Notes under the pieces: generated by a model
Database searches by the model: none
What the model saw: only the letters and a program-made list of their open reading frames with translations
Told to the model about the DNA's origin: nothing
Translations under genes and position numbers: made by a program
Assembly: GCA_011364985.1 (NCBI GenBank)
Contig: RDOC01000001.1
Coordinates: 347,124-411,123, forward strand
Direction: 5' to 3'
DNA from: Candidatus Thorarchaeota archaeon
GTDB lineage: Archaea; Asgardarchaeota; Thorarchaeia; Thorarchaeales; Thorarchaeaceae
DNA length: 64,000 nt
Part shown: piece after piece, positions 1 through 64,000 of the stretch
Layout of the letters: every line of letters begins with the position of its first letter
Position numbering within the stretch: position 1 is the stretch's first letter

Positions 1-378
1 GCCGGAGACGGAAGCCTCACTCGATTTCTGAAGCCGCATATCAGAGCAGAAATGATTGCCACGGATTCCAAGAGAAACGTTCATGACATTCCATATCCAA
101 AATGGATTGTTGAATATGAGGCCCTTGATGCCATTGATAGATTCAGACCTGATGCAGTGCTCTTGTCATGGGAGCCTTTGCTGTCTTCAACAGGGTTAGC
201 GATTTGTGAATCAGGTATTCCTCTGATCTGGATTGGCGACCCGGAAAAATGTGCACCGCACTCGGGCATTTTCGATAACGAGCATAAAAAGCTTGGAAAC
301 CGGTTCTCGCTGGGAAGATCTGACGAGTTTGCAGAACGCGAGTTTCGCTCTGACATCTATCTCTTCAATTGGCACTAG
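1..378 (+). CDS. hypothetical protein, probably 5'-truncated by the window edge
   Basis: The frame of the 52..378 ORF stays open back to nt 1, with no stop in the 17 upstream codons. No recognisable motif. Confidence 0.4.
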   Translation, partial: AGDGSLTRFLKPHIRAEMIATDSKRNVHDIPYPKWIVEYEALDAIDRFRPDAVLLSWEPLLSSTGLAICESGIPLIWIGDPEKCAPHSGIFDNEHKKLGNRFSLGRSDEFAEREFRSDIYLFNWH

Positions 379-493
379 TTGAAATCCACTCCAGCGGCTG
401 TTCAAGTAGCGTCAGATTCAGGACTCCAAAAATACTGCGTAGCTAACCTTTGTATAGCGGGACTTGCGATAGCGCTAATGGTAATTCTTAGTA

Positions 494-1135
494 GTGAGCC
501 TCTTCTCTTGGCCTGATATGCACCGCACTATGTATAGTCCCAATGCATACAGGTTCCTCCATTTTATCGAAACTCTTGAGAGTGATAAAAAGCCGGAGAA
601 GAGAGTTCTGGATTGTGGAGCCGGAGGACCTCGACCACCTCTCGCTCTCTTTCATTTGATGGGCTACGAGACGCATGGGATAGATATTGCTGAGGCACAA
701 GTAAATAGAGCCTACGATTTTTCAGACAAATACGGTATTGACCTCAATATTCGAATAGGTGATATGAGAGCCCTTGACTTTGTAGATGAGTCATTCTCCT
801 GTGTCTACTCGCAGAATTCTATCTTTCATCTTACCAAGTCTGATACAGCCAAAGCAATGATGGAGATGAAACGAGTTCTCGCGCAAGGAGGGCTTCTCTA
901 CGTGAATTTCCTCTCTATTGAGGACCAAGGATACCGCGAAGGAAGGGAGGTGGGCTCAGGCGAGTGGGAGTCAATGGAATATGGTGAGGTCACAATCCAC
1001 AGTTTTTACGAAGATAGTGAGCCTGACAAGTATTTCGAGGATGTAGAGATACTGGTGAAGGAGAAGAGAATCATGGACCTTCGTACTTACAACCACAAAA
1101 TGGTGACAATTGAATACATTGCGAGAAGGCCTTGA
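494..1135 (+). CDS. class I SAM-dependent methyltransferase
   Basis: 213-aa ORF with motif I VLDCGAGGP, a post-I acidic site (GIDIAE) and later motifs (FSCVYSQNSIFHL, GGLLYVNF). GTG start; first ATG at 518. Confidence 0.75.
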   Translation: MSLFSWPDMHRTMYSPNAYRFLHFIETLESDKKPEKRVLDCGAGGPRPPLALFHLMGYETHGIDIAEAQVNRAYDFSDKYGIDLNIRIGDMRALDFVDESFSCVYSQNSIFHLTKSDTAKAMMEMKRVLAQGGLLYVNFLSIEDQGYREGREVGSGEWESMEYGEVTIHSFYEDSEPDKYFEDVEILVKEKRIMDLRTYNHKMVTIEYIARRP

Positions 1136-1192
1136 TGCAGCATTTGCATTAGCGCGTGTTACACCTATTCATATTATGATAATACTGATTCG

Positions 1193-2161
1193 TTGTATCA
1201 CTCAGCAGAAGGTCTGGGCATGGTAAAGGCCACGGTGGAAGCACTAGACATTGACCCCAAAACAGGAACAACTCTAGGATTTTACACCTTCGGGGAAGAT
1301 AGGCCAAACATCTTGCTGATATCAGCTATGAGTGGGTGGTCAGCGACAGATGTCTATGCAAACTACTTGATGATGAAGCATATGCGAGATGTGCCACGGA
1401 TAGACGGATCAGTGACGATACTGCCTGTGGCAAGTCCACTCGCTTTCCGTCTGGGAGTAAAGGTTTCACCACTCGATTCCAAGAACATCGACACGGTGTT
1501 CCCGGGAAACGAACATGGAACAGTGACAGAAAGAACAGCTTGGGAGATATGGAGACGAGTAGTGCAGGCAGACTATGTGATTCACCTGCAGACTGGTGAA
1601 CAGGCCTGTGTTAGTCATGTTACAGCACTTCACAGGGATTACATCCATGTCAGAAATCTCGCGTCCCAAATTGCCCTTCCGCTAGTAACCCAAGCCTCCG
1701 GGAAGAGAGGTACTCTAATCACAGAGGCGGCTCATGAAGGAATCTCAGCAATATGTATTCAGATGAGGGGAGTTAGAAACGGGGTAGAGCCCCAAGCAGC
1801 GGTAGAGGTTCGCGAGGCCATCTTGAATTTCATGCGGATTAAAGATATGATGCCTGGCGAAGGAATCGAAGCCGCTAGTACTTTCACAGGGATAACAAGA
1901 CAAGTGAACGTCGGTTCAGAAGGCTTCTTTGTCCCCAGTATCAGACCGGGTGAAGAAGTAATCAGTGGGGACGTAATTGGAAGTGTCCAAGACGAGAACG
2001 ATGTTACTACGCCCTATGATGGTATTGTTGTTTCCATGAGTCAAATGGTCTATGTGTTTGAAGGAGATATGATATCCGAGATCGCAGCGCGTCTGGTAGA
2101 ACGTTCAAAGACAAAGGACGATGACATTAATTCGATCCCACAGCCGAGAAGGAAGTGGTAG
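1193..2161 (+). CDS. succinylglutamate desuccinylase/aspartoacylase (AstE/AspA, M14-like) family protein, possibly catalytically degenerate
   Basis: Family-like pattern: ILPVASPLAF, D-x-NIDTVFPGNEHGTVTERTA, DYVIHLQTGE. The position of the N-terminal HxxE zinc motif reads SGWS. TTG start; first ATG at 1220. Confidence 0.5.
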   Translation: MYHSAEGLGMVKATVEALDIDPKTGTTLGFYTFGEDRPNILLISAMSGWSATDVYANYLMMKHMRDVPRIDGSVTILPVASPLAFRLGVKVSPLDSKNIDTVFPGNEHGTVTERTAWEIWRRVVQADYVIHLQTGEQACVSHVTALHRDYIHVRNLASQIALPLVTQASGKRGTLITEAAHEGISAICIQMRGVRNGVEPQAAVEVREAILNFMRIKDMMPGEGIEAASTFTGITRQVNVGSEGFFVPSIRPGEEVISGDVIGSVQDENDVTTPYDGIVVSMSQMVYVFEGDMISEIAARLVERSKTKDDDINSIPQPRRKW

Positions 2162-2162
2162 A

Positions 2163-2600
2163 ATGAGTAATACCGCTGACTGTACAGAACTAGAGCGGCT
2201 GATGTGCATCAATGTTGGAGATTCCCGCTTGAGAGAGAGAGGAGAACTCCTCCTAATTGGAAGCTGCATGAACAGCCGTTTTCCTGATATTGCCAACGAA
2301 TTCAAAGCGAAAAATGAAGGCAATGCAGTCCTACATGTTTGCTTGGAAGAGACCCATGTGAATCAGGCGGGATTCAAGATAGCTTCAATAATACGATACT
2401 CGAAGATTTCCAAAGTTACAGTCCTCACTATAGATGGAAGTCCACATTGTGTGCAATTGCATTTTGTTGTTGAAGATATTAAGAAGCACTTCACTTCGGA
2501 AGTGGAAATCGAGCATTACGTTGTTGAAAGAGGAGAGGCTCTCGAAGTACCTTCGGCTGTTGTCAAACGTGCAAGACACCTTTCGAAAATATCCCTTTGA
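2163..2600 (+). CDS. hypothetical protein
   Basis: The first ATG (2163) lies 2 nt after the upstream stop. 145 aa, no recognised family. Confidence 0.45.
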   Translation: MSNTADCTELERLMCINVGDSRLRERGELLLIGSCMNSRFPDIANEFKAKNEGNAVLHVCLEETHVNQAGFKIASIIRYSKISKVTVLTIDGSPHCVQLHFVVEDIKKHFTSEVEIEHYVVERGEALEVPSAVVKRARHLSKISL

Positions 2601-3039
2601 ATCTTAATGATGTGAGGAGATTTTATTAAGAGAAGGCTAAATCCTGCAGATTTCTTGTATTCAACATATTCATCGCAGTAATGAAGGATGAGCTTCTCTT
2701 CCTCGTATACAGCAGCGTCAGGGAGTAGTTACAGGCGAGGAGAACTAGTGAACATTATAATGGTTATCAAATGCAAGCGACATCGTATTCTTGCATGAAT
2801 CCCATCAGTGATGAGTTCTGGCATCTGATCTGTACTCAGGCACGCAGCAGTACTTACAGACATGATTGTAGTCCAAAGAGGGCAACTTCAAGATTGAATA
2901 CCGAATTCTCTGGCATTCAATGACCATTTTGAGATGGGGCACATTCCAATCTTCAACAGCTCAGCAGAAGTACATCTTGCAACCCTTGCACCAATTTTAT
3001 AAGGGTCGTATACATTATTAACAATAGTTAATATTAGAA

Positions 3040-3615
3040 GTGGTTACAATGGAAAAGAATCCTTTCAATGCAATGATAATGTCAGAAGACACTATTGTCA
3101 CTGTGAAAGAGGGTGACAAAGAGAAGCAAGTAGATGCCAAACGCGACAAGATTCGCTATGTCGTGGGTGAGAGCCAAGAGAAACGATTCGTAGATGGTGG
3201 AAACGAAACACTCAAGCCCTTGGAGGACAAGACTGTCTATCTCGTACCAGCAATTCATAGACTTCCAGGAGACCCCTTCCACTACGATGCAACAATGGTG
3301 GAGAGAGTCGCTGGAAAGCATCAACTAGATGCAGCGACAAGGCTACTGAATCGCCATCCCGCCTGCGAATCTCATAATGTGATCGAAATCACCTATGAAA
3401 GCCCCGGTGTAGAATGCTGTACCATGACGAAGGAAGAGGCTGACAATACACAAGTACCTCTCCAATACGTCGCAGGCTACTATCTTGGAAAGAAGAACGG
3501 CCTTCTAAAGATCGCGTTGTCCAAGACTACAATAGAAGAATCGGGAAAGACATACTATGACAACATCCGGGTGATTCCGGAAGCAGTGGTCAAAGAGATG
3601 AACTGCCTGGAGTAG
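3040..3615 (+). CDS. hypothetical protein
   Basis: 191-aa ORF with protein-like acidic/lysine-rich composition. No recognised motif. Confidence 0.5.
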   Translation: MVTMEKNPFNAMIMSEDTIVTVKEGDKEKQVDAKRDKIRYVVGESQEKRFVDGGNETLKPLEDKTVYLVPAIHRLPGDPFHYDATMVERVAGKHQLDAATRLLNRHPACESHNVIEITYESPGVECCTMTKEEADNTQVPLQYVAGYYLGKKNGLLKIALSKTTIEESGKTYYDNIRVIPEAVVKEMNCLE

Positions 3616-3645
3616 ACATTTCGATACTGGCTCATGGAAACCATT

Positions 3646-3717
3646 GGTGAACACTCAATGCCGCAAGTATGGCTTGATCCACACAGCCATAAGGGAGGAT
3701 TCTATTGAGTGTTCACC
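3646..3717. repeat. perfect 14-bp inverted repeat forming a long hairpin with a nested 6-bp helix
   Basis: GGTGAACACTCAAT (3646..3659) pairs with ATTGAGTGTTCACC (3704..3717). Inner arms are ATGGCT (3669..3674) and AGCCAT (3685..3690). It sits 31 nt after the stop of the 3040..3615 ORF. Confidence 0.7.
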
Positions 3718-3918
3718 CACATGTTTTCTTCAGTCTGACAAAGGGTTCGGCTGAATCCATGTCGGAGAATAAACACGATCTATTCATAGATGCTTAGACT
3801 TATATACGAAAACAATAGCGCCTCCTGACACTCCCTAATTGGGGGCCGGTTTTAACCATTGATTGGTAGCCACCATATTCTCGGCCACATCCCAACGGGA
3901 AAAGACAAGGTGAAACCT

Positions 3919-4863
3919 ATGGCAAAGCCAGTTCGCTCAATGAACGAAAGGCAGAGAGGCATGAAAGTCTGTTCTATTTGTGGCGCCGATAAATTCTACG
4001 AAGATTTGTCCCGTGGTGAGAGTATTTGCACATCGTGTGGATGTGTGATTACTGAGAGGATTATTGATAATGGCCCAGAATGGCGCGCCTTTACTTCTGA
4101 AGAAAGAGATGCCAGAGCTCGAACCGGTTCTCCTGCAACCCTTACTATGGCTGACAAGGGACTCGCAACAACCATTGGCTGGAGCGACAGAGATGCAAAT
4201 GGTCGAGCAATTGCCGCAAGCTCACGTGCAGCTATTTACAGGATGCGTAAATGGCAGATTCGAACTCTAGTCCATAGTTCGCAGCATCGAAACCTCAGTA
4301 TTGCCATGAGCGAGATGGACCGCCTTACTTCACAATTGGGAGTCCCCCATGAAACAAAGGAGACCTCAGCCCTCATCTACAGAAAGGCCCTTTCAAAGAG
4401 GCTTGTCAGAGGACGAAGCATTGAGGGCATGGTTGCGGCTACTATATACTTGTCATGCAGAATTCATAAGATTCCAAGGCAGCTGGATGAAATTGTGACC
4501 GAGGCGAGAGTCAACAGAAAGGAGCTTGGTCAGTGTGTCAGACTGATTCTTCGGAACGTTGATGTTAAAGTTCCAATTCCATCTGCAAATGACCTAATGC
4601 CGAGGATATCCGCAGATCTTGGACTTGATGGCAAAACTGTACAGACAGCTATGGGAATCATAAATGATGCCAGAGAAAGAGGCATTACTGCCGGGAAAGA
4701 CCCTGGTGGACTTGCAGCTGCTGCCCTCTATATTGCAGGCATTATTACCAATGACCGTCGTACTCAGAGGGAAATTGCCGAGGCATCAAACGTAACAGAG
4801 GTCACTGTGAGAAATAGATACAAGGACCTCGCAAGTAGCCTTCAAATCACAATCAAGCCGTAG
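3919..4863 (+). CDS. tfb: transcription initiation factor TFB (TFIIB homolog), paralog 1
   Basis: N-terminal zinc ribbon CSICG...CTSCGCV, then IDNGPEWRAF and two cyclin-like repeats ending VTEVTVRNRYKDL. ATG 3919 is preceded by GGTGA. The track ORF begins at an upstream TTG (3859). Confidence 0.9.
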   Translation: MAKPVRSMNERQRGMKVCSICGADKFYEDLSRGESICTSCGCVITERIIDNGPEWRAFTSEERDARARTGSPATLTMADKGLATTIGWSDRDANGRAIAASSRAAIYRMRKWQIRTLVHSSQHRNLSIAMSEMDRLTSQLGVPHETKETSALIYRKALSKRLVRGRSIEGMVAATIYLSCRIHKIPRQLDEIVTEARVNRKELGQCVRLILRNVDVKVPIPSANDLMPRISADLGLDGKTVQTAMGIINDARERGITAGKDPGGLAAAALYIAGIITNDRRTQREIAEASNVTEVTVRNRYKDLASSLQITIKP

Positions 4864-4893
4864 TAGAGGAAATGCTTCCGCTGTTTCTACCGC

Positions 4894-5706
4894 ATGGCAA
4901 TACCAGATTCTTTTTCAGAGTTATACACCTTCGGAAGAACAATGAATCAGTTCATCGTGGCACTTTGCGGTATCCCAGCATCAGGGAAGACAATCCTAGC
5001 TAGAGTGATTCAGGAATTGCTTTCTGTTGAGACGGACGTAGTAATTGTCGATACTGACACCTGCAGAGATGAGGCGTATTGCTCTAATTTCACTCCTGAA
5101 TTAGAGAAGAAGGTAAGAAAGGAAGCCTTGAGAAGAACGGAGGAGATTGTTAAAAGCGGTCGTTCGGTCATTCATGATGATACCAATTACTATACGAGTA
5201 TGCGACACGAGCTCTATGAGATTGCGGTTAGGCATGGATGTGCATTTGGGGTAGTCTTTGTATCCACGCCACTGGAGAAATCATTGGAGTGGAATAGTCT
5301 GCGAAAAAAACCAATTCCAGAAGATGTTGTGAAACGCATCAAAGAGCGCATGAATACTCCTGGTACAAAATACACATGGGACAGCCCTGTAGCTATTGTA
5401 AACCTAAGCAGAGAGAAGACCATAGACGCAGCGAAGAATGTTGTTGAGTCGATTCGTGATCTTTCTCTGCCAAACATTGAAGGATCGCCAACTGCTGAGT
5501 CGAATGCTTACAACCAGATAGACTCTGTAACAAGAAGAGTAGTATCAGAATTCCTGCAGGAGTACCCATCCTACAGGTCTGACCCCAGAGTATCACGTCT
5601 CAGAAGAGAACTCCTTGTTGAGGCCAGAACTCTTCAATTGGAGGTTCGTGAAGTTGAACGGATGTTACGAGTACGTCTTGGAATTCTTGCGGACAGGACG
5701 TCTTAG
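4894..5706 (+). CDS. pstK: O-phosphoseryl-tRNA(Sec) kinase (PSTK)
   Basis: P-loop GIPASGKT, DDTNYYTSMRHELY, IPEDVVKRIKERMNTPGTKYTWDSP. This closely matches my recollection of the M. jannaschii PSTK pattern. It is convergent with tRNA-Sec, 5 nt away. Confidence 0.85.
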   Translation: MAIPDSFSELYTFGRTMNQFIVALCGIPASGKTILARVIQELLSVETDVVIVDTDTCRDEAYCSNFTPELEKKVRKEALRRTEEIVKSGRSVIHDDTNYYTSMRHELYEIAVRHGCAFGVVFVSTPLEKSLEWNSLRKKPIPEDVVKRIKERMNTPGTKYTWDSPVAIVNLSREKTIDAAKNVVESIRDLSLPNIEGSPTAESNAYNQIDSVTRRVVSEFLQEYPSYRSDPRVSRLRRELLVEARTLQLEVREVERMLRVRLGILADRTS

Positions 5707-5711
5707 AAAGA

Positions 5712-5802
5712 TGGCGGCCTCCTAAGAGAATCGAACTCTCATCGCTTGCACGATCGTGGGTTTGAAGTCCACGGGGCCGGACCACCAGCCCTGTAGGAGG
5801 CC
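5712..5802 (-). tRNA. tRNA-Sec: tRNA-Sec (anticodon UCA), 91 nt with encoded CCA
   Basis: The reverse complement reads GGCCTCCTA-CA-GGGCTGG-TGGT-CCGGCCC-C-GTGGAC-TTCAAAC.. . It has a 9-bp acceptor, 7-bp D stem with 4-nt loop, 6-position anticodon stem and loop CUUCAAA (UCA). The variable arm closes with a GCAA loop, the T stem is 4 bp with loop TTCGATT, and the discriminator is G followed by CCA. Confidence 0.9.
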
Positions 5803-5816
5803 TTGATTCTGGATGA

Positions 5817-5830
5817 AGATATATGAAAAT
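5817..5830 (-). promoter_or_regulatory. TATA-like box upstream of tRNA-Sec
   Basis: The minus strand reads ATTTTCATATATCT about 15-28 nt upstream of the tRNA 5' end. Confidence 0.4.
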
Positions 5831-5854
5831 AAGCTTGAGGGTCTGAATGATGAA

Positions 5855-6505
5855 CTACAGATACCGCGCGATGACTTCGTGCGTTTCCTTCTTCCATTCA
5901 ATGGTCTTCTTTGCTAACTCAGCAGCGATATTTGCGGGAGGAGATTCATCTCTGGGTAGAGATTCTATTTCTGACAACCAACCTGATGTCGATAGCGTCA
6001 GTGAATGCAAGTCCTCACCCTGTGTTGCCTTAATCATCATTTCCCTACCGTGTGCAAGCTGAATATATACATCATTCAGTGGAGCCTTATTGAGAATTTC
6101 AAAAATGAGCCGGTCCCAGCAGGTCTTTGCAACAAGTGCACGACGAAGCTTGGCTCGTTCGTCATCTGAGATGGTAGCGAATTTCTCCAAGTGTGCATTG
6201 AGAGCGGACTCAATCGTTTCGAGGTATTCGTGAATTGCTTTCCCATTTTTGCCCCAGACAGTAATCTCCACTGACCGCTGGGCCTCTTCAACCCAAATTC
6301 TAACATCATATTTCTGGGAATCAGCATCAACAGAAAACATGGCTTTGCCTTTGAAGATCTGGCTCTCAGCCTCACTGTACTCAGTCAGAAGGACTCCTGG
6401 CTTGGATGCCACTGTATACCAAGCTAGGCGGAACACCACAGCTGAATCGGCTATCTGGTAGCTTGAAGTACGACTGACCTCCGTCTTGTCACCGACTTCC
6501 TCCAA
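5855..6505 (-). CDS. uncharacterised protein embedded in the Sec operon (orf216)
   Basis: 216-aa ORF. Its TTG start lies 14 nt after the SepSecS stop and is preceded by GGGAGGT. It is co-directional with selB-sepSecS and is followed by tRNA-Sec. No recognisable domain. Confidence 0.6.
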   Translation of the reverse strand: MEEVGDKTEVSRTSSYQIADSAVVFRLAWYTVASKPGVLLTEYSEAESQIFKGKAMFSVDADSQKYDVRIWVEEAQRSVEITVWGKNGKAIHEYLETIESALNAHLEKFATISDDERAKLRRALVAKTCWDRLIFEILNKAPLNDVYIQLAHGREMMIKATQGEDLHSLTLSTSGWLSEIESLPRDESPPANIAAELAKKTIEWKKETHEVIARYL

Positions 6506-6519
6506 TGGCTGACCTCCCT

Positions 6520-7845
6520 TCAGGCTTCCGAGAGTAAACCTTTGACTTCCTTATAGAGTTTCGTAGTAGCTTTCTCAACATCACTTTTGGTAGCCCCAAT
6601 TGCCGAATTCATCACGATATAGCTGTGTGGATAGTCATCGATGCAGGATCCGTAAGCGCCCATTTCAACTGCTCTTGGACCAGTGACTCGCATGTTGTAG
6701 AGTCTTCCACCAATTTCGCGGACATCCAGACCATCCATTGTCATTGCCAAAGCGACAGGGTTTTCTACTGAAAGAACTCTTTGGCTCACTTCTTCTGCGA
6801 TTTCGTCTAGTCTGCATTCAAGGTATTTCTTATTTGCCTTCTGTTCCTCTTGTAACGCTTTGTATCTTGAGAAACCCAAGGACAATAACGATGCTAAGGT
6901 TTGAACAACTGGGGCAGCTGTTGCACGTCCAGCATAGGTTTCTGAAATGGCTTCGATAGACTCTTGGTGTGGAGATACAACGATTGACGCACCAACGGGA
7001 GTAAGGAAATTCTTATCACTGCTCTGGACAATGGCATCAACCCTTCCGGCGTCAATAGCAGAGCTTATGGCTTTCATTACTTCGTTGGACTGGACACCGT
7101 ATGCGTTATTGATTACAAACGGAATACTTGCATCCTGACAGAGTCTTGCTATTTCCTTAACAGGATCTGATTCACGTGGAGGGAAGAACGTGGTTGTTGC
7201 AAGGATAGCGACTGCTTTATTGTCTTTGATTGCCTTGGTAAGTGCGGACAAGTCAGCACAAACTGCCTCGCCCTCCAAGATTGTTGGTATTTCCATTTCC
7301 TTCAGTCCAGCCATTGCGATTCCGCGTTTAGGCGATTCATGATCAACACGCGGATAAAGGACGGTTCTTATGCCCTGTGTTCTTCGAAGCGCAGCCAGAG
7401 TCAGCGCAATTGACATGCCAGTTGAAAGAGGGGAGATGAAGCCACCTTTCACACTACCAAGGCCGAGCTTTCGAATTGCATCCAGGGCAACGCTGCTGGC
7501 TACCTGCTGCATCAGAGAGGCGCCAGGTGCCTTTGGCTGCGCTGCAGTTACATGCCCGCTCCGACCTATGCCATGGTTGAAACCACTAGATAGCATCCCG
7601 ACAAAAGGTGAAGCAATCCTGGCCTCGCGTTCACCCACGCGAGCGGCTTCAGGGTCCTTGTCTGTATCCATGGATGACAGAAGCTTCAGCAAGATATCTA
7701 ATTGCTCATCTGAAAGAGAATCATCTGGAAAGACTCGACGATTCAAGACGTCTCTTATTGGTGCTAAAAATGCATCAAGGGTGATTTCACCGCGTGCTGC
7801 GATACTCGGTGGCAGAACTGCTTTCAAGCGTTCATCAGCACCCAA
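6520..7845 (-). CDS. spcS: O-phosphoseryl-tRNA(Sec) selenium transferase (SepSecS)
   Basis: 441 aa with GEREARIASPFV, HGIGRSGHVTAAQPKAPGAS and the PLP-lysine context VQSSDKNFLTPVG. TTG start with a GGAGG Shine-Dalgarno-like ribosome-binding motif (SD) upstream. Overlaps the selB 3' end by 11 nt. Confidence 0.9.
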   Translation of the reverse strand: MGADERLKAVLPPSIAARGEITLDAFLAPIRDVLNRRVFPDDSLSDEQLDILLKLLSSMDTDKDPEAARVGEREARIASPFVGMLSSGFNHGIGRSGHVTAAQPKAPGASLMQQVASSVALDAIRKLGLGSVKGGFISPLSTGMSIALTLAALRRTQGIRTVLYPRVDHESPKRGIAMAGLKEMEIPTILEGEAVCADLSALTKAIKDNKAVAILATTTFFPPRESDPVKEIARLCQDASIPFVINNAYGVQSNEVMKAISSAIDAGRVDAIVQSSDKNFLTPVGASIVVSPHQESIEAISETYAGRATAAPVVQTLASLLSLGFSRYKALQEEQKANKKYLECRLDEIAEEVSQRVLSVENPVALAMTMDGLDVREIGGRLYNMRVTGPRAVEMGAYGSCIDDYPHSYIVMNSAIGATKSDVEKATTKLYKEVKGLLSEA

Positions 7846-9229
7846 AAGTCACATCCTCCGTCACAAATCTCTCATAAATCACTTCATCTTCTTCAGAAAC
7901 TGGCTCTCGAAACTCGATGCTTACAACACCTCTTGTGCCAAATGGGCTTCTAATAACTCCCTTGACACCTTTGGTTGTATATACTTCAGTACCAATAAGG
8001 GCTTCCGCAACTCTCTTGCTGGACGCCAAGCCTTGGACAAGTGCATCATCCTCTCGAAGACGGGTAACTGTGCCCAACCGTTTCCTCCTTTTGTGTAAAA
8101 CAATGGTATCAGAAATATCGGTTACTGTTCCAGCACCAATAATCCTCATCTTGGAAGGAGGAAGGTCTGTTCTTGTCAACAGGATCCTCATTCCCTTTTC
8201 CACTGCAAGAGGCTTATGCAGAAGAACAGTCAATTCAAGTTGCTTGTCGTCCACCTCATCTAGAACTACACGCTTGTTGTTAATTGATTCAAAAGGTACA
8301 ATCTCAGCTGTCACTGTGGCCATGGCGACGGTTGCGCTTACGATCATTCTATTTGTGATTCTTTCTCTATAGAGTGGATTCCTATCCAATCTTGCGACCA
8401 TAATCGAAATACGTGAGAGACTTCCTGGAAGGCAGAGATAGTCGCCTCTGCTAATGCTGTCATGGCTGAGTTCTGGTACGTTTATTCCCACTCTCTCTCC
8501 TGCACAGGCTCCTACCTTGGCTTCACCAAATGTCTGAAGGGAGCGAACCTTCCCAATTGCACCTTGGGGCATTATTTGTACCTTGTCACCGGTCGCAATT
8601 ACACCTCGCTGAATCGTTCCAGTTACAACAGTTCCATGCCCCTTTATTGGAAACACATGGTCTATAGGCATGAGAAAAGAGCTGCCAGTATCACGTTTCC
8701 TTGGTTCAATAACGTTCCGGAGCGCCTCCTTCAGCTGTTCGATTCCCGCCCCAGTCTTCGTTGAAACCTGCGTATATTCGACTCTGCGAAAGCCGGCGCC
8801 TTGCGTTATTTGTTCAATCTGATGTTTAATGGCGGACAATCTCTCAGGTCTTACTAGATCCGATTTAGTAATAACCACAACCATTGAATCAATACCCATT
8901 GACCTAAGAATCACAATGTGCTCTCCTGTCTGTATTTTTGGACCTTCATCTGCTGCTACAACCAAAATCGCCAAATCAATGATAGATGCACCTGCGACAA
9001 CGCTTCGGATTAGGTCGGCATGCCCTGGTGCATCCACCAGTGTTACAATATAATCATTAAGAGTGAACATTGTGAATCCGAGATCGATTGTGATTCCGCG
9101 TTCTTGTGCCTGTGGATGCCTGTCTAATCCAGCTGTGGATACCTTTTCGCTAAGTGCTTTGGCTAAAGCAGTCTTTCCATGGTCTATATGTCCAACAAGG
9201 CCAATATGGACAGGAACTAGGTCCTTCAT
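7835..9229 (-). CDS. selB: selenocysteine-specific elongation factor (archaeal SelB)
   Basis: 464 aa with GTPase motifs GHIDHGKT, DAPGH and TKSD, followed by beta-barrel domains. The size and operon context with SepSecS and tRNA-Sec fit aSelB rather than aEF1A or aIF2-gamma. Confidence 0.85.
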   Translation of the reverse strand: MKDLVPVHIGLVGHIDHGKTALAKALSEKVSTAGLDRHPQAQERGITIDLGFTMFTLNDYIVTLVDAPGHADLIRSVVAGASIIDLAILVVAADEGPKIQTGEHIVILRSMGIDSMVVVITKSDLVRPERLSAIKHQIEQITQGAGFRRVEYTQVSTKTGAGIEQLKEALRNVIEPRKRDTGSSFLMPIDHVFPIKGHGTVVTGTIQRGVIATGDKVQIMPQGAIGKVRSLQTFGEAKVGACAGERVGINVPELSHDSISRGDYLCLPGSLSRISIMVARLDRNPLYRERITNRMIVSATVAMATVTAEIVPFESINNKRVVLDEVDDKQLELTVLLHKPLAVEKGMRILLTRTDLPPSKMRIIGAGTVTDISDTIVLHKRRKRLGTVTRLREDDALVQGLASSKRVAEALIGTEVYTTKGVKGVIRSPFGTRGVVSIEFREPVSEEDEVIYERFVTEDVTFGC

Positions 9230-9377
9230 GATGTAGCGCCTTTCATCTCAGCTGTACACTCGCATAAAACCTTGGCTAAATACGAGATTTTTGACAGTGA
9301 GGAGAGAACAGGGCGGGAAAGAGAAATCGGTGTAATGAAGCGGGCGGTTTATTGGGAGGCTTGCTGAACACAGACCC

Positions 9378-9785
9378 ATGGTCTCCAGATCTCTAGAAAA
9401 GATGGTGTTGATGGCTTTAGGACTGACAACGGTTGTCATAATTGGTGTTCCGGCCTTGATGTTCGCAGTCAACACTCTTGGAAATATCACAGACCTTGAA
9501 AGGGCTGAGGCTTTTGCAACTGGACTGATAAACGAAACACGGCTCGTCGACATTGGGACTACAAATAAGACTGAACTCGCAGTTCTCATTCCGGAGTACG
9601 TAACAATATCCGCTAGTGAAAGCACTTTGACTATCACATTCACAAAAGAAGGAATTCCAGAAACTCAATGGAAAGACACATTCCTACACCCTGTAAGCCT
9701 TCTTGGAAGTACTTCTGCTGGGCAGTATTCCATGACTATCAGTTTGGTTGCAGGCACAATTGAAATCGTATTTGCTTCCCTTTGA
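9378..9785 (+). CDS. hypothetical membrane-anchored protein
   Basis: An N-terminal hydrophobic helix (MVLMALGLTTVVIIGVPALMFAV) is followed by a beta-rich soluble part. The N-terminus is pilin/archaellin-like, which is only suggestive. Confidence 0.45.
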   Translation: MVSRSLEKMVLMALGLTTVVIIGVPALMFAVNTLGNITDLERAEAFATGLINETRLVDIGTTNKTELAVLIPEYVTISASESTLTITFTKEGIPETQWKDTFLHPVSLLGSTSAGQYSMTISLVAGTIEIVFASL

Positions 9786-10957
9786 GGCTGGTCCTGTCCA
9801 TACTAACAGCAAAGGGACGAGAACCATTCAACACAATGTTTTTAATGCTGGCTCAAGTTCCGCGCCAATATCGCCCTTGCCGAGGACAAAATGCCATGGC
9901 CGAAGACAACGAAATGGCAGAGAAGCTAGATGTTGAAAAAGAGGATGCGAAAGAGGAAGAAACATCCTCCTCTGAAGATCTTTCGAAGAAAGAAACAAAG
10001 GAACCTTCTAGCAGATTCAAGATCAAGAACCCTGTTGGTTTCATTTTCAACCTGAGAATGCTACGTAGAGTGGTTCAGATTCTCTTCCTGTTAGGAATAA
10101 ATGTGTACATCTTTGCAGCATGGGCAGAAGGCGAGCAGATCATTGCCTTTTGGCAGGCATTTCGTGATATACTTCCAACGCTTCCGATTATAGCCCCGCT
10201 TGAGGGCTCTTTTGCCGTTCTAGCGGGCTCTTTTGACACACTTCAGCGAGAGTTCACCTCTGGAGTGTTCCCATTCTTTACCATCGGTGCCATGATTATT
10301 ATCCTTGCTGTTGTTGGTCGAACGAGTTGTGGATGGATTTGTCCAATAGGAACAATTCAGGATTTCGCAACTCTGCCCAAAAGACAAAAAGCACAAGTCG
10401 GACCAGACAGCGAGAAAGACGCTCGGAAATTCAAGGTTTACGTCTTTGTGCTTACGATGTTCTTTGCTCTTTGGGTCGGGTACAGCCGAGCGTTGGATAC
10501 CTCAGATACGCTTGTAGAAATACTCGGACCTTTTGCTGATGCAGCCTTCGATCCATTTAATCCGGCATACATCATATTTGTTGTATTGCCTGATCAAGCA
10601 TGGCCAACAGATATCAATACCCTCTGGTATTTCACGCAGTGGGGGTGGGCTCTTGCTCAGCTAGTCCTTGTTGCGCTTATTGTTGTTATTGCAGTTTGGT
10701 ACCCCCGTTGGTTTTGTAGATGGATATGCCCAGCTGGATGGTTATATAGCGTATTTTCGCGCGATGCGCTGATTGGAATAGGCAGAAATCCAGCAAGATG
10801 CACGCCAGATGTGTGCAATGTATGTGAAGTGGTGTGTCCAATGAATATTCGAATCAGAAGATATCCATACCAGCATATGTACTCTCCAGATTGCATCATG
10901 TGTCTTGAGTGCAAAAGCCATTGTCCAAACAAGGCCATTGAGATAAGGTTCTCGTAA
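9782..10957 (+). CDS. membrane-bound polyferredoxin (NapH/MauN-like 4Fe-4S protein)
   Basis: Multiple TM segments carry CGWICPIG and CRWICPAG motifs. The C-terminus has CNVCEVVCP and CIMCLECKSHCP ferredoxin motifs. The start is uncertain: TTG at 9782 or ATG at 9896. Confidence 0.7.
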   Translation: MRLVLSILTAKGREPFNTMFLMLAQVPRQYRPCRGQNAMAEDNEMAEKLDVEKEDAKEEETSSSEDLSKKETKEPSSRFKIKNPVGFIFNLRMLRRVVQILFLLGINVYIFAAWAEGEQIIAFWQAFRDILPTLPIIAPLEGSFAVLAGSFDTLQREFTSGVFPFFTIGAMIIILAVVGRTSCGWICPIGTIQDFATLPKRQKAQVGPDSEKDARKFKVYVFVLTMFFALWVGYSRALDTSDTLVEILGPFADAAFDPFNPAYIIFVVLPDQAWPTDINTLWYFTQWGWALAQLVLVALIVVIAVWYPRWFCRWICPAGWLYSVFSRDALIGIGRNPARCTPDVCNVCEVVCPMNIRIRRYPYQHMYSPDCIMCLECKSHCPNKAIEIRFS

Positions 10958-10970
10958 GATCCAAAAGGCC

Positions 10971-11312
10971 TCAGACTTCGCTGGCACGGTCAAATCCACC
11001 TTGCACCTTCGCGAACATCTGCATTAGTTTAAGTCCAAAATCCGTGACTTTCGCGCCCCCTCCGCCTGAAGGTCCGCCCTTGAAGGTTACAAGAATCTTG
11101 ACACCGAGGGTTGCCTCGATCTTGCGAATTACCCCCCATGCGTACCGATAGGACATTCCAGTCGATTCGGTGACTCCTGTAAGAGTACCCTTCTTGAGAA
11201 CATGATTCATAATGGCATATGCACCAGGTCCAAATACATATTTCCCATCAAACTCAAGCCAGAGTTTGTAGTTTGGTTTCAATTTGGAGAATGTCACATC
11301 TTCATCGTTCAT
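10971..11312 (-). CDS. ModE N-terminal-domain-like winged-HTH regulator
   Basis: 113 aa with the ModE-type HTH pattern TGMSYRYAWGVIRKIEATLGVKILVTFKGGPSGGGGAKVTDFG. Confidence 0.7.
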   Translation of the reverse strand: MNDEDVTFSKLKPNYKLWLEFDGKYVFGPGAYAIMNHVLKKGTLTGVTESTGMSYRYAWGVIRKIEATLGVKILVTFKGGPSGGGGAKVTDFGLKLMQMFAKVQGGFDRASEV

Positions 11313-11371
11313 TTATGGCAGCTCCAAGGGAGTAATCAAGCTAACGGCTCCAAAAGAAGAAGAAACTCAGA

Positions 11372-11599
11372 TCACGGACCCCATCTCATTCGTTCGCCTT
11401 TTGTATCTTTTTTGTATGCCTTCTTTACTTGTTTCCAGTGGTCGGCGCATAAGTAGGTTTTTCGTGAGCGTGCATCTTTCAGTTTCAACCCAGTTCTCGT
11501 AACACTTTCTGCAATACGTACAGTGGCAAATGACCTCTTTGATTCGTTGTTGCAACCGGCAATGCTGCATATCTTATTTGACGACGACAAATTCCTCAC
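11372..11599 (-). CDS. small C2CH zinc-finger protein
   Basis: 75 aa with a GTG start. Cys/His spacing is C-x4-C-x34-C-x2-H (CSIAGC ... CADH), and the C-terminus is basic. Confidence 0.45.
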   Translation of the reverse strand: MRNLSSSNKICSIAGCNNESKRSFATVRIAESVTRTGLKLKDARSRKTYLCADHWKQVKKAYKKDTKGERMRWGP

Positions 11600-11660
11600 T
11601 CATTGTCAGCTCCGAAGAGCATCATTATAACTATGACGGCCAATCACATTGAACTGGATT

Positions 11661-12641
11661 TCATCGTGGAGTAAGGATGGGCCCCTGAGAATAGTCAAAT
11701 ATCATCTTCTCCTCAGAACCAAGACGTAGTTTCAGCTCTTTGGTGTCATTTACCTCTCCTATTTCAGACACGGTGACGCCGTGAGCTTTGGCTATTTCAT
11801 GCACCTGTCCTAGATGTGCTTTCGCGGTCGAAACAAGAAATCCCAGAGATATGAACATTCTAAGCCAGTCCCTCATTGGAACATCATCCGGTCTATCCTT
11901 ATCGACGGCATCCAAGGATATTATACCACCCTTCTCGGAGTACTCAAGAAGCATACCAGCAGTACCAATGATGCCAGCTACCGACACGTCCTTTGCGGCA
12001 CTCAACAACTGGTTTGCTGCTAGATCATTCATTACGGAAAGACGCTCCATGAGCGTTGTGGATTCTCGTCCAGTGACGGAATCCCACCCTAAGTTGTAGC
12101 TTGATCCTCTTTGGCCCGTTTTGTCAAAGAGGAGCACAAGAAGATCGCCAGTCTGTGCGCCTCCTGCAGTCAGCATATTAGTCCTCTGGACAGTCCCTGT
12201 GGCTGATCCAACGACAAAAGTTGATGTCGCTATGGGATTAGTATGGCCTCGTACTATTGGTACCTGAAATGCGTGTGAGCCATCGATGAGCCCTTGAAGT
12301 AGATGTTCTCCGATGTCTTTGTCTGAGTAAGAGAGAGCAACAGCAAATGATGTGGGAACTCCTCCAGCTGCATAGATGTCCATTACATTTGCCAGAACTG
12401 CATTGAAACCAGCTGCTTGAGGATGTTCAAGGCAGAGCTCCTCGACAATGGCATCAGTCGTTAGGAGAATTACTTCGTTGCTCTCAGTCCCAATTGCTGC
12501 GGAGTCTTCGCCCAGTCCATGTGCATGATCTCCATGAAATGACTCAAGGCGAAGGCGCCTAATTATTGAAGGAAGTACATATTTCCTACTTATGCCATCA
12601 AAATCAAGAAGTCTGGCCACGATATCCTCCAGGCGGCTCAA
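11661..12641 (-). CDS. PurM/AIR-synthase superfamily protein, selenophosphate-synthetase-related
   Basis: 326 aa with GEDSAAI, LLTTDAIVEE, ANVMDIYAAGGVP and KDVSVAGIIGTAGMLLE. It lacks the SelD N-terminal Gly-rich Cys/Sec-x-x-Lys loop. TTG start. Confidence 0.7.
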   Translation of the reverse strand: MSRLEDIVARLLDFDGISRKYVLPSIIRRLRLESFHGDHAHGLGEDSAAIGTESNEVILLTTDAIVEELCLEHPQAAGFNAVLANVMDIYAAGGVPTSFAVALSYSDKDIGEHLLQGLIDGSHAFQVPIVRGHTNPIATSTFVVGSATGTVQRTNMLTAGGAQTGDLLVLLFDKTGQRGSSYNLGWDSVTGRESTTLMERLSVMNDLAANQLLSAAKDVSVAGIIGTAGMLLEYSEKGGIISLDAVDKDRPDDVPMRDWLRMFISLGFLVSTAKAHLGQVHEIAKAHGVTVSEIGEVNDTKELKLRLGSEEKMIFDYSQGPILTPR

Positions 12642-13164
12642 GAGCAGTCACCAGGCATATTTATGGAATCTACGGAGGAGATAGAAAAGCTAAAACATAG
12701 GCGGTCTGGCCAAGGATTATTCCTATGCCTAGCAACGTTAAGCCAACCATCAAATAGATGAGAGCCCTCATTTCAGGACAGATTTCTTCGAACAACTTTG
12801 CTCACCTAAGATAGTATGGCGTGACCTATGTGATGCTTATAGGCATTGTGCAATAAAGCACTCTCACAAAGCAATCAGCCAGATGACGATAAATGGTCGT
12901 TAGGATTCTAAGCCTAGTAAAAGATGTGTTTGCAGTCCCTAAATCTGATGATCTTTGTGCGGATGATAAGCCTTCGAAGAGTCCACCATACTGAGAACAT
13001 GAACTAATTCCTTTGACTCCTGTCTGATAAATATCCAGCTTTGTTTGGATTCTGTGTTACAGCTGTCAATCCCAAGAACATGCCCGACTGACGGACACCA
13101 TAAAGAAGCCAATGTTATCATCACTGCTCAGCAGCTGAACATGATGGTAGATGCCTAAATGAGG

Positions 13165-14985
13165 TCATCCGGAATATGACCACTTGGGAAGCCAAATCAA
13201 GAGTTCGATACCTTGGCTTTGATGGTTTGGTATCCTGTCACGTACGAGAATTCGCCCCCCATATTTGCGAATGATACTTATCGCCTGATGGACTCCAACG
13301 CCTCCAAAGCGTCTCTCTGGGTCAAAGAGAGACTCCTTTTCAGACTCGGTCAGACCTGGACCATTATCGCTTATCGATATTTCATACCCTCTCTCTATCT
13401 CGTTCACGGTGACCCAGATACACCTGACCTTCTTATTATTGTGCACAACAGCATTTTCCAAGATATTCATGAGCAGATGTTCAAGGTATCTGTCTGCATA
13501 GACTAATGGTTTCTGCACTTGTATGCCCAGCTCGACCTTGACATCACCATAAGTCGCACATAATTCTATCAGACACTCGTTCAGAACTACATCCAGCGGT
13601 CTTATGAAGAAGGGTGCTGTTAGTAGACCACGGGTGGATTGCATTTTCCTGATAATCGACTGTGAGATGTCTACTGACTCAAGGATGAGTTCAAACATTG
13701 GGTCAACATCAGCTCCGATGTCCATGTGCTTCATAATCTCTGTGGCCATGACAATTGCCTGTAGATGATTACGTAGGTCGTGGCCCATGAGATCCAAATA
13801 CAGCTCGGCTGTGTCTGCCGCAGCCCTAAGATCATGTTCTGCCCTCTTTCTCTTTGTGATGTCTGTAATAGCAACAATTACTCGGGAGAGATCTATTTTG
13901 CCATTGATGGCATATGACCTCCAATGTACAATGACTTGAATAGGATTACCTTTGAGCGTCTTTGTTGTGGTTTCGAACTCGATTCCGTATGTCTTGCCTT
14001 CCCAGATAGCAAGAAGCTCCTGTTTGAAGTACTCAGGAGAAACTTCAATGAGAACCTCGTTCAGGCGGCTCAATAGAGCTTCTCTGGTGTCAACCTCATA
14101 TATCTCCAGAGTTGCATCGTTTACATCAATAACTTCTACAAGGGAGATCACTTCAAGGATTGCCTCCGGATTGTCATCAAAGTACTTTACTAGGTCAGAC
14201 ACACCACTGGCTCGGAGCTTATCTAGCCATTCACTTGCTGCTCTAAAATCCTCTATCCAGATCGAAACCGGGCTGTATTTGAACAGGGCTTTGTATCTAG
14301 CTTCCGATTGTCGCATTGCCTCCTCTGTCCTCTTCTGGTCTGTGACATCGCGAATTGTTGCTAGATTGATCTTCTTACCTTCAAGTTCTACTAGGTCCTC
14401 ATTAAGCAGGGCATGGTACGTCGTTCCGTTCTTTCTTCTGAGCTCCACCTCGAAATCCCGAAGCCTTCCAGTTTCATGTACCTTGGCCAGAACTCTATTA
14501 CGATCTTCTTCATATACGTACAAGGCTGGAGCTTTCACACTCTCCAATTCATTCCGTGAGTAATCAGATATCTTTTCCATCCATTCATTTGCTGCGATGA
14601 AGTTACCATCAATGTCTGTAAGGACTATTGCTATTGGAGCTGTTTCAAACAGCATTCTATACCTACTCTCGCTATCTCTAAGTGCTTCCTCAGAGTCTTT
14701 GATCGCATGAAACAATGGTGCAATCGAATCCATACCAATCAACATAAGCACGGATATGCACAAGGCAATCAGCTCGGCCGCCAAGTCAGGTGGCAGCGTG
14801 AGGTCTCCTGAAATCAGTCGATACAGAGTGACAGCACGCCTAAAAGCCATCAAGAGAATAGCTGCTGCAATTAAAGTGAATGAACGTCGGTTTCCGGTTA
14901 TCAGGGTCAATCTAAAGGCCAAGACTGCTGATGCAATTTGAAACATGACTGATGTTATGAGAACAAATCTAACAATCAAGTTCAC
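13165..14985 (-). CDS. sensor histidine kinase with N-terminal TM region and tandem PAS domains
   Basis: The N-terminus has TM helices. PAS-like repeats are present (ESRYRMLFETAPIAIVLTD.., EARYKALFKYSPVSIWIED..). The H-box is GHDLRNHLQ and the ATPase motifs are NAVVHN and ISDNGPGL. Confidence 0.85.
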   Translation of the reverse strand: MNLIVRFVLITSVMFQIASAVLAFRLTLITGNRRSFTLIAAAILLMAFRRAVTLYRLISGDLTLPPDLAAELIALCISVLMLIGMDSIAPLFHAIKDSEEALRDSESRYRMLFETAPIAIVLTDIDGNFIAANEWMEKISDYSRNELESVKAPALYVYEEDRNRVLAKVHETGRLRDFEVELRRKNGTTYHALLNEDLVELEGKKINLATIRDVTDQKRTEEAMRQSEARYKALFKYSPVSIWIEDFRAASEWLDKLRASGVSDLVKYFDDNPEAILEVISLVEVIDVNDATLEIYEVDTREALLSRLNEVLIEVSPEYFKQELLAIWEGKTYGIEFETTTKTLKGNPIQVIVHWRSYAINGKIDLSRVIVAITDITKRKRAEHDLRAAADTAELYLDLMGHDLRNHLQAIVMATEIMKHMDIGADVDPMFELILESVDISQSIIRKMQSTRGLLTAPFFIRPLDVVLNECLIELCATYGDVKVELGIQVQKPLVYADRYLEHLLMNILENAVVHNNKKVRCIWVTVNEIERGYEISISDNGPGLTESEKESLFDPERRFGGVGVHQAISIIRKYGGRILVRDRIPNHQSQGIELLIWLPKWSYSG

Positions 14986-15401
14986 AGCCCCCCGTTCCTA
15001 GTGTAATGTCTCTGTAACACAAGATGATCAAACCATGAATCGGTAAGTGTACCTCGTGTCACGACTGACTTCTCGGTGCTGATGATTGTACCAAGGAGAG
15101 AATGTTCTCGTTTTGTGTTTGCTTTTGTGATATCCACTTTCTCAGGATTCAACTCCTGCAAGTTGGATGATGTACCATAGATGGCAGTTCTCCTTCCATT
15201 ATCCTTGTCAAGTACAGACCACACCAGCCTGTGTCCAATTTCTCTTACATCAATTTCGTATATCTCTGCCAAAAGCTCGAAATCATCTATTGTGCTTATT
15301 AGTGCCCTATTATAGACGCTAAGTGACTTGAGTGTCCGAGTTTCTCTTAGAGGAAATATATTCGATTCATTGCAAACTCTCATGTGTGAGGAATTCATCA
15401 C
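14982..15401 (-). CDS. hypothetical protein, 4-nt overlap with the downstream histidine kinase
   Basis: 139-aa ORF with a GTGA start/stop overlap with the kinase gene. No recognised motif. Confidence 0.4.
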   Translation of the reverse strand: MMNSSHMRVCNESNIFPLRETRTLKSLSVYNRALISTIDDFELLAEIYEIDVREIGHRLVWSVLDKDNGRRTAIYGTSSNLQELNPEKVDITKANTKREHSLLGTIISTEKSVVTRGTLTDSWFDHLVLQRHYTRNGGL

Positions 15402-15844
15402 ATCGCCCCGACTTCGAACGGCTGTTTGGTAGACATGGAAATCGATAGACCACAGTCAATAGACACTCCTTGTGGTAGATTTCGAGTCCTTCAAGGCTGG
15501 CGGAGGCCTTCTAAGGTGCAGTCATTCGCATGACTCCTGTCTATGCTATCTTTCGTTATGAGAGCCTAACATCCCTATCATTTTATGCCGCTAGATGGAT
15601 TATATGATTTGTTGGTAGATTCCCCCCATTCTTGATGCAGTCATAGCTTCAATATAGGAAGAAGTCCATAGATGCATTGAGGTTGCTTCTTGAGTGACGA
15701 ATCCCCTTCCAATCAGATGAGCCTTTCACAGTAATCTACTGCAATCGACAGATCAGTCAGCAACAACTCCTCACCAAGAGACGATTCTAGTCTCTTTCTT
15801 GGTTGTGGGCTTGTGCCAGTCAAGTACTCAACCTTCAAGTTCTC

Positions 15845-16144
15845 TTACGAATTTCTTGAAAACACCTTTGTCCATATCGAACTCATCATCACCGAATTCT
15901 CTGGCAACTTAGATTTGGAGGCTAGTCTTGTTGACATGCTCTTACATTTGCTGTTTTCATCGATTTTCCTTGCAGTACAGAGCCCAAACTTGCACCAAGG
16001 TCCATCGCATGCATCGTCAATCCAACTACACCAAACTAATTTCCTATTTCCTTTGCGCTTGACTAGATATGCAGAATGATTCTGGTAACATCTGAACTTG
16101 TCACAAGAAGAGATGCACTCTCGGATGGCCGTGGACATTTCCAA
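15845..16144 (-). CDS. Cys-rich small protein
   Basis: 99 aa with ten Cys, eight of them between residues 10 and 55 (CISSC, C..., WCSW, DDACDGPWCKFGLC). Family not recognised. Confidence 0.4.
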   Translation of the reverse strand: MEMSTAIRECISSCDKFRCYQNHSAYLVKRKGNRKLVWCSWIDDACDGPWCKFGLCTARKIDENSKCKSMSTRLASKSKLPENSVMMSSIWTKVFSRNS

Positions 16145-16171
16145 TCACTCCATTCTCATTGTATAGACCAA

Positions 16172-16960
16172 CTATCGTTCTTTTGCTAGTTGTATAGTTT
16201 CATCCAGTATCCTTTCACTGATGTTAAGAATTCTTATTGCACGATTATTCTGTGCCACTGCCCTCTCGTAGGCAGAGGTGGAAATGTCGCCAATCTTGTG
16301 CTCTATATCAAGCCGACTTCGCTTCTTCAGAAGGACTCTTCGTAATCTGTCTATTGCCTTCATCCATCGACCAGCGTCCTTAATTGCGCCCTTCAGCTCT
16401 TTCTCAAGTGCTTTGATCTCGACGTGCATCTCTGAACGCTGTTCTTTAACGACAGAGGGGTCCGGTGTGCTCTGCGCATTCTCAAGTTTCTTCAGTTTGG
16501 ACTTGAGATTGCCAAGGTTACGGACAATGACCTCCAAGGAAAGTTTAGCATCAAAGCTCGTTAGTTCCTCTCGTCTCTTCTTAGTGTCATCAAATGCTCT
16601 TCTAAGCTTGCTTGCACGAGAAGTAAGAAGCGATTTGTCAGCTTCCTTGAGTTGTAGAGCCTGACGTGTTGCACCGATTTGCTCAATGAGTTGGTCCAAC
16701 TCCTCACCAATGATCTCCAGTTCAGCACGTGAAAGAAGACAGGCAGATGCCAATGAGTCCATGCCGTCAATTGTGAGTGTGAAGCGAGGAATATGTCCCA
16801 TCATTGCACTGTGGTCAGACTGAGGTCTTGGAACATTAGACTTCGATTCCATGGTGGGATCTGCTTGTGCTTGTGACAGAGAAAATCCGCAGAAATTGCA
16901 GAATTGTCCCATAGGTACTTCATTGCCACAAGATGGACATACAATCAATCGGTCAGGCAT
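16172..16960 (-). CDS. zinc-ribbon plus coiled-coil protein
   Basis: ATG 16960 is preceded by GAGGTG. The N-terminus is CPSCGNEVPMGQFCNFCG. A long heptad-like helical region rich in E/K/L/R follows. Confidence 0.55.
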   Translation of the reverse strand: MPDRLIVCPSCGNEVPMGQFCNFCGFSLSQAQADPTMESKSNVPRPQSDHSAMMGHIPRFTLTIDGMDSLASACLLSRAELEIIGEELDQLIEQIGATRQALQLKEADKSLLTSRASKLRRAFDDTKKRREELTSFDAKLSLEVIVRNLGNLKSKLKKLENAQSTPDPSVVKEQRSEMHVEIKALEKELKGAIKDAGRWMKAIDRLRRVLLKKRSRLDIEHKIGDISTSAYERAVAQNNRAIRILNISERILDETIQLAKER

Positions 16961-17034
16961 GAGACACCTCAACCTTAGATAACAATTCGATGTAAACCTG
17001 TACAGATATTACTCATGCAAGGCTTCCACGAAGC

Positions 17035-17352
17035 TTAGGTAAGAGAACCTAAACGCGCTGCTGCAGTATCAAGTTTCCCCTTTGTATTTACTATTGTGTC
17101 TGCGCCATAGGTAGGAAGCACCTTCAGTTCTTCAATTAGGAGCGCCGTCGCTCGTGGAGCATCTATCTCCTTTTTATCGAGAGACCCATCAGGAAAAGTT
17201 AAGGACGCTTCCACCCATTTCTGTTTGGTATCATCGGCTGGAAACAGGCAGTAAATATAGTCATCATTGCTGCAGATGAAGGAGGGAGTATTCTCCCAAG
17301 CCTGGGCCAACAATGCACCGAAGGTCTTTGCATTTTCTGCTTTGTCTGTCAT
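17035..17352 (-). CDS. hypothetical protein
   Basis: 105-aa ORF, no recognised motif. Confidence 0.45.
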   Translation of the reverse strand: MTDKAENAKTFGALLAQAWENTPSFICSNDDYIYCLFPADDTKQKWVEASLTFPDGSLDKKEIDAPRATALLIEELKVLPTYGADTIVNTKGKLDTAAARLGSLT

Positions 17353-17430
17353 TAAGAAACCACCCTCGTGGGCTCGATGAAACTGTGAAATCGAGAGCGC
17401 AGGTCCTTATTTGTATTTCTCATGTAAGAC

Positions 17431-17997
17431 CTATGGTCGATGCCAGACAAAGCTATAGTAGGCTATTTGCCCATTATCCTTCACTGTTGCAATGATGAAC
17501 TTCTTACGTACGCTGGTCGCCAACCGGCCTGCGCGAACAATATCAAGTGGGGCAACCCCCTTCTTTTGGGCTATGACATGAACTAGAAAGGGGGCATGAT
17601 CCAGCCCAGGACCACGTTCATAGACTGCAAAATCGGTTCCGAATTTTAGCCCTGGTCGTACAACATATCCAAGATCTCTCAATTCGGAGTAGACATAGAA
17701 TTGATCTTGGAAGGATCTGGATACACCCATACCCAGTTTGACAATATCTTTCACTGAAAGAGCGGCATTTCTAGAGGAGTCATTCACTCTGATTCTTTTC
17801 TTCTCCGTGAGATACGCACATTCAAGCAAGGACAATTCAAGGGGCTTATCGAAATCGGCAGACTTCGGTTTTCTTATTCCGACAGGCTGGCCGAAATAGC
17901 CATTTGCATAGAGACACATAGCACCTTCGTTATTCCATACAACAGCTCTATCGCCTACAAACTCAGCAGTTATGGGATTCTCTAACAATGATTCCAC
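17431..17997 (-). CDS. endA: tRNA-splicing endonuclease (EndA)
   Basis: 188 aa. The catalytic C-terminal domain pattern is YSELRDLGYVVRPGLKFGTDFAVYERGPGLDHAPFLVHV. GTG start. Confidence 0.85.
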   Translation of the reverse strand: MESLLENPITAEFVGDRAVVWNNEGAMCLYANGYFGQPVGIRKPKSADFDKPLELSLLECAYLTEKKRIRVNDSSRNAALSVKDIVKLGMGVSRSFQDQFYVYSELRDLGYVVRPGLKFGTDFAVYERGPGLDHAPFLVHVIAQKKGVAPLDIVRAGRLATSVRKKFIIATVKDNGQIAYYSFVWHRP

Positions 17998-18003
17998 CGA
18001 TAG

Positions 18004-18684
18004 TCAAGTGTTCAACGTTAGTGACAGAGCCCTAATTACATTTGCGGCGTCCTCGCTGAAGTTGGAGAGTTCTTCCATCATATTGATGAAATCGCGGAAT
18101 CGAAGAAGTGTTGAAAACTTGATATCAAGGGCATAAAGTATCGAAACAATGTCTCTCTGAATAGTATCGATTTGCTTCTCCAACCTACAAATCGCGTCTG
18201 CCTTTTTCATGGATTCCTCAATATTCAAACTGAGGAATCTGACTGCCTCTCTCTGTTCTGTGATTTGATCGCTGAAGAGCTCAAAGAATCTATTGAGTTT
18301 CTCCTTTATCTCGCCATCAGGAGTCCAAGAAGGAGTTACTGCAGCGAGGTGGTAGAGGGCTATTTCAGCACCATCAAGTAGCTTGTCGTTGTAGTTTACA
18401 AGTCTAAGAAGATCTTCCCTCTGCATCAAGGAATTGGCCTTTGATAGTTCATTCAGAATGGCTTGCTTGAGTTCATCGGCCTTCTCTTCAAGCTGAGTAA
18501 TCTTCTCCAAGCTCTCCGGGGCGACATTCTTGCCATCCTGAAGCCAGTCGATTATTGCACTTCGTACCATTTTGTTAGCCGAGAGGGCTGAACGCATATG
18601 ATCTTCAATCATTTTTGTAATATTGCCAAGTTCAGAACTCATGTATCTATCATTATCGAGAACCATTCCTGCGCACTCCATCAT
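18004..18684 (-). CDS. DUF47 / PhoU-like family protein
   Basis: A helical protein of about 226 aa from Met63 of the track ORF. The longer ORF would overlap the divergent uppP start. The repeated helical pattern is typical of the DUF47 (COG1392-like) family. Confidence 0.65.
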   Translation of the reverse strand: MMECAGMVLDNDRYMSSELGNITKMIEDHMRSALSANKMVRSAIIDWLQDGKNVAPESLEKITQLEEKADELKQAILNELSKANSLMQREDLLRLVNYNDKLLDGAEIALYHLAAVTPSWTPDGEIKEKLNRFFELFSDQITEQREAVRFLSLNIEESMKKADAICRLEKQIDTIQRDIVSILYALDIKFSTLLRFRDFINMMEELSNFSEDAANVIRALSLTLNT

Positions 18685-18756
18685 TGGAATAGGTGTTTCG
18701 CCTCGTGTTAGCCTTTTTATGTCTTCGGTACTCAACCGAGTTGAGCGAAATCCACC

Positions 18757-19551
18757 ATGGAACCTTGGCATATCATCGTCGCACTGATTCAGGGACTTAT
18801 CGAATGGCTTCCAATTAGTAGCGAGGGCCATGTTGTCCTCTTTGTCTACAATGTTGGTGCCCTGCCTCAACAGGAGATAGTCACTCTAGTGGTATGGCTT
18901 CATCTTGGAACAGCGCTGGCTGTTGTCGCAAGGTATCCAAGAACAGCTTATGAATTGATTACTCTTCGAGACTGGCAACTGCTCAGGTGGTTGATTATTG
19001 CGACTATGGCCACTGCAATCACGGCGATTCCATTCTACATCTATCTCAAGGCAACGCTGACAGCAGCTCAAGGTGAATTTCTGAATGCTGTTGTTGGAGT
19101 ACTACTTCTATTGACGGCAATCGTGCTGTACTTGCCAACAAGAAAGGATGCAAATCCTTCAGGACTTACTACTGAAAATCCCGATAATCGTATTTCGTTG
19201 ATTACTGGGCTGATTCAGGGGGTGTCCGTACTACCAGGTCTAAGTAGATCGGGAGTCACTGTGTCGGCGCTACTGATGCAGAAGGTTGACAAGGAAAAGG
19301 CGCTTCAATTCAGCTTTCTCATGAGCGTTCCGGCTGTCCTTGGCATATTCGCAGTAGAGATACTATGGGGAGGTGCCGCACTGCCTTCAGTAGGAGCAAT
19401 AGACCTGATTCTGATGGAAGTTGTTGTTTTCATAGCAGGACTTGGGTCCATGGAGTTCCTTCTAAGGCTAGCACGAAGAGTTGCGTTCTGGAAGCTCTGT
19501 TTGACCCTTGGTCTGATTGCAATTGCCTTTGGCCTACCTGCATTGCTTTAG
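18757..19551 (+). CDS. uppP: undecaprenyl-diphosphatase (UppP/BacA)
   Basis: Polytopic membrane protein with IEWLPISSEGH and PGLSRSGVTVSALL motifs. Confidence 0.85.
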   Translation: MEPWHIIVALIQGLIEWLPISSEGHVVLFVYNVGALPQQEIVTLVVWLHLGTALAVVARYPRTAYELITLRDWQLLRWLIIATMATAITAIPFYIYLKATLTAAQGEFLNAVVGVLLLLTAIVLYLPTRKDANPSGLTTENPDNRISLITGLIQGVSVLPGLSRSGVTVSALLMQKVDKEKALQFSFLMSVPAVLGIFAVEILWGGAALPSVGAIDLILMEVVVFIAGLGSMEFLLRLARRVAFWKLCLTLGLIAIAFGLPALL

Positions 19552-20274
19552 CTATTCTAATCGTTTCTGGAACATCATCGCAATTGGAGCATTGGCCTGT
19601 CTCCATTCAGCAAGCTTTCCTTCGTAGTTCAGTGGAACTGGATGACGCCCATGATTTCCAATTACTATGAAGATAGTGCCAGCATGTGCCTGCTTAAGGA
19701 GGACCTTGACCCAGTTGTCAGTTCTTCTTACTATCTTTTCAAGGAGAGTCTTTGGTGGAGTCCTATGACCGTACTGAGCATACAGACTCTCAAAGTCAAG
19801 AAAGTGCATGTAGAGGAATTCTGCGCGAGCGACATGTTTAGTTGCCTCGACGTAGGTTTGCATATCGTCACGTCTGTTGACAGTGTAGGCGGGATCAAAA
19901 CCGAAAGTCAGCATATCGTCCTCCCTGCATATGACCTGAACGGCCTTTCCAAAACCTCGTGTATACTCAACGAGATGAAATGATTGAGATGGTCCACGCA
20001 ATATCTTGGAAACAAGAGGTATTGCATAGGGGTCGTCAGTTTCAATCAGCGCAAGAGCTTCCATGTTTTTGATCAATGCCTCTGGCTTGTAAACGACAGC
20101 CTCGAATAGACCGAAGTTGTCAATCACGATAACAATCAATCTACCGGACTTGAACTTGGCTAGAATCTCGGCGTTCGCAGGCGGCATTTCTTCTGGAATT
20201 TCCATTCCCATTAGATTCAGAATTGTTGAGGGAAATTCGGCGGCTGAAGTTCTAACCTGCGGAAACGACACCAA
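19552..20274 (-). CDS. alkaline-phosphatase-superfamily-like protein
   Basis: LIVIVIDNFG near the N-terminus and IFIVIGNHGRHP near the C-terminus resemble the metal-site strands of type I phosphodiesterase/AP-fold enzymes. The assignment is weak. Confidence 0.4.
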   Translation of the reverse strand: MVSFPQVRTSAAEFPSTILNLMGMEIPEEMPPANAEILAKFKSGRLIVIVIDNFGLFEAVVYKPEALIKNMEALALIETDDPYAIPLVSKILRGPSQSFHLVEYTRGFGKAVQVICREDDMLTFGFDPAYTVNRRDDMQTYVEATKHVARAEFLYMHFLDFESLYAQYGHRTPPKTLLEKIVRRTDNWVKVLLKQAHAGTIFIVIGNHGRHPVPLNYEGKLAEWRQANAPIAMMFQKRLE

Positions 20275-20389
20275 GAGACCTCACAGAGCAACTATGAATC
20301 CTTTCATTTATTGGATTTCTGTATCTACATAAAAGCCGGAGATTTTTGTGCTTATACTTATCCCTGATGCCCTCAACTAATGGTATCTG

Positions 20390-21391
20390 ATGGAAGCATT
20401 AATAGACATAGAAACGCAGTGCGCTTGTGGACGTGCCATGACAATAAAGAACATTGTGTATAATCAAAGTATCAAATTTATTCTCTCCGGCGGAAAAGGA
20501 GGAGTAGGCAAAACCAGCGCTGCAGGAGCAATGGCCGTCCTTTCTGCTAAGAGCGGACTAAGAACTCTTGTATTGTCGACCGATCCAGCGCACAGTCTTA
20601 GTGATAGCTTCAAGCAAGACCTCTCAGGAGGAGAGATTATACCTGTGGAGGGCATAGACAATCTGTGGGGCATGGAGATCAGCTCTGAGAAAGGTATGCA
20701 GGATTTTCAAAACGCCATGGATGGAGGAGGGACGGAGATGGAGATGGCGTCCCAACTTCTTGGAAGCATAGGAGATATGACTCCTCCAGGATCAGATGAG
20801 GCGATGGCCTTTGGGAAGATCTTGGAATTTCTTGATGATATGTCATATGACAGAGTCATTTTCGATACAGCGCCCACCGGTCATACACTTAAGCTACTTG
20901 AACTTCCCGAGCTATTGGACAGCTGGCTTGGAAAAGTCATAACAATGAGACAACGACTCAGTTCAACCCTTGCAGGAATTAGAGCCATGTTGGGCGGGCG
21001 AGAACAAGAAGAAACGGCATGGGAAATGCTTCAGCAAACAAAGGAGAAGATAAAGTCAGCAAAGCTGGAGCTACAAGACCAAGAGAAGACCCAATTTGTT
21101 ATTGTGATGATACCGGAAGCAATGGCGGTCTTCGAAACCCAGCGGCTCTTGTCCAGTCTTAATACATGGAATATCCCAATGAATAACATAGTCGTCAATC
21201 AGCTGATCCCTGAGAATCCGGGCTGCGAATTTTGCAGCTCAAGAAGACAAATGCAGCAGAGGAACTTAGTAGACATCCGCGACCTCTATCAAGATATAGA
21301 CATCGTAGAAGTGCCACTTCTTAACACAGAAATAGTGGGGATTGATAGTTTGGAGAATCTTGGCAGAATACTAATCGGGGAGGATCAATGA
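20390..21391 (+). CDS. get3: Get3/ArsA-family ATPase (tail-anchored protein targeting factor homolog)
   Basis: Deviant Walker A GGKGGVGKTS, STDPAHSLSD, DTAPTGHTLKLL, and a CxxC pair (GCEFCSS) as in Get3/TRC40. Confidence 0.85.
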   Translation: MEALIDIETQCACGRAMTIKNIVYNQSIKFILSGGKGGVGKTSAAGAMAVLSAKSGLRTLVLSTDPAHSLSDSFKQDLSGGEIIPVEGIDNLWGMEISSEKGMQDFQNAMDGGGTEMEMASQLLGSIGDMTPPGSDEAMAFGKILEFLDDMSYDRVIFDTAPTGHTLKLLELPELLDSWLGKVITMRQRLSSTLAGIRAMLGGREQEETAWEMLQQTKEKIKSAKLELQDQEKTQFVIVMIPEAMAVFETQRLLSSLNTWNIPMNNIVVNQLIPENPGCEFCSSRRQMQQRNLVDIRDLYQDIDIVEVPLLNTEIVGIDSLENLGRILIGEDQ

Positions 21392-21489
21392 TGCGGTATA
21401 TCTGGAAGAAAAGGCTGATAGGTCTATTCTTTGTATTCCTTTTCATAGCGTCAGTTTTTGCCGCCCTTTCACAAATCTATAAACCATAG
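21388..21489 (+). CDS. candidate 33-aa single-TM micro-protein translationally coupled to get3
   Basis: Its ATG overlaps the get3 TGA (ATGA), and GGGGAGGA lies 5 nt upstream. The product is MMRYIWKKRLIGLFFVFLFIASVFAALSQIYKP. It is too short for the ORF track. Confidence 0.35.
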   Translation: MMRYIWKKRLIGLFFVFLFIASVFAALSQIYKP

Positions 21490-21511
21490 ACATGAATAGA
21501 CTAGAACAGCC

Positions 21512-21655
21512 CTAAACACCTTTAACACGTTTCACAACAGGAGGCCGTATCTTGTAAAGAATTCTTCCTCCGCAATAGGGACACTTCACACCTGGGAGTG
21601 TCTTGAGGCCTTCAGGAGTGACTTCTTTTGAACAGGTATGACATATATAGACCAT
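21512..21655 (-). CDS. rpoP: DNA-directed RNA polymerase subunit Rpo12 (RpoP)
   Basis: The product from internal Met30 is MVYICHTCSKEV...VKCPYCGGRILYKIRPP, the classic Rpo12 zinc ribbon. The upstream extension of the track ORF is unlikely to be coding. Confidence 0.75.
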   Translation of the reverse strand: MVYICHTCSKEVTPEGLKTLPGVKCPYCGGRILYKIRPPVVKRVKGV

Positions 21656-21758
21656 GGAATCACCACACGGGCCGACTGATTTCTTCGACCATTCAAGCAA
21701 AAGCGCGAGACTTGAGTTTATGAAGCTTTTCTTATAGTGCATCGAACTCCCTCTTGCA

Positions 21759-23342
21759 CTACTTCACAACCTCAGCTTCAAGCAATCCAGGGCTCAAGAC
21801 TTTTGTTATCTTTAGCATTAGCAGTGAACCTGCAGAATATCCACCCCTCACCGTCATTATTGGACCTTCTCCGAAAGGATAAACAATTGTGTAGCCGTGG
21901 CGACTCCATGAGGGTTCAGCAGCAATTCCGCACAATGTTTTGCCAAGGTATCGATCCTTCTTGTTTCGATTAATGCGTGATGCAGTCTTTCTCAGCGGCT
22001 CACTCAATGGATCATGGAAAGAAGATTCTGAAAAATGTGAGAAGGCGGATTCAGGAAGTGGACGAAACCCATAGAGTATGATTCGCTCAGCTCCTGCATC
22101 GCTGACCTCGTGCATGATTTTGACCGAAGCCTGCACAGATTCAGCCGTCTCACTAGGTAGGCCATAGATGAAATAGATATAGGGGAACATACCATGCTTC
22201 TTTGCAGTTTTCACAGCATTGACAACGTCGCTTGCGCTCCCACATTTCCCGATTTGTGCCATATGTATATCCGAACCAGTTTCAAGTCCTATATTAGGAG
22301 AGATTGAAGTTAGCCTCTTGGTCAATACGCCTGCAATTTCATCTGCGAACAGACATGCCTTTATGTTCTCAATTGAGAGATGGACATTTCCCGAGTTTAT
22401 TTCTGGTATTGCATTCAGATCATCAAGGAGAGATGCGATTGCATCGTTATTTGCAGGCGGTGCGCAGGGATTTGTTACTGGCGATTCGCCCCGTTGATAG
22501 TCTAGAAAGTCAGGCGCCTCAAGGACAATTCTGTGTACGCCAGAGGCCACCAATTCCTCGATTTCGTTCACGATGGATGCTGCAGAACGGCTTCTCGGAG
22601 GACCCCAAGTGTTTGGTACGCTGCAAAAGCCGCAGCCAGGAGGTATATTTTCAGGACATTCCAATCGTTCGTTCATATTGGAAGATTGGCAATTGCCGCA
22701 ATTGGTACACTCTCGGCCGTCTGGAAGGGGAAGGGTCGTTCTTCCAAAATTGGAACAGCCTCGCAGAACCTCGACGTACACTCTAGCAGCTTGATAATCC
22801 TTATAGTCAACAATTCGTTCTGTAGAGGCCTTATAGTCATTAGACCATTCTTCAGAGGTGATAAAGCTCCGAGAGGGAGTTAAAAACAAGTCGTCATGAT
22901 CCAGATAGGCGATGCCATCTATCTTCGAAAGATCTATATTCTCTGAGAAGAAATCCTGCTCCAGCAGGTTTTCAAGAGTTGCTTCGCCCTCGCCCATAAC
23001 CAAGAGATCGGGTTTCAGGGACTCCAAAACAGGTTTTGGATTGAATGCAATAGGACCACCTATGATCATCCGTCCGTGTGGCCTTTCGTGTTTCCAAATC
23101 TTAGCGAATTTGACTGCTGCAGGAAGGTCCATAGTCATGGCGCTGATGGCAACATGGTTGTATCTCCTTAGCCGCTTCGGGATGACAAGAACATCTTCCA
23201 TTCGCTGGATTTTGCATTGAACCTTCTGTTTTTCCAATACTCCTGCAACTGCACGTGGACCGCATCCTATGGAATCGCGAGAACTCGTACGTCGTCCGAC
23301 ACCAGCGCTAAGCGCATCCACTATGAGAACTTGATCAGACAT
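21759..23342 (-). CDS. B12-binding-domain/radical SAM protein
   Basis: The N-terminus is Rossmann-like (B12-binding-like). The core has RGC...GCGFCSV, split by a CTNCGNC...CP insertion, plus a GGE-like region. Archaeal-type radical SAM protein of unknown function. Confidence 0.7.
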   Translation of the reverse strand: MSDQVLIVDALSAGVGRRTSSRDSIGCGPRAVAGVLEKQKVQCKIQRMEDVLVIPKRLRRYNHVAISAMTMDLPAAVKFAKIWKHERPHGRMIIGGPIAFNPKPVLESLKPDLLVMGEGEATLENLLEQDFFSENIDLSKIDGIAYLDHDDLFLTPSRSFITSEEWSNDYKASTERIVDYKDYQAARVYVEVLRGCSNFGRTTLPLPDGRECTNCGNCQSSNMNERLECPENIPPGCGFCSVPNTWGPPRSRSAASIVNEIEELVASGVHRIVLEAPDFLDYQRGESPVTNPCAPPANNDAIASLLDDLNAIPEINSGNVHLSIENIKACLFADEIAGVLTKRLTSISPNIGLETGSDIHMAQIGKCGSASDVVNAVKTAKKHGMFPYIYFIYGLPSETAESVQASVKIMHEVSDAGAERIILYGFRPLPESAFSHFSESSFHDPLSEPLRKTASRINRNKKDRYLGKTLCGIAAEPSWSRHGYTIVYPFGEGPIMTVRGGYSAGSLLMLKITKVLSPGLLEAEVVK

Positions 23343-23415
23343 TCTATCTATGGAATTGTCTTCATCCTTCTATATTCTTGCACTTGCCTTTGGAAAAACT
23401 ACACCTTCATAGAAC

Positions 23416-23424
23416 TTATATAAA
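23416..23424 (+). promoter_or_regulatory. TATA box (TTATATAAA) in the divergent intergenic region between the radical SAM gene and aSUI1
   Basis: A near-palindromic TATA element lies 62 nt upstream of the SUI1 GTG and 74 nt from the radical SAM start. It could serve either direction. Confidence 0.4.
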
Positions 23425-23485
23425 GCAATAACCAAGGCTGTTCGAGCATTAAGCTGAAACTAAATAACCAGGAGTAAATCACTGC

Positions 23486-23824
23486 GTGAGCGATGAAGGT
23501 GGAATATGCCCGAATTGCGGCCTTCCTACTGACCTATGCGTCTGTGAAACCATAGCTCAGGAGGAAGCCCGTATTACTGTAACAGTTGAACGAAGAAAGT
23601 GGGGCCGACTCACGACTATTGTTGAGGGGTTTGATAAGAATATAGATCTTTCAGACTTGGCTACAAAGCTCAAAGGCAAGCTTGCCTGTGGCGGAGCCGC
23701 AAAGCATGGTCATGTCGAGCTTCAGGGAGACCATAGAGGAACTATAACCGAAGTACTATCCAGACTTGGCTTTCCGGAAGAAATGGTTCAAATCGATTGG
23801 TCATTTGTTGAAGGCCGAAGATAG
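23486..23824 (+). CDS. sui1: translation initiation factor aSUI1 (eIF1 homolog)
   Basis: CPNCGLPTDLCVCE zinc knuckle, then RITVTVERRKWGRLTTIVEGF and LKGKLACGGAAKHGHVELQGDHRG. Confidence 0.9.
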   Translation: MSDEGGICPNCGLPTDLCVCETIAQEEARITVTVERRKWGRLTTIVEGFDKNIDLSDLATKLKGKLACGGAAKHGHVELQGDHRGTITEVLSRLGFPEEMVQIDWSFVEGRR

Positions 23825-23891
23825 TCCTACATCTCTGAAGCAATTAGGCCATGTGGATTACATAAAGCACGGTCTGCCAGATTAGAGGAAT

Positions 23892-24860
23892 TCAGACCAA
23901 GGACATTGTATCAATTCCCAGTTTGCGCACAATCTCTTTGTATCTATTTCTCACCGTGACTTCTGTCACGCGAGCTACTTCAGCAATCTCACGCTGAGTC
24001 CTGCGCTCGTCCATCATAATTGAGGCGACATAGATTGCGGCCGCAGCCAAACCAAGAGGGTCTCTTCCTATCGTGAGGCCCATGTCCCTGCTTCTCTCTA
24101 GAATCTCGACTGTTCGTAGTTGAACAGGACTGGAAAGCTCAAGCTGCGATGCGAACCTAGAGATGTAGTCAATAGGATTACTTAGCGGGATTCGTACATT
24201 TAGACTTCTAAGAAGAAGACGATAGCATTGCCCAAGTTTCTTCTTATCAATGCGTGAGGCATCAGCAACTTCATCTAATGGACGTGGTTTCTGGCGGATT
24301 CTGCATGCTGCATAGAGTGTAGCTGCCACCATCGCTTCTATTGACCTGCCTCGAACCAGTTTCTTCTGGATAGACTTGCGATAGAGCAGAGCTGCCAATT
24401 CTCTAATTGGCTGGGGAATACCAAGTTGTGAAGCCAAGCGCTCCAGCTCAGATAGAGCCTGAGCGAGATTACGGTCCATGGAACTATGAACTCTACTTCG
24501 AATCTGCCATTTGCGTAGTCTATAGATTTCTGACCGTCGCGTTGGACTGAGTTTCCTGCCGCTGACATCTCGATCCCGCCAATCGATTACTGTTGATAGA
24601 CCTTTATCATGCACAGTATATCTCATTGGCGCACCGACTCTGCTTCGAGAATCAGCCTCTTCAGAACTAAAGGCTCGCCATTCGGCGCCTGTATCAATCC
24701 TATGGTCAGAGAGAACAAGACCGCACCCCCCGCACACACGCTCTCCACGAGTTAGATCTTCGACGACTGATGAAGACCCGCACTCGGGACAGGATTTCAC
24801 ATCAGACTCGGGCTTGTGAAGACTGCTCCTTTCTGGAGCATCGCCACGTACAGGTTCCAA
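23892..24860 (-). CDS. tfb: transcription initiation factor TFB, paralog 2
   Basis: CPECGSS...CGGCGLV zinc ribbon, IDTGAEWRAF, two cyclin repeats, VTEVTVRNRYKEI. TTG start preceded by GGAGGAG. Confidence 0.9.
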   Translation of the reverse strand: MEPVRGDAPERSSLHKPESDVKSCPECGSSSVVEDLTRGERVCGGCGLVLSDHRIDTGAEWRAFSSEEADSRSRVGAPMRYTVHDKGLSTVIDWRDRDVSGRKLSPTRRSEIYRLRKWQIRSRVHSSMDRNLAQALSELERLASQLGIPQPIRELAALLYRKSIQKKLVRGRSIEAMVAATLYAACRIRQKPRPLDEVADASRIDKKKLGQCYRLLLRSLNVRIPLSNPIDYISRFASQLELSSPVQLRTVEILERSRDMGLTIGRDPLGLAAAAIYVASIMMDERRTQREIAEVARVTEVTVRNRYKEIVRKLGIDTMSLV

Positions 24861-25035
24861 GTTGGCTCCTCCGTCGATATCTGACCGGTAGATTCTGCCG
24901 GCTATCGATGATGAATCATTGAATTAGAAGACAGTCTCCCGGGACCACAGTATATAACAAAAGCGAAAACACGCTTTTAATTGTATGGACGCCTCAAATA
25001 TCCTTCAATTATCGAAGCAAATGGAAGTTCTACCT

Positions 25036-25971
25036 CTAGGTGGTACGCTCAAAGCCATCTTCAGTTACTATAACCGTGTGTTCTGCCTGAGACACAAACT
25101 GACCCTCTTCCTCTGCAAGAATATGGTGTGCAATAAGAGCACCATTCTTCTGCAACTCTCTAATCGCGAGCTCAAGATCAGCCCTTCTGAGCTGTTCTGC
25201 CATCCATCGCTTGGCAAAAGGGAACTCCTTGTAGTCGCGTCTTGCAATGGATAGGAATTGCTTGGTCCCCTTGAAACGGACCGGCACGCGAATAGGAAGC
25301 ATTTGAAATATCAGCGGATCAGGCAGGTCGGAAACGTTTCCAGAGCCAGTGCTTGCAAACGTTTCGATAGCATAAATCTCATTCTCCTCAACCAATACTT
25401 CGGACTTCCCTGATACACAGGGTACTTGCTTCTCAGCGTGAAGCTCGTATTCTTTTAGTTGATGTCCAGTGAGTTGCTTGATTGGCTCAAATCCAGCGCT
25501 CTTGATTGTGTCCTCGATTAATGCACCGATAGTATTCAACTTCGCTCCGGGTCGAATCATCTCCATGGCAATTCTGGTGGCATCCTCGGAGGCCTTGACG
25601 AGTTTCGCGTGTTCTGGGTTCAAAGCAATTGTGAAGGCACTGTCAGAAATACAACCATCAACATGAGCACCGCAATCAACTGTAACAAGGTCACCCTCTT
25701 GGATTACTGTTTCATCGTCAAGTGGAGAGGTATAGTGCGCAGCAATATTGTTTATGGCAATATTGCAGGGAAAGGACATGCCGGTTGCATTCTCAGAGAT
25801 ATACTTCTCGACGGTCTCAACGATGTCCAAGAGCTTTGTTCCGGGCTTGACCATAGACCGAGCAATATCAAGAGCCTCTTTTGCAGCCACTCCAGCCTTA
25901 CGCCACTTGTCCCAATCACGCCCTTCGCCTTCCTCTTGAATTTCATCTCTTGTTGGTTCATCCTCTGCCAT
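25036..25971 (-). CDS. map: methionine aminopeptidase, type 2 (archaeal)
   Basis: Pita-bread fold motifs: AHYTSP, DLVTVDCGAHVDG, GHQL, and an inserted helical subdomain. Confidence 0.9.
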   Translation of the reverse strand: MAEDEPTRDEIQEEGEGRDWDKWRKAGVAAKEALDIARSMVKPGTKLLDIVETVEKYISENATGMSFPCNIAINNIAAHYTSPLDDETVIQEGDLVTVDCGAHVDGCISDSAFTIALNPEHAKLVKASEDATRIAMEMIRPGAKLNTIGALIEDTIKSAGFEPIKQLTGHQLKEYELHAEKQVPCVSGKSEVLVEENEIYAIETFASTGSGNVSDLPDPLIFQMLPIRVPVRFKGTKQFLSIARRDYKEFPFAKRWMAEQLRRADLELAIRELQKNGALIAHHILAEEEGQFVSQAEHTVIVTEDGFERTT

Positions 25972-26041
25972 TCCAAATCACCTAGAGCGATAGTCCGGTA
26001 TGCTTTGTGAAGTTCATAAAAGAGTGACGGAGAGGGACCAA

Positions 26042-26434
26042 TTACAGAATACCCTCTATTCGTCGTGCGATTCTTGTCATCATGAAGAACATATATCCAA
26101 TGTTGGCACGTTTCGTTGTTAAGACGGCAAGGAGAGCATCTTCTCCCGCATCACAGATGATAATGTATCCTGTTTCACCTTCAACGAGCATTCTCACAAA
26201 GGCGCCTCGTTTTAGCTGTTTGAACACTTTCCGCGTAGCTGTTTCGATTTGCGTGGACCGACCAGCTATGACGTCTTCTTCAGGTATTGTTGCAGCATCT
26301 TGGTCAGGAGGAAAATGTGTACAAATCGGTAATCCTTGCGATCTCGAAATGATAATACTAGCCTGCACATTATTCTGGGAGGCGCGACTGAGGTCTTCAA
26401 GTAGTTGTGTGAGCATTTCTGTCTTTGAGGACAT
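26042..26434 (-). CDS. Roadblock/LC7 (MglB-like) domain protein
   Basis: 130 aa. The pattern L..L......VQASIIISRSQGLPI ... ILVEGETGYIIICDAGEDALLAVL is typical of Roadblock/LC7. Confidence 0.65.
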   Translation of the reverse strand: MSSKTEMLTQLLEDLSRASQNNVQASIIISRSQGLPICTHFPPDQDAATIPEEDVIAGRSTQIETATRKVFKQLKRGAFVRMLVEGETGYIIICDAGEDALLAVLTTKRANIGYMFFMMTRIARRIEGIL

Positions 26435-26518
26435 TTGAGGATGAACCTCCCTACGGGCTGCTTCGCTCCAAAAGGCTCCTCAAGTATTTAAACATGACCA
26501 GTTTGGACTCCAGGCCAT

Positions 26519-27292
26519 TTAGACCTTCTTCGCGCCAGCTGCCTTTAGTGCTTCAACGATTCTCTTCAGTCCAGCGCCATTGTCTTTCTGAACGTGCTTT
26601 TCGATATATGTCCCTTGGACTATTATCGATGCGCCTGATTCAACACCGCGTACAACCGATTTGGCATCATTAAATCCACCTCCAGCTATGACAGGGACAT
26701 CGCAGTATTGAGACACCATTGATATTGTTTCAGGAGGGACGCCACCTCCCTCAGCACCACTTCCCGCTTCCAGATAGACAAGTTTGAACCCAAGCAATTC
26801 TGCGGCCAAAGCATACATCAGAACCAGTCTTGGTTTGTCACGCGGAAAGCATTCAGCTCGGCCAACCCAAGCTGCACTTTTACCAGGTTCAATGAGCAGG
26901 TAGGCCATTGGGATTGATTCGATGCCTGACAACTTGACTCGGGCAGCAGCTAGAGCTTGAGCTCCGACAATGTAGTATGGGTTGTTGCTATTTAGCAGAC
27001 TCATGAAGAACATGGCATCTGCATACTCAGAGACGCCTGTTAGGTTTCCAGGAAAAAGAATGGTGGGGATATTGACAGCATCTGAGATTGCCTTAACTGA
27101 GTCGTCAATGGACCCAAAGATCGTACTTCCCCCAATCATTATCGCATCAGTGCCTGAATCCTCGACCAGCTTGGCAATCTCAACAATTGTATCAATCTGC
27201 GTTGACAGTGGATCGGGATCTAGGAGGGAGAAGTGACATGCACCTTCGGTTGTTAGTTTATCAGTGATGTACTTCCAAACGTTTCCGGACAT
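26519..27292 (-). CDS. geranylgeranylglyceryl phosphate synthase (GGGPS, PcrB family)
   Basis: HFSLLDPD, AIMIGGST, YLEAGSGA, PVIAGGGF, IIVQGT. Confidence 0.85.
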   Translation of the reverse strand: MSGNVWKYITDKLTTEGACHFSLLDPDPLSTQIDTIVEIAKLVEDSGTDAIMIGGSTIFGSIDDSVKAISDAVNIPTILFPGNLTGVSEYADAMFFMSLLNSNNPYYIVGAQALAAARVKLSGIESIPMAYLLIEPGKSAAWVGRAECFPRDKPRLVLMYALAAELLGFKLVYLEAGSGAEGGGVPPETISMVSQYCDVPVIAGGGFNDAKSVVRGVESGASIIVQGTYIEKHVQKDNGAGLKRIVEALKAAGAKKV

Positions 27293-27681
27293 GTATGCAA
27301 TCCTCCAGAGTTAAATGTCGAAGCTTGGCATCGGCCTTTTTACGGTTTTGGTGCACTGTTAACCAATGGCACTTGTGTCACATTTCCGTATTCTGACAGG
27401 AGATATTGAAATCAGGCATGAGTTCTACGTGAAATGCTTATTATGGGCAAGTTGTAAACTGACATTGGAATCAACTACAACCTATCACCCCATTACTACG
27501 CTGAGCCTCTCGCAGTAGGAATGAATATTCCAAGAACAGAGGCCATAATGGCAAGATATCATGTCAAACCAAAAGGACCAATTTCAGAGCAAAAAAGGAT
27601 TCAGATAAAGCAAGAATTGAGAATCTAGCAAGTCCATAAGACACCCTTGTCATCTTCTGCAGTGAGCAATTCGTTTTGGGA

Positions 27682-28371
27682 TCAGATAGGGAGAAATCGT
27701 CCAGTTTTTTTCATATATGCTCTGTACTCATCTCCAAAATGATTCATAAGATTCAACTCTTCTGAATCAGCCAAGATATAATACCCTGGAAATCCAAGGA
27801 AGAGGAGACAAGATACTACCGATGGAAGGAGTAAAAACAAACCCAGAAAGCAAAGAAGATATGATGCGTAGGAAGGATGACGAATTCGACCGTAGGGCCC
27901 CGTGGTGACCAACTGATGCGTCTTACTCATTGCCCATGATGCTGCCATCTCTTGACGTACACTGCGCGACCAATAATGAAGACCTATCCCCAAAGATAAT
28001 AGCATAAGGCCCAGCATCCACATTACGACAGGAGGAGAGAGTATAGGGAAGGTGAACCAGAATAGGTTTGATCCAAGTCCAGTCAACCATGCTATTGGAA
28101 TAAGAAAGACCAGAAAGAACGATAGTAGAGTTGAAACCGCAACAGTAACAACCGCGGTCATAGGGACTTCGGTTGACGGCTCCGCAAGGAAGAAATTCGT
28201 CTTTGTTCTCACCTTCTTGAGGTCCAGGCGTATGTGTAGAATGACATCTACTGCTGCCAGTATTCCAATTACAGGTCCGACGATAGTGAAATCTGTCATA
28301 AAGTGATTTCTACATGCCTTGTATTTTTGGTTTGCTAAGAGCATTGAATGAAATTCACCATCATTCATCAC
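27682..28371 (-). CDS. isoprenylcysteine carboxyl methyltransferase (ICMT)/PEMT-family membrane methyltransferase
   Basis: Polytopic membrane protein with the C-terminal motif LVTTGPYGRIRHPSYASYLL ... EE..L...FGDEY..Y. Confidence 0.7.
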   Translation of the reverse strand: MMNDGEFHSMLLANQKYKACRNHFMTDFTIVGPVIGILAAVDVILHIRLDLKKVRTKTNFFLAEPSTEVPMTAVVTVAVSTLLSFFLVFLIPIAWLTGLGSNLFWFTFPILSPPVVMWMLGLMLLSLGIGLHYWSRSVRQEMAASWAMSKTHQLVTTGPYGRIRHPSYASYLLCFLGLFLLLPSVVSCLLFLGFPGYYILADSEELNLMNHFGDEYRAYMKKTGRFLPI

Positions 28372-28476
28372 CCTGGGCCATCATCCGAAACCCTTTATTG
28401 CTTGAAATCGACGGTCGAAATTGCTAAGAAGGAATGCGCGCCGCGGATACCCTTTATTGGCGCAGAGGACATTAAT

Positions 28477-30441
28477 ATGCCTGAAACACGCGTTGGAGTA
28501 TTCCTATGTCACTGTGGAAGTAATATCGCAGGTGTCGTTAATATCGACAAAGTGATGGAGGCGATTACAGAACTTCCTAACGTCGAGCACGTTGAGGACT
28601 ATAAGTATCTCTGTTCCAAGCCCGGGCAGCAGATGCTGAAGGATCGTATCAAGCAGCATCAACTTAACCGTGTGGTAATCGCCTCATGTAGCCCGCGAAT
28701 GCATGAACCAACCTTCAGACAAACCATGCGAGAAGCAGGGTTGAACGCGTTCCTTTTGGATATAGCGAATATACGAGAGCATGTCAGCTGGATTCATGCC
28801 CAAGACCCAGAGGGGGCAACGGAGAAAGCAATCGATCTGGTTCGCATGTCCCTTGCTCGAGCAAGACTTCTGGAGCCGCTAGATGAACCAGAGGTCAATA
28901 TAAAGAAAGCAAGCCTTGTTGTTGGTGCCGGTATTGCTGGAATCTCGGCATCATTGGATTTGGCAAATGCGGGGTACAAGGTGTATCTTGTAGAGAAAGA
29001 GCCAACCATTGGTGGGCACATGGCAATGTGGGATAAGACCTTTCCGACCTTGGATTGCTCCAGCTGTATTTTGACTCCCCGGATGGCTGAGGTGGGTGCG
29101 CATCCAAATATCGAGCTCTTCACCATGGCCGAAGTTGAGCAGGTAGATGGTTTTGTCGGCAACTTCGAAATCACAATTCATCAAAAGGCGCGATACGTCG
29201 ACATAGAGAAGTGTACCTCATGTGGTGATTGTTCAGAGATATGTCCCGTAGATATCCCCTCTGCCTTCGATGCAAACTTGGGCTACAGAAAGGCCATCCA
29301 TATTCCATTCGCCCAAGCCGTGCCTTCTGCATATCTTCTTGATATGGAGAACTGCCTTGGAGTAGATGCAGTACGATGCGGAAAGTGTAAAGATGCCTGT
29401 GAGGCAGAAGCTATTGACTACGATGACCATGATAAGAGAACCAAGATCTGCGTAGGAACCATTATAGTGGCTACCGGTTTTGATCTCTTTGATGCTTCCC
29501 AGAAGCAAGAATATGGTTACGGAGAATACGCGAATGTTGTCAATATTGCAGAAGTCGAAAGAATGCTGAATGCAGCAGGACCGACCAAGGGACACGTTGT
29601 TCGTCCTTCGGACCTTCAAGAACCAAAGCGTGTCGTGTATGTTCAATGCGTAGGAAGCCGCGATGAGCTCACCAACAGGTATTGCTCACGTATCTGTTGC
29701 ATGACAGCAATTAAACAAGCACGGATGATTCGTGACAAACTTGGAGCCGAGGTCTACATCTTCTATATTGACCTTCGAACCTTTGGAAAGGGGTATGAAG
29801 AGTTCTATGAGAGCACAGCAGAGGCAGGTGTGACTTTTATCCGAGGCAGAGTAGGAGAGGTTGTGGAAGAGGAAGAAACCAGCCTCCTCACAGTGAGAGG
29901 AGAGGATACGTTGATTGGAAAGCCAATTCATTTGAACGACGTGGACCTGGTGGTTCTTTCAACAGGTGTTGTTGCACCCAAGGCAGCAGAGCGAATAGCG
30001 CATGCACTGAACCTAAGCATATCACCTGATGGATTCCTCATGGAGGCGCATCCAAAGCTGCGACCTGTCGACTCATTCAATGATGGCATCTTCGTGGCAG
30101 GCATGGCACAAGGTCCGAAAGACATTCCGGACACAGTGGCTCAGGCCAAAGCAGCAGCATCAGGTGCAATGGCGCTGATGGGTAAGGGAAAGATCAACAT
30201 TGAGCCCTATTACTCAATTGTCGATGAAGTCAAATGCGCCGGCTGTAAAATATGCATAACAGTGTGTCCCTACAACGCAATAAGCATCAATGAACGCGAA
30301 AAGGCGGAGATCAATCCTGCACTGTGCAAGGGATGCGGCACCTGTACAGCAACCTGCCCGAGTGGGGCAATCTCCTCACAGCACTACACCGATGGGCAGA
30401 TAGCAGCTATGCTTGATGCGTTCCTTTCCAGTCCCCAGTAG
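28477..30441 (+). CDS. hdrA: heterodisulfide reductase subunit A-like flavoprotein (HdrA)
   Basis: VFLCHCGSNIAG, FAD fold VVGAGIAGISASL, and ferredoxin motifs CTSCGDCSEICP, CGKCKDAC, CAGCKICITVCP and CKGCGTCTATCP. Also VQCVGSRD...YCSRICC. ATG 28477; the upstream 43 codons of the track ORF are probably non-coding. Confidence 0.85.
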   Translation: MPETRVGVFLCHCGSNIAGVVNIDKVMEAITELPNVEHVEDYKYLCSKPGQQMLKDRIKQHQLNRVVIASCSPRMHEPTFRQTMREAGLNAFLLDIANIREHVSWIHAQDPEGATEKAIDLVRMSLARARLLEPLDEPEVNIKKASLVVGAGIAGISASLDLANAGYKVYLVEKEPTIGGHMAMWDKTFPTLDCSSCILTPRMAEVGAHPNIELFTMAEVEQVDGFVGNFEITIHQKARYVDIEKCTSCGDCSEICPVDIPSAFDANLGYRKAIHIPFAQAVPSAYLLDMENCLGVDAVRCGKCKDACEAEAIDYDDHDKRTKICVGTIIVATGFDLFDASQKQEYGYGEYANVVNIAEVERMLNAAGPTKGHVVRPSDLQEPKRVVYVQCVGSRDELTNRYCSRICCMTAIKQARMIRDKLGAEVYIFYIDLRTFGKGYEEFYESTAEAGVTFIRGRVGEVVEEEETSLLTVRGEDTLIGKPIHLNDVDLVVLSTGVVAPKAAERIAHALNLSISPDGFLMEAHPKLRPVDSFNDGIFVAGMAQGPKDIPDTVAQAKAAASGAMALMGKGKINIEPYYSIVDEVKCAGCKICITVCPYNAISINEREKAEINPALCKGCGTCTATCPSGAISSQHYTDGQIAAMLDAFLSSPQ

Positions 30442-30473
30442 AAACTGCATGATGTTAATGAAATGGGACGACA

Positions 30474-31106
30474 GTGATGTCAATGGCGGATTTGACTGTG
30501 GCAGTATTAGTTGGAGGAGAGTCCACACGCTTCAAAGCAGAGAAATTCCTAGCTAAGTTCCAAAGAAAAACATTGATTGCCCATATGATGAATATTGCCA
30601 AGTCCATTTCTCCAAATGTCCTCGTGGTGACATCAAGCGAAGAACAGGCAAAATCCGTTAGAAGCGTGGTGAGCTCGGCTGAAGTAGTAGTTGACCCAGA
30701 GGAGTCGACGAAGGCACCGATCATAGGTGCATTAACTGCTTTCGAGTACTCTGAAACTTCACATACCATGCTTCTTCCTATTGACACACCTCTTGCCAAT
30801 GTGTATCTCCTGCGTGCCTTAGGGGACCTAGCCGAAGGTCACGGCGCAGTCGTACCGAGATGGCCATCGGGGTATATCGAACCACTTCATTCAGTCTATC
30901 TCACAGAACATGCCTATTCTAAGGGACTAGACCTGATAGCTGCCAGAAGATATCGAATGCAAATGCTACTTGATACGATGAACCGTGTCATATACGTTTC
31001 AACTTTAGTCCTGCAGAGATTTGATCCTGATTTGCTCACTTTTAGGAATGCCAATACGCCAAAGGAACTGCTTAGACTCGAAGGGCAAGCCCATCGCCGA
31101 AGCTAA
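30474..31106 (+). CDS. mobA: molybdenum cofactor guanylyltransferase (MobA-like NTP transferase)
   Basis: VAVLVGGESTRF N-terminal signature, with length and pattern matching MobA. Its 3' end overlaps convergent hypD by 4 nt. Confidence 0.7.
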   Translation: MMSMADLTVAVLVGGESTRFKAEKFLAKFQRKTLIAHMMNIAKSISPNVLVVTSSEEQAKSVRSVVSSAEVVVDPEESTKAPIIGALTAFEYSETSHTMLLPIDTPLANVYLLRALGDLAEGHGAVVPRWPSGYIEPLHSVYLTEHAYSKGLDLIAARRYRMQMLLDTMNRVIYVSTLVLQRFDPDLLTFRNANTPKELLRLEGQAHRRS

Positions 31107-32188
31107 ACAGCATGATATTCGTGCCTGATTCTACAGGTTCCTTCATGACCCACCATGCAAGGACCGTACGGATTATCCGGAACACATCGTTTTCCAAAGA
31201 GAGGACAGTCGGATGGATCAGCAATTCCAAGAATGACATCATGGCACCTGCATCCTGGCATGATATCAATTGATTCGGTTGGTGGAAAACTGAACCGAAG
31301 CCGAGCATTAAAGGCCTCGTATTCTTTCCGCAGAAACAATCCAGATTCCTTGATTATTCCAAGACCTCTCCACGGTGCATCGTCAACCCTAAACACACTA
31401 TCAAGGATCTTTTGTGCAGCTAAATTCCCCTCAGGATGCACAACACGGGTATATTCGTTTTCGGACTCAGCACGTCCTTCCTTCTTTTGAAGAAGAATCA
31501 TTCTGATTGACTCTAGGACATCCAAGGGTTCAAATCCAGCTGCCACGCAAGGCACTCTGTACATCTCAGCAATTGGTTGAAAAGCATTTGTTCCGATAAT
31601 TGCGCTTACATGCCCAGGCGTGATAAAGCCATCTACTGCAAAGCCTTCGAGATTGACAAGGAGATCCATTGCGGGAGGTATTATTTTCAATGAGGTCAGA
31701 ATAGAGAAGTTGCCAGGAGGACTGCGAGATATCTCTGCAGCCATTGTAGGAGCAGTGGTTTCAAAGCCAACGCCAATAAACACGACTTCTCTATCAGGGT
31801 GGGCCTTAGCGATTTCTACAGATTCGGTGACTCCATATACTACTCTAACATCAGCACCGTTTGCGCGCTCTTTCACTAGCGATGATGATGTAGAAGGGAC
31901 TCTCATCATATCACCAAAGGTGGCAATAATGTGTCCTTGGCGCGCAAGCTCTATAGCCATGTCGACATCTTGTGCCGCGCACACGCATACGGGGCATCCA
32001 GGACCAGCAACAAGACTTATGCTTTCAGGCAAGAGAGAACGAATGCCATGACTGCTTATTGTATCTTCATGTGTTCCGCAGATATGAACGATTCTTATTT
32101 TGCTAGGCCTAGCAAGATGTTTAATCTCCTTGACTAGAGCCTTCGCATACTTAGCATCCCGAAACTTGCTCGTGTCCAGCATGAACAT
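31103..32188 (-). CDS. hypD: hydrogenase maturation factor HypD
   Basis: HICGTHED, GPGCPVCV, GFETTAP, PGHVS, and the C-terminal Cys cluster PGCRCHDV...CPLFGKRC...GPCMVGHEGTC. Confidence 0.9.
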   Translation of the reverse strand: MFMLDTSKFRDAKYAKALVKEIKHLARPSKIRIVHICGTHEDTISSHGIRSLLPESISLVAGPGCPVCVCAAQDVDMAIELARQGHIIATFGDMMRVPSTSSSLVKERANGADVRVVYGVTESVEIAKAHPDREVVFIGVGFETTAPTMAAEISRSPPGNFSILTSLKIIPPAMDLLVNLEGFAVDGFITPGHVSAIIGTNAFQPIAEMYRVPCVAAGFEPLDVLESIRMILLQKKEGRAESENEYTRVVHPEGNLAAQKILDSVFRVDDAPWRGLGIIKESGLFLRKEYEAFNARLRFSFPPTESIDIMPGCRCHDVILGIADPSDCPLFGKRCVPDNPYGPCMVGHEGTCRIRHEYHAV

Positions 32189-32254
32189 CAATCAATAAAG
32201 CGGTGAATGCGAATAAAAGGAAGCTTGTATAGCACTTGAAGAATCAGTAGGATA

Positions 32255-32581
32255 TTAGGATGAGCCATTGTCCTTGGTGACTTCGTCCAAGATCACCAGT
32301 GACTCACCTAATGAGATAGACAGCTTGCTTGCCAATTCTTTTGGTGTCACTTTCGGGTTTTTTGCGATAACATGATCCCTTGTATAACCAAGGAGACCAG
32401 CATACATTGGATTCCGTTGGGCTGTTTCAGTAAGAATATCCCAGAGGGGGTGTGTCTTGAAATCTCCCAAGTCTATTTCGATAAGGCGTGTCGATTTCTT
32501 GTTCCTTTTCTTTTGAGGGGTAGAAACAAGGGCGTCCTTTTGGGTTTCCATGGTATGCCTCGTGAGTCTATCTTGTTTCAA
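32255..32581 (-). CDS. hypothetical protein (possible C-terminal wHTH)
   Basis: 108 aa with a basic N-terminus. VTPKELASKLSISLGESLVILDEV resembles an HTH. Confidence 0.4.
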   Translation of the reverse strand: MKQDRLTRHTMETQKDALVSTPQKKRNKKSTRLIEIDLGDFKTHPLWDILTETAQRNPMYAGLLGYTRDHVIAKNPKVTPKELASKLSISLGESLVILDEVTKDNGSS

Positions 32582-32836
32582 ATTTGCATCCCTTACCTAT
32601 TCCCGGCGAAACGAAGGAAGCTGCTCTCTCCAAGATATGATACCTCTGTGATATAAGCATTAGGGCGTCATAGAGGCCTGTGAGAATGTTTCTAGTCAAC
32701 GTCTAGGAAAGATACCTAAGAAATGTGGCAATGAAGATTTCGCATGAAAAGTCACATTCATGCCACGCAGCAAGGTTTAACAAGGGAGAATCTTGGAATA
32801 CGTTGAGCCTCCTGCCTAAGGGGAGGAACTCGGAGT

Positions 32837-33142
32837 ATGAACCTATTGCCTCATGGCATCAGGAGAATAGTATTAGATGTATTGAAGCCTCACACACCGA
32901 GGCTTACAGATTTGGCCCTCATGCTTACTCGAGACGAGAGAGTCAATGGAGTAAACGTGACAGTAAAAGAGGTTGACGCAAATACCGAATCCATCACCAT
33001 TACATTGGAAGGTGATGACCTTCAATTTGAGTCTATTAAGGAGATACTACAGCAGGCAGGCGCTGTGATTCACTCAATCGACCAAGTTGTTGCTGGTAAA
33101 CGGTTTGTTGAAGAGGTGACACTACAACCGGAGAATTCTTAG
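32837..33142 (+). CDS. DUF211 family protein
   Basis: IRRIVLDVLKPHTPRLTDLA...GVNVTVKEVD...ITLEGDDL...AGAVIHSIDQV matches the DUF211 pattern. GGAGG SD upstream. Confidence 0.7.
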   Translation: MNLLPHGIRRIVLDVLKPHTPRLTDLALMLTRDERVNGVNVTVKEVDANTESITITLEGDDLQFESIKEILQQAGAVIHSIDQVVAGKRFVEEVTLQPENS

Positions 33143-33144
33143 CT

Positions 33145-33753
33145 TCAACGTCCTTCAAGCTGGTCCAGTAGCCGCTTGCTTTCCTCTTCGATTTTTCGCT
33201 GCACTAGATTATGTATCTCCTCAACAAATGCAATAGGTACTATCTTTACAACGCTGCAAAGCCGATCTACGATTCTCTCGGCCAGCGCATTCGGAGAAAC
33301 AACAGACTCCTTGATTATGCTTCGTACAACTTCTTCCCCGACACTGGATTTGACTACGGAGTCAATAACACTAGCTACTGTCCCTTCCGGATCCATGAAG
33401 AAAGGTAGTCGGCTAGTGTCGTACAAGACCGTGTAGCGCAATTTGTCGACAATGCTATCAGTGTACCAGTCTATACTGGACTCCTTCACGTCAAGGCGCT
33501 CTGAGAATTGGGTCTTTGTGATCGGGTTGGGGTGACTCCAAGGATGGCGTGTTACTACATAAAGCGCTGCGCTGAAGAAGGAATCAACTTCTCTTGGCAC
33601 TCCCTCTGAAGAAACATACCTGCGGATCAAATCCAATGCTATGTTCTCATATCTTTCATCAATTCCGTTCTGCTCATAGAACTCGTGAGCATCTCGTACA
33701 ACACGCACAACCACTTGTGGATTCACAACCATGCTCTTATCGACGTGCGTCAA
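33145..33753 (-). CDS. hypothetical protein (weak cyclin/TFIIB-core-like helical pattern)
   Basis: 202 aa with a TTG start preceded by AAGGAGTG. IALDLIRRYV...FFSAALYVVTR...ITKTQFSERL is reminiscent of a cyclin-box repeat. Unverified. Confidence 0.5.
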   Translation of the reverse strand: MTHVDKSMVVNPQVVVRVVRDAHEFYEQNGIDERYENIALDLIRRYVSSEGVPREVDSFFSAALYVVTRHPWSHPNPITKTQFSERLDVKESSIDWYTDSIVDKLRYTVLYDTSRLPFFMDPEGTVASVIDSVVKSSVGEEVVRSIIKESVVSPNALAERIVDRLCSVVKIVPIAFVEEIHNLVQRKIEEESKRLLDQLEGR

Positions 33754-33855
33754 AGCTGGGGCACTCCTTCAGCCAAAGGCTATTACCAAACCGCAGAATA
33801 CTGATTTAAGTACTTGTCCAAAGGAAGAAGAGGTGAGGCATTTTCGCGCCGAATG

Positions 33856-34428
33856 TCAACGAGCACGATAGGTCTTCTCCAGGGCCCATCGCAAAGTGCG
33901 TTCGATTTCCATGAATTGATCTTCACCGCTGAAATTCCTAATAACAACCTTCTGAAGAATGCCATCTTCTGCAACTACCTCAAAATCAAAAGCTTGAACC
34001 CAGTCGATCTCACCACTTTCGACTCGCTCTCTGTCTTGTTGTTGATATTGCCCCAATATCCGTTCAACAAAGAACCTGGCAAAAGCTCCACGCTTAATGT
34101 CATAAAGGGCATGTGGTGAAGGGATTATTGTGATTTCGTTATCCTCCACCTGCATAGTTGCGAGTTCCAGATCACGAGCCTTATTGAACACAGCAGTAGA
34201 TTTCGGCAACACGACTGCTTCAGCTGTGGATTGAGGCATTGCTTCACTATGCTCTTCTGTAGCCCTAGTCAATGCAACATCGGCTGTTGAGAAGCTACCA
34301 GCTCCAATAATCGTGTCAAGATTCTCAAGTATTTCCTCTATTCGTGCTGTCTTCTCTCTAAGATCCTCAAGTATTTCGCCCAATTCCTCTCTTAGCCCAA
34401 CAAGGGCACGAATATCGATGTTTTCCAC
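33856..34428 (-). CDS. hypothetical protein with N-terminal coiled coil
   Basis: 190-aa ORF. The N-terminal region is acidic and helical. No recognised family. Confidence 0.5.
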   Translation of the reverse strand: MENIDIRALVGLREELGEILEDLREKTARIEEILENLDTIIGAGSFSTADVALTRATEEHSEAMPQSTAEAVVLPKSTAVFNKARDLELATMQVEDNEITIIPSPHALYDIKRGAFARFFVERILGQYQQQDRERVESGEIDWVQAFDFEVVAEDGILQKVVIRNFSGEDQFMEIERTLRWALEKTYRAR

Positions 34429-34531
34429 TTGCCGACCTCGTTCTAACGATAGATGCCTTATTTCTGTTTACTTCACAAGTATTTTACAGCATGTATTATA
34501 GAAGAAGCCACATCTCTTCGACAATAAGAAA

Positions 34532-34765
34532 CTAATCTGCATCCACTGCTATCGCAAAATCAGGGCAGTGCATTTCACAGAGCCTACAGGCCATGCAGGC
34601 GTCCAGATTGACTACTTCAGGTAGATAAAATCCTCGATTATCAACCTCCTTAGATTTCTCCAAAACACCATGAGGACAGACTGAAATGCAAATATGACAC
34701 CCCTTGCAGAGGTTCTTGTCCACAACAACAGCATGAACTCTCTTGGGCAATCCTGATGTCTCCAT
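34532..34765 (-). CDS. 2x[4Fe-4S] ferredoxin
   Basis: CKGCHICISVCP and CMACRLCEMHCP motifs in 77 aa. Confidence 0.8.
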   Translation of the reverse strand: METSGLPKRVHAVVVDKNLCKGCHICISVCPHGVLEKSKEVDNRGFYLPEVVNLDACMACRLCEMHCPDFAIAVDAD

Positions 34766-34865
34766 CTTGCGCAGAAAATCTTCTTTGATATAATGCTATT
34801 TATTTGACACCTAAGAGTCGGTGTTAAATAGCTAAGAACTACACTAGTTGAAGAAGGCATCGGCA

Positions 34866-35579
34866 ATGCTAAAGCCCTTTCTTGTGTTCATGTGCCCTAA
34901 GTGCAAGAATTTCACAAATGCTCCTGTCGGACAAAAACGCAGGCGTTGCAGTTATTGCGGAAAAATAATAGACATAACTAAGGCGGCCACTGCAATCTTT
35001 GATAGTCCAGAAAAAGCATCAGCTGCAGTCAAGCAGTTCAACGCCTCAAGAGGAGGGGATGCATTTGACCAAGCAGTGCGGAAAACAAGGGAGAAAATGA
35101 AGGAGTTAATTCCTCTCACAAAACTCCGTGCATCAGATGTAAAGAGCAACCTTAGGCAGGACCTTCCCTCTGGGAAAGCAAGACGATTGATGCGCCTTCT
35201 AGAGAATGAGGCAACCGAGAAAGCGTGCACACTTGACAGAATTGAGCTTCTCTGTGCTGAGTATCAGTTGGACTGGGCATGGGTCGAACATCAGCTAACG
35301 AAGCTGGCCAATCGAGGAGTTATCGTTTTTCCGCGACCATGGTCAATCAGGCTTGTTCAGATAGCTTCAGCAAGCAGTAAATCGGACCTGAAGATTGATG
35401 CTTCAAAGGAGATTATTGTGCTCTTGAAGAAGGCAGGCGGCGAGATGCTTTTCGATGAGATTGTGAAGCATTTTGCCTTAGCAGATGTCGGCATCGACTC
35501 CGTGGAGGAATCTCTTGACCATCTTATGAGCCGAGGAGAGATTTACGAGCCCAAGTCAGGAATGATAAGTCTGATATGA
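34866..35579 (+). CDS. DUF1922-like zinc-ribbon protein with C-terminal winged-helix region
   Basis: CPKCKNF...RRRCSYCGKII followed by DSPEKASAAVKQFN, a DUF1922-like pattern. The C-terminus is helical and wHTH-like. ATG 34866; the track ORF starts at TTG 34848. Confidence 0.55.
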   Translation: MLKPFLVFMCPKCKNFTNAPVGQKRRRCSYCGKIIDITKAATAIFDSPEKASAAVKQFNASRGGDAFDQAVRKTREKMKELIPLTKLRASDVKSNLRQDLPSGKARRLMRLLENEATEKACTLDRIELLCAEYQLDWAWVEHQLTKLANRGVIVFPRPWSIRLVQIASASSKSDLKIDASKEIIVLLKKAGGEMLFDEIVKHFALADVGIDSVEESLDHLMSRGEIYEPKSGMISLI

Positions 35580-35620
35580 GATTGGAGACATTGAATCAGT
35601 AGCCGAAGGCGGCGTTTGAT

Positions 35621-36010
35621 GTGCCAGTAGTAGAGATTGTAGCAAAGAAGGCTCTAGCAATGAATCCAGAGCTTGACCTAGAAGTTGTGGATTTGATTGT
35701 TCTTCTTTGGCTCTACTCAAATCCATATGAAAGCAAAAGGCGGCAGCTTAGTAGCATGAGAAATGTTCTGAGAATGTGTGAGGCATTTCAGACTCCAGGA
35801 AAGGGAATCGAATTTTCAGAAGAGGAGTTGACTCAAGTAGTTCTAGGTAGCTTACAGAGACTGAAAAGCAAAGGACTAGTTTATGTGACATCAGCAGGAG
35901 TACACTACATTAAGGGGACTCTCACGGAAAAAGGGCAGCAGCTTGTAGATAGATCTATTTCCACATCCAATCTAAAGCGCGTCACTGAGGAATTTGGGAA
36001 CAATCCCTAG
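35621..36010 (+). CDS. hypothetical protein (wHTH-like)
   Basis: 129-aa ORF. No recognised family. Confidence 0.45.
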   Translation: MPVVEIVAKKALAMNPELDLEVVDLIVLLWLYSNPYESKRRQLSSMRNVLRMCEAFQTPGKGIEFSEEELTQVVLGSLQRLKSKGLVYVTSAGVHYIKGTLTEKGQQLVDRSISTSNLKRVTEEFGNNP

Positions 36011-36253
36011 GCGTGTTTTAAGCCCTCCTACAACATTTCGCAACGCTTATATGCAGAGTACGCTCGGCACACCTGTCGCTCTTAAGAAACGGCTGTTTTG
36101 GAGTCATGGGAGTCAGTGCAGGCGCCTGATTCTGCTCGCGGACATGCCTGTATACGTGTGCCCGATGATTCTGGAGTGGCTGGCAGCGATAAGAATCTGC
36201 ATCTCTAAGCCATAATATATGGTAAAGAGAAGAAAACCGGAAGGTTAGCCGAC

Positions 36254-36718
36254 ATGCCGACGTACGGATACAGCATCATAGGCATTGACCCAGATAGAAC
36301 AGCAGTAGCCAGTGGTAGAAACATGCGCTGTTCCCCGAAGCAGAGCAGAGAGATCTGCAAAGCTATCCGGGGAATGATGCTTGACAGGGCCATTGAGCTT
36401 CTCGAAGATGTGATTCAGGAGAAAGCTTGGATTCCTTATCGACGTCATAAGAAGAAGAGAGGACACCATTCAGGAATGAAGAAGTGGGCTGCTGGCGGAC
36501 ATCCGGTCAAAGCCTCAGAGAACATCTTGAAGATACTGAAAAATGCAGAAGCCAATGCGGATAGCAAAGGTTTGGACATTGATAGGTTACGGATAATACA
36601 TGCGGCCGCCTCAAGGGGTAGAACCTACAAGAAGTATATCGAAAGAGCATTTGGCAGAAGTAGTCCATACTTTAAGAACACAACACATGTTGAGATTGTT
36701 CTAGAAGAGGTGATTTAA
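36254..36718 (+). CDS. rpl22: ribosomal protein uL22
   Basis: Typical archaeal L22 sequence (RNMRCSPKQSREICKAIRGM ... HVEIVLEE). First gene of the operon in this window. Confidence 0.9.
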   Translation: MPTYGYSIIGIDPDRTAVASGRNMRCSPKQSREICKAIRGMMLDRAIELLEDVIQEKAWIPYRRHKKKRGHHSGMKKWAAGGHPVKASENILKILKNAEANADSKGLDIDRLRIIHAAASRGRTYKKYIERAFGRSSPYFKNTTHVEIVLEEVI

Positions 36719-37632
36719 TGTCGGCGGTTAAGTACTTCATAGACCTGAATTCAAAGAAGCTGAAGATTGACGAGTTCTTAGCAAGAGAGTTGAATTCCGC
36801 GGGCTATGGCGGTGTTGATATTCGGAAAATGCCAATGCGAACCGAAGTCGTCATTCAGGCTTCCAGACCAGGAGTCGTTATTGGTCGACGTGGATCAAAG
36901 ATCAGGGAACTTTCGGAGATTCTTGAAGCGGAGTTTGATATTGGAAACGTGCAAGTAGAGGTTGCAGAAATCGAGAACCCATGGCTGAATGCACAAGTCA
37001 TGGCATCAAGATTGGCTAGACAGCTTGAACGTGGTGTTCGATTTCGAAGGATGGCATACTGGATTCTCAGACGGGTCATGCGAGCAGGAGCTATAGGATG
37101 CGAAATCATCGTAAAGGGCAAGCTCTCAAGTCGAAGAGCCCGCTATCAGAAGTTCAAGCAGGCAACTGTGTCCAAGACTGGAGAACCATCAGATCTGTTT
37201 GTTGATGAGGCTGACGATAGAGCGATTCTGAAGCCTGGGGTCATTGGCATAAAGGTGAGAATCATGCGACCCGACGCTAGACTCCCAGGAATTGTAGCTG
37301 TCAAAAGGCCAAAGCCGAAGGAGGCTGAGGCTCTGCAACTTGTAAAGCGTCCAGATGAGGAAATGGAAGTCGAAGATGTTGAGGCAGCTGTGGATGAGGA
37401 GCTAGAGGGAATCACAGACCTCGAAGAACTCAGAGAGCTCGAAGAGCTTGACGGACTGGAATTGGTCGAAGGAATATCAGATAGGCACGAAGAAGAGCCA
37501 GCTCACGAGCCCGAGCTCACCGAAAAGATTGAGGATTCCGAGGAAGTCGAGAATGCGCCAACCCCAGAGGAAACACAGGACGCTCTCAAAGAGCTGGACG
37601 AACTTGATGATCTAGATGAGGGAGACGAATAA
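36718..37632 (+). CDS. rps3: ribosomal protein uS3 with long acidic C-terminal tail
   Basis: KH domain and S3 core (VVIGRRGSKIRELSE, GCEIIVKGKL), then an E/D-rich extension of about 100 aa. Confidence 0.9.
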   Translation: MSAVKYFIDLNSKKLKIDEFLARELNSAGYGGVDIRKMPMRTEVVIQASRPGVVIGRRGSKIRELSEILEAEFDIGNVQVEVAEIENPWLNAQVMASRLARQLERGVRFRRMAYWILRRVMRAGAIGCEIIVKGKLSSRRARYQKFKQATVSKTGEPSDLFVDEADDRAILKPGVIGIKVRIMRPDARLPGIVAVKRPKPKEAEALQLVKRPDEEMEVEDVEAAVDEELEGITDLEELRELEELDGLELVEGISDRHEEEPAHEPELTEKIEDSEEVENAPTPEETQDALKELDELDDLDEGDE

Positions 37633-37634
37633 AA

Positions 37635-37841
37635 ATGCCTCAGCTTACAGCCAAGGATATTCGCAAATTAACATCGGCAGAACGTGAGAAGCGGCTAAAC
37701 GAGCTCTATAATGAGCTCTCTGAGATTAGGATACAGATGGCCACTGGCGGTGCAACTGAGAATCCCTATAGGATTCGTTACGTTAAACGGGCGATAGCTC
37801 GAATCTTAACAATCCAGAAGGAAATGGAGAGTGAGGTCTAG
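37635..37841 (+). CDS. rpl29: ribosomal protein uL29
   Basis: 68 aa, KDIRKLTSAEREKRLNELYNEL pattern. Confidence 0.9.
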   Translation: MPQLTAKDIRKLTSAEREKRLNELYNELSEIRIQMATGGATENPYRIRYVKRAIARILTIQKEMESEV

Positions 37842-37842
37842 A

Positions 37843-38127
37843 ATGGAGATTTCGCCAATGAATCTGCTCAATCATGAACTGATTGGACTTCAGACGGAAG
37901 TTATTCGCTCCAGTGATCCGGGCCTAGTATCACGATCAGGCACGATAGTAGACGAAAGCCGAGAGACCATTCTGCTCTCAACTACTGACGGAGCACTCAT
38001 GCTTCCAAAAGCAAATTGCACATTCGATGTACATCTGCCCAATGGCGATGTCATACGCTTGGATGGGCAGTTGCTTCAAGGTACACCGGAAGACCGCTTG
38101 AAGAAACATCGGTTAAGGAGATGGTAG
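37843..38127 (+). CDS. rnp1: RNase P protein component 1 (Rpp29/Pop4)
   Basis: LIGLQTEVIRSSDPGLVSRSGTIVDESRETILL pattern, in the conserved position between uL29 and uS17. Confidence 0.8.
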   Translation: MEISPMNLLNHELIGLQTEVIRSSDPGLVSRSGTIVDESRETILLSTTDGALMLPKANCTFDVHLPNGDVIRLDGQLLQGTPEDRLKKHRLRRW

Positions 38128-38129
38128 TT

Positions 38130-38495
38130 ATGGCCAAGGAAGCAACGAAAGTTCGGAATATTGGGATTCCAAATGTGGAGACCCCAGAAAGGACTTGTGA
38201 TGATGAGAACTGCCCGTTCCATGGCAATCTTCCTGTTCGCGGAAGAATTCTGGAAGGCTTAGTGACAAGTGTGAAAATGCATAAGGCGATTACCTTTCAA
38301 ACTGACTACTTCAGCCTTGTAAAGAAATACTCACGTTATGAGAGACGTCGGTCGAAGAAACATGCATATCTTCCGCCCTGCATTGACGTGACTGTCGGGG
38401 ACTTCGTAAAGGTAGTTGAATGTAGACCACTAAGCAAGACCATTTCATTTGTGGTAGTGTCAGTTACAAAAGCAGATACCGACGTGGAGGAGTAA
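38130..38495 (+). CDS. rps17: ribosomal protein uS17
   Basis: CDDENCPFHGNLPVRGRILEGLVTSVKMHKAI. ATG 38130 lies right after the Rpp29 stop. Confidence 0.9.
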   Translation: MAKEATKVRNIGIPNVETPERTCDDENCPFHGNLPVRGRILEGLVTSVKMHKAITFQTDYFSLVKKYSRYERRRSKKHAYLPPCIDVTVGDFVKVVECRPLSKTISFVVVSVTKADTDVEE

Positions 38496-38498
38496 GAA

Positions 38499-38921
38499 AT
38501 GTCCAGAAAGGTTGGAAGAGGTATTCGTAAGTTTATCCCAAGGATTGCACGTGGCCTTCCCGTGGGTGCTAAAGTTCTCTGTGCTGATAATTCTGGTGCA
38601 AGGGAGCTTCAAATCATCACAGTTTTTGGATACAAAGGGAACCTGAGGAAGGTCGGGAAGGCAGGAGTTGGTGACAGAGTCAATGTGGCAGTCACAAAGG
38701 GAAAGCAGGAACTCAGAAAGCAAGTGCTCCAGGCAGTCGTTGTTAGGCAGAGAAAGCCCTATCGTCGCCCTGATGGAACTTGGATGCAGTTCGAAGACAA
38801 CGCGGCTGTTCTGATCAAGCCTGGTGGTGAGCCACAGGGTTCAGAGTTGCGAGGACCAATGGCGAGAGAAGTCACTCTCAAGTGGCCCAGGGTCGCTGCG
38901 ATAGCATCAAAGATAGTATGA
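38499..38921 (+). CDS. rpl14: ribosomal protein uL14
   Basis: LPVGAKVLCADNSGARELQII ... typical L14. Confidence 0.9.
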   Translation: MSRKVGRGIRKFIPRIARGLPVGAKVLCADNSGARELQIITVFGYKGNLRKVGKAGVGDRVNVAVTKGKQELRKQVLQAVVVRQRKPYRRPDGTWMQFEDNAAVLIKPGGEPQGSELRGPMAREVTLKWPRVAAIASKIV

Positions 38922-38932
38922 GGTTCAGGAAG

Positions 38933-39316
38933 ATGACAAAGAAACCGAGCTCCAAGTCTCCAAGAAAACAGCGGCGGAGAATCAAGGGTCCAATTCATTC
39001 GCACAAGAAGATGTTGAAATGCAGAATGGACGAGTTCCTTCATGAAGAATATGGCATTAGGTCTCTCGTACCAAAGAAGGGAGACCTCGTTCGAATAATG
39101 CGCGGTCAGTTCAGAGACACAGAGGGAAAGATAGTTGGAATAAACTATAGCAAAGTCAAGATTTACGTTGAGAACGCTACGACAACAAAGGCGGATGGCA
39201 AGGAAGCTCAGGTTCCAGTGCATCCCTCCAACTTGATGCTCGTTAAGCTTGAACTTGATGATGATCGCAAAAGAATACTTGAGAAGAAGATGATTGGAAT
39301 GGCGGAGAGTGAATAG
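38933..39316 (+). CDS. rpl24: ribosomal protein uL24
   Basis: SPRKQRRR..., KOW motif KKGDLVRIMRGQFRDTEGKIV. GAGGT lies 8 nt upstream. An alternative ATG at 38918 overlaps the uL14 stop. Confidence 0.85.
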   Translation: MTKKPSSKSPRKQRRRIKGPIHSHKKMLKCRMDEFLHEEYGIRSLVPKKGDLVRIMRGQFRDTEGKIVGINYSKVKIYVENATTTKADGKEAQVPVHPSNLMLVKLELDDDRKRILEKKMIGMAESE

Positions 39317-40072
39317 ATGGCGCGAAGAGGTCAGAAGAAGCATCTGAAAAGACTGCCAGCGCCAAGGTACTGGCCAATTAAGAGGAAACATGGGAAATTC
39401 GCCACAAAACCGAGTCCAGGGCCACATGCCAAGGAAGACTGTCTTCCTCTTGCAATTCTCCTTAGAGAGGTTCTAGGCTACGCGGAGAATATGCGCGAGG
39501 TCAAATCAATTCTATCAACAGGACAGGTATTCGTAGATGGACGGCCTCGGAAGGATCCGAGGTATCCGGTTGGAATGATGGACGTCGTTGAAATCAGGAA
39601 TTCAGGGGAACGTTTCAGACTCTTGCCGAAGATTCGTGGAGGACTTCGACTTGTGTCAATTGATGAGAAGGAGTCATCATACAAGCTTTGCCGCGTGGAG
39701 AAGAAAATGATGATTCAGGGAGGGAAGCTCCAAATGACCCTCCACGACGGGCGTAATCTATTGCTTCCAGAAGGGACCAAGCCATCTGATTTCAGAACCT
39801 TGGACTCTGTCAAAATCGCAATCCCGTCACAGAAATACGAAAAATCCATCGCTCTTGAAAAAGGAGCATATGCAGTTGTAAGTCAAGGAAAGAACATCGG
39901 AATCGAAGGAAAGATCTTGGAAATTGAGAAACGTTTCGGGACAAATGCAAGTACCGTCACAATCCAAGACAATGAAGGAACCCAGTTCCAAACGGCTCTC
40001 GAGTACGTCTTTGTTCTAGGAAAGAACAAGCCGGAACTGGATACGGGCTCCGCTGGAGGTGCTGCTGAATGA
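39317..40072 (+). CDS. rps4e: ribosomal protein eS4
   Basis: MARRGQKKHLKRLPAPRYWPI..., S4 and KOW regions. Confidence 0.9.
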   Translation: MARRGQKKHLKRLPAPRYWPIKRKHGKFATKPSPGPHAKEDCLPLAILLREVLGYAENMREVKSILSTGQVFVDGRPRKDPRYPVGMMDVVEIRNSGERFRLLPKIRGGLRLVSIDEKESSYKLCRVEKKMMIQGGKLQMTLHDGRNLLLPEGTKPSDFRTLDSVKIAIPSQKYEKSIALEKGAYAVVSQGKNIGIEGKILEIEKRFGTNASTVTIQDNEGTQFQTALEYVFVLGKNKPELDTGSAGGAAE

Positions 40073-40647
40073 TAGATTTACCCAATGAGCGCCTCTTCAA
40101 GGCAGATTGGGAGCACAACCCCATGAGAAAGCCCTTCGTGGCCAAGGTGGTCGTAGACATTTGCACTGGCGGAGGAGAACCTCTAAGCCGTGCATCGACA
40201 ATTCTTGAAGAGCTGACGGGACAAATCCCAACGCAATCAAGGGCGCGCCAAACTGTTAGAGACTTTGGCATTCGAAGAAAGGAGCCCATTGCTGTTAGAG
40301 TAACTCTTCGTGATGAGAAGGCAGAAGACTTTCTATCAAGAGCTCTACAGGCCAAGGAGAAAATCCTCTTGGTACGTAATTGGGATGATGATGGCAACTT
40401 CGCCTTTGGAATCAGTGAGCACATCGATATTCCTGGTGTGAAATACGATCCTCAATTGGGCATCCAAGGTATGAACATCACGGTATGTGTAGAACGACCT
40501 GGTTACAGGGTAAAACGCAGACGACGAAGAAGAACAAAAATACCTTACAGACATAGATTAACTCCTGAGGAGAGCATGGCGTTCATAGCGGAGAGATTTG
40601 ATGTTGAAATCCTCGAGAAGGAGCGTGAGCGAACCTATCTGTTTTGA
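40069..40647 (+). CDS. rpl5: ribosomal protein uL5
   Basis: NPMRKPFVAKVVVDICTG ... typical L5. ATGA overlap with eS4. Confidence 0.9.
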   Translation: MIDLPNERLFKADWEHNPMRKPFVAKVVVDICTGGGEPLSRASTILEELTGQIPTQSRARQTVRDFGIRRKEPIAVRVTLRDEKAEDFLSRALQAKEKILLVRNWDDDGNFAFGISEHIDIPGVKYDPQLGIQGMNITVCVERPGYRVKRRRRRRTKIPYRHRLTPEESMAFIAERFDVEILEKERERTYLF

Positions 40648-40656
40648 GGTGAGACG

Positions 40657-40827
40657 ATGAGCGGCAAGAAAGAGCGAACAAAGCGGCGAAAGAAGATGGG
40701 TAAGGGAAGCAGAACGTGCACCCGATGTGGTACGCACCAAGCAATAATCCGCTCCTATGGGCTGAATATGTGCAGACGCTGTTTTAGAGAAACAGCTGAG
40801 AAGCTAGGATTCCGCAAGTATAGTTAG
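40657..40827 (+). CDS. rps14: ribosomal protein uS14 (zinc type, 56 aa)
   Basis: Not in the ORF track because it is under 60 aa. The translation is [56 protein letters not shown]. It holds the conserved position between uL5 and uS8. Confidence 0.85.
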
Positions 40828-40843
40828 AGGAGGCAGGTGAAGA

Positions 40844-41236
40844 ATGACACTACTAGATCCCCTTGCTGATGCAATGTCTAGCATCTACAATAGCGAAGTT
40901 GTTGGTAAGCCAGAGGTAATCATAGAGCCAGCATCCAATCTCATAGAAAAGGTGCTGAGAGTCATGCAAGTTCAAGGCTACATTGGGGAATTTGAACACA
41001 TTGACGATGGAAAGGCCGGACGGTTTCGCATACAGCTAATGGGACGGACCAATAAATGCGGAGTCATCAAACCAAGGTATCCAGTGAGACGTGATGGATT
41101 CGAATCTTTCGAGAAGAGATACCTTCCGGCCTACAACTTCGGAGTCCTAATTGTCACGACACCGCAAGGAGTAATGACACATAACGAAGCAAAGAAACTG
41201 GGAATAGGGGGCAGACTTCTGGCCTATGTGTATTGA
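40844..41236 (+). CDS. rps8: ribosomal protein uS8
   Basis: [14 protein letters not shown] ... typical S8. Confidence 0.9.
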
Positions 41237-41250
41237 AAGGTGAACTGACG

Positions 41251-41814
41251 ATGTCTAAGGGAGCAGTATATGAGAAACGCATTGAAATCCCAAGTGACTG
41301 CCAAGTCACATTAGAAGATAGAACCTTCACCGTCAGTGGACCGAAGGGGACGTTGTCCAGAACATTCCCAGAGCCACAGACCACATTCACGATTGAAGGA
41401 AACGAAATCGTTGCATCTACAGAAATCAGCAGAAAAAGATCAAAGGCCCTCGTGGGCACTGCCTTGGCACACTTGCGAAACCTGTTTGTTGGAGTGCAAT
41501 TTGGCTACACTTATGAAATGAAGATTGTATACAGCCATTTTCCAATAACAGTAGAGGTCAAGGATAACGAATTGCTGATCAAGAATTTCATTGGTGAGCG
41601 GGGCATCCGTAAAGCTAAGCTGATCGGAGACGTCGACGTGAAGGTAACTGAGGATGAAGTAATCATTGATGGAATCGATATAGAGCATGTGTCGCAAAGT
41701 GCGGCAAACATCCAACTTGCCACGAAGATTCGCGATAAAGACAGACGTGTCTTCATGGACGGCATCTATGTCATAAAGAAGAGAAAGGGTGAATCTGTTA
41801 AGTCCATCGTCTAG
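41251..41814 (+). CDS. rpl6: ribosomal protein uL6
   Basis: Typical duplicated L6 fold sequence. First ATG after the uS8 stop; the track ORF starts at an overlapping TTG (41233). Confidence 0.9.
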   Translation: MSKGAVYEKRIEIPSDCQVTLEDRTFTVSGPKGTLSRTFPEPQTTFTIEGNEIVASTEISRKRSKALVGTALAHLRNLFVGVQFGYTYEMKIVYSHFPITVEVKDNELLIKNFIGERGIRKAKLIGDVDVKVTEDEVIIDGIDIEHVSQSAANIQLATKIRDKDRRVFMDGIYVIKKRKGESVKSIV

Positions 41815-41827
41815 GGAGGCATGATTG

Positions 41828-42814
41828 ATGTCAAAGAAACCAAAACTAACGGATATCTCAGGGCTGGGTCCAAAGACAAGGGAGGCTCTTGCAGAGGCAG
41901 GCATTAAGACAGTCGATAAGCTGTCTAAAGCAGACCCGGTTAAGCTGGCTGCAAGAGTTGACGGACTCGGTGAAGCCCAGGCTAGCAAATTCATTGAAGC
42001 CGCTCAAAAGCTTGCGACGCCTCAGAAGACTGAAAAGAAAGCTGAGAAAAAAACACCAATGAAGACTGAGAAGAAGCCAAAGAAAGAGACGGTCAAGGAG
42101 GACAAGCCGGAACTAACCGATATATCTGGACTAGGCCCAAAGACAAGGGAGGCTCTTGCAGAGGCCGGTATTGTGGCAGTTGGTGATCTTTCTAAAGCAG
42201 ACCCTGAAAGGCTGGCTGCAGAGGTGGACGGACTCGGTGAGGCCCAAGCAAGCAAATTCATTGAAGCCGCTCAGCAACTGGAACCAGTCAAGAAGAAGGA
42301 AGAGCCTAGCGAAAAGCCGAAGAAAAAACGGAAGAAGAAGGCTACCAAGGCGAAGCCCGAGATTCCAAAAAGGGACACCTTGATTGACCAAAGGCTCCTT
42401 CGAATTGCAAAGGAGAAAAGGCGGCGCCAACCCAGCTTCAAGCACGAACAGGCACATCGCTGGAAGAGAGTGAGTGATTCTTGGAGGAAAATCCGAGGAA
42501 TCGATAGCGCCACCAGAGAGAAGATGAAAGGAAGAATTGCTATGGTTTCCCCAGGATATCGGAAGCCCAAGGCAGTTCGCGGACTGCATCCATCGAGGTT
42601 TGTGGAGATGCCGGTACACCGACCTGACGATCTGAAGAGTCTGGATCCTGAAATCCATGCCGTGCGAATCGGTTCAACGGTGGGAATGAAAAAGCGTCAG
42701 GAGATTATCCGAAAGGCAGACACAATGCTTCTCAGAGTGTTGAATCCTGGAGCACCAGAGGCTGTAGATGAGGCGGACCTCTTCACAGACCTAGAAGAAT
42801 TGGAGGTCGACTAG
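41828..42814 (+). CDS. rpl32e: ribosomal protein eL32 fused to an N-terminal tandem pair of helix-hairpin-helix modules
   Basis: The C-terminal ~130 aa is the eL32 core (RRRQPSFKHEQAHRWKRV..WRKIRGIDS..GYRKPKAVRGLHPS). The N-terminus carries two ~60-aa copies of LTDISGLGPKTREALAEAGI...DGLGEAQASKFIEAAQ joined by K/E-rich linkers. Confidence 0.85.
   Translation: MSKKPKLTDISGLGPKTREALAEAGIKTVDKLSKADPVKLAARVDGLGEAQASKFIEAAQKLATPQKTEKKAEKKTPMKTEKKPKKETVKEDKPELTDISGLGPKTREALAEAGIVAVGDLSKADPERLAAEVDGLGEAQASKFIEAAQQLEPVKKKEEPSEKPKKKRKKKATKAKPEIPKRDTLIDQRLLRIAKEKRRRQPSFKHEQAHRWKRVSDSWRKIRGIDSATREKMKGRIAMVSPGYRKPKAVRGLHPSRFVEMPVHRPDDLKSLDPEIHAVRIGSTVGMKKRQEIIRKADTMLLRVLNPGAPEAVDEADLFTDLEELEVD
41846..42273 (+). 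repeat. intragenic tandem duplication (two ~161-nt copies, 267-nt period) inside eL32
   Basis: The copies are 41846..42006 and 42113..42273. They share long identical runs, such as ccaaagacaagggaggctcttgcagaggc and agcaaattcattgaagccgctca. Confidence 0.85.
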
Positions 42815-42815
42815 A

Positions 42816-43268
42816 ATGAAGCTTACAACTCAACGGAGACTTGCCGCAGAAGTAATGAAGACTGGCATATCTCGAGTATGGATTGACCCTGAATTCGAGG
42901 ATGAAGTTTCGCTGGCAATTACCAGAGCAGATATCAGAAGGCTTATCGACGAGGGAGCCATTCAGTCAAAACAGAAGACAGGTGTCAGCAGAGGAAGAGC
43001 TCGTCATATTCTCAGTCAGAAGCGAAAAGGACAGAGAGAAGGTCCTGGAAGGAAGAAGGGAAAAGCCACCTCCAAGCTCTCTAAGAAAGAACGCTGGATG
43101 ATGAAAATCCGCCCTATGCGTAAGGAATTACAGAAACTAAGAGATGAGGGGAGAATATCGCCTAGAGTCTATCGAAATCTGTACCTAAAGGCAAAGGGAA
43201 ATGCATTCAGGAACACTGGACATCTTCGCACCTATATATCCGAACGTAAGCTGGAGGTGAAGAAGTGA
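42816..43268 (+). CDS. rpl19e: ribosomal protein eL19
   Basis: [21 protein letters not shown] ... typical L19e. Confidence 0.9.
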
Positions 43269-44023
43269 TGGCTCAAGGTCCAACATACCGGGTCAAGTTC
43301 AGACGCAGACGTGAAGGAAAAACAAATTACTACAAGAGACGACGGTTGTTGTTATCCAGAAAACCAAGATTAGTAGTGAGAAAGACAAATAGCAGAACGA
43401 TTGTCCAAGTCATCACAGCAAATGTTGTTGGCGACATGACGATTGCATCAGCGCAGTCAACCGAACTCAAGAAGTATGGATGGGATGCTGGAAGGGCGAA
43501 TCTTCCCGCGGCATATCTGACAGGATTTCTAGCAGGACTTCGTGCCAAGGCAAATGGAATTGATACCGCAGTCTTGGATATTGGGCTGATTCCTCCAGTG
43601 AGAGGTTCGAAAGTCTATGGAGCCCTCAAAGGAGCAATTGATGCTGGAATGGATGTGCCCCATGATGAGGAAATCATTCCCGATGGGGACAGGCTTTCTG
43701 GCAAACACATTGTGGACGCCTTCAAGTATTATACTGATAATCCTGCGGATGGTCATGTTTTTTCGAAACTTGGAAAGAAGAAGACAGCAATAACAACCAT
43801 TCCAAAGCAGTTCGATGCAGTAAAGAAAGCAATGCTTGAGACTCCCAAGACCGATTTGAAGAAGAAGAGCAAGAAAAAGCCCGCGGCAAAGCCAGCTGCT
43901 AAGAAGACCACTAAGAAGGAGAAAAAGCCCAAACTTGAGGAAACACCGCCTAGGGCTGTTCCTCGGAAGCCAAAACCAAAGAAGCTGATATCTCGAGGAA
44001 GAGGTAAGAAAGGGAAGAAGTAG
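43268..44023 (+). CDS. rpl18: ribosomal protein uL18 with Lys/Pro-rich C-terminal extension
   Basis: [25 protein letters not shown] core, plus a [16 protein letters not shown]...PKPKK tail of about 60 aa. Confidence 0.9.
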
Positions 44024-44036
44024 AGGTTGATAAAGA

Positions 44037-44708
44037 ATGAGTAGAAGAAGACGCCGTCAACCAAAACCTGAGATAAGTCCTCTGGACGACTGGGTTCCCA
44101 AAACATCTCTTGGGATGTTGGTGAAAGAGGGGCATATCAACAGCATTGAAGAAATCTTCCGGAACAACTACGTGATTCGAGAGCCAGAGATCATTGACGT
44201 TCTAATACCGGACCTTCGTCAAGAAGTCGTGGATGTGAGCATGGTACAGAGACAGTCTGATAGCGGCCAGCAGAAGAGCTTCAGAATCACTGTTGTTGTT
44301 GGAAATGGAGAAGGAATCATTGGCATTGGTATAGGCAAAGCCGCTGAGTTCGTGCCTGCTGTTCGTGCAGCTGAAGCTCGAGCCAAACTGAATGCAACAG
44401 TATTCAGAAGAGGATGTGGATCTTGGGAATGTAGATGTGGCGAGCCGCATAGCATACCCTTTGAAACAGATGGGGCAGCAGGTTCTGTTAGCGTTACTCT
44501 ACGTCCAGCACCAAAAGGCACTGGTCTCGTGACAGCAGATGTAGGAAAGATTGTCTTGCGAATTGCTGGTTTGAAAGATGTTTGGTCAATAACCAAGGGT
44601 CGATCCAGAACGTCCTCAAATTTCGCTAAGGCATTTGTAGACGCTTTGACACGAACATATAGAGTCCTGCCTCCGCAGGAATGGATGTCATCAGGAGTGT
44701 CTGAGTAA
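44037..44708 (+). CDS. rps5: ribosomal protein uS5
   Basis: dsRBD and S5 C-terminal pattern (FRITVVVGNGEGIIGIGIGKA...). Confidence 0.9.
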   Translation: MSRRRRRQPKPEISPLDDWVPKTSLGMLVKEGHINSIEEIFRNNYVIREPEIIDVLIPDLRQEVVDVSMVQRQSDSGQQKSFRITVVVGNGEGIIGIGIGKAAEFVPAVRAAEARAKLNATVFRRGCGSWECRCGEPHSIPFETDGAAGSVSVTLRPAPKGTGLVTADVGKIVLRIAGLKDVWSITKGRSRTSSNFAKAFVDALTRTYRVLPPQEWMSSGVSE

Positions 44709-45190
44709 TGAGTTCGGAAGGAAGAGTGATACTGGCAATCAGAGTTAGAGGACAGGTGGGAGTTCGACCACAAATAGAAGATACGCTAAATAAACTACTT
44801 CTCGGAAGGCTTCATCAGGCGCGAGTCTTGAAACTCACGCCAAGCATCCTAGGTATGATTACAAAAGTGAAGGATTACATCACTTGGGGAGAAATTGATG
44901 AAGAAACGGCAGTCCTTCTGCTTAATAAACGTGGACGGCTGCCGGGGAACAGAAGGCTCACAGATGCATATGTTAAAAGCAATTCTAGCTATAGAACGAT
45001 TAAGGCTTTTGCAAAAGCAATTGCTGAAGGCAATGCAACGATGAAGGATGTTGCAGAGCTCAAGCCAGTCTTTAGGCTGACTCCACCCAAGAAGGGTTAC
45101 AAAGGAAAGAAGACCCAGCCATTGGCAATGGGCGGGGCAACTGGTGATAGGGGTTCAGAGATAAATGCTCTAGCCCAGAGAATGATTTGA
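44708..45190 (+). CDS. rpl30: ribosomal protein uL30
   Basis: ILAIRVRGQVGVRPQIEDTLNKLLL ... typical archaeal L30. Confidence 0.9.
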   Translation: MSSEGRVILAIRVRGQVGVRPQIEDTLNKLLLGRLHQARVLKLTPSILGMITKVKDYITWGEIDEETAVLLLNKRGRLPGNRRLTDAYVKSNSSYRTIKAFAKAIAEGNATMKDVAELKPVFRLTPPKKGYKGKKTQPLAMGGATGDRGSEINALAQRMI

Positions 45191-45200
45191 GGTGATAGAT

Positions 45201-45746
45201 ATGAGTTGGGATGATGACCCATTCGACACAGATGACCCGAGAAAGGCAATAAGAAAATGGTTTGGCGACTTCCTACCAGAGGGAGTCTTCACTCAAATTG
45301 ACGAGCTAATGGACCAAATGATGCGTGAGATGGAGGAAGGGAGCATGTTTGACATGAAATCGATCGAGGAATTCCTTCGTGAGAATCCACAGGGGACGAA
45401 TCCGTTTGTCTTTGGATTTTCAATGAGAATGGGACCTGATGGCAAACCAGTTATTCAGAGGTTTGGGAATGCCCCTTCACCAGATGGTATTCGGATGACG
45501 CCTGAGCTGGAACCACTTGTTGATGTCATTGAAGAGGGGGATGAGATAGTAGTAGTTGCAGAAATGCCGGGTGTTTCAAATGATGAGATTAAGATCAGAG
45601 TAAAGGGAAAAGAGCTTACAATAAAGGTGGAGAATCCAGAGAAGCCATACAGCAAGACCCTGAACCTGCCAGCTGAAGTAAGCAAAGAGGACGCAAAGTC
45701 CACCATCAGGAACGGTGTTCTTGAGATCCGGTTAAAAAAACAATAG
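45201..45746 (+). CDS. hsp20: small heat-shock protein (Hsp20/alpha-crystallin domain)
   Basis: ACD pattern PLVDVIEEGDEIVVVAEMPGVSNDEIKIRVKGKELTIKV ... LNLPAEVSKEDAKSTIRNGVLEIRLKK. GAGGTGA SD upstream. Lies between uL30 and uL15. Confidence 0.85.
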   Translation: MSWDDDPFDTDDPRKAIRKWFGDFLPEGVFTQIDELMDQMMREMEEGSMFDMKSIEEFLRENPQGTNPFVFGFSMRMGPDGKPVIQRFGNAPSPDGIRMTPELEPLVDVIEEGDEIVVVAEMPGVSNDEIKIRVKGKELTIKVENPEKPYSKTLNLPAEVSKEDAKSTIRNGVLEIRLKKQ

Positions 45747-45757
45747 GGGAGCTATCC

Positions 45758-46210
45758 ATGAAAGAAAAAAGGAAATCTAGGAAGATCAATAAACTTAGAG
45801 GTCAAAGGTCAGCTGGGTATGGATACACTAAGGGTCACAGAGCCTCAGGCCAGAGAGGAGGAAAAGGCAACGCGGGGTCTAAGAAGCACCATTACATAAA
45901 AGTCGTGCAAGAAGACCCAAGGTATTTCGGGAAATGGGGCTTCAAACGCCCTCAAAAGCTCCAAGATAACAAAAGGGCAGTCAATATTGGCGACATAGAC
46001 AAAGCTGCGGACAGGCTTACTGAAGCTGGAAAGGCAACAAAGAAGGGGAAGAAGTACACAATCGATGTTACATCCTTGGATATCGATAAGATACTAGGAT
46101 CAGGAAAAGTCACAAAACCGTTAGATCTCGTAGGAGTCAAAGAATGTTCTAGCCGAGCTCAAGAGAAGATTGTGGCCAAGGGCGGCTCAATCGACATAGC
46201 TGCTGAGTAG
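45758..46210 (+). CDS. rpl15: ribosomal protein uL15
   Basis: KLRGQRSAGYGYTKGHRASGQRGGKGNAG pattern. Confidence 0.9.
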   Translation: MKEKRKSRKINKLRGQRSAGYGYTKGHRASGQRGGKGNAGSKKHHYIKVVQEDPRYFGKWGFKRPQKLQDNKRAVNIGDIDKAADRLTEAGKATKKGKKYTIDVTSLDIDKILGSGKVTKPLDLVGVKECSSRAQEKIVAKGGSIDIAAE

Positions 46211-46377
46211 CGGTCTTGAATCATGAAGAGAAGCAGCAATTCTCCAAGATTTGCGATTCCGCATCAAAGTTGTGAAGACATGGGAATTGAATGCGATTTT
46301 GTGTACTAACCGAACCATTACCTTTAAAGGGTTAGTCAAATCCCAAACCGAGAATACCTGCAGGAGATGTCAATGAT

Positions 46378-47841
46378 TTGACTTCCACGTTCCTAAAAGC
46401 CTTGTCACCATTTGTCCGTGTGATGCCGGAGGTAAAGGCTCCTGATCGAGAGGTGTCCTTTCGAGAAAAGATTGTTTGGACAGCGGTAGTGCTAATCATC
46501 TTCTTGCTTATGAGTCATATACCCCTTTACGGGGTCAACCAAGACGTCGGAACTGACTACCTATGGGCTTTGCGTGTTATCCTCGCCAGCACAAGGGGCA
46601 CGCTGATGGAGCTAGGAATTGGACCGATTGTCACTGCAGGACTGGTAATGCAGCTTCTATCAGGTTCCAAAATTATCAATGTTGATTTTGGGGACCCAGA
46701 GGATAGAGCTTTGTTCACAGGAGGACAGAAAGTCCTTGCAATGTTTATGACTGCATTTCAGGCAGGAGCATACATCTGGGGAAATGCCTACGGAGAACTT
46801 CAGCCCGTAGAGATGGTATTAGTATTCATGCAGCTCCTTCTCTCCGGAATAATCGTCATTCTCATGGACGAACTCATTCAGAAGGGATGGGGCCTCGGAT
46901 CAGGTGTATCCCTATTCATCATGACTAACGTGGCTGGCCAAGTGATGTACAATTCGCTTAACTTCATTGATGTTGAAGCTGACACCAGCCTTCCAAAAGG
47001 AATCATCTCTGCACTCTTTGCCAACATGATGAGAGCACTGACTGGAGATAATCCGGTTGAGTGGAGTTGGTTTGTAATCCGCGACGGTTTGAATCCCAGC
47101 ATTGTTTCTCTAATAGTCACTCTGATCATTATGCTGTCCGTCATCTGGATGGAAACGGTCCGTGTAGAGATCCCTCTTCAATACAGCAAGTATCGAGGCA
47201 TGAAAGCAAGATATCCGATTAAGCTCCTCTACACATCGAATATCCCGGTCATCTTGGCTCAAGCGCTCTTCGCCAATATTATGTTCTTCGGCCAGATAAT
47301 CTACACCAACTTCAATCCTGGAGGAGTTAATCCGTTCCTTAATTGGATAGGAGAGTTCGAGCCCGCAAATGATGGGACAAACCGGATGATAGCCACATCA
47401 GGGTTATGTAAATACGTCACGCCACCGCAAGGTATCTTCAGTCAGACCATAGAATTCGACCTTGTACACGTTCTAGTGTACGCGGCACTGATGGTAGTGC
47501 TATGTTGGGGCTTCTCGAAGATCTGGGTTGATATCTCAGGAATAGCCCCAAGAGATGTTTCTCGGCAGCTCTTGAACTCAGGATATATCGTTCCTGGTTT
47601 CCGGACAAGCGAGAAGATACTTGAGAGACTGCTTGACAGATATATTCCAGTAGTTGCAGGTCTTGGAGGTCTATTGGTTGGAATCTTGGCTGCAGCCGCG
47701 GATATTATGGGAGCCCTAGCCAGTGGCACCGGAATTCTACTGATGGTATCAATTATCAAGCAATATTATGAGCAGCTGGCTCGTGAGCAGCTAGCCCAAA
47801 TGGGCGGCGAAGGAGTAGCTGGTCTCCTCGGCATAATTTAG
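46378..47841 (+). CDS. secY: preprotein translocase subunit SecY
   Basis: 10-TM protein with archaeal SecY N-terminus (LSPFVRVMPEVKAPDREVSFREKIVWT) and conserved loops. TTG start. Confidence 0.9.
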   Translation: MTSTFLKALSPFVRVMPEVKAPDREVSFREKIVWTAVVLIIFLLMSHIPLYGVNQDVGTDYLWALRVILASTRGTLMELGIGPIVTAGLVMQLLSGSKIINVDFGDPEDRALFTGGQKVLAMFMTAFQAGAYIWGNAYGELQPVEMVLVFMQLLLSGIIVILMDELIQKGWGLGSGVSLFIMTNVAGQVMYNSLNFIDVEADTSLPKGIISALFANMMRALTGDNPVEWSWFVIRDGLNPSIVSLIVTLIIMLSVIWMETVRVEIPLQYSKYRGMKARYPIKLLYTSNIPVILAQALFANIMFFGQIIYTNFNPGGVNPFLNWIGEFEPANDGTNRMIATSGLCKYVTPPQGIFSQTIEFDLVHVLVYAALMVVLCWGFSKIWVDISGIAPRDVSRQLLNSGYIVPGFRTSEKILERLLDRYIPVVAGLGGLLVGILAAAADIMGALASGTGILLMVSIIKQYYEQLAREQLAQMGGEGVAGLLGII

Positions 47842-48518
47842 CAGTATAGTCCTCTCCATCTCATCAGAATCCAATCTTGGCTTGTCCTCTGGTTCCAAGT
47901 CGATAACCATGACATTGTATGAATGGCATCCGACTCCACAGAACAGAATATGCATGTCTAGAATGAAAGAAGATATTCTATGCAATATTGAAGTGGATAG
48001 TCTGTGTAAAGGGCCTCCAATGATATGATGCATGAGGTGGGAGTAATAGGGACGGACGTTCCTGATTCAACCAGTTCAATTGAAGTGAAGAAGGGCGATA
48101 TTCTCCGATGTAAGATGCGAGTATCCGACTGAGAAAGATGGGCGTGGTGCACAGACGCGTATGACAAGCCAGCTTGAACATCAAAAGCATATCGTCTCAG
48201 AACTCCGGACACAAGCATGCATAAGACGGTCCAATCTTCCGGCTCCTTCGGAATCTCTCTTGGCAGAGGAGAAGCTGTTATGATAATGCATGAGAAAGCA
48301 GTGCCAGGCACGAGTATAATCGTCAAGTGCTAAGAGAAACTGGATATCTGTTGAGTATCTTCAGTTAGCATATTGGGTCATGATAGTGAATGCTAAACAA
48401 CTGAAACCGTCAAATCGGACTCAGACTAGGAAACATACGCTGGTTGGCCTTTCTGGTAAACCTATTATGGGGCTTTTCTACGTGAAAATGATACAGAAGT
48501 TATCCTGGGGTCACAAGA

Positions 48519-49553
48519 TTGGCTAATAGCAGAGTTCGGTACTTCATACCCACGTTCATTTTTCTCCTTGGTGCATATTACTCAGTTGACATGATCTTGA
48601 GGGTCACCGAAGCAATTCCGCCCATAGAAACATACAACATCATGAACGTTCCCATAACAATAGACCTCGCGGTGTTCTTGGTGGCTGCAATTCCAGCTTA
48701 TATCATCGAGTTTGCACTGCTAGCTATTCCTGGAGCAATGCTGCTACTGCTCTTTGCCAAAACGTGGAGGGCGGCTTCCTACGAAATCAACATCATGAAT
48801 ATTGGCACAAATTTTGGCGGCGTCAGAATGGTTCGAAGAGCCTTGGCTCCAGCTCTCTTTAGCCTTAGCTCTTCAGCACAGCTACAGGCTCCTATTCAGA
48901 ACTTCCTCTTTGGGGGTGTTCCCGTAATTCCAGGGGGGATGGAACTGCAGTATCGTATTGCCCTAACACTGATGTCATCGCTGCTCTTCCTCCTAGTATC
49001 GCTGGCGTTGTTTATGCCAACTTGGGTCCTGAATGACTCAGGAATTGTATCTCATCTGCGTGACGACAAGCTTGAAGTAAGACAATGTCCAGACACGCAG
49101 GGCGTAGGGAGATGGGTCGGAAATGTGCTTGGGGGATATGCGTTAGTAGCATACCCAATTTCCATGTTTGAGAAATACTTCTGGACTCCGCTTTCTGTCG
49201 AAGGCGCAGCGTTCATTGCTTCGGGGGATTGGATGCTTAGCATTATTTGGGTGATTGGCCTTCCGTTTCTTGTGATGGCGTTCGTTCTTCCAGCCGTCGG
49301 CGCGAATGAATTGGCTCAAAAGAGAATCAGAAAACGAATAACAAGTTTTGCAAGCAATCTCGGATCGGTTGTTGTACTCAAGCCTCATATTGAGAAGATA
49401 GATACAGAGAAAGCCTTGGCTGCCCGAAAGAAGCATATCAAGAAAGAAGGAATTTTGGAAACCGAAGAGGTGGCAGAGATCATCATTTCTCAAAAGGAGT
49501 TCAAGAAACCAAAGAAGACAGCAAAGAAGAAGACTTCGAAGAAAAAGAAGTGA
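48519..49553 (+). CDS. polytopic membrane protein with Lys-rich C-terminal tail
   Basis: 344 aa with at least 7 hydrophobic segments. The C-terminus is KKPKKTAKKKTSKKKK. TTG start. No recognised family. Confidence 0.5.
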   Translation: MANSRVRYFIPTFIFLLGAYYSVDMILRVTEAIPPIETYNIMNVPITIDLAVFLVAAIPAYIIEFALLAIPGAMLLLLFAKTWRAASYEINIMNIGTNFGGVRMVRRALAPALFSLSSSAQLQAPIQNFLFGGVPVIPGGMELQYRIALTLMSSLLFLLVSLALFMPTWVLNDSGIVSHLRDDKLEVRQCPDTQGVGRWVGNVLGGYALVAYPISMFEKYFWTPLSVEGAAFIASGDWMLSIIWVIGLPFLVMAFVLPAVGANELAQKRIRKRITSFASNLGSVVVLKPHIEKIDTEKALAARKKHIKKEGILETEEVAEIIISQKEFKKPKKTAKKKTSKKKK

Positions 49554-49562
49554 GATTAGTCC

Positions 49563-50048
49563 ATGTTTCAATTCTGGCAGCGAGATGAGAAATCCCTTAG
49601 GGAGAAAGTCTTTGTCTACGTTACAAGAGGAAGTGACCTTCTTGTATTCACAGAACGTGAGTTCGAGCGTTCTGGCCTTCAGATACCTGCAGGTTCACCC
49701 AAGGAAGGTGAATCGCTAGAACAAGCGGCACTACGAGAAACGCAAGAGGAAACAGGCCTTTTGGAATTATCAGAAATAGAATACTTGGGTTCTGTTGATG
49801 TGGACCAATCCAAGTATGGCATACACGAAATCCATAGACGACATTTCTATCATGTCAAAACATCAGAAGAAACTCCTGAAAGATGGGCGAATGAAGAGAA
49901 AGACCCGAGCATCGTAACGGATTCTACTCCAGATCGGATAGTATTCGATCTATCTTGGATTTCGCTCATAAGAACCAGACCGAAGCTGGCTGAAGACCAT
50001 GATGCCTTTCTTTCGAGTATTATTGAGAAGATAGTGCATCAAATGTAG
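49563..50048 (+). CDS. NUDIX hydrolase
   Basis: Nudix box GSPKEGESLEQAALRETQEETGL. Confidence 0.8.
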   Translation: MFQFWQRDEKSLREKVFVYVTRGSDLLVFTEREFERSGLQIPAGSPKEGESLEQAALRETQEETGLLELSEIEYLGSVDVDQSKYGIHEIHRRHFYHVKTSEETPERWANEEKDPSIVTDSTPDRIVFDLSWISLIRTRPKLAEDHDAFLSSIIEKIVHQM

Positions 50049-50157
50049 GAGAAAAAGACGAAACAGACATGCTTGGGAAACATGCTTACAGAAGCTATAT
50101 AAAACGCATAGTTAGTGCTGCCCACAGCTCACAAGCACAAAATGGGTGAATGAGATT

Positions 50158-50748
50158 ATGGCAGATGATAGGAATATTGTCATTGTGACAGGAATTCCCG
50201 GTGTTGGAAAGACCACAGTGATAAACGAAGCAGTTGAAGAGGTGAAACAAAACCACAATGAATCAGTTCTGGTTCTAAACTTTGGGACCGAGATATTTCA
50301 AATTGCATCCAAAAAGGGATTGATTGAAGACCGGGACCATCTTCGGAAGATGCCAACAGCCAAGCAACGAGAAGTCCAGCGAATGGCAGGAGAAGCAATT
50401 GCTGAAAAGGCAAAGAAAGCCAAGGTCATCATTGACACTCATACTCTGATTCAGACCAACAACGGATTTCTTATTGGACTCCCAGAGTGGGTTGTGAGAG
50501 CGATTCAACCAAAGACGTTGGTTCTGGTTGAGGCAGACCCTGAAAGAATTGCAGAGAGAAGAAGTTCGGATGAAACAAGAACGCGAGATGCACAGCTTGT
50601 CGAAGATATAGATACTCACCAGAGAATGTGCAGGGCCGCTGCTACAACTGTGGGCACTCTAACTGGTGCAACCGTTAGAATAATCAAGAACCGTGAAGGT
50701 AAAGTAGAGGAAGCTGGTAAGGAACTCGCGGCAACAATAATGGAGTAG
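50158..50748 (+). CDS. adkA: archaeal-type adenylate kinase
   Basis: IVIVTGIPGVGKTTV P-loop and archaeal AdkA length. GGGTGA SD before ATG 50158. Confidence 0.85.
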   Translation: MADDRNIVIVTGIPGVGKTTVINEAVEEVKQNHNESVLVLNFGTEIFQIASKKGLIEDRDHLRKMPTAKQREVQRMAGEAIAEKAKKAKVIIDTHTLIQTNNGFLIGLPEWVVRAIQPKTLVLVEADPERIAERRSSDETRTRDAQLVEDIDTHQRMCRAAATTVGTLTGATVRIIKNREGKVEEAGKELAATIME

Positions 50749-50755
50749 GCAACAA

Positions 50756-51322
50756 ATGCAAGATCCAATCGCTGCCTTCATGTTGTGGTTCTCAACCACA
50801 TTTCAGATTTTCCAGGATCCTCCGCTGTCTGCAATCTTCATCCTGTTAGTTTCGATGTCAATCACAACCGTAAGCAATCTCGCCACAAAACACCTCACAG
50901 ATGTGCGACGGCTAAACCGATATCAGGCCGAGGTGAAACAGTACCAAGAAATGCAGAAGGAAGCAGAAAAAACCCAGAATGAGAAATTACTAAGAAAGGT
51001 TCGTAGGAGAAAGGCATACATTGAGAGAATTCAGGGAGAAATGCTCAAACAACGATGTAAACCGTCTCTGATTTTCCTTGTTCCGTTTCTCATTGTTTTT
51101 CAGGTACTAAGAGGATTCTACATTGACCCAATGACAGGCCTAGACAGCGTTGTAGCCGTGGTTCCATTTAATGTTCATAAGCTCCTACCATTTCTGGTCG
51201 GCTGGTTAGGAACATCCACACCATATGGATTTGGTTTCTACTACTTTGGATTCTACATGTTTGTCGGATTGGGAATGGGGCAAATCCTACAGAGAATTAT
51301 GGGTATATCCTTAACAGGCTAG
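50756..51322 (+). CDS. DUF106 membrane protein (EMC3/TMCO1/Oxa1-superfamily insertase-like)
   Basis: Architecture is TM1, a basic coiled coil (RRLNRYQAEVKQYQEMQKEAEK...), then TM2-TM3. It occupies the conserved position after adk in archaeal operons. Confidence 0.7.
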   Translation: MQDPIAAFMLWFSTTFQIFQDPPLSAIFILLVSMSITTVSNLATKHLTDVRRLNRYQAEVKQYQEMQKEAEKTQNEKLLRKVRRRKAYIERIQGEMLKQRCKPSLIFLVPFLIVFQVLRGFYIDPMTGLDSVVAVVPFNVHKLLPFLVGWLGTSTPYGFGFYYFGFYMFVGLGMGQILQRIMGISLTG

Positions 51323-51595
51323 ACAGCGGATGCTTTGTAGGAAAAACGGAAAGAACCCGAAGCTCCCGTTATCTTCGCGCGCTTCCTTCTTGAAATGTTG
51401 GAAGTATGAAAGGCTCTGATGGTGAATGTACCCTCTTGAATATCCAGCCCATTGGAATGGATTGCGCAATTCATCATAGTTCACAACAGAAAACTCTAGG
51501 CCGCCGTGATATTCGTGAGAAGAGTTTCTGCCGTCGTTGTTGTACTCACTGATGTGATTGTGATAGGTATGGGCAAAACAAGATTGTAGGAACAT
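51311..51595 (-). CDS. doubtful ORF (94 aa) antisense to operon direction
   Basis: This is the only ORF of 60 aa or more in the 430-nt gap. Composition is unusually rich in H/Y/N/S/F and there is no SD. A competing plus-strand frame is described in the findings. Confidence 0.25.
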   Translation of the reverse strand: MFLQSCFAHTYHNHISEYNNDGRNSSHEYHGGLEFSVVNYDELRNPFQWAGYSRGYIHHQSLSYFQHFKKEAREDNGSFGFFPFFLQSIRCLAC

Positions 51596-51723
51596 GGCTT
51601 ATTCTTGGAAGCATCATATTGGCAGTTGTGATTGAATTCTTTTTAGATTCCCGACGGTCTTGAATTGGCTAACACAGACAACCTCTCCACACCGTGTCCC
51701 TTAAAAGCATGGACAGACGGCTT

Positions 51724-51731
51724 CTTATAAA
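51724..51731 (+). promoter_or_regulatory. TATA-like box (CTTATAAA) upstream of eL34
   Basis: It lies about 29 nt upstream of ATG 51760. GGTGA lies 5 nt (51755..51759) before the ATG. Confidence 0.4.
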
Positions 51732-51759
51732 GCCCTAGGCGAAAGATTAGGTGACAAAC

Positions 51760-52026
51760 ATGCCACGACCGGGTTTGCTTACACGTGGACGTGTCAATCG
51801 CAAAGTAAAGACACCAGGAGCAAGACTAGTTACACATCGTCGAAAGCTGTATAGGAGCCAAGGCACTTGTGTGCTTTCGGGCAAAATGATGCATCTTCCA
51901 AAGGCCACAAAGAAACCAAAAGGAAGTCGCTCGAGCAAGAGACCAAATAGACCATACGGTGGCTATGCAACAGCCATGTCTGTACGTCGCGGCATTATTA
52001 GAAATGCTCGGGAACAACCAAAATGA
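51760..52026 (+). CDS. rpl34e: ribosomal protein eL34
   Basis: MPRPGLLTRGRVNRKVKTPGARLVTHRRK ... C..SGK ... typical L34e. Confidence 0.85.
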   Translation: MPRPGLLTRGRVNRKVKTPGARLVTHRRKLYRSQGTCVLSGKMMHLPKATKKPKGSRSSKRPNRPYGGYATAMSVRRGIIRNAREQPK

Positions 52027-52565
52027 AGCGCGTAATTGCCATTGGAGGCCTTCATGGAACAGGGAAAAGCTCTGTTGCCCAGAGACTATCAGAGGAGTTC
52101 AATCTCCGAAGAACATCTGCCGGGATTATTTTCCGTCGTCTAGCTTGTGAACGAGGAATGACTCTGGAGGAATTTAGCAGGGTTGCTGAGGGTGACGAAG
52201 AAATCGATAGGCTTGTTGACGATACGCTAAGAGAAGAAGCAAGGAAAGGAAACGCAATCCTAGACGGCCAGCTTGCAGCATGGATGGCTGGTGACAACGC
52301 AGACTTGAAAGTGCTACTTACAGCCCCGCTTGAGATGCGTATTAGCCGCATTGCGGAACGAGACAGCACTACTTACGAGTATGCAAGAAGAGAAACAATA
52401 ACCCGAGAAGGAAGCGAGAAAGCGAGATATCTTGAGTACTATGGTGTCGATCTCTCGAACAAATCAATCTACGATATCATTCTAAACACTGAGAAATACG
52501 ACCTTGAAGGCGTTATCCAGATTCTGGCCTTGGCCATAAGACTTCACTTTGATCAAGCCAAATAG
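52023..52565 (+). CDS. cmk: cytidylate kinase (archaeal type)
   Basis: IAIGGLHGTGKSSVA P-loop. ATGA overlap with eL34. Conserved neighbourhood. Confidence 0.85.
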   Translation: MKRVIAIGGLHGTGKSSVAQRLSEEFNLRRTSAGIIFRRLACERGMTLEEFSRVAEGDEEIDRLVDDTLREEARKGNAILDGQLAAWMAGDNADLKVLLTAPLEMRISRIAERDSTTYEYARRETITREGSEKARYLEYYGVDLSNKSIYDIILNTEKYDLEGVIQILALAIRLHFDQAK

Positions 52566-52688
52566 ATAGGAAGCGCAAGGCTGATATTGCTTTCACCCCT
52601 CCAACTCACATTCTCCCATCTAATGGAATGAAGCCATGAGGTGACTTGTGGTGTCAGCTGGACCAAGGATTGGCGAGGTCGATCTATT

Positions 52689-52970
52689 ATGACTCTATAC
52701 GACATAGGACGAGTATGTGTTAAAACAATGGGCCGTGAAACCGGCTGTTACTGTGTTATTGTTGATGTGATGGAGGGCCGTTTTGTTGTTGTTACTGGCC
52801 CAAAGCACATCAGCAGCGTACGTAGGCGTAAGTGTAATATCCGCCATCTTGAACCTCTTGAAACAAAGATTGAAGTGGGGAAAGGGGCTGACGACAAGGC
52901 CGTCGAAAAGGCGCTGACTGATGCAGGATTGCTGGACAAGTTCAAGGCAAAGATTCGCGTAACACAGTAA
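52689..52970 (+). CDS. rpl14e: ribosomal protein eL14
   Basis: YDIGRVCVKTMGRETGCYCVIVDVMEGRFVVVTGP KOW-like pattern. GAGGT upstream of ATG 52689. Confidence 0.85.
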   Translation: MTLYDIGRVCVKTMGRETGCYCVIVDVMEGRFVVVTGPKHISSVRRRKCNIRHLEPLETKIEVGKGADDKAVEKALTDAGLLDKFKAKIRVTQ

Positions 52971-53006
52971 TCAAGCGGACGGTATTCTCCTAGGTGAGAG
53001 GCGATA

Positions 53007-54017
53007 ATGAGTAAACGTCTGCCTGCAGACTCTCCGCGAGAGGTTATCGTAAAAGCAATTGATGAGAGTAACCCAAGCTATGGCTACTCTCCGAAGGAGC
53101 CGTTACCTATCGAAGTCCTTCTTAACAATGCAGTTGTATCACTTGATAAGCCGGCTGGACCAACAAGTCATGAAGTGGCAACTTGGGTGAGGAAGATGCT
53201 GGATTCTAAGCGGGTAGGCCATGGAGGGACCCTAGACCCAGGCGTAACCGGCATTCTCCCAGTAGGAATTGGTAATGCTACGAAGGCAATGCAGGCTCTG
53301 CTTCCTGCCGGGAAGGAGTACATATGCGTCATGGAGCTTCATCACAATGCTGAAGAAACAGAGGTGCGCGGCATTATTGAGGAGTTTGTTGGAAAGATAT
53401 ACCAGAAGCCACCCCTTCGATCCTCTGTGAAAAGAGTTCTAAGAGTGAGAGAGATCTATTACAACGAGATTCTCGAAATAAAGGGACGAGTTGTCCTCTT
53501 TCGTGTGGGGTGTCAGGCAGGAACCTACATCAGAAAGCTGTGTTTTGACATAGGAGAAGCACTGGGAACAGGAGCACATATGCGCGAATTGAGACGAACG
53601 CGCGTAGGTCCCTTTCGAGAAGATGAACATCTCTGTTCGCTCTATGATTTGAAAGATGCACTTCATTTCTGGAAAGAAGACGATGATGATTCTGAACTGA
53701 GAAGATACCTGCAGCCCGTTGAGTTCGCACTGAGTCATCTGCCCTTTATCGCTGTTCGCGATTCTGCAGTCGAAGCGCTTTGCCATGGAGCCGACCTAGC
53801 AGCGAATGGGATCGTGACTCTCTCGTCTGGAATAGGAAAGGGAGATATGATTGTTTTAGTCACTCAGAAGGAAGAAGCAATTGGACTTGCAAAGAGCAAG
53901 ATGACGTCTGATGCCATTTTGAAGGCAAGGAGCGGAATAGTTGCAACTACCGAACGTGTATTGATGGAACGGGGACGATATCCAGCAATGTGGAAAAGAC
54001 GAACAGGCGCTGAATAA
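53007..54017 (+). CDS. cbf5: H/ACA RNP pseudouridine synthase Cbf5 (TruB family)
   Basis: VVSLDKPAGPTSHEV, GHGGTLDPGVTGILPV, and a C-terminal PUA domain. Confidence 0.9.
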   Translation: MSKRLPADSPREVIVKAIDESNPSYGYSPKEPLPIEVLLNNAVVSLDKPAGPTSHEVATWVRKMLDSKRVGHGGTLDPGVTGILPVGIGNATKAMQALLPAGKEYICVMELHHNAEETEVRGIIEEFVGKIYQKPPLRSSVKRVLRVREIYYNEILEIKGRVVLFRVGCQAGTYIRKLCFDIGEALGTGAHMRELRRTRVGPFREDEHLCSLYDLKDALHFWKEDDDDSELRRYLQPVEFALSHLPFIAVRDSAVEALCHGADLAANGIVTLSSGIGKGDMIVLVTQKEEAIGLAKSKMTSDAILKARSGIVATTERVLMERGRYPAMWKRRTGAE

Positions 54018-54056
54018 TTGCATTATGCTTTTATGACCTCGGGATAAAATATCTAT

Positions 54057-54403
54057 GGCTCTGGAGCGGAAGCGCGACTGACGGTACTTGCCTAAGGACA
54101 AGGGCTGAGGAAGCTCCCAACTACTAGCCGATACTGGTCCTGTGAAAGCAGGGAGGCGAGAGCCTCGCTCTGGGAACAGAAACGATACCTCCAAGGCAGA
54201 TATGACAATGATGCGATCTTCAGAATCGCGGAGGACTGTATTGGATGGGATGAAACGGCCTATCACCAGGTAGCAATCTCAAGAATACACCGTTTACGAA
54301 TCGGCCGGAGGTGTAGGGTAGAGAGCATAGACTGATGTCGCAAGGTTCAGATTGGTAACGATCTGAATAGAACAAAATTGGGGCTATTCATCGCACCAGA
54401 GCC
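54057..54403 (+). ncRNA. rnpB: RNase P RNA (archaeal type A-like)
   Basis: The ~400-nt region has no credible ORF. The terminal P1 helix pairs GGCTCTGGAGCG (54057..) with CGCACCAGAGCC (..54403). The P4 5' strand is GAGGAAGCTCCCAA and the 3' strand is ATAGAACAAAATTGGGGCTAT (compare the consensus ACAGAACCCGGCTTA). An AACAGAAACGATACC element is CR-II-like. Confidence 0.75.
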
Positions 54404-54416
54404 ATTTCTTCTCCAT

Positions 54417-54908
54417 TTAGTTCGGGCTGTGCAAGTGGATATCACCAGCCCTTTTTGCAATCCACAGACCGATTACCAGTTGAATTGGAATTGGCCCCAA
54501 GTATGCAAATACTCCTGTTGAGATCATGGTAGGAATTAGAAGGGCTAGCGAAAGAAATGGAATCGAGAGCGTTAGCAGACCAGTCCATAGTAGTTCATCC
54601 CAGCTGATTCGGTCTTCGCAGTAGCGAATGACATTCAAAGCAAAGAAGATGTTGACAAAGCCGCCGGCTAAGCCATAAATCATCCAAGGCAAATCGAGGA
54701 GGATAACCTTTTCCGAAAAGGATGGAATGAATGCCCATAGATATGATAGAACCACAATGTCGGCAGATTGTGTAGTACTGATCCCTATGAAGTATAGATT
54801 CGGAAATATTCCAAAAGGGAAAACAACCGTCACGATGAACATAAACCATTTGATCCATCCGATTATCTGACTATCCAGTCTTCCATTACTCAGCCGCATT
54901 TCACTCAC
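54417..54908 (-). CDS. hypothetical polytopic membrane protein
   Basis: 163 aa with 4-5 hydrophobic segments. No recognised family. Confidence 0.5.
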   Translation of the reverse strand: MSEMRLSNGRLDSQIIGWIKWFMFIVTVVFPFGIFPNLYFIGISTTQSADIVVLSYLWAFIPSFSEKVILLDLPWMIYGLAGGFVNIFFALNVIRYCEDRISWDELLWTGLLTLSIPFLSLALLIPTMISTGVFAYLGPIPIQLVIGLWIAKRAGDIHLHSPN

Positions 54909-54978
54909 AGATAGTATGCCTTCTGAGCGTGATATTAAGTTTCATCATCTTTCCAAGAATGTACTAAATTGCCCCTCT

Positions 54979-55518
54979 TCAACCTCTCGAATGAGAAGTC
55001 ATTATCTCCTTTTGGACCCGAACTACCTCAGCGCTTGATTCACAAGAGGCGTATGAATCTAGCCACTCCCTATTCAGTGTGATGAATGAAGGTCCCCATT
55101 TGAAAACAGACATAAGGTCGTTTGCTACTTCTGATTCACCTACAATGTATAGAGCGGCTGCAACTGCCTCGGCAGTTGATAGCTTGATTGGTCTGTACGT
55201 ATTGGTCGGATTGGCTGCGAGCAAGTAAGGCAATGATCTTTGAAATGCCCCTTTAGTCTGACGAAAAACAGCTTCAGCTTGTTTCCATGAGCAATCGAGA
55301 GCTACAAGCCCTGATTGAAATAGAGTTTCTCTGTCGCTAGGAGAAAAGGCAGTCTCGGAAGCCGGATTGAGAATAACTGCATTTTCTGGGATTCGATGCA
55401 CATTTCTGATAATGGAAGCTCTCTTCATGCGCACCAGTCGAAGACCGGTGCACTTCTTTGGGTCGCATTGTGCCGAGTGAAATACAAGAATTCTCGGAGA
55501 GATGTTTGAAGAGGCCAT
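54979..55518 (-). CDS. tsr3: 16S/18S rRNA aminocarboxypropyltransferase Tsr3
   Basis: ILVFHSAQCDPKKCTG, LVALDCSW, LLAANPTNTYRPIKLSTAEAVAAALYIVG, FKWGPSFITLN. The start is set at Met58 of the track ORF, because the longer form overlaps the divergent gene. Confidence 0.8.
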   Translation of the reverse strand: MASSNISPRILVFHSAQCDPKKCTGLRLVRMKRASIIRNVHRIPENAVILNPASETAFSPSDRETLFQSGLVALDCSWKQAEAVFRQTKGAFQRSLPYLLAANPTNTYRPIKLSTAEAVAAALYIVGESEVANDLMSVFKWGPSFITLNREWLDSYASCESSAEVVRVQKEIMTSHSRG

Positions 55519-55585
55519 AACAAAGATGGTTTGTTGCACAACAGATTTCAGGCTTCCCATTGAACCAGTAACCAGATGAACGAGA

Positions 55586-55849
55586 ATGATTCGATTCACA
55601 CCAGGCGGAAAATGCGAGATTTGTGGTGAGAAGACTGAGAATCTTGAGTGTTGTAGTATGTGTGGATCAATGATATGTAACAACTGCACAGCGGAGGAGA
55701 TTTGCCTTGCATGTCTTGAGACTCGCTGTTCAATCTGCGGTGAGTATCTATCAGCCCGCGCCTGCAGTCTATGTGGCAGGCTTGTTTGTGAAACTCATGG
55801 AGAAAAGGAAGGAGAAGCCACAATCTGCGACGCTTGCAAGGTGAGTTAG
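55586..55849 (+). CDS. Cys-rich multi-zinc-ribbon protein
   Basis: 87 aa with seven CxxC pairs. The stop lies 2 nt before the tiaS ATG. Confidence 0.55.
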   Translation: MIRFTPGGKCEICGEKTENLECCSMCGSMICNNCTAEEICLACLETRCSICGEYLSARACSLCGRLVCETHGEKEGEATICDACKVS

Positions 55850-55851
55850 AA

Positions 55852-57213
55852 ATGAGGAAACAAATCCATCTGGGAATAGATGACATTGATAGCCCAGGAG
55901 GAGGATGCACAACGCACTTTGCAGCCCTCTTAGTTGAGCGTTTGTCTACGCTAGGATCTGTTTGGACAGATTATCCCAACTTGATTCGCCTAAATCCAAA
56001 CATACCTTTTAGAACACGCGGAAATGGTGCCATTGCACTAAGATTCATCTTGAAGGAACAGAATCTGATCCAGATCAAACCTCTTCTGGAGAGCATGATT
56101 GAAGATTACGTGGACTTGACCTATCCAAACACAAATCCTGGAGCGATGTTGATTGAAGGAAAACCATCTGCTAGAATACTAGATTTCGCCAACCGTGCCC
56201 TTTGGAGGACAATTCCAATAGAAATCGGTAAGAGACTAATTCACGAGGAGCAATGTGAGCATATCTCATATGGAAATGGAAGAGGCCTTGTGGGAGCTCT
56301 AGCTGCTGTCGGAAATCTTCTGAACGGGGACTACACTTTTGAGTACATTGCTTACCGGAAGATTCAGAATTCAGGAAAAATGCGAGGAGTCTCCAATGAT
56401 TCAGTCTTGATGATGGACAAGGCCATGGGGGATAAAACATTCTCCAATATTGACGGGAAGACAGGCCTGGGATTGATAGCTCCTCATGGGCCAGACCCAG
56501 TGCTGTTCGGTATTCGTGGAGAGCAACCACAAGATGTCATAAAAGCCGCATCTTACATCAAGAGCAAGCAGGACATTGACCGATGGATGGTTTTCCGAAC
56601 GAATCAAGGAACAGGAGCGCATTTAACAAACTGTGTTTACATCGCAGATTTGCGTCCCTATATGGCAGCTGTTGTTCACGGAGTAGTTGATTCAGCCCCA
56701 AGAATAATTGAAGGAGGTCATGTCATATTTGGAGTGGAGGATTGCTCAGGACGTATCGACTGTGCTGCATATGAGCCGACAGGCAACTTCAGAGAAATCA
56801 TTTTGAATCTCATCAAAGGAGACCAAGTCCTGATTCATGTAGGAGTCCGTCCAGCAGCTAAGACTCATGGTCTTACCCTCAATGTAGAGGGAATTGAGAT
56901 CCTGAAAGCTGCTGAAAAACTGAAGCTAACCAACCCAATATGTCCAAGATGTGCAAAGAGAATGAAGAGTGCTGGAAGTGGGAAGGGATACAAATGCTTC
57001 AACTGTGGATTCAAGGACCCAAAGGGCAAGAAAATCACAATACTTTCAAGAAGAAACATAGAGAAAAGGCTGTACTTACCACCACCGAGAGCTCAAAGGC
57101 ACCTTACTAGACCTATGTCACGATTGAACCAGAGCAATGAGGGAGAACAGACTTCTCTTATTTATCAATGGCACAGTCACATGACAGGAAATGACCAGAC
57201 CGAGTCAAATTAG
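55852..57213 (+). CDS. tiaS: tRNA(Ile2) 2-agmatinylcytidine synthetase TiaS
   Basis: [22 protein letters not shown]-terminus, OB-like middle region and a C-terminal zinc ribbon (CPRCAKRM...CFNCG). Confidence 0.85.
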
Positions 57214-57608
57214 ACTCGTCTGCCTCTACGACCACCCTTCTTTCTAGTACCATCATGTGGAATCGGCGTGACCTCATCGATAATCCCGATTCTTAGTCCA
57301 GCTCTACTTAGAGCACGAATAGCGGCCTGAGCTCCAGGTCCAGGGGTCTTTGGGCCGCTGCCGCCGGGAGCCCTTACGCGGATATGAATTCCATAGATTC
57401 CCTTATCCTTTGCTTCTCTCGCCGCCTGAAATGCGGCTTGCATAGCAGCATGAGGTGAAGACTCATTTCGGTCGGCTTTGACCATCATTCCACCGCTGTG
57501 TCTTGCAATTGTCTCAGCACCGGTAATGTCAGTAATGTGAATGATGGTGTCATTGTAGGATGCATAGATATGAGCAATCCCCCACTTGTCGCGTTCGTCT
57601 GTACTCAA
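57210..57608 (-). CDS. rps11: ribosomal protein uS11
   Basis: [24 protein letters not shown]... typical S11. The TTG start overlaps the uS4 stop. Confidence 0.9.
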
Positions 57609-58204
57609 CTTGCTTCACCTTCCTCGTCAAAGATGTCCTCATCCATATCAGCAGCTGCCGGAGCTGCCTTGGCCCGTTGTGCAGCAGTGGAAGCTGCGAT
57701 TCGGGTGGGATGAGATTCATCGTTCAAGGGAGATCTTGCGGCATATCTTATTTGTTCTTCTTCTGCGACAGTGATTAGCCTTGAGGGGGTGGTCACCCTT
57801 GATGAATTCAGGGCAATGTGCCCATGAGTCACAAGCTGGCGAGCATGATGTGGAGAACAAGCCAATCCCTTTCTGAGAACAATAGTTTGAAGGCGGCGTT
57901 CGAGAACATCTTCCAAGGATAAATCAAGTACATCATCCAAGTCAGGAGACCCACTCAAGAATCCTAGTCGAGTTAGTTTCCGAATGAGTTCGTGCTCAAG
58001 TTGTGCCCTGTCATCCACGGAAAGCGCAAGGAGACTCCTAGCCTGCCTTCGGTAATTGGAGAGCTCTGTTCTGTGCCTCCAAAGCTCCTTCTTGTTTCTC
58101 AAACCATAGGTTCCTACGAGCTGCAGCTCGGATTCGAACCTGTCGCTCTCGAAAGGACGTTTTGGCTTTACATACTTCTTTTTGGACTTTCGAGGATCAC
58201 CCAT
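57605..58204 (-). CDS. rps4: ribosomal protein uS4 with Ala/acidic C-terminal tail
   Basis: [17 protein letters not shown]..., S4 RNA-binding domain, and a tail of about 35 aa. Confidence 0.9.
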
Positions 58205-58214
58205 TCCACATTCC

Positions 58215-58667
58215 TCAACTAGCTTTCTTTCTGGATACTCCTACAGCTGCTCCTCCGCGTCCAGTCGTCCTTGTATGCTGTCCTCGTACCTTGAGCCCTA
58301 AGCTGTGTCGAATACCTCTCCATGACCTTATTCGTCTTAGCCTCTCAATATCACTTCGTTGTGCAAAATCCAGATCTGATCCAGTCAAATGAAGCATTCT
58401 TCCAGAACTACGGTCTCTGGGACGATTCACATACCAGTCCGGCAACCCTGCGTTTTGAGGCTGTCTAAGAAGTTCCTCAATTCGGTCAATCTGGACATCT
58501 CCCAAGTAACCGAGTCGGCTATAGGGATTTAGCTTTAGCTTCCCCAAAATTGCTTTGGAAAGCCTCATGCCGACTCCTTTGACTTTTGTGAGCCCGTGGA
58601 GGAGATTCTCCTGACCATCGATGTCACGGCCAGCAATCCGCACAATATGTCGATATTCTTCAGACAT
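58215..58667 (-). CDS. rps13: ribosomal protein uS13
   Basis: RIAGRDIDGQENLLHGLTKVKGVG ... typical S13. Confidence 0.9.
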   Translation of the reverse strand: MSEEYRHIVRIAGRDIDGQENLLHGLTKVKGVGMRLSKAILGKLKLNPYSRLGYLGDVQIDRIEELLRQPQNAGLPDWYVNRPRDRSSGRMLHLTGSDLDFAQRSDIERLRRIRSWRGIRHSLGLKVRGQHTRTTGRGGAAVGVSRKKAS

Positions 58668-59062
58668 GGTATACTACCTCATTCTGACTGGCTGAGGCTT
58701 TGCTCGACTCCTGGAGAGTCCTTATAACCATTACCATGCAGCTCCAGTTATTTCAAAGAAGTCCCCAGATAGGTTTTCTAGACATGGGTATGGATTGACA
58801 GGTTTCAAAGATGTCAGCCATTTGGAAAACGACGTGAAATCACTGACGGAGCCAAAGCCATCATTGCTGTTCGCTTTGCCTAGCCTTCTACGGGAGATGC
58901 TCACAGAGATATCTTCAGAAAGAAATCTGAAAACAGTCCCAATGAAGAGACCCGTAATCTCGTCCTTTAATCAGTTTTTAGAGCAGCAATCGCATGCAGC
59001 AGTGTTAGATTCTACGTGAGTAGAGAAAAGATGAAAAGGGGCACGGAATACGTAATCAGTGT

Positions 59063-59210
59063 GCCCGGATAGCCAAGCGGCTACGGCGGCAGCCTGGAGC
59101 TAGCAACACATATGTATTGCGCTAACAGGCAGCTGCTCTCCCTTTGGGAGGCATGAAGGTTGATCAATGAGTTCAATCTTGCTAGAGTTCGAATCTCATT
59201 CCGGGCGCCA
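59063..59210 (+). tRNA. tRNA-Ser: tRNA-Ser (anticodon GGA) with two predicted introns and encoded CCA
   Basis: Acceptor GCCCGGA/TCCGGGC plus G plus CCA. Anticodon stem GCAGC/GCTGC, loop CUGGAG|intron|A, long variable arm CTCCC-TTT-GGGAG, T loop TTCGAAT. Exons are 59063..59099, 59131..59155 and 59186..59210, giving an 87-nt mature RNA. Confidence 0.7.
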
Positions 59211-59257
59211 TTCTTGTCTGTTTCAGCATGACATTATCTTCTGGAAGATCTCACTAA

Positions 59258-60301
59258 TTAGCGGCCAGAGCCTTTGCTGAACTGCGAGATTTCGCCAACA
59301 ATATTACCCTCCATCATAGCTCGAACTCGTTCTGAATCATGCGAATGGCCTAATACCCATGCGAGTTTGACGAGTGCCGCTTCCGAAGTCATGTCATATG
59401 CGCTAATGGCTCCAACCTCAGCTGCAGCAAGACCAACATCATACGTTGTCAAGTCAGCTTGGCCAAAGGCACACTGAGAACTGATAACAACAAAGCAGCC
59501 CTGATTAATGGCCTTCTGAATTACGCCTGTCATGGAGTTTTCTTCAATAGGTATATTCCCTGAACCAAACCCTTCTATGACAACTCCTTGATACCCCATA
59601 TCAACGATCTTCTGAAGTATCTGGGATGGTATCCCTGGAAAGACTTTCAACAAGAATACCCTATCATCAAGGCGGGTGTCGAATCGTGGAACCAAGTTGT
59701 GACGTTTCTTTCTGGTTTCATAGAGAACAATTTCACCTGCCAGAACCCCAAGTGGGATTGGGTCCACCGAATCGAATGCATCATAGGAGTTGACTCGAAG
59801 CTTCTTTGCCCTTGTGGCTCTATGAATCTCTCCATTGAAGACAATGCAAGTCTCACCAATGTCGCCAAATGCTGCTAGTCTTAGGGCATCCAGCAGATTT
59901 CTAGGCCCATCACTCCAAGGCACAGTAGCCGGAATCTGAGCTCCTGTAAAGACGATAGGCTTCCCGAAAGATTGGACCATAAAACTGACTGCTGCCGCAG
60001 AATAGACCATTGTGTCGGTGCCATGTGTTATGACAATCCCCTGAATCTCCGGGATCTCATCATTAACATCCTTAATTGCACTAGCAATGTCCTGCCAGTG
60101 ATGAGGCTGGGCATTTGCGGAGTCCATTTGGAATAGCTCTCTTCGGACCACTTCAATCTGGCCCATTTGCTTTGGTAATCCCTCAAGAACAGCATCAACA
60201 GAGAGACCGGGGCGCAGAGCATGAGTAGTAGCGTCATAGACGCTTGAGATTGTCCCACCGGTAGTGATTAGGCATACCTTGGCACGTTCTGATGTGGACA
60301 T
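59258..60301 (-). CDS. L-asparaginase (type I family)
   Basis: LITTGGTISS, ITHGTDTM. At about 347 aa it lacks the N-terminal GatD-specific extension. Confidence 0.75.
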   Translation of the reverse strand: MSTSERAKVCLITTGGTISSVYDATTHALRPGLSVDAVLEGLPKQMGQIEVVRRELFQMDSANAQPHHWQDIASAIKDVNDEIPEIQGIVITHGTDTMVYSAAAVSFMVQSFGKPIVFTGAQIPATVPWSDGPRNLLDALRLAAFGDIGETCIVFNGEIHRATRAKKLRVNSYDAFDSVDPIPLGVLAGEIVLYETRKKRHNLVPRFDTRLDDRVFLLKVFPGIPSQILQKIVDMGYQGVVIEGFGSGNIPIEENSMTGVIQKAINQGCFVVISSQCAFGQADLTTYDVGLAAAEVGAISAYDMTSEAALVKLAWVLGHSHDSERVRAMMEGNIVGEISQFSKGSGR

Positions 60302-60378
60302 ATTAAAGCCTCAAACTGGAAGAACAAACAGGATTTATTGCTATTGTGTTAGCTATTGGTAAAGAAGGCGCTTTTCGA

Positions 60379-61581
60379 ATGTACGACCTCATTGTGGTGG
60401 GTTCTGGCCCCGCAGGATCAACGTGTGCCAGAAAAGCGGCACTACAGGGTGTTAAGGTACTCCTGATAGAGAAAGAGAGTCATCCACGCACAAAACCTTG
60501 CGGAGGCGCTCTAAGCCCGAGAGCCCATAGCATTCTGGATTTCGATATCGATGATGTAATTGAAACGAGGATACATGGAGCTTTCTTCTACTCGCCAAGT
60601 GGGAAGAGGCTGGAGTTCTATAGAAGCGACATCACCGGCAGCCTTGTTGACCGTGCCAGATTCGACGCTCTACTTGTGGACAAGGCAAGAGAAGCGGGTG
60701 TCGAGACAATAGGAAATTCCAGAGTGGTTGCGGTTGAACAGACGAGAAAAGGAGTCAGGGTTCTCACTCGAGGGGACTCTCATCGCTGTAATCTTCTGGT
60801 TGGCGCTGACGGTGTTAATAGCACAGTAGCCAAAGCCACAGGCATCCGACAGACTTGGCCAGCAGAAAGGGTAGCGCTTTGCATAAGTACAGAGGCTTTG
60901 GTAGACTCGAAGGCGATAGCAAGAACTATGTCAATTGCCTCTTCACGCAATGGCCTTGGTATTGAGTTGTTCTTCGGTAGAGTCGGGTGTGGATATGCTT
61001 GGTGCTTCCCTAAGAAACGGTCCTTAAACATTGGAATAGGAACCCCACTTGACCAAGCAGGAAGACTAAAAGAGGCTTGGAAGGCTTTTGTGATGTTTCT
61101 TGAAGCTAAGAAAGAACTTGAGCTTGATGTTTCATCGGCACAAGCATTCAAGGTCCCGATTGGAGGGATAAAGGAGCGACTTACTAGCAGGCGGACGATG
61201 TTGGTGGGAGATGCAGCGGGACTGGCTTCGCCCATAACAGGGGAAGGGATATACTATGCCTTAGAATCAGGAAGATTGGCGGCTAGCCTTGCCACAAAGG
61301 CTGTGAGGCAGAAGAATCCTCTTCTCGTCAGAATGTACGATCAGCATATCCAGAAACTAGTTGTTAACGAACTTAGAGCAGCAAGACTTCTTGCAGGGGT
61401 GTTCTACCGGTCTCCGAGGAATATTGAATTGATATGGGAAACATGCAATAAAGACTCACAGATGAAGGATTACATACTCGATTTGATCATAGGTATCAAG
61501 TCCCCAGTAGAACTGGGCAAATCAATGGCAAAAAGGCTCGTTGTAAAACACCCAACTAAAGCAATAAGGTTGGGACTCTAG
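60379..61581 (+). CDS. geranylgeranyl reductase family flavoprotein
   Basis: YDLIVVGSGPAGSTCARKAA dinucleotide fold, LVGADG, GDAAG motif. Confidence 0.8.
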   Translation: MYDLIVVGSGPAGSTCARKAALQGVKVLLIEKESHPRTKPCGGALSPRAHSILDFDIDDVIETRIHGAFFYSPSGKRLEFYRSDITGSLVDRARFDALLVDKAREAGVETIGNSRVVAVEQTRKGVRVLTRGDSHRCNLLVGADGVNSTVAKATGIRQTWPAERVALCISTEALVDSKAIARTMSIASSRNGLGIELFFGRVGCGYAWCFPKKRSLNIGIGTPLDQAGRLKEAWKAFVMFLEAKKELELDVSSAQAFKVPIGGIKERLTSRRTMLVGDAAGLASPITGEGIYYALESGRLAASLATKAVRQKNPLLVRMYDQHIQKLVVNELRAARLLAGVFYRSPRNIELIWETCNKDSQMKDYILDLIIGIKSPVELGKSMAKRLVVKHPTKAIRLGL

Positions 61582-61592
61582 ATCTTGAATTT

Positions 61593-62606
61593 CTAATGCT
61601 TGGTGTGTTGCAATACTTCGCTTGAACCATCAAGAGCGAGGCGAATTCGCATTAGGTCTTGGCCTAAGATGCAGTTTGAAAACACCTCTTTAGCCTCCAT
61701 AAAGATTGGCTGGCCATTTCCGTAACGTGGACTGTAGTGGGTCAACACGAGAAGGCCTGCTTGACTCTCCTTGGCAAGCAATGCTGCATCGGCTGCTGTC
61801 ATATGTCCTCGTTCGTGCGCAAGGTCTGAATGCTCTCGCGTATACATAGCTTCGCTGATGAGGACATTGGCATTCTTGGCTGCATCACGAAGCGACTGAC
61901 ACGGACGAGTGTCGCCAGAGTACACAATACGGAGAGGGCTTGGTTTTGGGCCGGTAACATCTTCCGGATTTATTAGTGTTCCATCGGGTAGCCTCACGCT
62001 TTCGCCCGAAGAGAGTTTGCCCCAGAGAGGACCTTTTGGAATACCCTTTTGCTGTGCCTTGTCTGGTAAGAATTCACCTGTTGGTCTCTCGTATGTGACT
62101 TCATACCCAAGCGCAAAACCGCGATGGTCCACTTCAAAAGCCCTTACGAAAAGGCCGTCTGCATTGAATACAGACTGTCCCTTCTTAATGCCATACACTG
62201 TTGTCTTAAAGATCGTCCCAAGATTGATCGTTTCTTGATTGACCTTTACATAGTCGATTAACTCCACTGGACCAAAGATGTCGAGTGGTTTCATCCTTCC
62301 AAGAAGAGAAAACCGTAAGAGGAGACCACCAAGTCCAAGCAAATGGTCTGCATGATTGTGACTGATGAAAATAGCCATCTTCCTATTGAGGCCAAGATTA
62401 GCTCTTTCATATTGCCTTTGGCAGTCTTCTCCGCAATCGAAGAGAAGATTCCAGCCCTCAAAGCAAACTGCAATAGCAGGATGATTCCTGCCATCAGTGG
62501 GAATGCTTCCTCCTGTTCCTAGAAGAATTATATCAATCACAGAATTATGCCACCAGTGCGTATTACCTGAGTCAAAAATGAAGATATGAGTTATGCCCTT
62601 AAACAT
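61593..62606 (-). CDS. rnz: ribonuclease Z (tRNA 3' endonuclease)
   Basis: ILLGTGGSIPT, LLFDCGE, ISHNHADHLLGL, LTHYSPRY metallo-beta-lactamase motifs. The ATG overlaps the upstream stop. Confidence 0.85.
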   Translation of the reverse strand: MFKGITHIFIFDSGNTHWWHNSVIDIILLGTGGSIPTDGRNHPAIAVCFEGWNLLFDCGEDCQRQYERANLGLNRKMAIFISHNHADHLLGLGGLLLRFSLLGRMKPLDIFGPVELIDYVKVNQETINLGTIFKTTVYGIKKGQSVFNADGLFVRAFEVDHRGFALGYEVTYERPTGEFLPDKAQQKGIPKGPLWGKLSSGESVRLPDGTLINPEDVTGPKPSPLRIVYSGDTRPCQSLRDAAKNANVLISEAMYTREHSDLAHERGHMTAADAALLAKESQAGLLVLTHYSPRYGNGQPIFMEAKEVFSNCILGQDLMRIRLALDGSSEVLQHTKH

Positions 62607-63994
62607 CAAACTAGATCTACCGGAATGGAACGCCCTTCACACTCACGTCGCACAATCTCATACGTCCGAGCATCGAGAAGATCCCCCTTATTCCATTTCC
62701 ATTGCATCTCCTTTCTATTGAACATGAAGGATGTCGCAAGCTGAACTTCGGATCCTGCCGATATGCTGTAAGCGGCATAATCATCGACTCGGGACATGGA
62801 GGAGTTTAGTGCTTTTAACAGACTGTCTGTGGTCCCGAGAGGAATAGCAGCAAAAAGAAGCACCTTCCTTTCATGAGTCTCTATGTTTTCGAGTCTTGTT
62901 GTATACGTCACTGGAAGCTGAGACCAAGCCCTGAGAATGCTTCCCGCACAATTTGGACTTGTTATGACAAGTACGCGATCCTTAAGTTGAGGAATTCTGA
63001 TACGACAGCGAGGCATAATCACATTTTTTTCTAGGATTTGGCTTCGCCGTCTGAAAGCTGTGCTTTCTGAAATGCCTGTTGCTTCCACAATCTCGCTTGC
63101 TGTCGCATCGTAGTTCTCAATCAATGTATCCAGAATACGGAGGTCGACAGGAGTGAGGTGCATGACTTCCTCTTTTCCGCGGAGCTGTTCGCCTATAACC
63201 AGATCCTCATCCTCCCTTCTGAGCTGCATCTTCCAGTGAAAGAGGTCCAGATTCCATTCACCTCTTCTATCGCAGTACTTGCCGTTGAACATCAGTTGCC
63301 CCCGATAAATATACCAACATGAGGCCCTGAAAGAAGTTCCACGTAATGAGCGGATGATATTTTGAATGTCATCAATGTATCTTATTGGCATTGAAGCAAC
63401 CTGAAACACCATCGGGTTTGGGCCATCTACGAAAAGCGTTTTTGTGATATACGGGCTAGATACAACCAGCTTTGGTGCTTCTAGGATTATCAAAATCTGC
63501 TGAAGTCCCATCTTCTCAAAGTTGAGAAGTCCCTCTTTTGCCAGAACACCAGCAAGACGCAATCTTTGAATTGCACGGCGCGTCTGAGAATAGGTCAGAC
63601 TCATGCTCCTAGCAAGGTTTCTCAGGTCCTCTCTGGGATGTTCTACACTCCCCTTCAGCACCGTCAATTCTGTGGGACTGAACTTGGAAACATTCGCGCA
63701 CCACAAGTCTTCAATCAGGGTCCACAAGTCCCTCTGAGTAATGACATCAATGCCGCCTAAAGCGAGAACTTCTACAATCCTAGTCTTCAGAGATGCATGA
63801 AGACTACCCTTATGGCTTGCGACTATCTGCCCCAATCGTTCAATTTCAGGTCCGGGCTGGAAGAGATCTATTTCTACATCATCTTCAAGATTTCTGATTG
63901 TTTTCATGAGAGCCCTAGCGCTGGGAGACAAGACTGACCCCCAATTCGGCTCATGATTGCCTGACATATCCTCGCCATCCTGTTGCAAAAACAA
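62606..63994 (-). CDS. multi-wHTH (tandem Lrp/AsnC-like) putative transcriptional regulator
   Basis: 462 aa with at least two HTH-like segments (TYSQTRRAIQRLRLAGVL; ATASEIVEATGISESTAFRRRSQILEKNVI), each followed by a beta-rich module. Start at TTG 63994 or ATG 63967. Confidence 0.5.
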   Translation of the reverse strand: MFLQQDGEDMSGNHEPNWGSVLSPSARALMKTIRNLEDDVEIDLFQPGPEIERLGQIVASHKGSLHASLKTRIVEVLALGGIDVITQRDLWTLIEDLWCANVSKFSPTELTVLKGSVEHPREDLRNLARSMSLTYSQTRRAIQRLRLAGVLAKEGLLNFEKMGLQQILIILEAPKLVVSSPYITKTLFVDGPNPMVFQVASMPIRYIDDIQNIIRSLRGTSFRASCWYIYRGQLMFNGKYCDRRGEWNLDLFHWKMQLRREDEDLVIGEQLRGKEEVMHLTPVDLRILDTLIENYDATASEIVEATGISESTAFRRRSQILEKNVIMPRCRIRIPQLKDRVLVITSPNCAGSILRAWSQLPVTYTTRLENIETHERKVLLFAAIPLGTTDSLLKALNSSMSRVDDYAAYSISAGSEVQLATSFMFNRKEMQWKWNKGDLLDARTYEIVRRECEGRSIPVDLV

Positions 63995-64000
63995 TAGCTT

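Follow-up and report, generated by a model that had tools for sequence, protein, structure and literature searches.

The question raised by this locus, found on a public Thorarchaeota (Asgard) MAG contig of which a 64-kb window was analyzed, is what a small Asgard-only protein is doing among the genes for selenocysteine (Sec) synthesis. PSTK, tRNA-Sec, SepSecS, archaeal SelB (aSelB) and a 216-residue protein, orf216, are packed into 4.3 kb (4894..9229), and the coordinates, motifs and spacings that a first-pass annotation had given for this compact set all agree with the ORF listing and with a direct reading of the sequence. Taken whole, the locus is very probably a native Thorarchaeia cluster of the archaeal/eukaryotic type, serving tRNA-dependent Sec synthesis and delivery, with orf216 most likely as an accessory. 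The protein orf216 itself is conserved in related loci after the neighboring Sec genes have been deleted.

All four Sec components are intact. SepSecS (O-phosphoseryl-tRNA(Sec) selenium transferase) is a 441-residue protein read from a TTG start on the reverse strand (6520..7845), scoring 449 bits against TIGR03531, for which the cutoff is 225, and 377 bits against Pfam PF05889. Its best match among solved structures is M. maripaludis SepSecS (2Z67, 361 bits), and a public protein of 100% identity bears the name SepSecS. The previously listed motifs HGIGRSG, AAQPKAPGAS and SSDKNFLTPVG all lie in the ORF, and the alignment with 2Z67 contains HGIGRSG, QPKAxGAS and SSDKN(PLP-Lys)LTP. The protein that had been described as a SelB-sized GTPase (7835..9229, reverse strand, 464 residues) is a four-domain archaeal SelB/EFSec, carrying the motifs GHIDHGKT, DAPGH and TKSD and scoring 275 bits against TIGR00475 (cutoff 242). 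Pfam assigns it the domains GTP_EFTU, GTP_EFTU_D2, aSelB_III and eEFSec_4th, and residues 3–454 align with M. maripaludis aSelB (4AC9, 322 bits). Assignment as aEF1A or aIF2-gamma was rejected, as the EF-Tu, EF-1alpha and aIF2-gamma models all fall far below cutoff.

PSTK (O-phosphoseryl-tRNA(Sec) kinase; 4894..5706, forward strand) is a 270-residue P-loop protein in which GIPASGKT, DDTNYY and NTPGTKYTWDSP are all present. It could be argued that this is a KTI12-type Elongator-associated ATPase, as the Pfam family matched is KTI12 (119 bits) and the score against TIGR03574 selen_PSTK is 138 bits, under a strict trusted cutoff of 290. However, that Pfam family, PF08433, includes KTI12 and PSTK alike, and TIGR03574, the archaeal PSTK model, still ranks first among the NCBIfam models with eukaryotic PSTK second. 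The only strong matches among solved structures are to M. jannaschii PSTK (3ADB/3A4L, 101 bits). These span the whole protein, its C-terminal tRNA-binding part included, and no KTI12 structure was matched. The gene adjoins tRNA-Sec in 26 related loci, and the two were lost together in two of the deletion loci described below (L002 and L033). We therefore consider a KTI12-type identity to be very improbable.

The UCA-anticodon tRNA that had been read at 5712..5802 on the reverse strand is called tRNA-SeC(tca) by ARAGORN and scores 58.3 bits against the covariance model Rfam RF01852, above the gathering score of 47. The single sequence folds with z = -5.1, and when 26 orthologous tRNAs are aligned the 9/4 fold emerges in full: an acceptor stem of 9 bp, a D stem of 7 bp with a 4-nt loop, an anticodon stem of 6 bp, a variable arm of 5 bp and a T stem of 4 bp, with compensatory changes at 12 of 31 pairs. 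The discriminator is G, CCA is encoded and the gene is uninterrupted.

The selB and sepSecS genes overlap by 11 nt (7835..7845), and sepSecS is separated from orf216 (5855..6505, reverse strand) by a 14-nt spacer on the same strand (6506..6519, agGGAGGtcagcca) that carries a GGGAGG ribosome-binding site. This layout suggests that the three genes form one operon, with a presumed promoter in the 148-nt divergent intergenic region (9230..9377) between selB and an orf135/NapH-like pair. The tRNA gene lies 52 nt past orf216 on the same strand and probably has its own promoter, for which a possible candidate is an A/T-rich TATA-like element at 5819..5832 on the reverse strand (TTATTTTCATATAT), centered approximately 24 nt upstream of the tRNA 5′ end. 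PSTK converges on the tRNA at a distance of 5 nt, with its stop at 5706 and the tRNA 3′ end at 5712. In this pathway tRNA-Sec(UCA) first receives serine from SerRS, which on the explanation preferred here would be encoded elsewhere. The Ser-tRNA-Sec is then phosphorylated by PSTK, and the PLP enzyme SepSecS exchanges the phosphate for selenium from selenophosphate, the product of SelD. The resulting Sec-tRNA-Sec is delivered by aSelB-GTP to UGA codons marked by a SECIS in the 3′-UTR.

The closest known counterpart is the Sec system of the same superphylum, described in Lokiarchaeota (Mariotti et al. 2016, PMC4989117) and Asgard-wide (Sun et al. 2021, PMC9723677; Huang et al. 2024, PMC11227280), where Thorarchaeia are expressly named as Sec users. 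The component set of PSTK, SepSecS, EFSec/aSelB and tRNA-Sec is the same, and the tRNAs agree in their 9/4 fold, in a D stem of 7 bp with a 4-nt loop and in a G discriminator. These genes are not always linked (PMC9723677). In Lokiarchaeum GC14_75 the machinery is on separate contigs save for EFsec and tRNAsec (about 6 kb) and the tRNA-Sec has an intron, whereas here 4.3 kb contains all four genes and no intron breaks the tRNA. Huang et al. 2024 refer in a single sentence to a hypothetical protein, restricted to Asgard, that lies close to secS, efSec and pstk (for example, MBD3157761.1), and because both this protein and Sec use in Thorarchaeia are already published, the arrangement is of a kind already documented in Asgard rather than new. 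The rarity of archaeal Sec use, as put forward in the first-pass annotation, does not hold as an argument either, for selenoproteins, SECIS elements of eukaryote-like form and the Sec machinery itself are already in print for Thorarchaeia (PMC11227280, PMC9723677). Nor is the cluster an “island” in the foreign sense; GC is flat at about 0.46 over the region, and Thorarchaeia have inherited this gene order among themselves. The closest solved structures of the three proteins come from the Methanococcales/Methanopyrus Sec machinery (2Z67 and 4AC9 from M. maripaludis, 3ADB from M. jannaschii), matching over the full length with catalytic motifs conserved. We know of no report of one compact cluster of the Sec genes in methanogens.

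Intact genes, together with the published surveys, point to Sec use by the host genome. One might alternatively suppose that the cluster is a decaying relic in an organism that has ceased to use selenocysteine, and two observations lean that way. SelD, whose absence had been remarked on earlier, was not found in the 64-kb window, nor was any selenoprotein gene or SECIS, a difference from the published Asgard systems, and loss of the Sec genes is demonstrable in related lineages. However, none of the four components here is truncated and their catalytic motifs are intact, and the tRNA-Sec agrees with the consensus at the positions invariant in 26 orthologues and keeps every consensus pair. SepSecS evolves with a dN/dS of 0.06–0.12 among intact loci, and Sec users are reported to make up 77% of Thorarchaeia genomes (PMC11227280). 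Decay is accordingly very improbable, the least credible of the readings considered here. An AIR-synthase-like protein (11661..12641, reverse strand; Pfam AIRS and AIRS_C) was rejected as a SelD candidate: it scores 35.6 bits against TIGR00476 selD (cutoff 125), the models that fit it best, methanogenesis-marker-2 and the sll0787 family, are also under cutoff, and it has neither an N-terminal Cys nor an in-frame TGA. Its gene is also retained in loci without Sec genes.

The protein orf216 is not anonymous, belonging to NCBIfam NF045535 (“Sel_Asgard, putative selenocysteine system protein”) with 236 bits against a cutoff of 132. MBD3157761.1 is probably a member of the same family, which likewise is Asgard-only and adjoins secS, efSec and pstk as described by Huang et al. 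2024. Just 20 representatives were found among 1.84 billion proteins searched, none outside Asgard-type contigs. There is no match in Pfam, nor among PDB sequences at E values up to 10. The AlphaFold2 model (pLDDT 93.4, pTM 0.90) has an N-terminal alpha/beta domain (8–85) followed by a C-terminal five-helix bundle (88–215), and the aligned members are acidic, with a median pI of 5.2. F25, D131, R154, E155, W204 and K205 are invariant across all loci, even where the Sec genes are missing, and no enzyme-like signature is present. Foldseek returned no PDB match with E < 1e-3, and hence no close solved structure; the top match, at E 1.5e-3, is the two-domain NRD-HEPN architecture of RnlA (7AEX, 6Y2S), in which a helical bundle likewise comes after an alpha/beta domain. 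Membership of that group was rejected on a TM-score of only 0.27 and an hhalign probability against E. coli RnlA of 0.05%, and a HEPN assignment on the absence of the Rx4-6H motif, the conserved motif being R154-E-x3-K159.

Among Thor-type loci, five of the eight from genomes and 10 of the 24 from metagenomes have the full order SelB-SepSecS-orf216-tRNASec|PSTK-TFB, most of the remaining metagenome loci having the same order interrupted by a contig end. The triad aSelB-SepSecS-orf216 also occurs in a complete Atabeyarchaeia genome (CP147779.1, L045) and two related loci (L043, L047), despite rearrangement of the other gene blocks and an orf216 identity of only 24% to Thorarchaeia; orf216 has probably shared an operon with SelB and SepSecS from a time before these lineages diverged. 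The family is also found in Njordarchaeia, and homologues occur under the NCBI label Odinarchaeia, a class for which tRNA-Sec has not been reported (PMC9723677). The most Sec-rich class is Lokiarchaeia.

The Sec genes have been deleted in place in at least three Thor-type loci, two lacking all four and one lacking SelB and most of SepSecS, and orf216 is intact in all three. Loss is read here at the level of the locus, and these genomes could carry Sec genes elsewhere. Compared with the intact locus L001, L002 is missing exactly SelB and SepSecS together with tRNASec and PSTK, with some 68 nt left from the 3′ end of SepSecS; the corresponding remnant in L033 is about 190 nt. In L028 a 90-residue chimera, in which SelB codons 1–11 are fused to the last 60 or so codons of SepSecS, lies directly before orf216. 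The tRNA-Sec of this locus differs from all others at two positions that are elsewhere invariant, and one of these changes disrupts a pair in the acceptor stem. The region equivalent to 9230..9377 is retained ahead of orf216 in L002 and L028. In the two testable deletion loci, L033 and L028, orf216 is under purifying selection, with a dN/dS of 0.08–0.11 against 0.06–0.22 in intact loci; the SepSecS remnant gives 0.27–0.32.

These data bear directly on whether orf216 is a dedicated Sec factor, as the family name given by NCBI curators implies. Such a factor could be an adaptor between aSelB and the SECIS, standing in for SBP2, or a scaffold handing tRNA-Sec over from PSTK or SepSecS to aSelB. 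The SECIS elements of Asgard are of the kink-turn, eukaryote-like kind, yet SBP2 is absent (PMC4989117, PMC11227280), and some adaptor may therefore be needed; the family is rare and Asgard-restricted, its gene is always directly 3′ of sepSecS behind a short spacer with a ribosome-binding site, and the triad has survived in two classes at 24% identity with its neighboring blocks rearranged. The likeness to SBP2 is nevertheless hypothetical, as orf216 is acidic, has no recognizable RNA-binding domain and no L7Ae domain, and resembles SBP2 neither in sequence nor in fold, the Foldseek list containing nothing similar to the L7Ae domain of SBP2. A scaffold has a precedent in SepCysE, which bridges SepRS and SepCysS in the methanogen transsulfursome. 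The parallel would be one of analogy, both proteins being small, without an enzymatic signature and encoded beside a tRNA-dependent Sep-converting PLP enzyme; the PDB search gave orf216 no sequence match to any solved structure. Against a dedicated role, orf216 stays intact, with low dN/dS and its expression signals kept, after deletion of SelB and SepSecS, in loci both with and without tRNASec and PSTK, and homologues occur in loci without Sec genes, both Odinarchaeia-labelled and of the P0129 type, the invariant residues having been checked in the latter. Because of this persistence under purifying selection and the Odinarchaeia homologues, orf216 is probably not a core dedicated Sec factor, and we consider a dedicated role rather unlikely.

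Somewhat less doubtful, though still not favored, is that orf216 is a bystander, a conserved Asgard backbone gene whose adjacency to the Sec genes is inherited order and carries no functional meaning. The macro-synteny PhoU_div-endA ... AIRS-like-ZnF ... TFB is common to Thor, Atabeyarchaeia-related and, in part, Odinarchaeia-type loci, and when the four Sec genes vanish the orf216, AIRS-like and zinc-finger genes remain. Homologues outside Sec clusters score 108–125 bits, just under the NF045535 cutoff, and keep the invariant residues. The possible partner is a basic 75-residue zinc-finger protein (11372..11599, reverse strand; C-x4-C...C-x2-H, pI 10.4), for which only sub-threshold matches to THAP and SAP30 zinc fingers were found. 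Its gene is paired with the orf216 homologue in Odinarchaeia-type loci, directly downstream, and lies about 1.5 kb away in L045 and L047 and about 5 kb away in Thor loci. Against a mere bystander, the operon-level coupling to sepSecS has lasted in two classes, even with the AIRS-like/ZnF block moved to the other side of the triad, and chance linkage alone is unlikely to last so long at 14–50 nt; this tight coupling argues for some link to the pathway. We prefer to think of orf216 as, most likely, an accessory or adaptor that binds other proteins and whose role extends beyond the Sec pathway.

The wider surroundings are as previously noted, with a PAS histidine kinase (13165..14985), ArsA/Get3 (20390..21391) and Roadblock (26042..26434) all found, and the window also encodes an archaeal RNase P RNA (Rfam), in agreement with the Thorarchaeota host.

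An ORF map of the window reproduces exactly the coordinates and every motif quoted for the four protein genes of the proposed selenocysteine (Sec) cluster: a 270 aa P-loop protein, PSTK, at 4894..5706 on the forward strand and, on the reverse strand, orf216 (216 aa, 5855..6505), SepSecS (441 aa, 6520..7845) and a GTPase, SelB (464 aa, 7835..9229). The tight packing described in the first-pass annotation is also correct, with an 11 nt overlap between selB and sepSecS, a 14 nt spacer carrying GGGAGG between sepSecS and orf216, and 5 nt between the stop codon of PSTK and the 3′ end of the tRNA-Sec gene. The only tRNA called by ARAGORN in the window is tRNA-SeC(tca), at 5712..5802 on the reverse strand, and the covariance model for this family (Rfam RF01852, gathering score 47) agrees, giving it 58.3 bits. 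Its fold is much more stable than that of shuffled sequences (z = −5.1). The consensus of 26 orthologues has an acceptor stem of 9 bp, a D stem of 7 bp closed by a 4 nt loop, an anticodon stem of 6 bp, a variable arm of 5 bp and a T stem of 4 bp, giving a 9/4 fold in which 12 of the 31 pairs carry compensatory changes. The gene encodes GCCA at its 3′ end, with G73 as discriminator, and its stems match the hallmarks published for archaeal tRNA-Sec (PMC4989117).

The 441 aa protein is SepSecS, scoring 448.7 bits against a cutoff of 224.85 for TIGR03531 and 377.5 bits against 21.1 for PF05889. The best solved structure is that from M. maripaludis (2Z67, 361 bits), and on alignment to it the PLP-lysine segment SSDKN(F/L)LTP and the phosphate-loop motifs HGIGRSG and QPKAxGAS are all identical; the protein is predicted to convert Sep-tRNA(Sec) to Sec-tRNA(Sec). 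The assignment of the GTPase to SelB rather than to aEF1A or aIF2-gamma also stands, as it reaches 275.3 bits for TIGR00475 (cutoff 242.25), while rival models remain far below their own cutoffs: 155–168 bits for EF-Tu (449–522), 129 for EF-1alpha (540) and 133–135 for aIF2-gamma (315–514). Domain III is recognized by Pfam aSelB_III (46.4 bits, cutoff 19) and domain IV falls slightly under the cutoff of eEFSec_4th (24.2 bits against 27), and the protein aligns to aSelB (4AC9) over residues 3–454, spanning all four domains. PSTK is less straightforward: TIGR03574 is its top-scoring model, yet at 138.3 bits it is under the equivalog cutoff of 290.5; this model seems to have been fitted to sequences from methanogens. 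The protein nevertheless matches the M. jannaschii PSTK structures 3ADB and 3A4L at full length, C-terminal tRNA-binding domain included (101 bits, residues 19–259), sharing GxPxxGK(T/S) and DDTNYYxSMR with them, whereas no KTI12 structure matches at E values up to 1e-3. PSTK adjoins tRNA-Sec in 26 related loci, and its closeness to solved PSTK rather than KTI12, together with this neighbor, upholds the original call.

All four components of a Sec-decoding cluster are thus identified, and the machinery genes of the Sec-utilization trait present in the window are PSTK, SepSecS, SelB and tRNA-Sec. The premise that such a system is rare in Archaea does not hold for this group, where Sec use is well documented. 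It was described for Lokiarchaeota in 2016 (PMC4989117), extended to Thor-, Sif- and Jordarchaeia in 2021 (PMC9723677) and to Atabeyarchaeia and Freyarchaeia in 2024 (PMC11291895), and in a survey covering over 400 genomes 77.4% of Thorarchaeia were Sec users (PMC11227280). A protein identical to the present SepSecS already bears that name in the public record. The Sec cluster itself therefore brings nothing new, since the Thorarchaeia machinery is already published. It is a native, inherited cluster of a known kind; the idea of a foreign island was rejected because GC content is flat and the synteny is inherited.

Huang et al. define the complete trait as at least three machinery genes, tRNA-Sec among them, plus at least one selenoprotein gene (PMC11227280). 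Within the 64 kb we found no SelD, no selenoprotein gene with an in-frame UGA and, in a permissive Rfam scan, no SECIS element, so that the case for Sec use by this genome is made by its intact machinery and by published work. The absence of SelD had already been noted. The AIRS-type ORF, 11661..12641 on the reverse strand, contains AIRS and AIRS_C domains and was rejected as SelD, for which it scores 35.6 bits (cutoff 125); it has neither an upstream in-frame TGA nor an N-terminal Cys or Sec, and its best models are the methanogenesis-marker-2 and sll0787 families, under both cutoffs. This AIR-synthase-like gene shares synteny with the Sec cluster in loci of Thorarchaeia gene order (Thor-type) and in Atabeyarchaeia-related loci, where it directly follows the orf216 homologue, and it is retained where loci have lost their Sec genes. 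Candidate ORF pairs joined by an in-frame TGA all proved to be separate neighboring genes or spurious ORFs. HdrA is a major selenoprotein family of Asgard archaea, but the HdrA-like copy in the window (697 aa, 28348..30441, forward strand), a flavo-iron-sulfur protein with Pyr_redox_2 and several 4Fe-4S domains, is not a selenoprotein: its frame contains no TGA. No FrhD/MvhD gene adjoins it, and the hydrogenase maturation gene HypD lies nearby (31103..32191, reverse strand).

The remaining member of the cluster, orf216, belongs to NCBIfam NF045535, “Sel_Asgard, putative selenocysteine system protein” (236.1 bits, cutoff 132). It is the only uncharacterized gene locked into the selB–sepSecS operon across Asgard classes. 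A hypothetical protein confined to Asgard archaea and frequently encoded near secS, efSec and pstk, probably of this family, is mentioned in a single sentence by Huang et al. (PMC11227280); a search of their supplements found nothing further on it, and the other papers found make no mention of it. The family is small, with 20 representatives among 1.84 billion clustered proteins, and orf216 matches no Pfam model and, by sequence, no solved structure. An AlphaFold2 model built from a 30-sequence alignment is of high confidence (pLDDT 93.4, pTM 0.90) and consists of an N-terminal alpha/beta domain (residues 8–85) and a five-helix bundle (88–215). A Foldseek search of the PDB with this model gave no match at E < 1e-3. 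In the model the N-terminal domain is similar to two-layer alpha/beta modules of a generic, protein-binding kind (DcrB, Eag chaperones, phosphoglucomutase domain 4 and KA1, for example), and the bundle is similar to generic four-helix bundles, among them the Vps28 C-terminal domain. The top full-length Foldseek match, RnlA NRD-HEPN, was rejected on a TM-score of 0.27 and a failed hhalign profile test. Six residues are invariant (F25, D131, R154, E155, W204 and K205), mostly in the helical domain. The proteins in the alignment are acidic (median pI 5.2), and the family has no conserved cysteine, which argues against both a selenium carrier and a classical RNA-binding protein. One homologue of 268 aa, P0123, joins an unrelated N-terminal part of 140 aa to a C-terminal half that is 52% identical over orf216 residues 89–216; it could be a genuine fusion or an artefact of gene calling or assembly.

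With orf216 or its alignment as query, 8 genome loci and 24 metagenome loci were retrieved and their gene order compared. The full order, Fer4/orf135, then SelB–SepSecS–orf216–tRNA-Sec, then PSTK–TFB (TFB being the TFIIB gene beside PSTK), is present in five of the genome loci and ten of the metagenome loci, and most other metagenome loci show the identical order as far as the contig end. A homologue with only 24% identity, P0140, falls in an Atabeyarchaeia/Njordarchaeia group, and the order aSelB–SepSecS–orf216 homologue recurs in CP147779.1, a complete genome of Atabeyarchaeia, and on two contigs related to it. There the triad is followed by the AIR-synthase-like gene, a 75 aa zinc-finger gene, TFB and PSTK. 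As this order is common to Thor-type and Atabeyarchaeia-related loci, the triad is older than the split of these classes, and it has outlived rearrangement of the neighboring genes; in Lokiarchaeum, by contrast, the Sec machinery genes are dispersed. More distant homologues, scoring 108–125 bits and so slightly under the NF045535 cutoff, occur in loci without Sec genes. Two of these carry the NCBI label Candidatus Odinarchaeia, a class for which no tRNA-Sec has been reported (PMC9723677), and a further group, typified by P0129, lies beside TFB. An archaeal 16S rRNA gene 2.6 kb from P0129 on its 320 kb contig (locus L012, 11204..12705, reverse strand) could be used to place this Sec-gene-free lineage taxonomically.

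Several Thor-type loci have lost Sec genes in place, providing in effect a free genetic experiment, and these natural deletions mark exactly which genomes bear on the Sec dependence of orf216. Relative to L001, locus L002 has lost SelB and SepSecS (2.7 kb) as well as tRNA-Sec and PSTK (1 kb), leaving approximately 68 nt of the SepSecS 3′ end and an intact orf216. Locus L033 has lost the same four genes relative to L031 (88% orf216 identity), leaving approximately 190 nt of that 3′ end and again an intact orf216. Both now read orf135, orf216, TFB (L002, 7836..8740; L033, 5726..6740), with PSTK and tRNA-Sec lost together, and Rfam finds no tRNA-Sec in these or the other loci without Sec genes. 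Locus L008 (1..200) is cut short by the contig edge, and tRNA-Sec and PSTK are the only genes that can be seen to be missing from it. Compared with L034 and L027, locus L028 has lost SelB and most of SepSecS, and retains orf216, tRNA-Sec, PSTK and a chimeric ORF of 90 aa (5673..5945, forward strand) that fuses SelB codons 1–11 to the last ~60 codons of SepSecS. Lying directly 5′ of the intact orf216, this chimera is what an in-place deletion has left behind, and it keeps the reading context ahead of orf216. The tRNA-Sec of L028 (6674..6764, forward strand) has two unique changes at otherwise invariant positions, a G-to-T change in the D-loop and a broken C7 acceptor pair, which suggest early decay. 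The losses in L002, L033 and L028 concern the locus, with copies elsewhere in those genomes possible, and in all three orf216 is full-length with all six invariant residues kept. Its pairwise dN/dS is 0.08–0.11 in L033 and L028, compared with 0.06–0.22 in full-cluster loci, while the SepSecS remnant gives 0.27–0.32 against 0.06–0.12 for intact SepSecS.

These observations pull in two directions. That the linkage holds at operon level in more than one class speaks for some connection of orf216 to the Sec pathway, as its database name implies, but a factor dedicated to Sec is unlikely, for orf216 and its upstream signals have repeatedly been spared with precision when the Sec genes were removed, and both purifying selection on it and its presence in Odinarchaeia, reported to lack tRNA-Sec, point the same way. 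Those facts would suit a gene that merely travels with the cluster, but the linkage argues against such a pure bystander, which we consider doubtful though a somewhat better prospect than the dedicated factor. Taken together, the sparing, the selection and the Odinarchaeia homologues indicate that the function of orf216 is not confined to Sec, allowing for possible Sec genes elsewhere in these genomes, and it is most likely a protein-binding accessory whose role is wider. The deletions and the selection on orf216 caution against the name “selenocysteine system protein” and suggest that this database name overstates present knowledge.

How archaeal SelB finds SECIS is a long-standing question, and we know of no archaeal SECIS-binding protein. 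The SECIS elements of Asgard archaea are eukaryote-like, and SBP2 is absent from these archaea (PMC4989117, PMC11227280). It is conceivable, if a long shot, that orf216, perhaps with its basic C2CH zinc-finger neighbor, couples aSelB to such elements or passes tRNA-Sec between SepSecS and aSelB. It would then fill the role that SBP2 has in eukaryotes, and its persistence in Sec-free loci would reflect a second, general role in translation or tRNA handling.

This zinc-finger protein (75 aa, 11372..11599, reverse strand) is very basic, with a pI of 10.4, and has counterparts of approximately 70–75 aa at L009 8695..8910, L042 8699..8911, L015 818..1036 and L045 ~12223..12450, all with the invariant pattern C-x4-C ... 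C-x2-H-[WY]-K-x2-KK. Its gene is a conserved neighbor of the family in loci of three kinds, Thor-type, Atabeyarchaeia-related and Odinarchaeia-type; in those of the Odinarchaeia type it lies directly 3′ of the orf216 homologue. Domain searches gave only sub-threshold THAP and SAP30 zinc-finger matches, and a single-sequence AlphaFold model was unusable (pLDDT 48). Divergent from selB, the gene of a 135 aa protein with an N-terminal membrane helix (9378..9785, forward strand) overlaps the 5′ end of that for a NapH/MauN-like membrane polyferredoxin (Fer4_5; 9782..10957, forward strand), followed by a 113 aa ModE-like winged-helix protein (10971..11312, reverse strand); every Thor-type locus shows synteny of this block, whether or not it has Sec genes. 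Among Asgard selenoproteins the Prx-like family is a common one, and in a Thor-related lineage whose orf216 is 43% identical (L040, 3551..4766) the interval between orf134 and selB has gained genes for a 1-Cys peroxiredoxin (AhpC-TSA) and a regulator of the FUR family. Two TFB paralogues are present in the window, at 23892..24860 on the reverse strand and at 3859..4863 on the forward strand; the latter flanks the Sec cluster, a position that is conserved and where L003 and L004 have two copies side by side. Two sub-threshold C/D-box sRNA-like matches, SNORD61-like and sR2-like (15336..15404, reverse strand, and 37164..37233, forward strand; E 3–5), are probably due to chance. The archaeal RNase P RNA is encoded at 54062..54398 on the forward strand (Rfam, 156 bits).

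Follow-up and report, generated by a model that had tools for sequence, protein, structure and literature searches.

Orf216, a protein encoded in a thorarchaeal selenocysteine gene cluster, belongs to an Asgard family that is linked to sepSecS and retained at loci without selenocysteine genes

The analysed window, a stretch of 64,000 nucleotides from a Candidatus Thorarchaeota genome, contains a selenocysteine (Sec) gene cluster in which the reading frame orf216 is located between sepSecS and the gene for tRNA-Sec. The features of the window that are relevant here are given below; orf216 and its homologs are collectively referred to as orfX.

3859..4863, (+) strand: TFB (TFIIB homolog; Pfam TFIIB and Zn_Ribbon_TF), a conserved flank of the cluster
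4894..5706, (+) strand: PSTK-like kinase of the KTI12 family (PF08433 KTI12, E 3e-34), convergent on tRNA-Sec
5712..5802, (-) strand: tRNA-Sec with anticodon TCA (ARAGORN; Rfam RF01852, 58.3 bits, gathering score 47)
5803..5854, (-) strand: spacer between orf216 and tRNA-Sec, with a TATA-like AAGCTTATTTTCATATAT at 5819-5836
5855..6505, (-) strand: orf216 (orfX), 216 aa, TTG start, member of NCBIfam NF045535 'Sel_Asgard'
6506..6519, (-) strand: 14-nt spacer from the sepSecS stop to the orf216 TTG, with the Shine-Dalgarno (SD) sequence GGGAGGT at 6512-6518, 6 nt ahead of that codon
6520..7845, (-) strand: sepSecS, O-phosphoseryl-tRNA(Sec) selenium transferase (PF05889, E 7.8e-113; TIGR03531, 448.7 bits, cut-off 224.85)
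7835..9229, (-) strand: selB / aEFSec (GTP_EFTU, aSelB_III; TIGR00475, 275 bits, cut-off 242)
9230..9377, no strand: intergenic region from which selB and orf135 diverge, from the ORF layout
9378..9785, (+) strand: orf135, a conserved divergent neighbour
11372..11599, (-) strand: C2CH (CxxC...CxxH) zinc-finger protein, 75 aa, basic with a pI of 10.4 (tblastn from Odinarchaeia and Baldrarchaeia small proteins, E 1e-8 to 1e-11)

As the first gene of the selB-sepSecS-orf216 unit, selB overlaps sepSecS by 11 nt, and in the sequence the TGA stop codon of sepSecS is followed by AGGGAGGTCAGCCA and then by the TTG start codon of orf216. The position of orf216, its common direction with the Sec genes, the 14-nt gap, the GGGAGGT SD and the 52 nt between its stop codon and tRNA-Sec, all part of the original prediction, were confirmed by ORF calls, the sequence itself, ARAGORN and Rfam. 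Co-transcription with the Sec genes, which had been taken as almost certain, has good support from the 14-nt gap as far as selB and sepSecS are concerned; for tRNA-Sec it is less certain, because the 52-nt spacer contains the TATA-like AAGCTTATTTTCATATAT at -34 to -17 relative to the tRNA, probably the tRNA's own promoter as judged from its sequence. Many Thorarchaeota loci have a related AAGCTTAAGT motif at roughly this position, and in other lineages only 11-15 nt separate the orfX stop from the tRNA. The region at 9230..9377 is presumed to carry the promoter of the selB-sepSecS-orf216 unit.

On the far side of tRNA-Sec, the PSTK-like kinase has TIGR03574 selen_PSTK as its best NCBIfam match, at a sub-threshold 138 bits (cut-off 290), and its position is conserved in Thorarchaeota loci. 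The outer neighbours are stable as well: orf135 lies beside the unit with or without Sec genes, and TFB comes to lie directly 3′ of orfX once tRNA-Sec and PSTK are deleted. An AIR-synthase-like gene at 11661-12641 was considered as SelD and rejected, because its TIGR00476 score of 35.6 bits falls short of the cut-off (125) and it lacks an N-terminal Sec/Cys loop.

Orf216 is certainly a true gene and no chance reading frame, because the homolog searches yielded 329-463 orfX homologs, pairwise dN/dS values of orfX range from 0.05 to 0.24, and an SD of the GGAGG type is kept in 56 of 76 orfX loci, mostly 8-11 nt 5′ of the start; a translation signal, as anticipated, is thus present in the window and across the family. 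Against NF045535.1 ('Sel_Asgard, putative selenocysteine system protein') the protein scores 236.1 bits (E 2.9e-70, curated cut-off 132), its residues 20-212 aligning end to end with model positions 4-194 of 195. It is therefore not the uncharacterised orphan that it had been thought to be, but a plain member of a curated family, with the same Asgard-only spread and no difference at the sequence level, and it is 100% identical to NHI82971.1 / EAX81_01520 from a Candidatus Thorarchaeota MAG. That it has no recognisable domain was borne out by the lack of any Pfam match at E<=0.1. Sequence and profile searches of Pfam, NCBIfam and the PDB gave no remote homologs beyond NF045535, the PDB chains at E<=10 being chance matches only.

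All named orfX homologs belong to Asgard archaea, and HMMER, run exhaustively against 1.84 billion representatives, returned only 29 orfX clusters, restricted to Asgard. The best 120 matches listed from a second homolog search (profile A2) were all from Thorarchaeota, and a search with the profile of non-Thorarchaeota members found 17 proteins only, a number limited by the word index. For metagenome scans, the alignment of non-Thorarchaeota members was divergent and offered no usable conserved stretch, and a Lokiarchaeota sub-alignment led to 2 loci only.

A hypothetical protein encoded near secS, efSec and pstk (e.g. MBD3157761.1), the same neighbourhood as that of orf216, is described by Huang, Xiao & Zhang (ISME J 2024, PMC11227280). 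NF045535 is probably the same protein; MBD3157761.1 was not among the orfX clusters inspected by accession. The link of orf216 to Sec genes is thus already curated in NCBIfam and published, and the idea of a Sec factor at this position loses its claim to novelty. The NF045535 label itself derives from gene neighbourhood only, and the model also catches OdinLCB4_001380 of Odinarchaeum (143 bits), from a clade reported to be without Sec.

Conservation of gene order was analysed across the loci. In agreement with the expected linkage to Sec genes, 60 of the 67 informative loci from Thorarchaeota have sepSecS immediately 5′ of orfX in the same orientation, the median gap being 29 nt (n=62 loci: 58 from Thorarchaeota, the window, L074/L075 and L082). 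The same adjacency was found in Jordarchaeia/Freyarchaeota (L080 and L081), in Lokiarchaeota (L083, L084 and L089), in L090, in L082 and in L074/L075, whose orfX represents a 40%-identical lineage. Wider gene contexts around the sepSecS-orfX pair differ between these lineages, and in the Lokiarchaeota loci selB has moved away while tRNA-Sec, sepSecS and orfX are still together. Every Sec-using lineage with a recovered locus (Thorarchaeota, Lokiarchaeota, Jordarchaeia and two others) keeps orfX beside sepSecS. The gene most consistently beside orfX across Asgard is sepSecS and not selB, and this linkage is ancestral in Asgard. Mirror-tree analyses were uninformative: among 13 taxa the correlation of orfX with SepSecS was the highest (partial r 0.59), whereas among 28 taxa there was no specific co-evolution (partial r 0.25 for SepSecS, 0.26 for SelB and 0.32 for TFB).

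The family also occurs at loci without adjacent Sec genes. It is present in Baldrarchaeia and in Odinarchaeia, there with four clusters that include OdinLCB4_001380 on the closed chromosome of Odinarchaeum yellowstonii LCB_4, and it was found in GCA_053940065.1 and at seven Thorarchaeota loci, in each case away from Sec genes. In the literature, Sec use is reported to be absent outside Loki-/Helarchaeia, Thorarchaeia, Sif-/Borrarchaeia and a fourth Asgard subdivision, assumed to be Jordarchaeia. At the seven Thorarchaeota loci, which represent at least six independent events, the Sec genes were deleted in situ on both sides, selB-sepSecS on one side of orfX and tRNA-Sec-PSTK on the other; the deletions are clean or scarred, and orfX is intact. 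Loci L006 and L008 have kept the orf135-proximal part of the selB/orf135 intergenic region 5′ of orfX, together with the last ~13 sepSecS codons. Between two Sec-less genomes the dN/dS of orfX is 0.096, as compared to 0.05-0.20 in pairs with Sec, and relative-rate tests for an acceleration after Sec loss were non-significant for five of six events, with no consistent acceleration. Sec-less status was judged at the orfX locus only for the Thorarchaeota MAGs, Odinarchaeia and Baldrarchaeia, genome-wide absence being taken from the literature. Homologs widespread in genomes without Sec machinery had been named as evidence against a Sec function, and such homologs exist in part, namely in Odinarchaeia, Baldrarchaeia and at the seven Thorarchaeota loci. 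Because the gene is intact in lineages that lost Sec, orfX is probably not a dedicated 'missing' Sec factor.

An AlphaFold2 model of orf216 (overall pLDDT 87, C-domain 95) predicts a TBP-like b-a-b4-a domain at residues 8-111 and an up-and-down four-helix bundle at residues 114-215, in accordance with the beta-rich N-terminal and helical C-terminal halves that had been proposed from the sequence. DSSP assigned strands and helices of the model as E8-15, H21-33, E38-47, E51-61, E64-73, E78-85 and H88-111, so that the N-domain would have the TBP-like beta-alpha-beta4-alpha topology as a structural class only. Foldseek searches with the N-domain gave weak matches to the PGM C-terminal domain, TBP/TFIID, DcrB/PsbP, Eag chaperones and the RnlA NRD, and a fold search against BFVD gave TBP-like and generic matches only. 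The C-domain superimposed on the Vps28-CTD with TM 0.58/0.73 and an rmsd of 3.0 A, FliS being another generic bundle match; these are, like the TBP-like folds, generic folds that imply neither homology nor function. All Foldseek E-values were >=5e-4 at sequence identities of 8-18%, and the suggested fold search has returned nothing beyond weak generic TBP-like and bundle matches.

Neither L7Ae nor RRM nor any further RNA-binding domain was detected in orf216 by Pfam, NCBIfam and PDB sequence searches. The earlier remark that an L7Ae-type motif is missing was correct, since neither PF01248 nor any other Pfam family matched at E<=0.1 and the fold is not L7Ae-like, the listed Foldseek matches including no L7Ae structure. 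A HEPN-like RNase or RNA-binding domain was considered on account of weak RnlA NRD-HEPN matches and an R-E-x3-K motif, and was rejected: the C-domain Foldseek search contained no HEPN, and the invariant R154-E155 is followed by K or another residue and not by the H of the HEPN Rx4-6H motif. Orf216 is acidic with a pI of about 5.2, as are most family members, and some members are basic with a pI of about 9. Residues F25, D131, R154, E155 and K205 are invariant family-wide, and most polar and aromatic residues that do not vary across the family lie on the bundle helices (D131, Y147, R154, E155, W204 and K205). Cys129 and His152 are invariant within Thorarchaeota and not conserved in members from Lokiarchaeota, Jordarchaeia, Odinarchaeia and Baldrarchaeia.

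At six Sec-less loci (L069, L077, L079, L085, L087 and L088, from Odinarchaeia, Baldrarchaeia and others) the gene for the C2CH protein follows orfX on the same strand after 3-45 nt. Its homolog is located ~5 kb from orfX in the window and in Thorarchaeota loci, and within the Sec region in Lokiarchaeota. The C2CH protein shows sub-threshold similarity to THAP and zf-SAP30, and from this gene arrangement we infer that it is the most likely direct partner of orfX.

Our preferred interpretation, held tentatively and at close to even confidence, is that orfX is a protein-binding adaptor or chaperone that was ancestrally co-expressed with SepSecS and whose core role is Sec-independent. The latter is suggested because the gene persisted, as constrained as before, once all Sec genes had been lost. 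Orf216 is the third cistron of the selB-sepSecS-orf216 transcription unit, with its own SD, and its product would bind proteins rather than RNA or selenium. Since orfX was ancestrally co-expressed with SepSecS in Asgard, it may lend help at the SepSecS/tRNA-Sec step in lineages that use Sec, where a Sec-related role is possible; in Sec-less lineages it would be co-operonic with the C2CH zinc-finger protein instead. A comparable role is played by SepCysE, an adaptor of ~210 aa that serves as protein/tRNA scaffold in the methanogen SepRS-SepCysS 'transsulfursome'. Like SepCysE, orfX is a small protein encoded together with a SepSecS/SepCysS-type, tRNA-dependent PLP enzyme; it differs in that it also persists without SepSecS, and SepCysE gave no PDB sequence match to orf216 and was absent from the top 50 Foldseek matches. 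Several observations weigh against the adaptor interpretation, in that the fold matches are generic with the high E-values given above, the mirror-tree signal is not specific for SepSecS in the larger sample, and acidity is not universal in the family. Moreover, class-level adjacency to sepSecS would normally predict a specific coupling, which is awkward with full retention after Sec loss.

It may also be that orfX serves a housekeeping or regulatory function in Asgard, perhaps together with the C2CH protein, is unrelated to Sec and has stayed behind sepSecS, its ancestral place, through inertia and dependence on the promoter of that unit, an explanation to which we give appreciable weight, though clearly short of even. 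It would account for retention at the same evolutionary rate in Odinarchaeia, Baldrarchaeia and Sec-less Thorarchaeota, for deletions that join orfX, its SD included, to the former upstream region, and for the lack of specific co-evolution with SepSecS. A PhoU_div, an EndA and a Zn-ribbon gene are common to the Sec-containing locus L082 and to Sec-less Odinarchaeia, with PhoU_div-EndA also near orfX in Baldrarchaeia, and this shared neighbourhood points to slow rearrangement of the region. Mere inertia is, however, difficult to reconcile with a sepSecS-orfX pair that outlived the separation of selB (Lokiarchaeota) and of PSTK (Jordarchaeia, Lokiarchaeota) and the change of all outer neighbours, that is kept in all Sec-using lineages with a recovered locus, and whose spacing of 12-45 nt implies that the two genes are obligatorily co-expressed. 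A further candidate is an Asgard-specific complex of orfX and the C2CH protein that, in Sec-using lineages, would couple SepSecS/tRNA-Sec or SECIS mRNAs to the translation machinery, as a non-homologous analog of the eukaryotic SBP2/SECp43 layer; a second, Sec-independent role would then explain its survival after Sec loss, and we consider such a complex unlikely.

The original prediction had put forward, among other roles, the missing archaeal SECIS-binding adaptor to aSelB; such an adaptor, in archaeal or Asgard-type form a functional analog of SBP2, we regard as very unlikely. Linkage to the Sec cluster agrees with it, as does the restriction of the family to Asgard, whose members, according to PMC11227280, carry eukaryote-like SECIS elements and lack SBP2; no SECIS-binding factor is known in Archaea. 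The likeness to eukaryotic SBP2/L7Ae is nevertheless confined to the hypothesised role in organisms with kink-turn-type 3′-UTR SECIS elements. OrfX differs in having no L7Ae domain and no similarity in sequence or fold; most members are acidic, no sequence or fold sign of RNA or K-turn binding was found, and the constraint is unchanged in lineages without Sec or SECIS. The genes to which it stays linked are sepSecS and tRNA-Sec and not selB, and absence from Methanococcales and Methanopyrus rules it out as the general archaeal factor. Delivery of selenium, likewise suggested originally, or of selenophosphate or another small molecule, to SepSecS is extremely unlikely. The position directly behind sepSecS and the invariant Cys129 and His152 of Thorarchaeota would fit a carrier, but these residues, among them the single thorarchaeal Cys, are not conserved family-wide, and a carrier acting through them was rejected on that ground. 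No rhodanese, SelD, NifS or Trx-like similarity was detected, and the family occurs in Asgard clades for which the literature reports that a selenium-utilisation pathway was not detected.

How archaeal ribosomes read UGA as Sec from 3′-UTR SECIS elements is still unsolved, and since Asgard archaea have eukaryote-like SECIS elements and no SBP2, an Asgard-only protein from the Sec operon is an obvious candidate. The present analysis adds that the linkage is specifically to sepSecS and ancestral in Asgard, and that natural Sec 'knock-outs' (Odinarchaeia, Baldrarchaeia and at least six deletions in Thorarchaeota) keep orfX equally constrained. For a gene that outlasts the Sec system in this way, the database label 'putative selenocysteine system protein' probably claims too much. 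It would be more apt to look for a protein adaptor than for a SECIS binder, the candidate partners being SepSecS and the C2CH protein.

A compact selenocysteine (Sec) cluster occupies the minus strand of the window, with a kinase gene on the opposite strand converging on its tRNA gene:

7835-9229, minus strand: selB (TIGR00475, 275 bits)
6520-7845, minus strand: sepSecS (PF05889, E 8e-113), overlapping selB by 11 nt
5855-6505, minus strand: orf216, 216 aa (NF045535, 236 bits)
5712-5802, minus strand: tRNA-Sec (ARAGORN; Rfam RF01852)
4894-5706, plus strand: PSTK-like kinase of the KTI12 family, convergent on tRNA-Sec

The start codon of orf216 is a TTG 14 nt past the sepSecS stop, with GGGAGGT 6 nt ahead of it, and its stop codon lies 52 nt before tRNA-Sec; all positional statements of the original prediction proved correct when ORF, tRNA and sequence coordinates were checked. 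Because the 52-nt spacer carries the TATA-like AAGCTTATTTTCATATAT at -34 to -17 relative to tRNA-Sec, and AAGCTTAAGT is found at a similar position in many Thor loci, tRNA-Sec in the window probably has its own promoter. In the homologous loci L009, L011 and L074/75, tRNA-Sec starts just 11-15 nt past the stop of the orf216 homolog (orfX), so that it would be either processed out of a selB-sepSecS-orfX transcript or transcribed from a promoter within the orfX coding sequence.

tRNA-Sec is the sole tRNA detected by ARAGORN across the 64-kb window. An archaeal RNase P RNA (RF00373, 156 bits) was located at 54062-54398 on the plus strand, and a second TFB (TFIIB) paralog at 23913-24824 on the minus strand shares 51% identity with the TFB flanking the Sec cluster (3859-4863). 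On the plus strand, orf135 (9378-9785; no family match, hydrophobic N-terminus MVSRSLEKM.LIA.GL...) is followed with a 4-nt overlap by orf391, a Fer4_5 membrane protein (9782-10957); the two form a conserved unit divergent from selB; in loci with deleted Sec genes, this unit is directly divergent from orfX.

orf216 is a real gene, as evidenced by hundreds of homologs in homology searches, pairwise dN/dS values of 0.05-0.24 for orfX, a GGAGG-type Shine-Dalgarno (SD) sequence, mostly at 8-11 nt, ahead of the start in 56 of 76 homologous loci, and a confident predicted fold (AlphaFold2; pLDDT 87, pTM 0.86). No Pfam domain was found. The protein matches NCBIfam NF045535.1, "Sel_Asgard, putative selenocysteine system protein", end to end (236 bits, cut-off 132) and is 100% identical to NHI82971.1 (EAX81_01520) from a Thorarchaeota MAG; with a curated family and an identical protein on record, its description as an orphan was not borne out. 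When 1.84 billion representative proteins were searched exhaustively with a profile, just 29 orfX clusters were retrieved, and all members with names are Asgard archaeal (Thor, Loki, Jord/Frey, Odin and Baldr lineages). Huang et al. 2024 (ISME J, PMC11227280) report an Asgard-exclusive hypothetical protein (e.g. MBD3157761.1) often near secS, efSec and pstk, which probably belongs to the NF045535 family, as its description fits; a look-up of the accession gave no match. A 2026 review makes no mention of such a Sec-linked factor. Since an Asgard-only protein of the Sec neighbourhood is present both in NF045535 and in print, the observation and the guilt-by-association idea were already known.

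Synteny was assessed in 68 species-level genome loci, nearly all from Thorarchaeota, 67 of which had usable upstream sequence. sepSecS lies directly upstream of orfX on the same strand in 60 of these 67, and the median gap between sepSecS stop and orfX start is 29 nt (n=62 loci: 58 Thor loci, the window, L074/L075 and L082). The pair was found again in very different wider contexts:

L074/75, a lineage 40% identical: selB-sepSecS-orfX
L080/81, Jord/Freyarchaeota: PSTK-NTase-NTase-KARI-selB-sepSecS-orfX
L082: PhoU_div-EndA-...-NTase-selB-sepSecS-orfX
L083/84/89, Lokiarchaeota: tRNA-Sec-sepSecS-orfX, with selB ~3.5 kb upstream on the other strand
L090, a second Loki-type contig: sepSecS-orfX

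Linkage to Sec genes, as the original prediction had expected of homologs, was thus confirmed in each of these groups. As selB is displaced in Loki while the pair is intact, the most constant partner of orfX is sepSecS (and tRNA-Sec), not selB. The conserved adjacency is real evidence for co-expression, and conservation at such depth would ordinarily be taken as a sign of a functional link.

Upstream of selB, immediately in L082 and with the KARI gene between in L080 (Jord/Freyarchaeota), proteins of 350-360 aa with a weak NTP_transf_2 (Pol-beta-type nucleotidyltransferase) signature are encoded (L080 3689-4741 and 4789-5871; L082 5799-6881). The L080b and L082 copies share 47% identity, no homolog was found in the window, and the gene is possibly another Sec-neighbourhood candidate.

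orfX was also found where Sec genes are missing. Odinarchaeia hold four orfX clusters with <50% identity to one another, including OdinLCB4_001380 on the closed 1.42-Mb chromosome of Odinarchaeum yellowstonii, and members are present in Baldrarchaeia; no Sec genes were found within +/-10 kb of orfX in the retrieved loci of the two lineages (L077-L079, L087, L088). According to two papers, Sec use is limited to Loki/Hel, Thor, Sif/Borr and a fourth subdivision, assumed here to be Jordarchaeia, while the remaining Asgard clades "appear to lack" Sec and no other selenium pathway occurs in Asgard. PhoU_div-EndA-Zn-ribbon neighbours are common to the Odin loci and the Sec-containing L082, and in Baldr PhoU_div and EndA likewise lie a few kb from orfX, which suggests an ancestral arrangement that lost its Sec genes but kept orfX.

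MAG GCA_053940065.1 contains the order orf133, orfX, TFB, AF_0155, AstE, matching the Thor neighbours in the window, with no Sec gene. Within Thor, seven loci have no intact Sec genes. In L006, L008, L023, L040 and L063, orfX lies between orf135 and its downstream neighbour (TFB, or in L063 a 971-aa gene), with no selB, sepSecS, tRNA-Sec or PSTK. L017 and L036 retain selB and sepSecS as fragments only, L017 together with a PSTK fragment and with a 102-aa N-terminal selB stub adjoining a 117-aa C-terminal sepSecS stub (deletion regions L017 7899-8551 and 10099-10389; L036 9609-9941). In L006/L008 (deletion regions ~9837-10000 and 10652-10735), the portion of the selB upstream region nearest to orf135 and a scar of the last ~13 sepSecS codons (...ATTKLYKEV...) precede orfX, and tRNA-Sec and PSTK are gone on its other side, indicating two in-situ deletions that spared orfX alone. 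The seven loci occupy six separate places on the orfX tree and therefore represent at least six independent Sec-loss events. Relocation of the Sec genes elsewhere in these genomes is unlikely, in view of the scars left by the deletions and of the published figure of 22.6% of Thor genomes without the Sec trait.

The constraint on orfX is unchanged after Sec loss. dN/dS between the Sec-less L006 and L008 is 0.096, compared to 0.05-0.20 for Sec-containing pairs, and Tajima relative-rate tests showed no acceleration in five of the six loss events, the exception being L063 (p = 0.016-0.066, varying with the sister taxon). Six of the seven loci retain the SD sequence, and L063 has only a marginal match beside the start codon. 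The expectation that homologs would not be widespread in genomes lacking Sec machinery thus holds only in part, in view of Odin, Baldr, GCA_053940065.1 and the seven Thor loci, all judged from the loci only.

In the AlphaFold2 models, the N-terminal domain (residues 8-111) has a beta-alpha-beta4-alpha, TBP-like topology and the C-terminal domain is helical (pLDDT 95 when modelled alone). Foldseek searches gave no significant match: the best E for the full model against PDB was 0.0096, and its weak matches were TBP-like folds (DcrB/PsbP, PGM C-terminal domain, KA1, Eag chaperones, RnlA NRD, AlkA); BFVD gave one unnamed match at E 5e-4 and weaker, named ones including TBP/TFIID-like proteins. 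The C-domain retrieved generic up-and-down bundles only (Vps28-CTD, FliS, cytochrome b562, designed bundles), with TM 0.58/0.73 and E 0.08 for Vps28-CTD. A HEPN domain, considered because of the RnlA matches, was rejected, as the protein lacks an Rx4-6H motif and the C-domain matches listed include no HEPN structure. F25, D131, R154, E155 and K205 are invariant across the family and Y147 and W204 nearly so; all except F25 lie on three bundle helices.

In six loci (Odin L077, L079 and L087, Baldr L088, L085 and L069), the next gene after orfX, in the same orientation, encodes a very basic CxxC...CxxH (C2CH) zinc-finger protein of 70-77 aa; the gap is 3-45 nt in five of them and ~60 nt in L069:

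L087 10670-10885; L088 10684-10917; L077 10695-10910
L079 10699-10911; L085 1921-2154; L069 818-1036
Window 11372-11599, minus strand: homolog of 75 aa, pI 10.4 (tblastn)

By tblastn, homologs were found in most Thor loci at the equivalent position, ~5 kb upstream of orfX, and in Loki inside the Sec region, flanked by selB and tRNA-Sec. The protein matched no family in Pfam or NCBIfam, and its similarity to THAP / zf-SAP30 is sub-threshold only. The co-encoding of an acidic two-domain orfX and a basic C2CH protein suggests that the two interact.

In the window the C2CH gene belongs to a co-directional trio (10971-12641, minus strand), the order of which is repeated in L074/75, with an AIR-synthase-like protein (11661-12641, minus strand) and a 113-aa wHTH protein (10971-11312, minus strand; weak HTH_1). 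The best matches of the former are the sll0787 and methanogenesis-marker-2 families, both under cut-off, and identity as SelD was ruled out (35.6 bits, cut-off 125).

The original prediction had proposed orf216 as a candidate missing Sec-pathway factor, one of the suggested roles being that of an adaptor between SECIS elements and aSelB. This adaptor role is disfavoured and appears improbable: Thor orfX proteins are acidic (pI ~5.2; N-domain net charge -6 to -11), no L7Ae, RRM, KH or other RNA-binding signature was found in Pfam, NCBIfam and PDB sequence searches, and orfX is kept after Sec loss. Acidity, predicted fold and absent signature may weakly favour a protein-binding adaptor or chaperone over a SECIS-binding protein. 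A selenium carrier is more improbable still; Cys129 and His152 are invariant in Thor, but their lack of conservation elsewhere in the family argues against it.

We tentatively prefer the reading that orf216 is an Asgard adaptor- or chaperone-type protein whose co-expression with SepSecS would be ancestral and which may aid the SepSecS step, its core role being Sec-independent and probably involving the C2CH protein. That orfX is a pure operon hitch-hiker is a somewhat weaker yet serious possibility, and mirror-tree analysis did not discriminate among these four explanations.

The finding is real, but gene, family and hypothesis were all known beforehand. OdinLCB4_001380 (P0145; L087 10001-10660) scores 143 bits, above the NF045535 cut-off of 132, so that an annotation pipeline applying this cut-off would give it the label "putative selenocysteine system protein", although its clade is reported to be Sec-less, and the name given to the family may mislead. 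The contribution of this analysis is largely negative, in that it speaks against a dedicated Sec function; it also describes the fold and a candidate zinc-finger partner.
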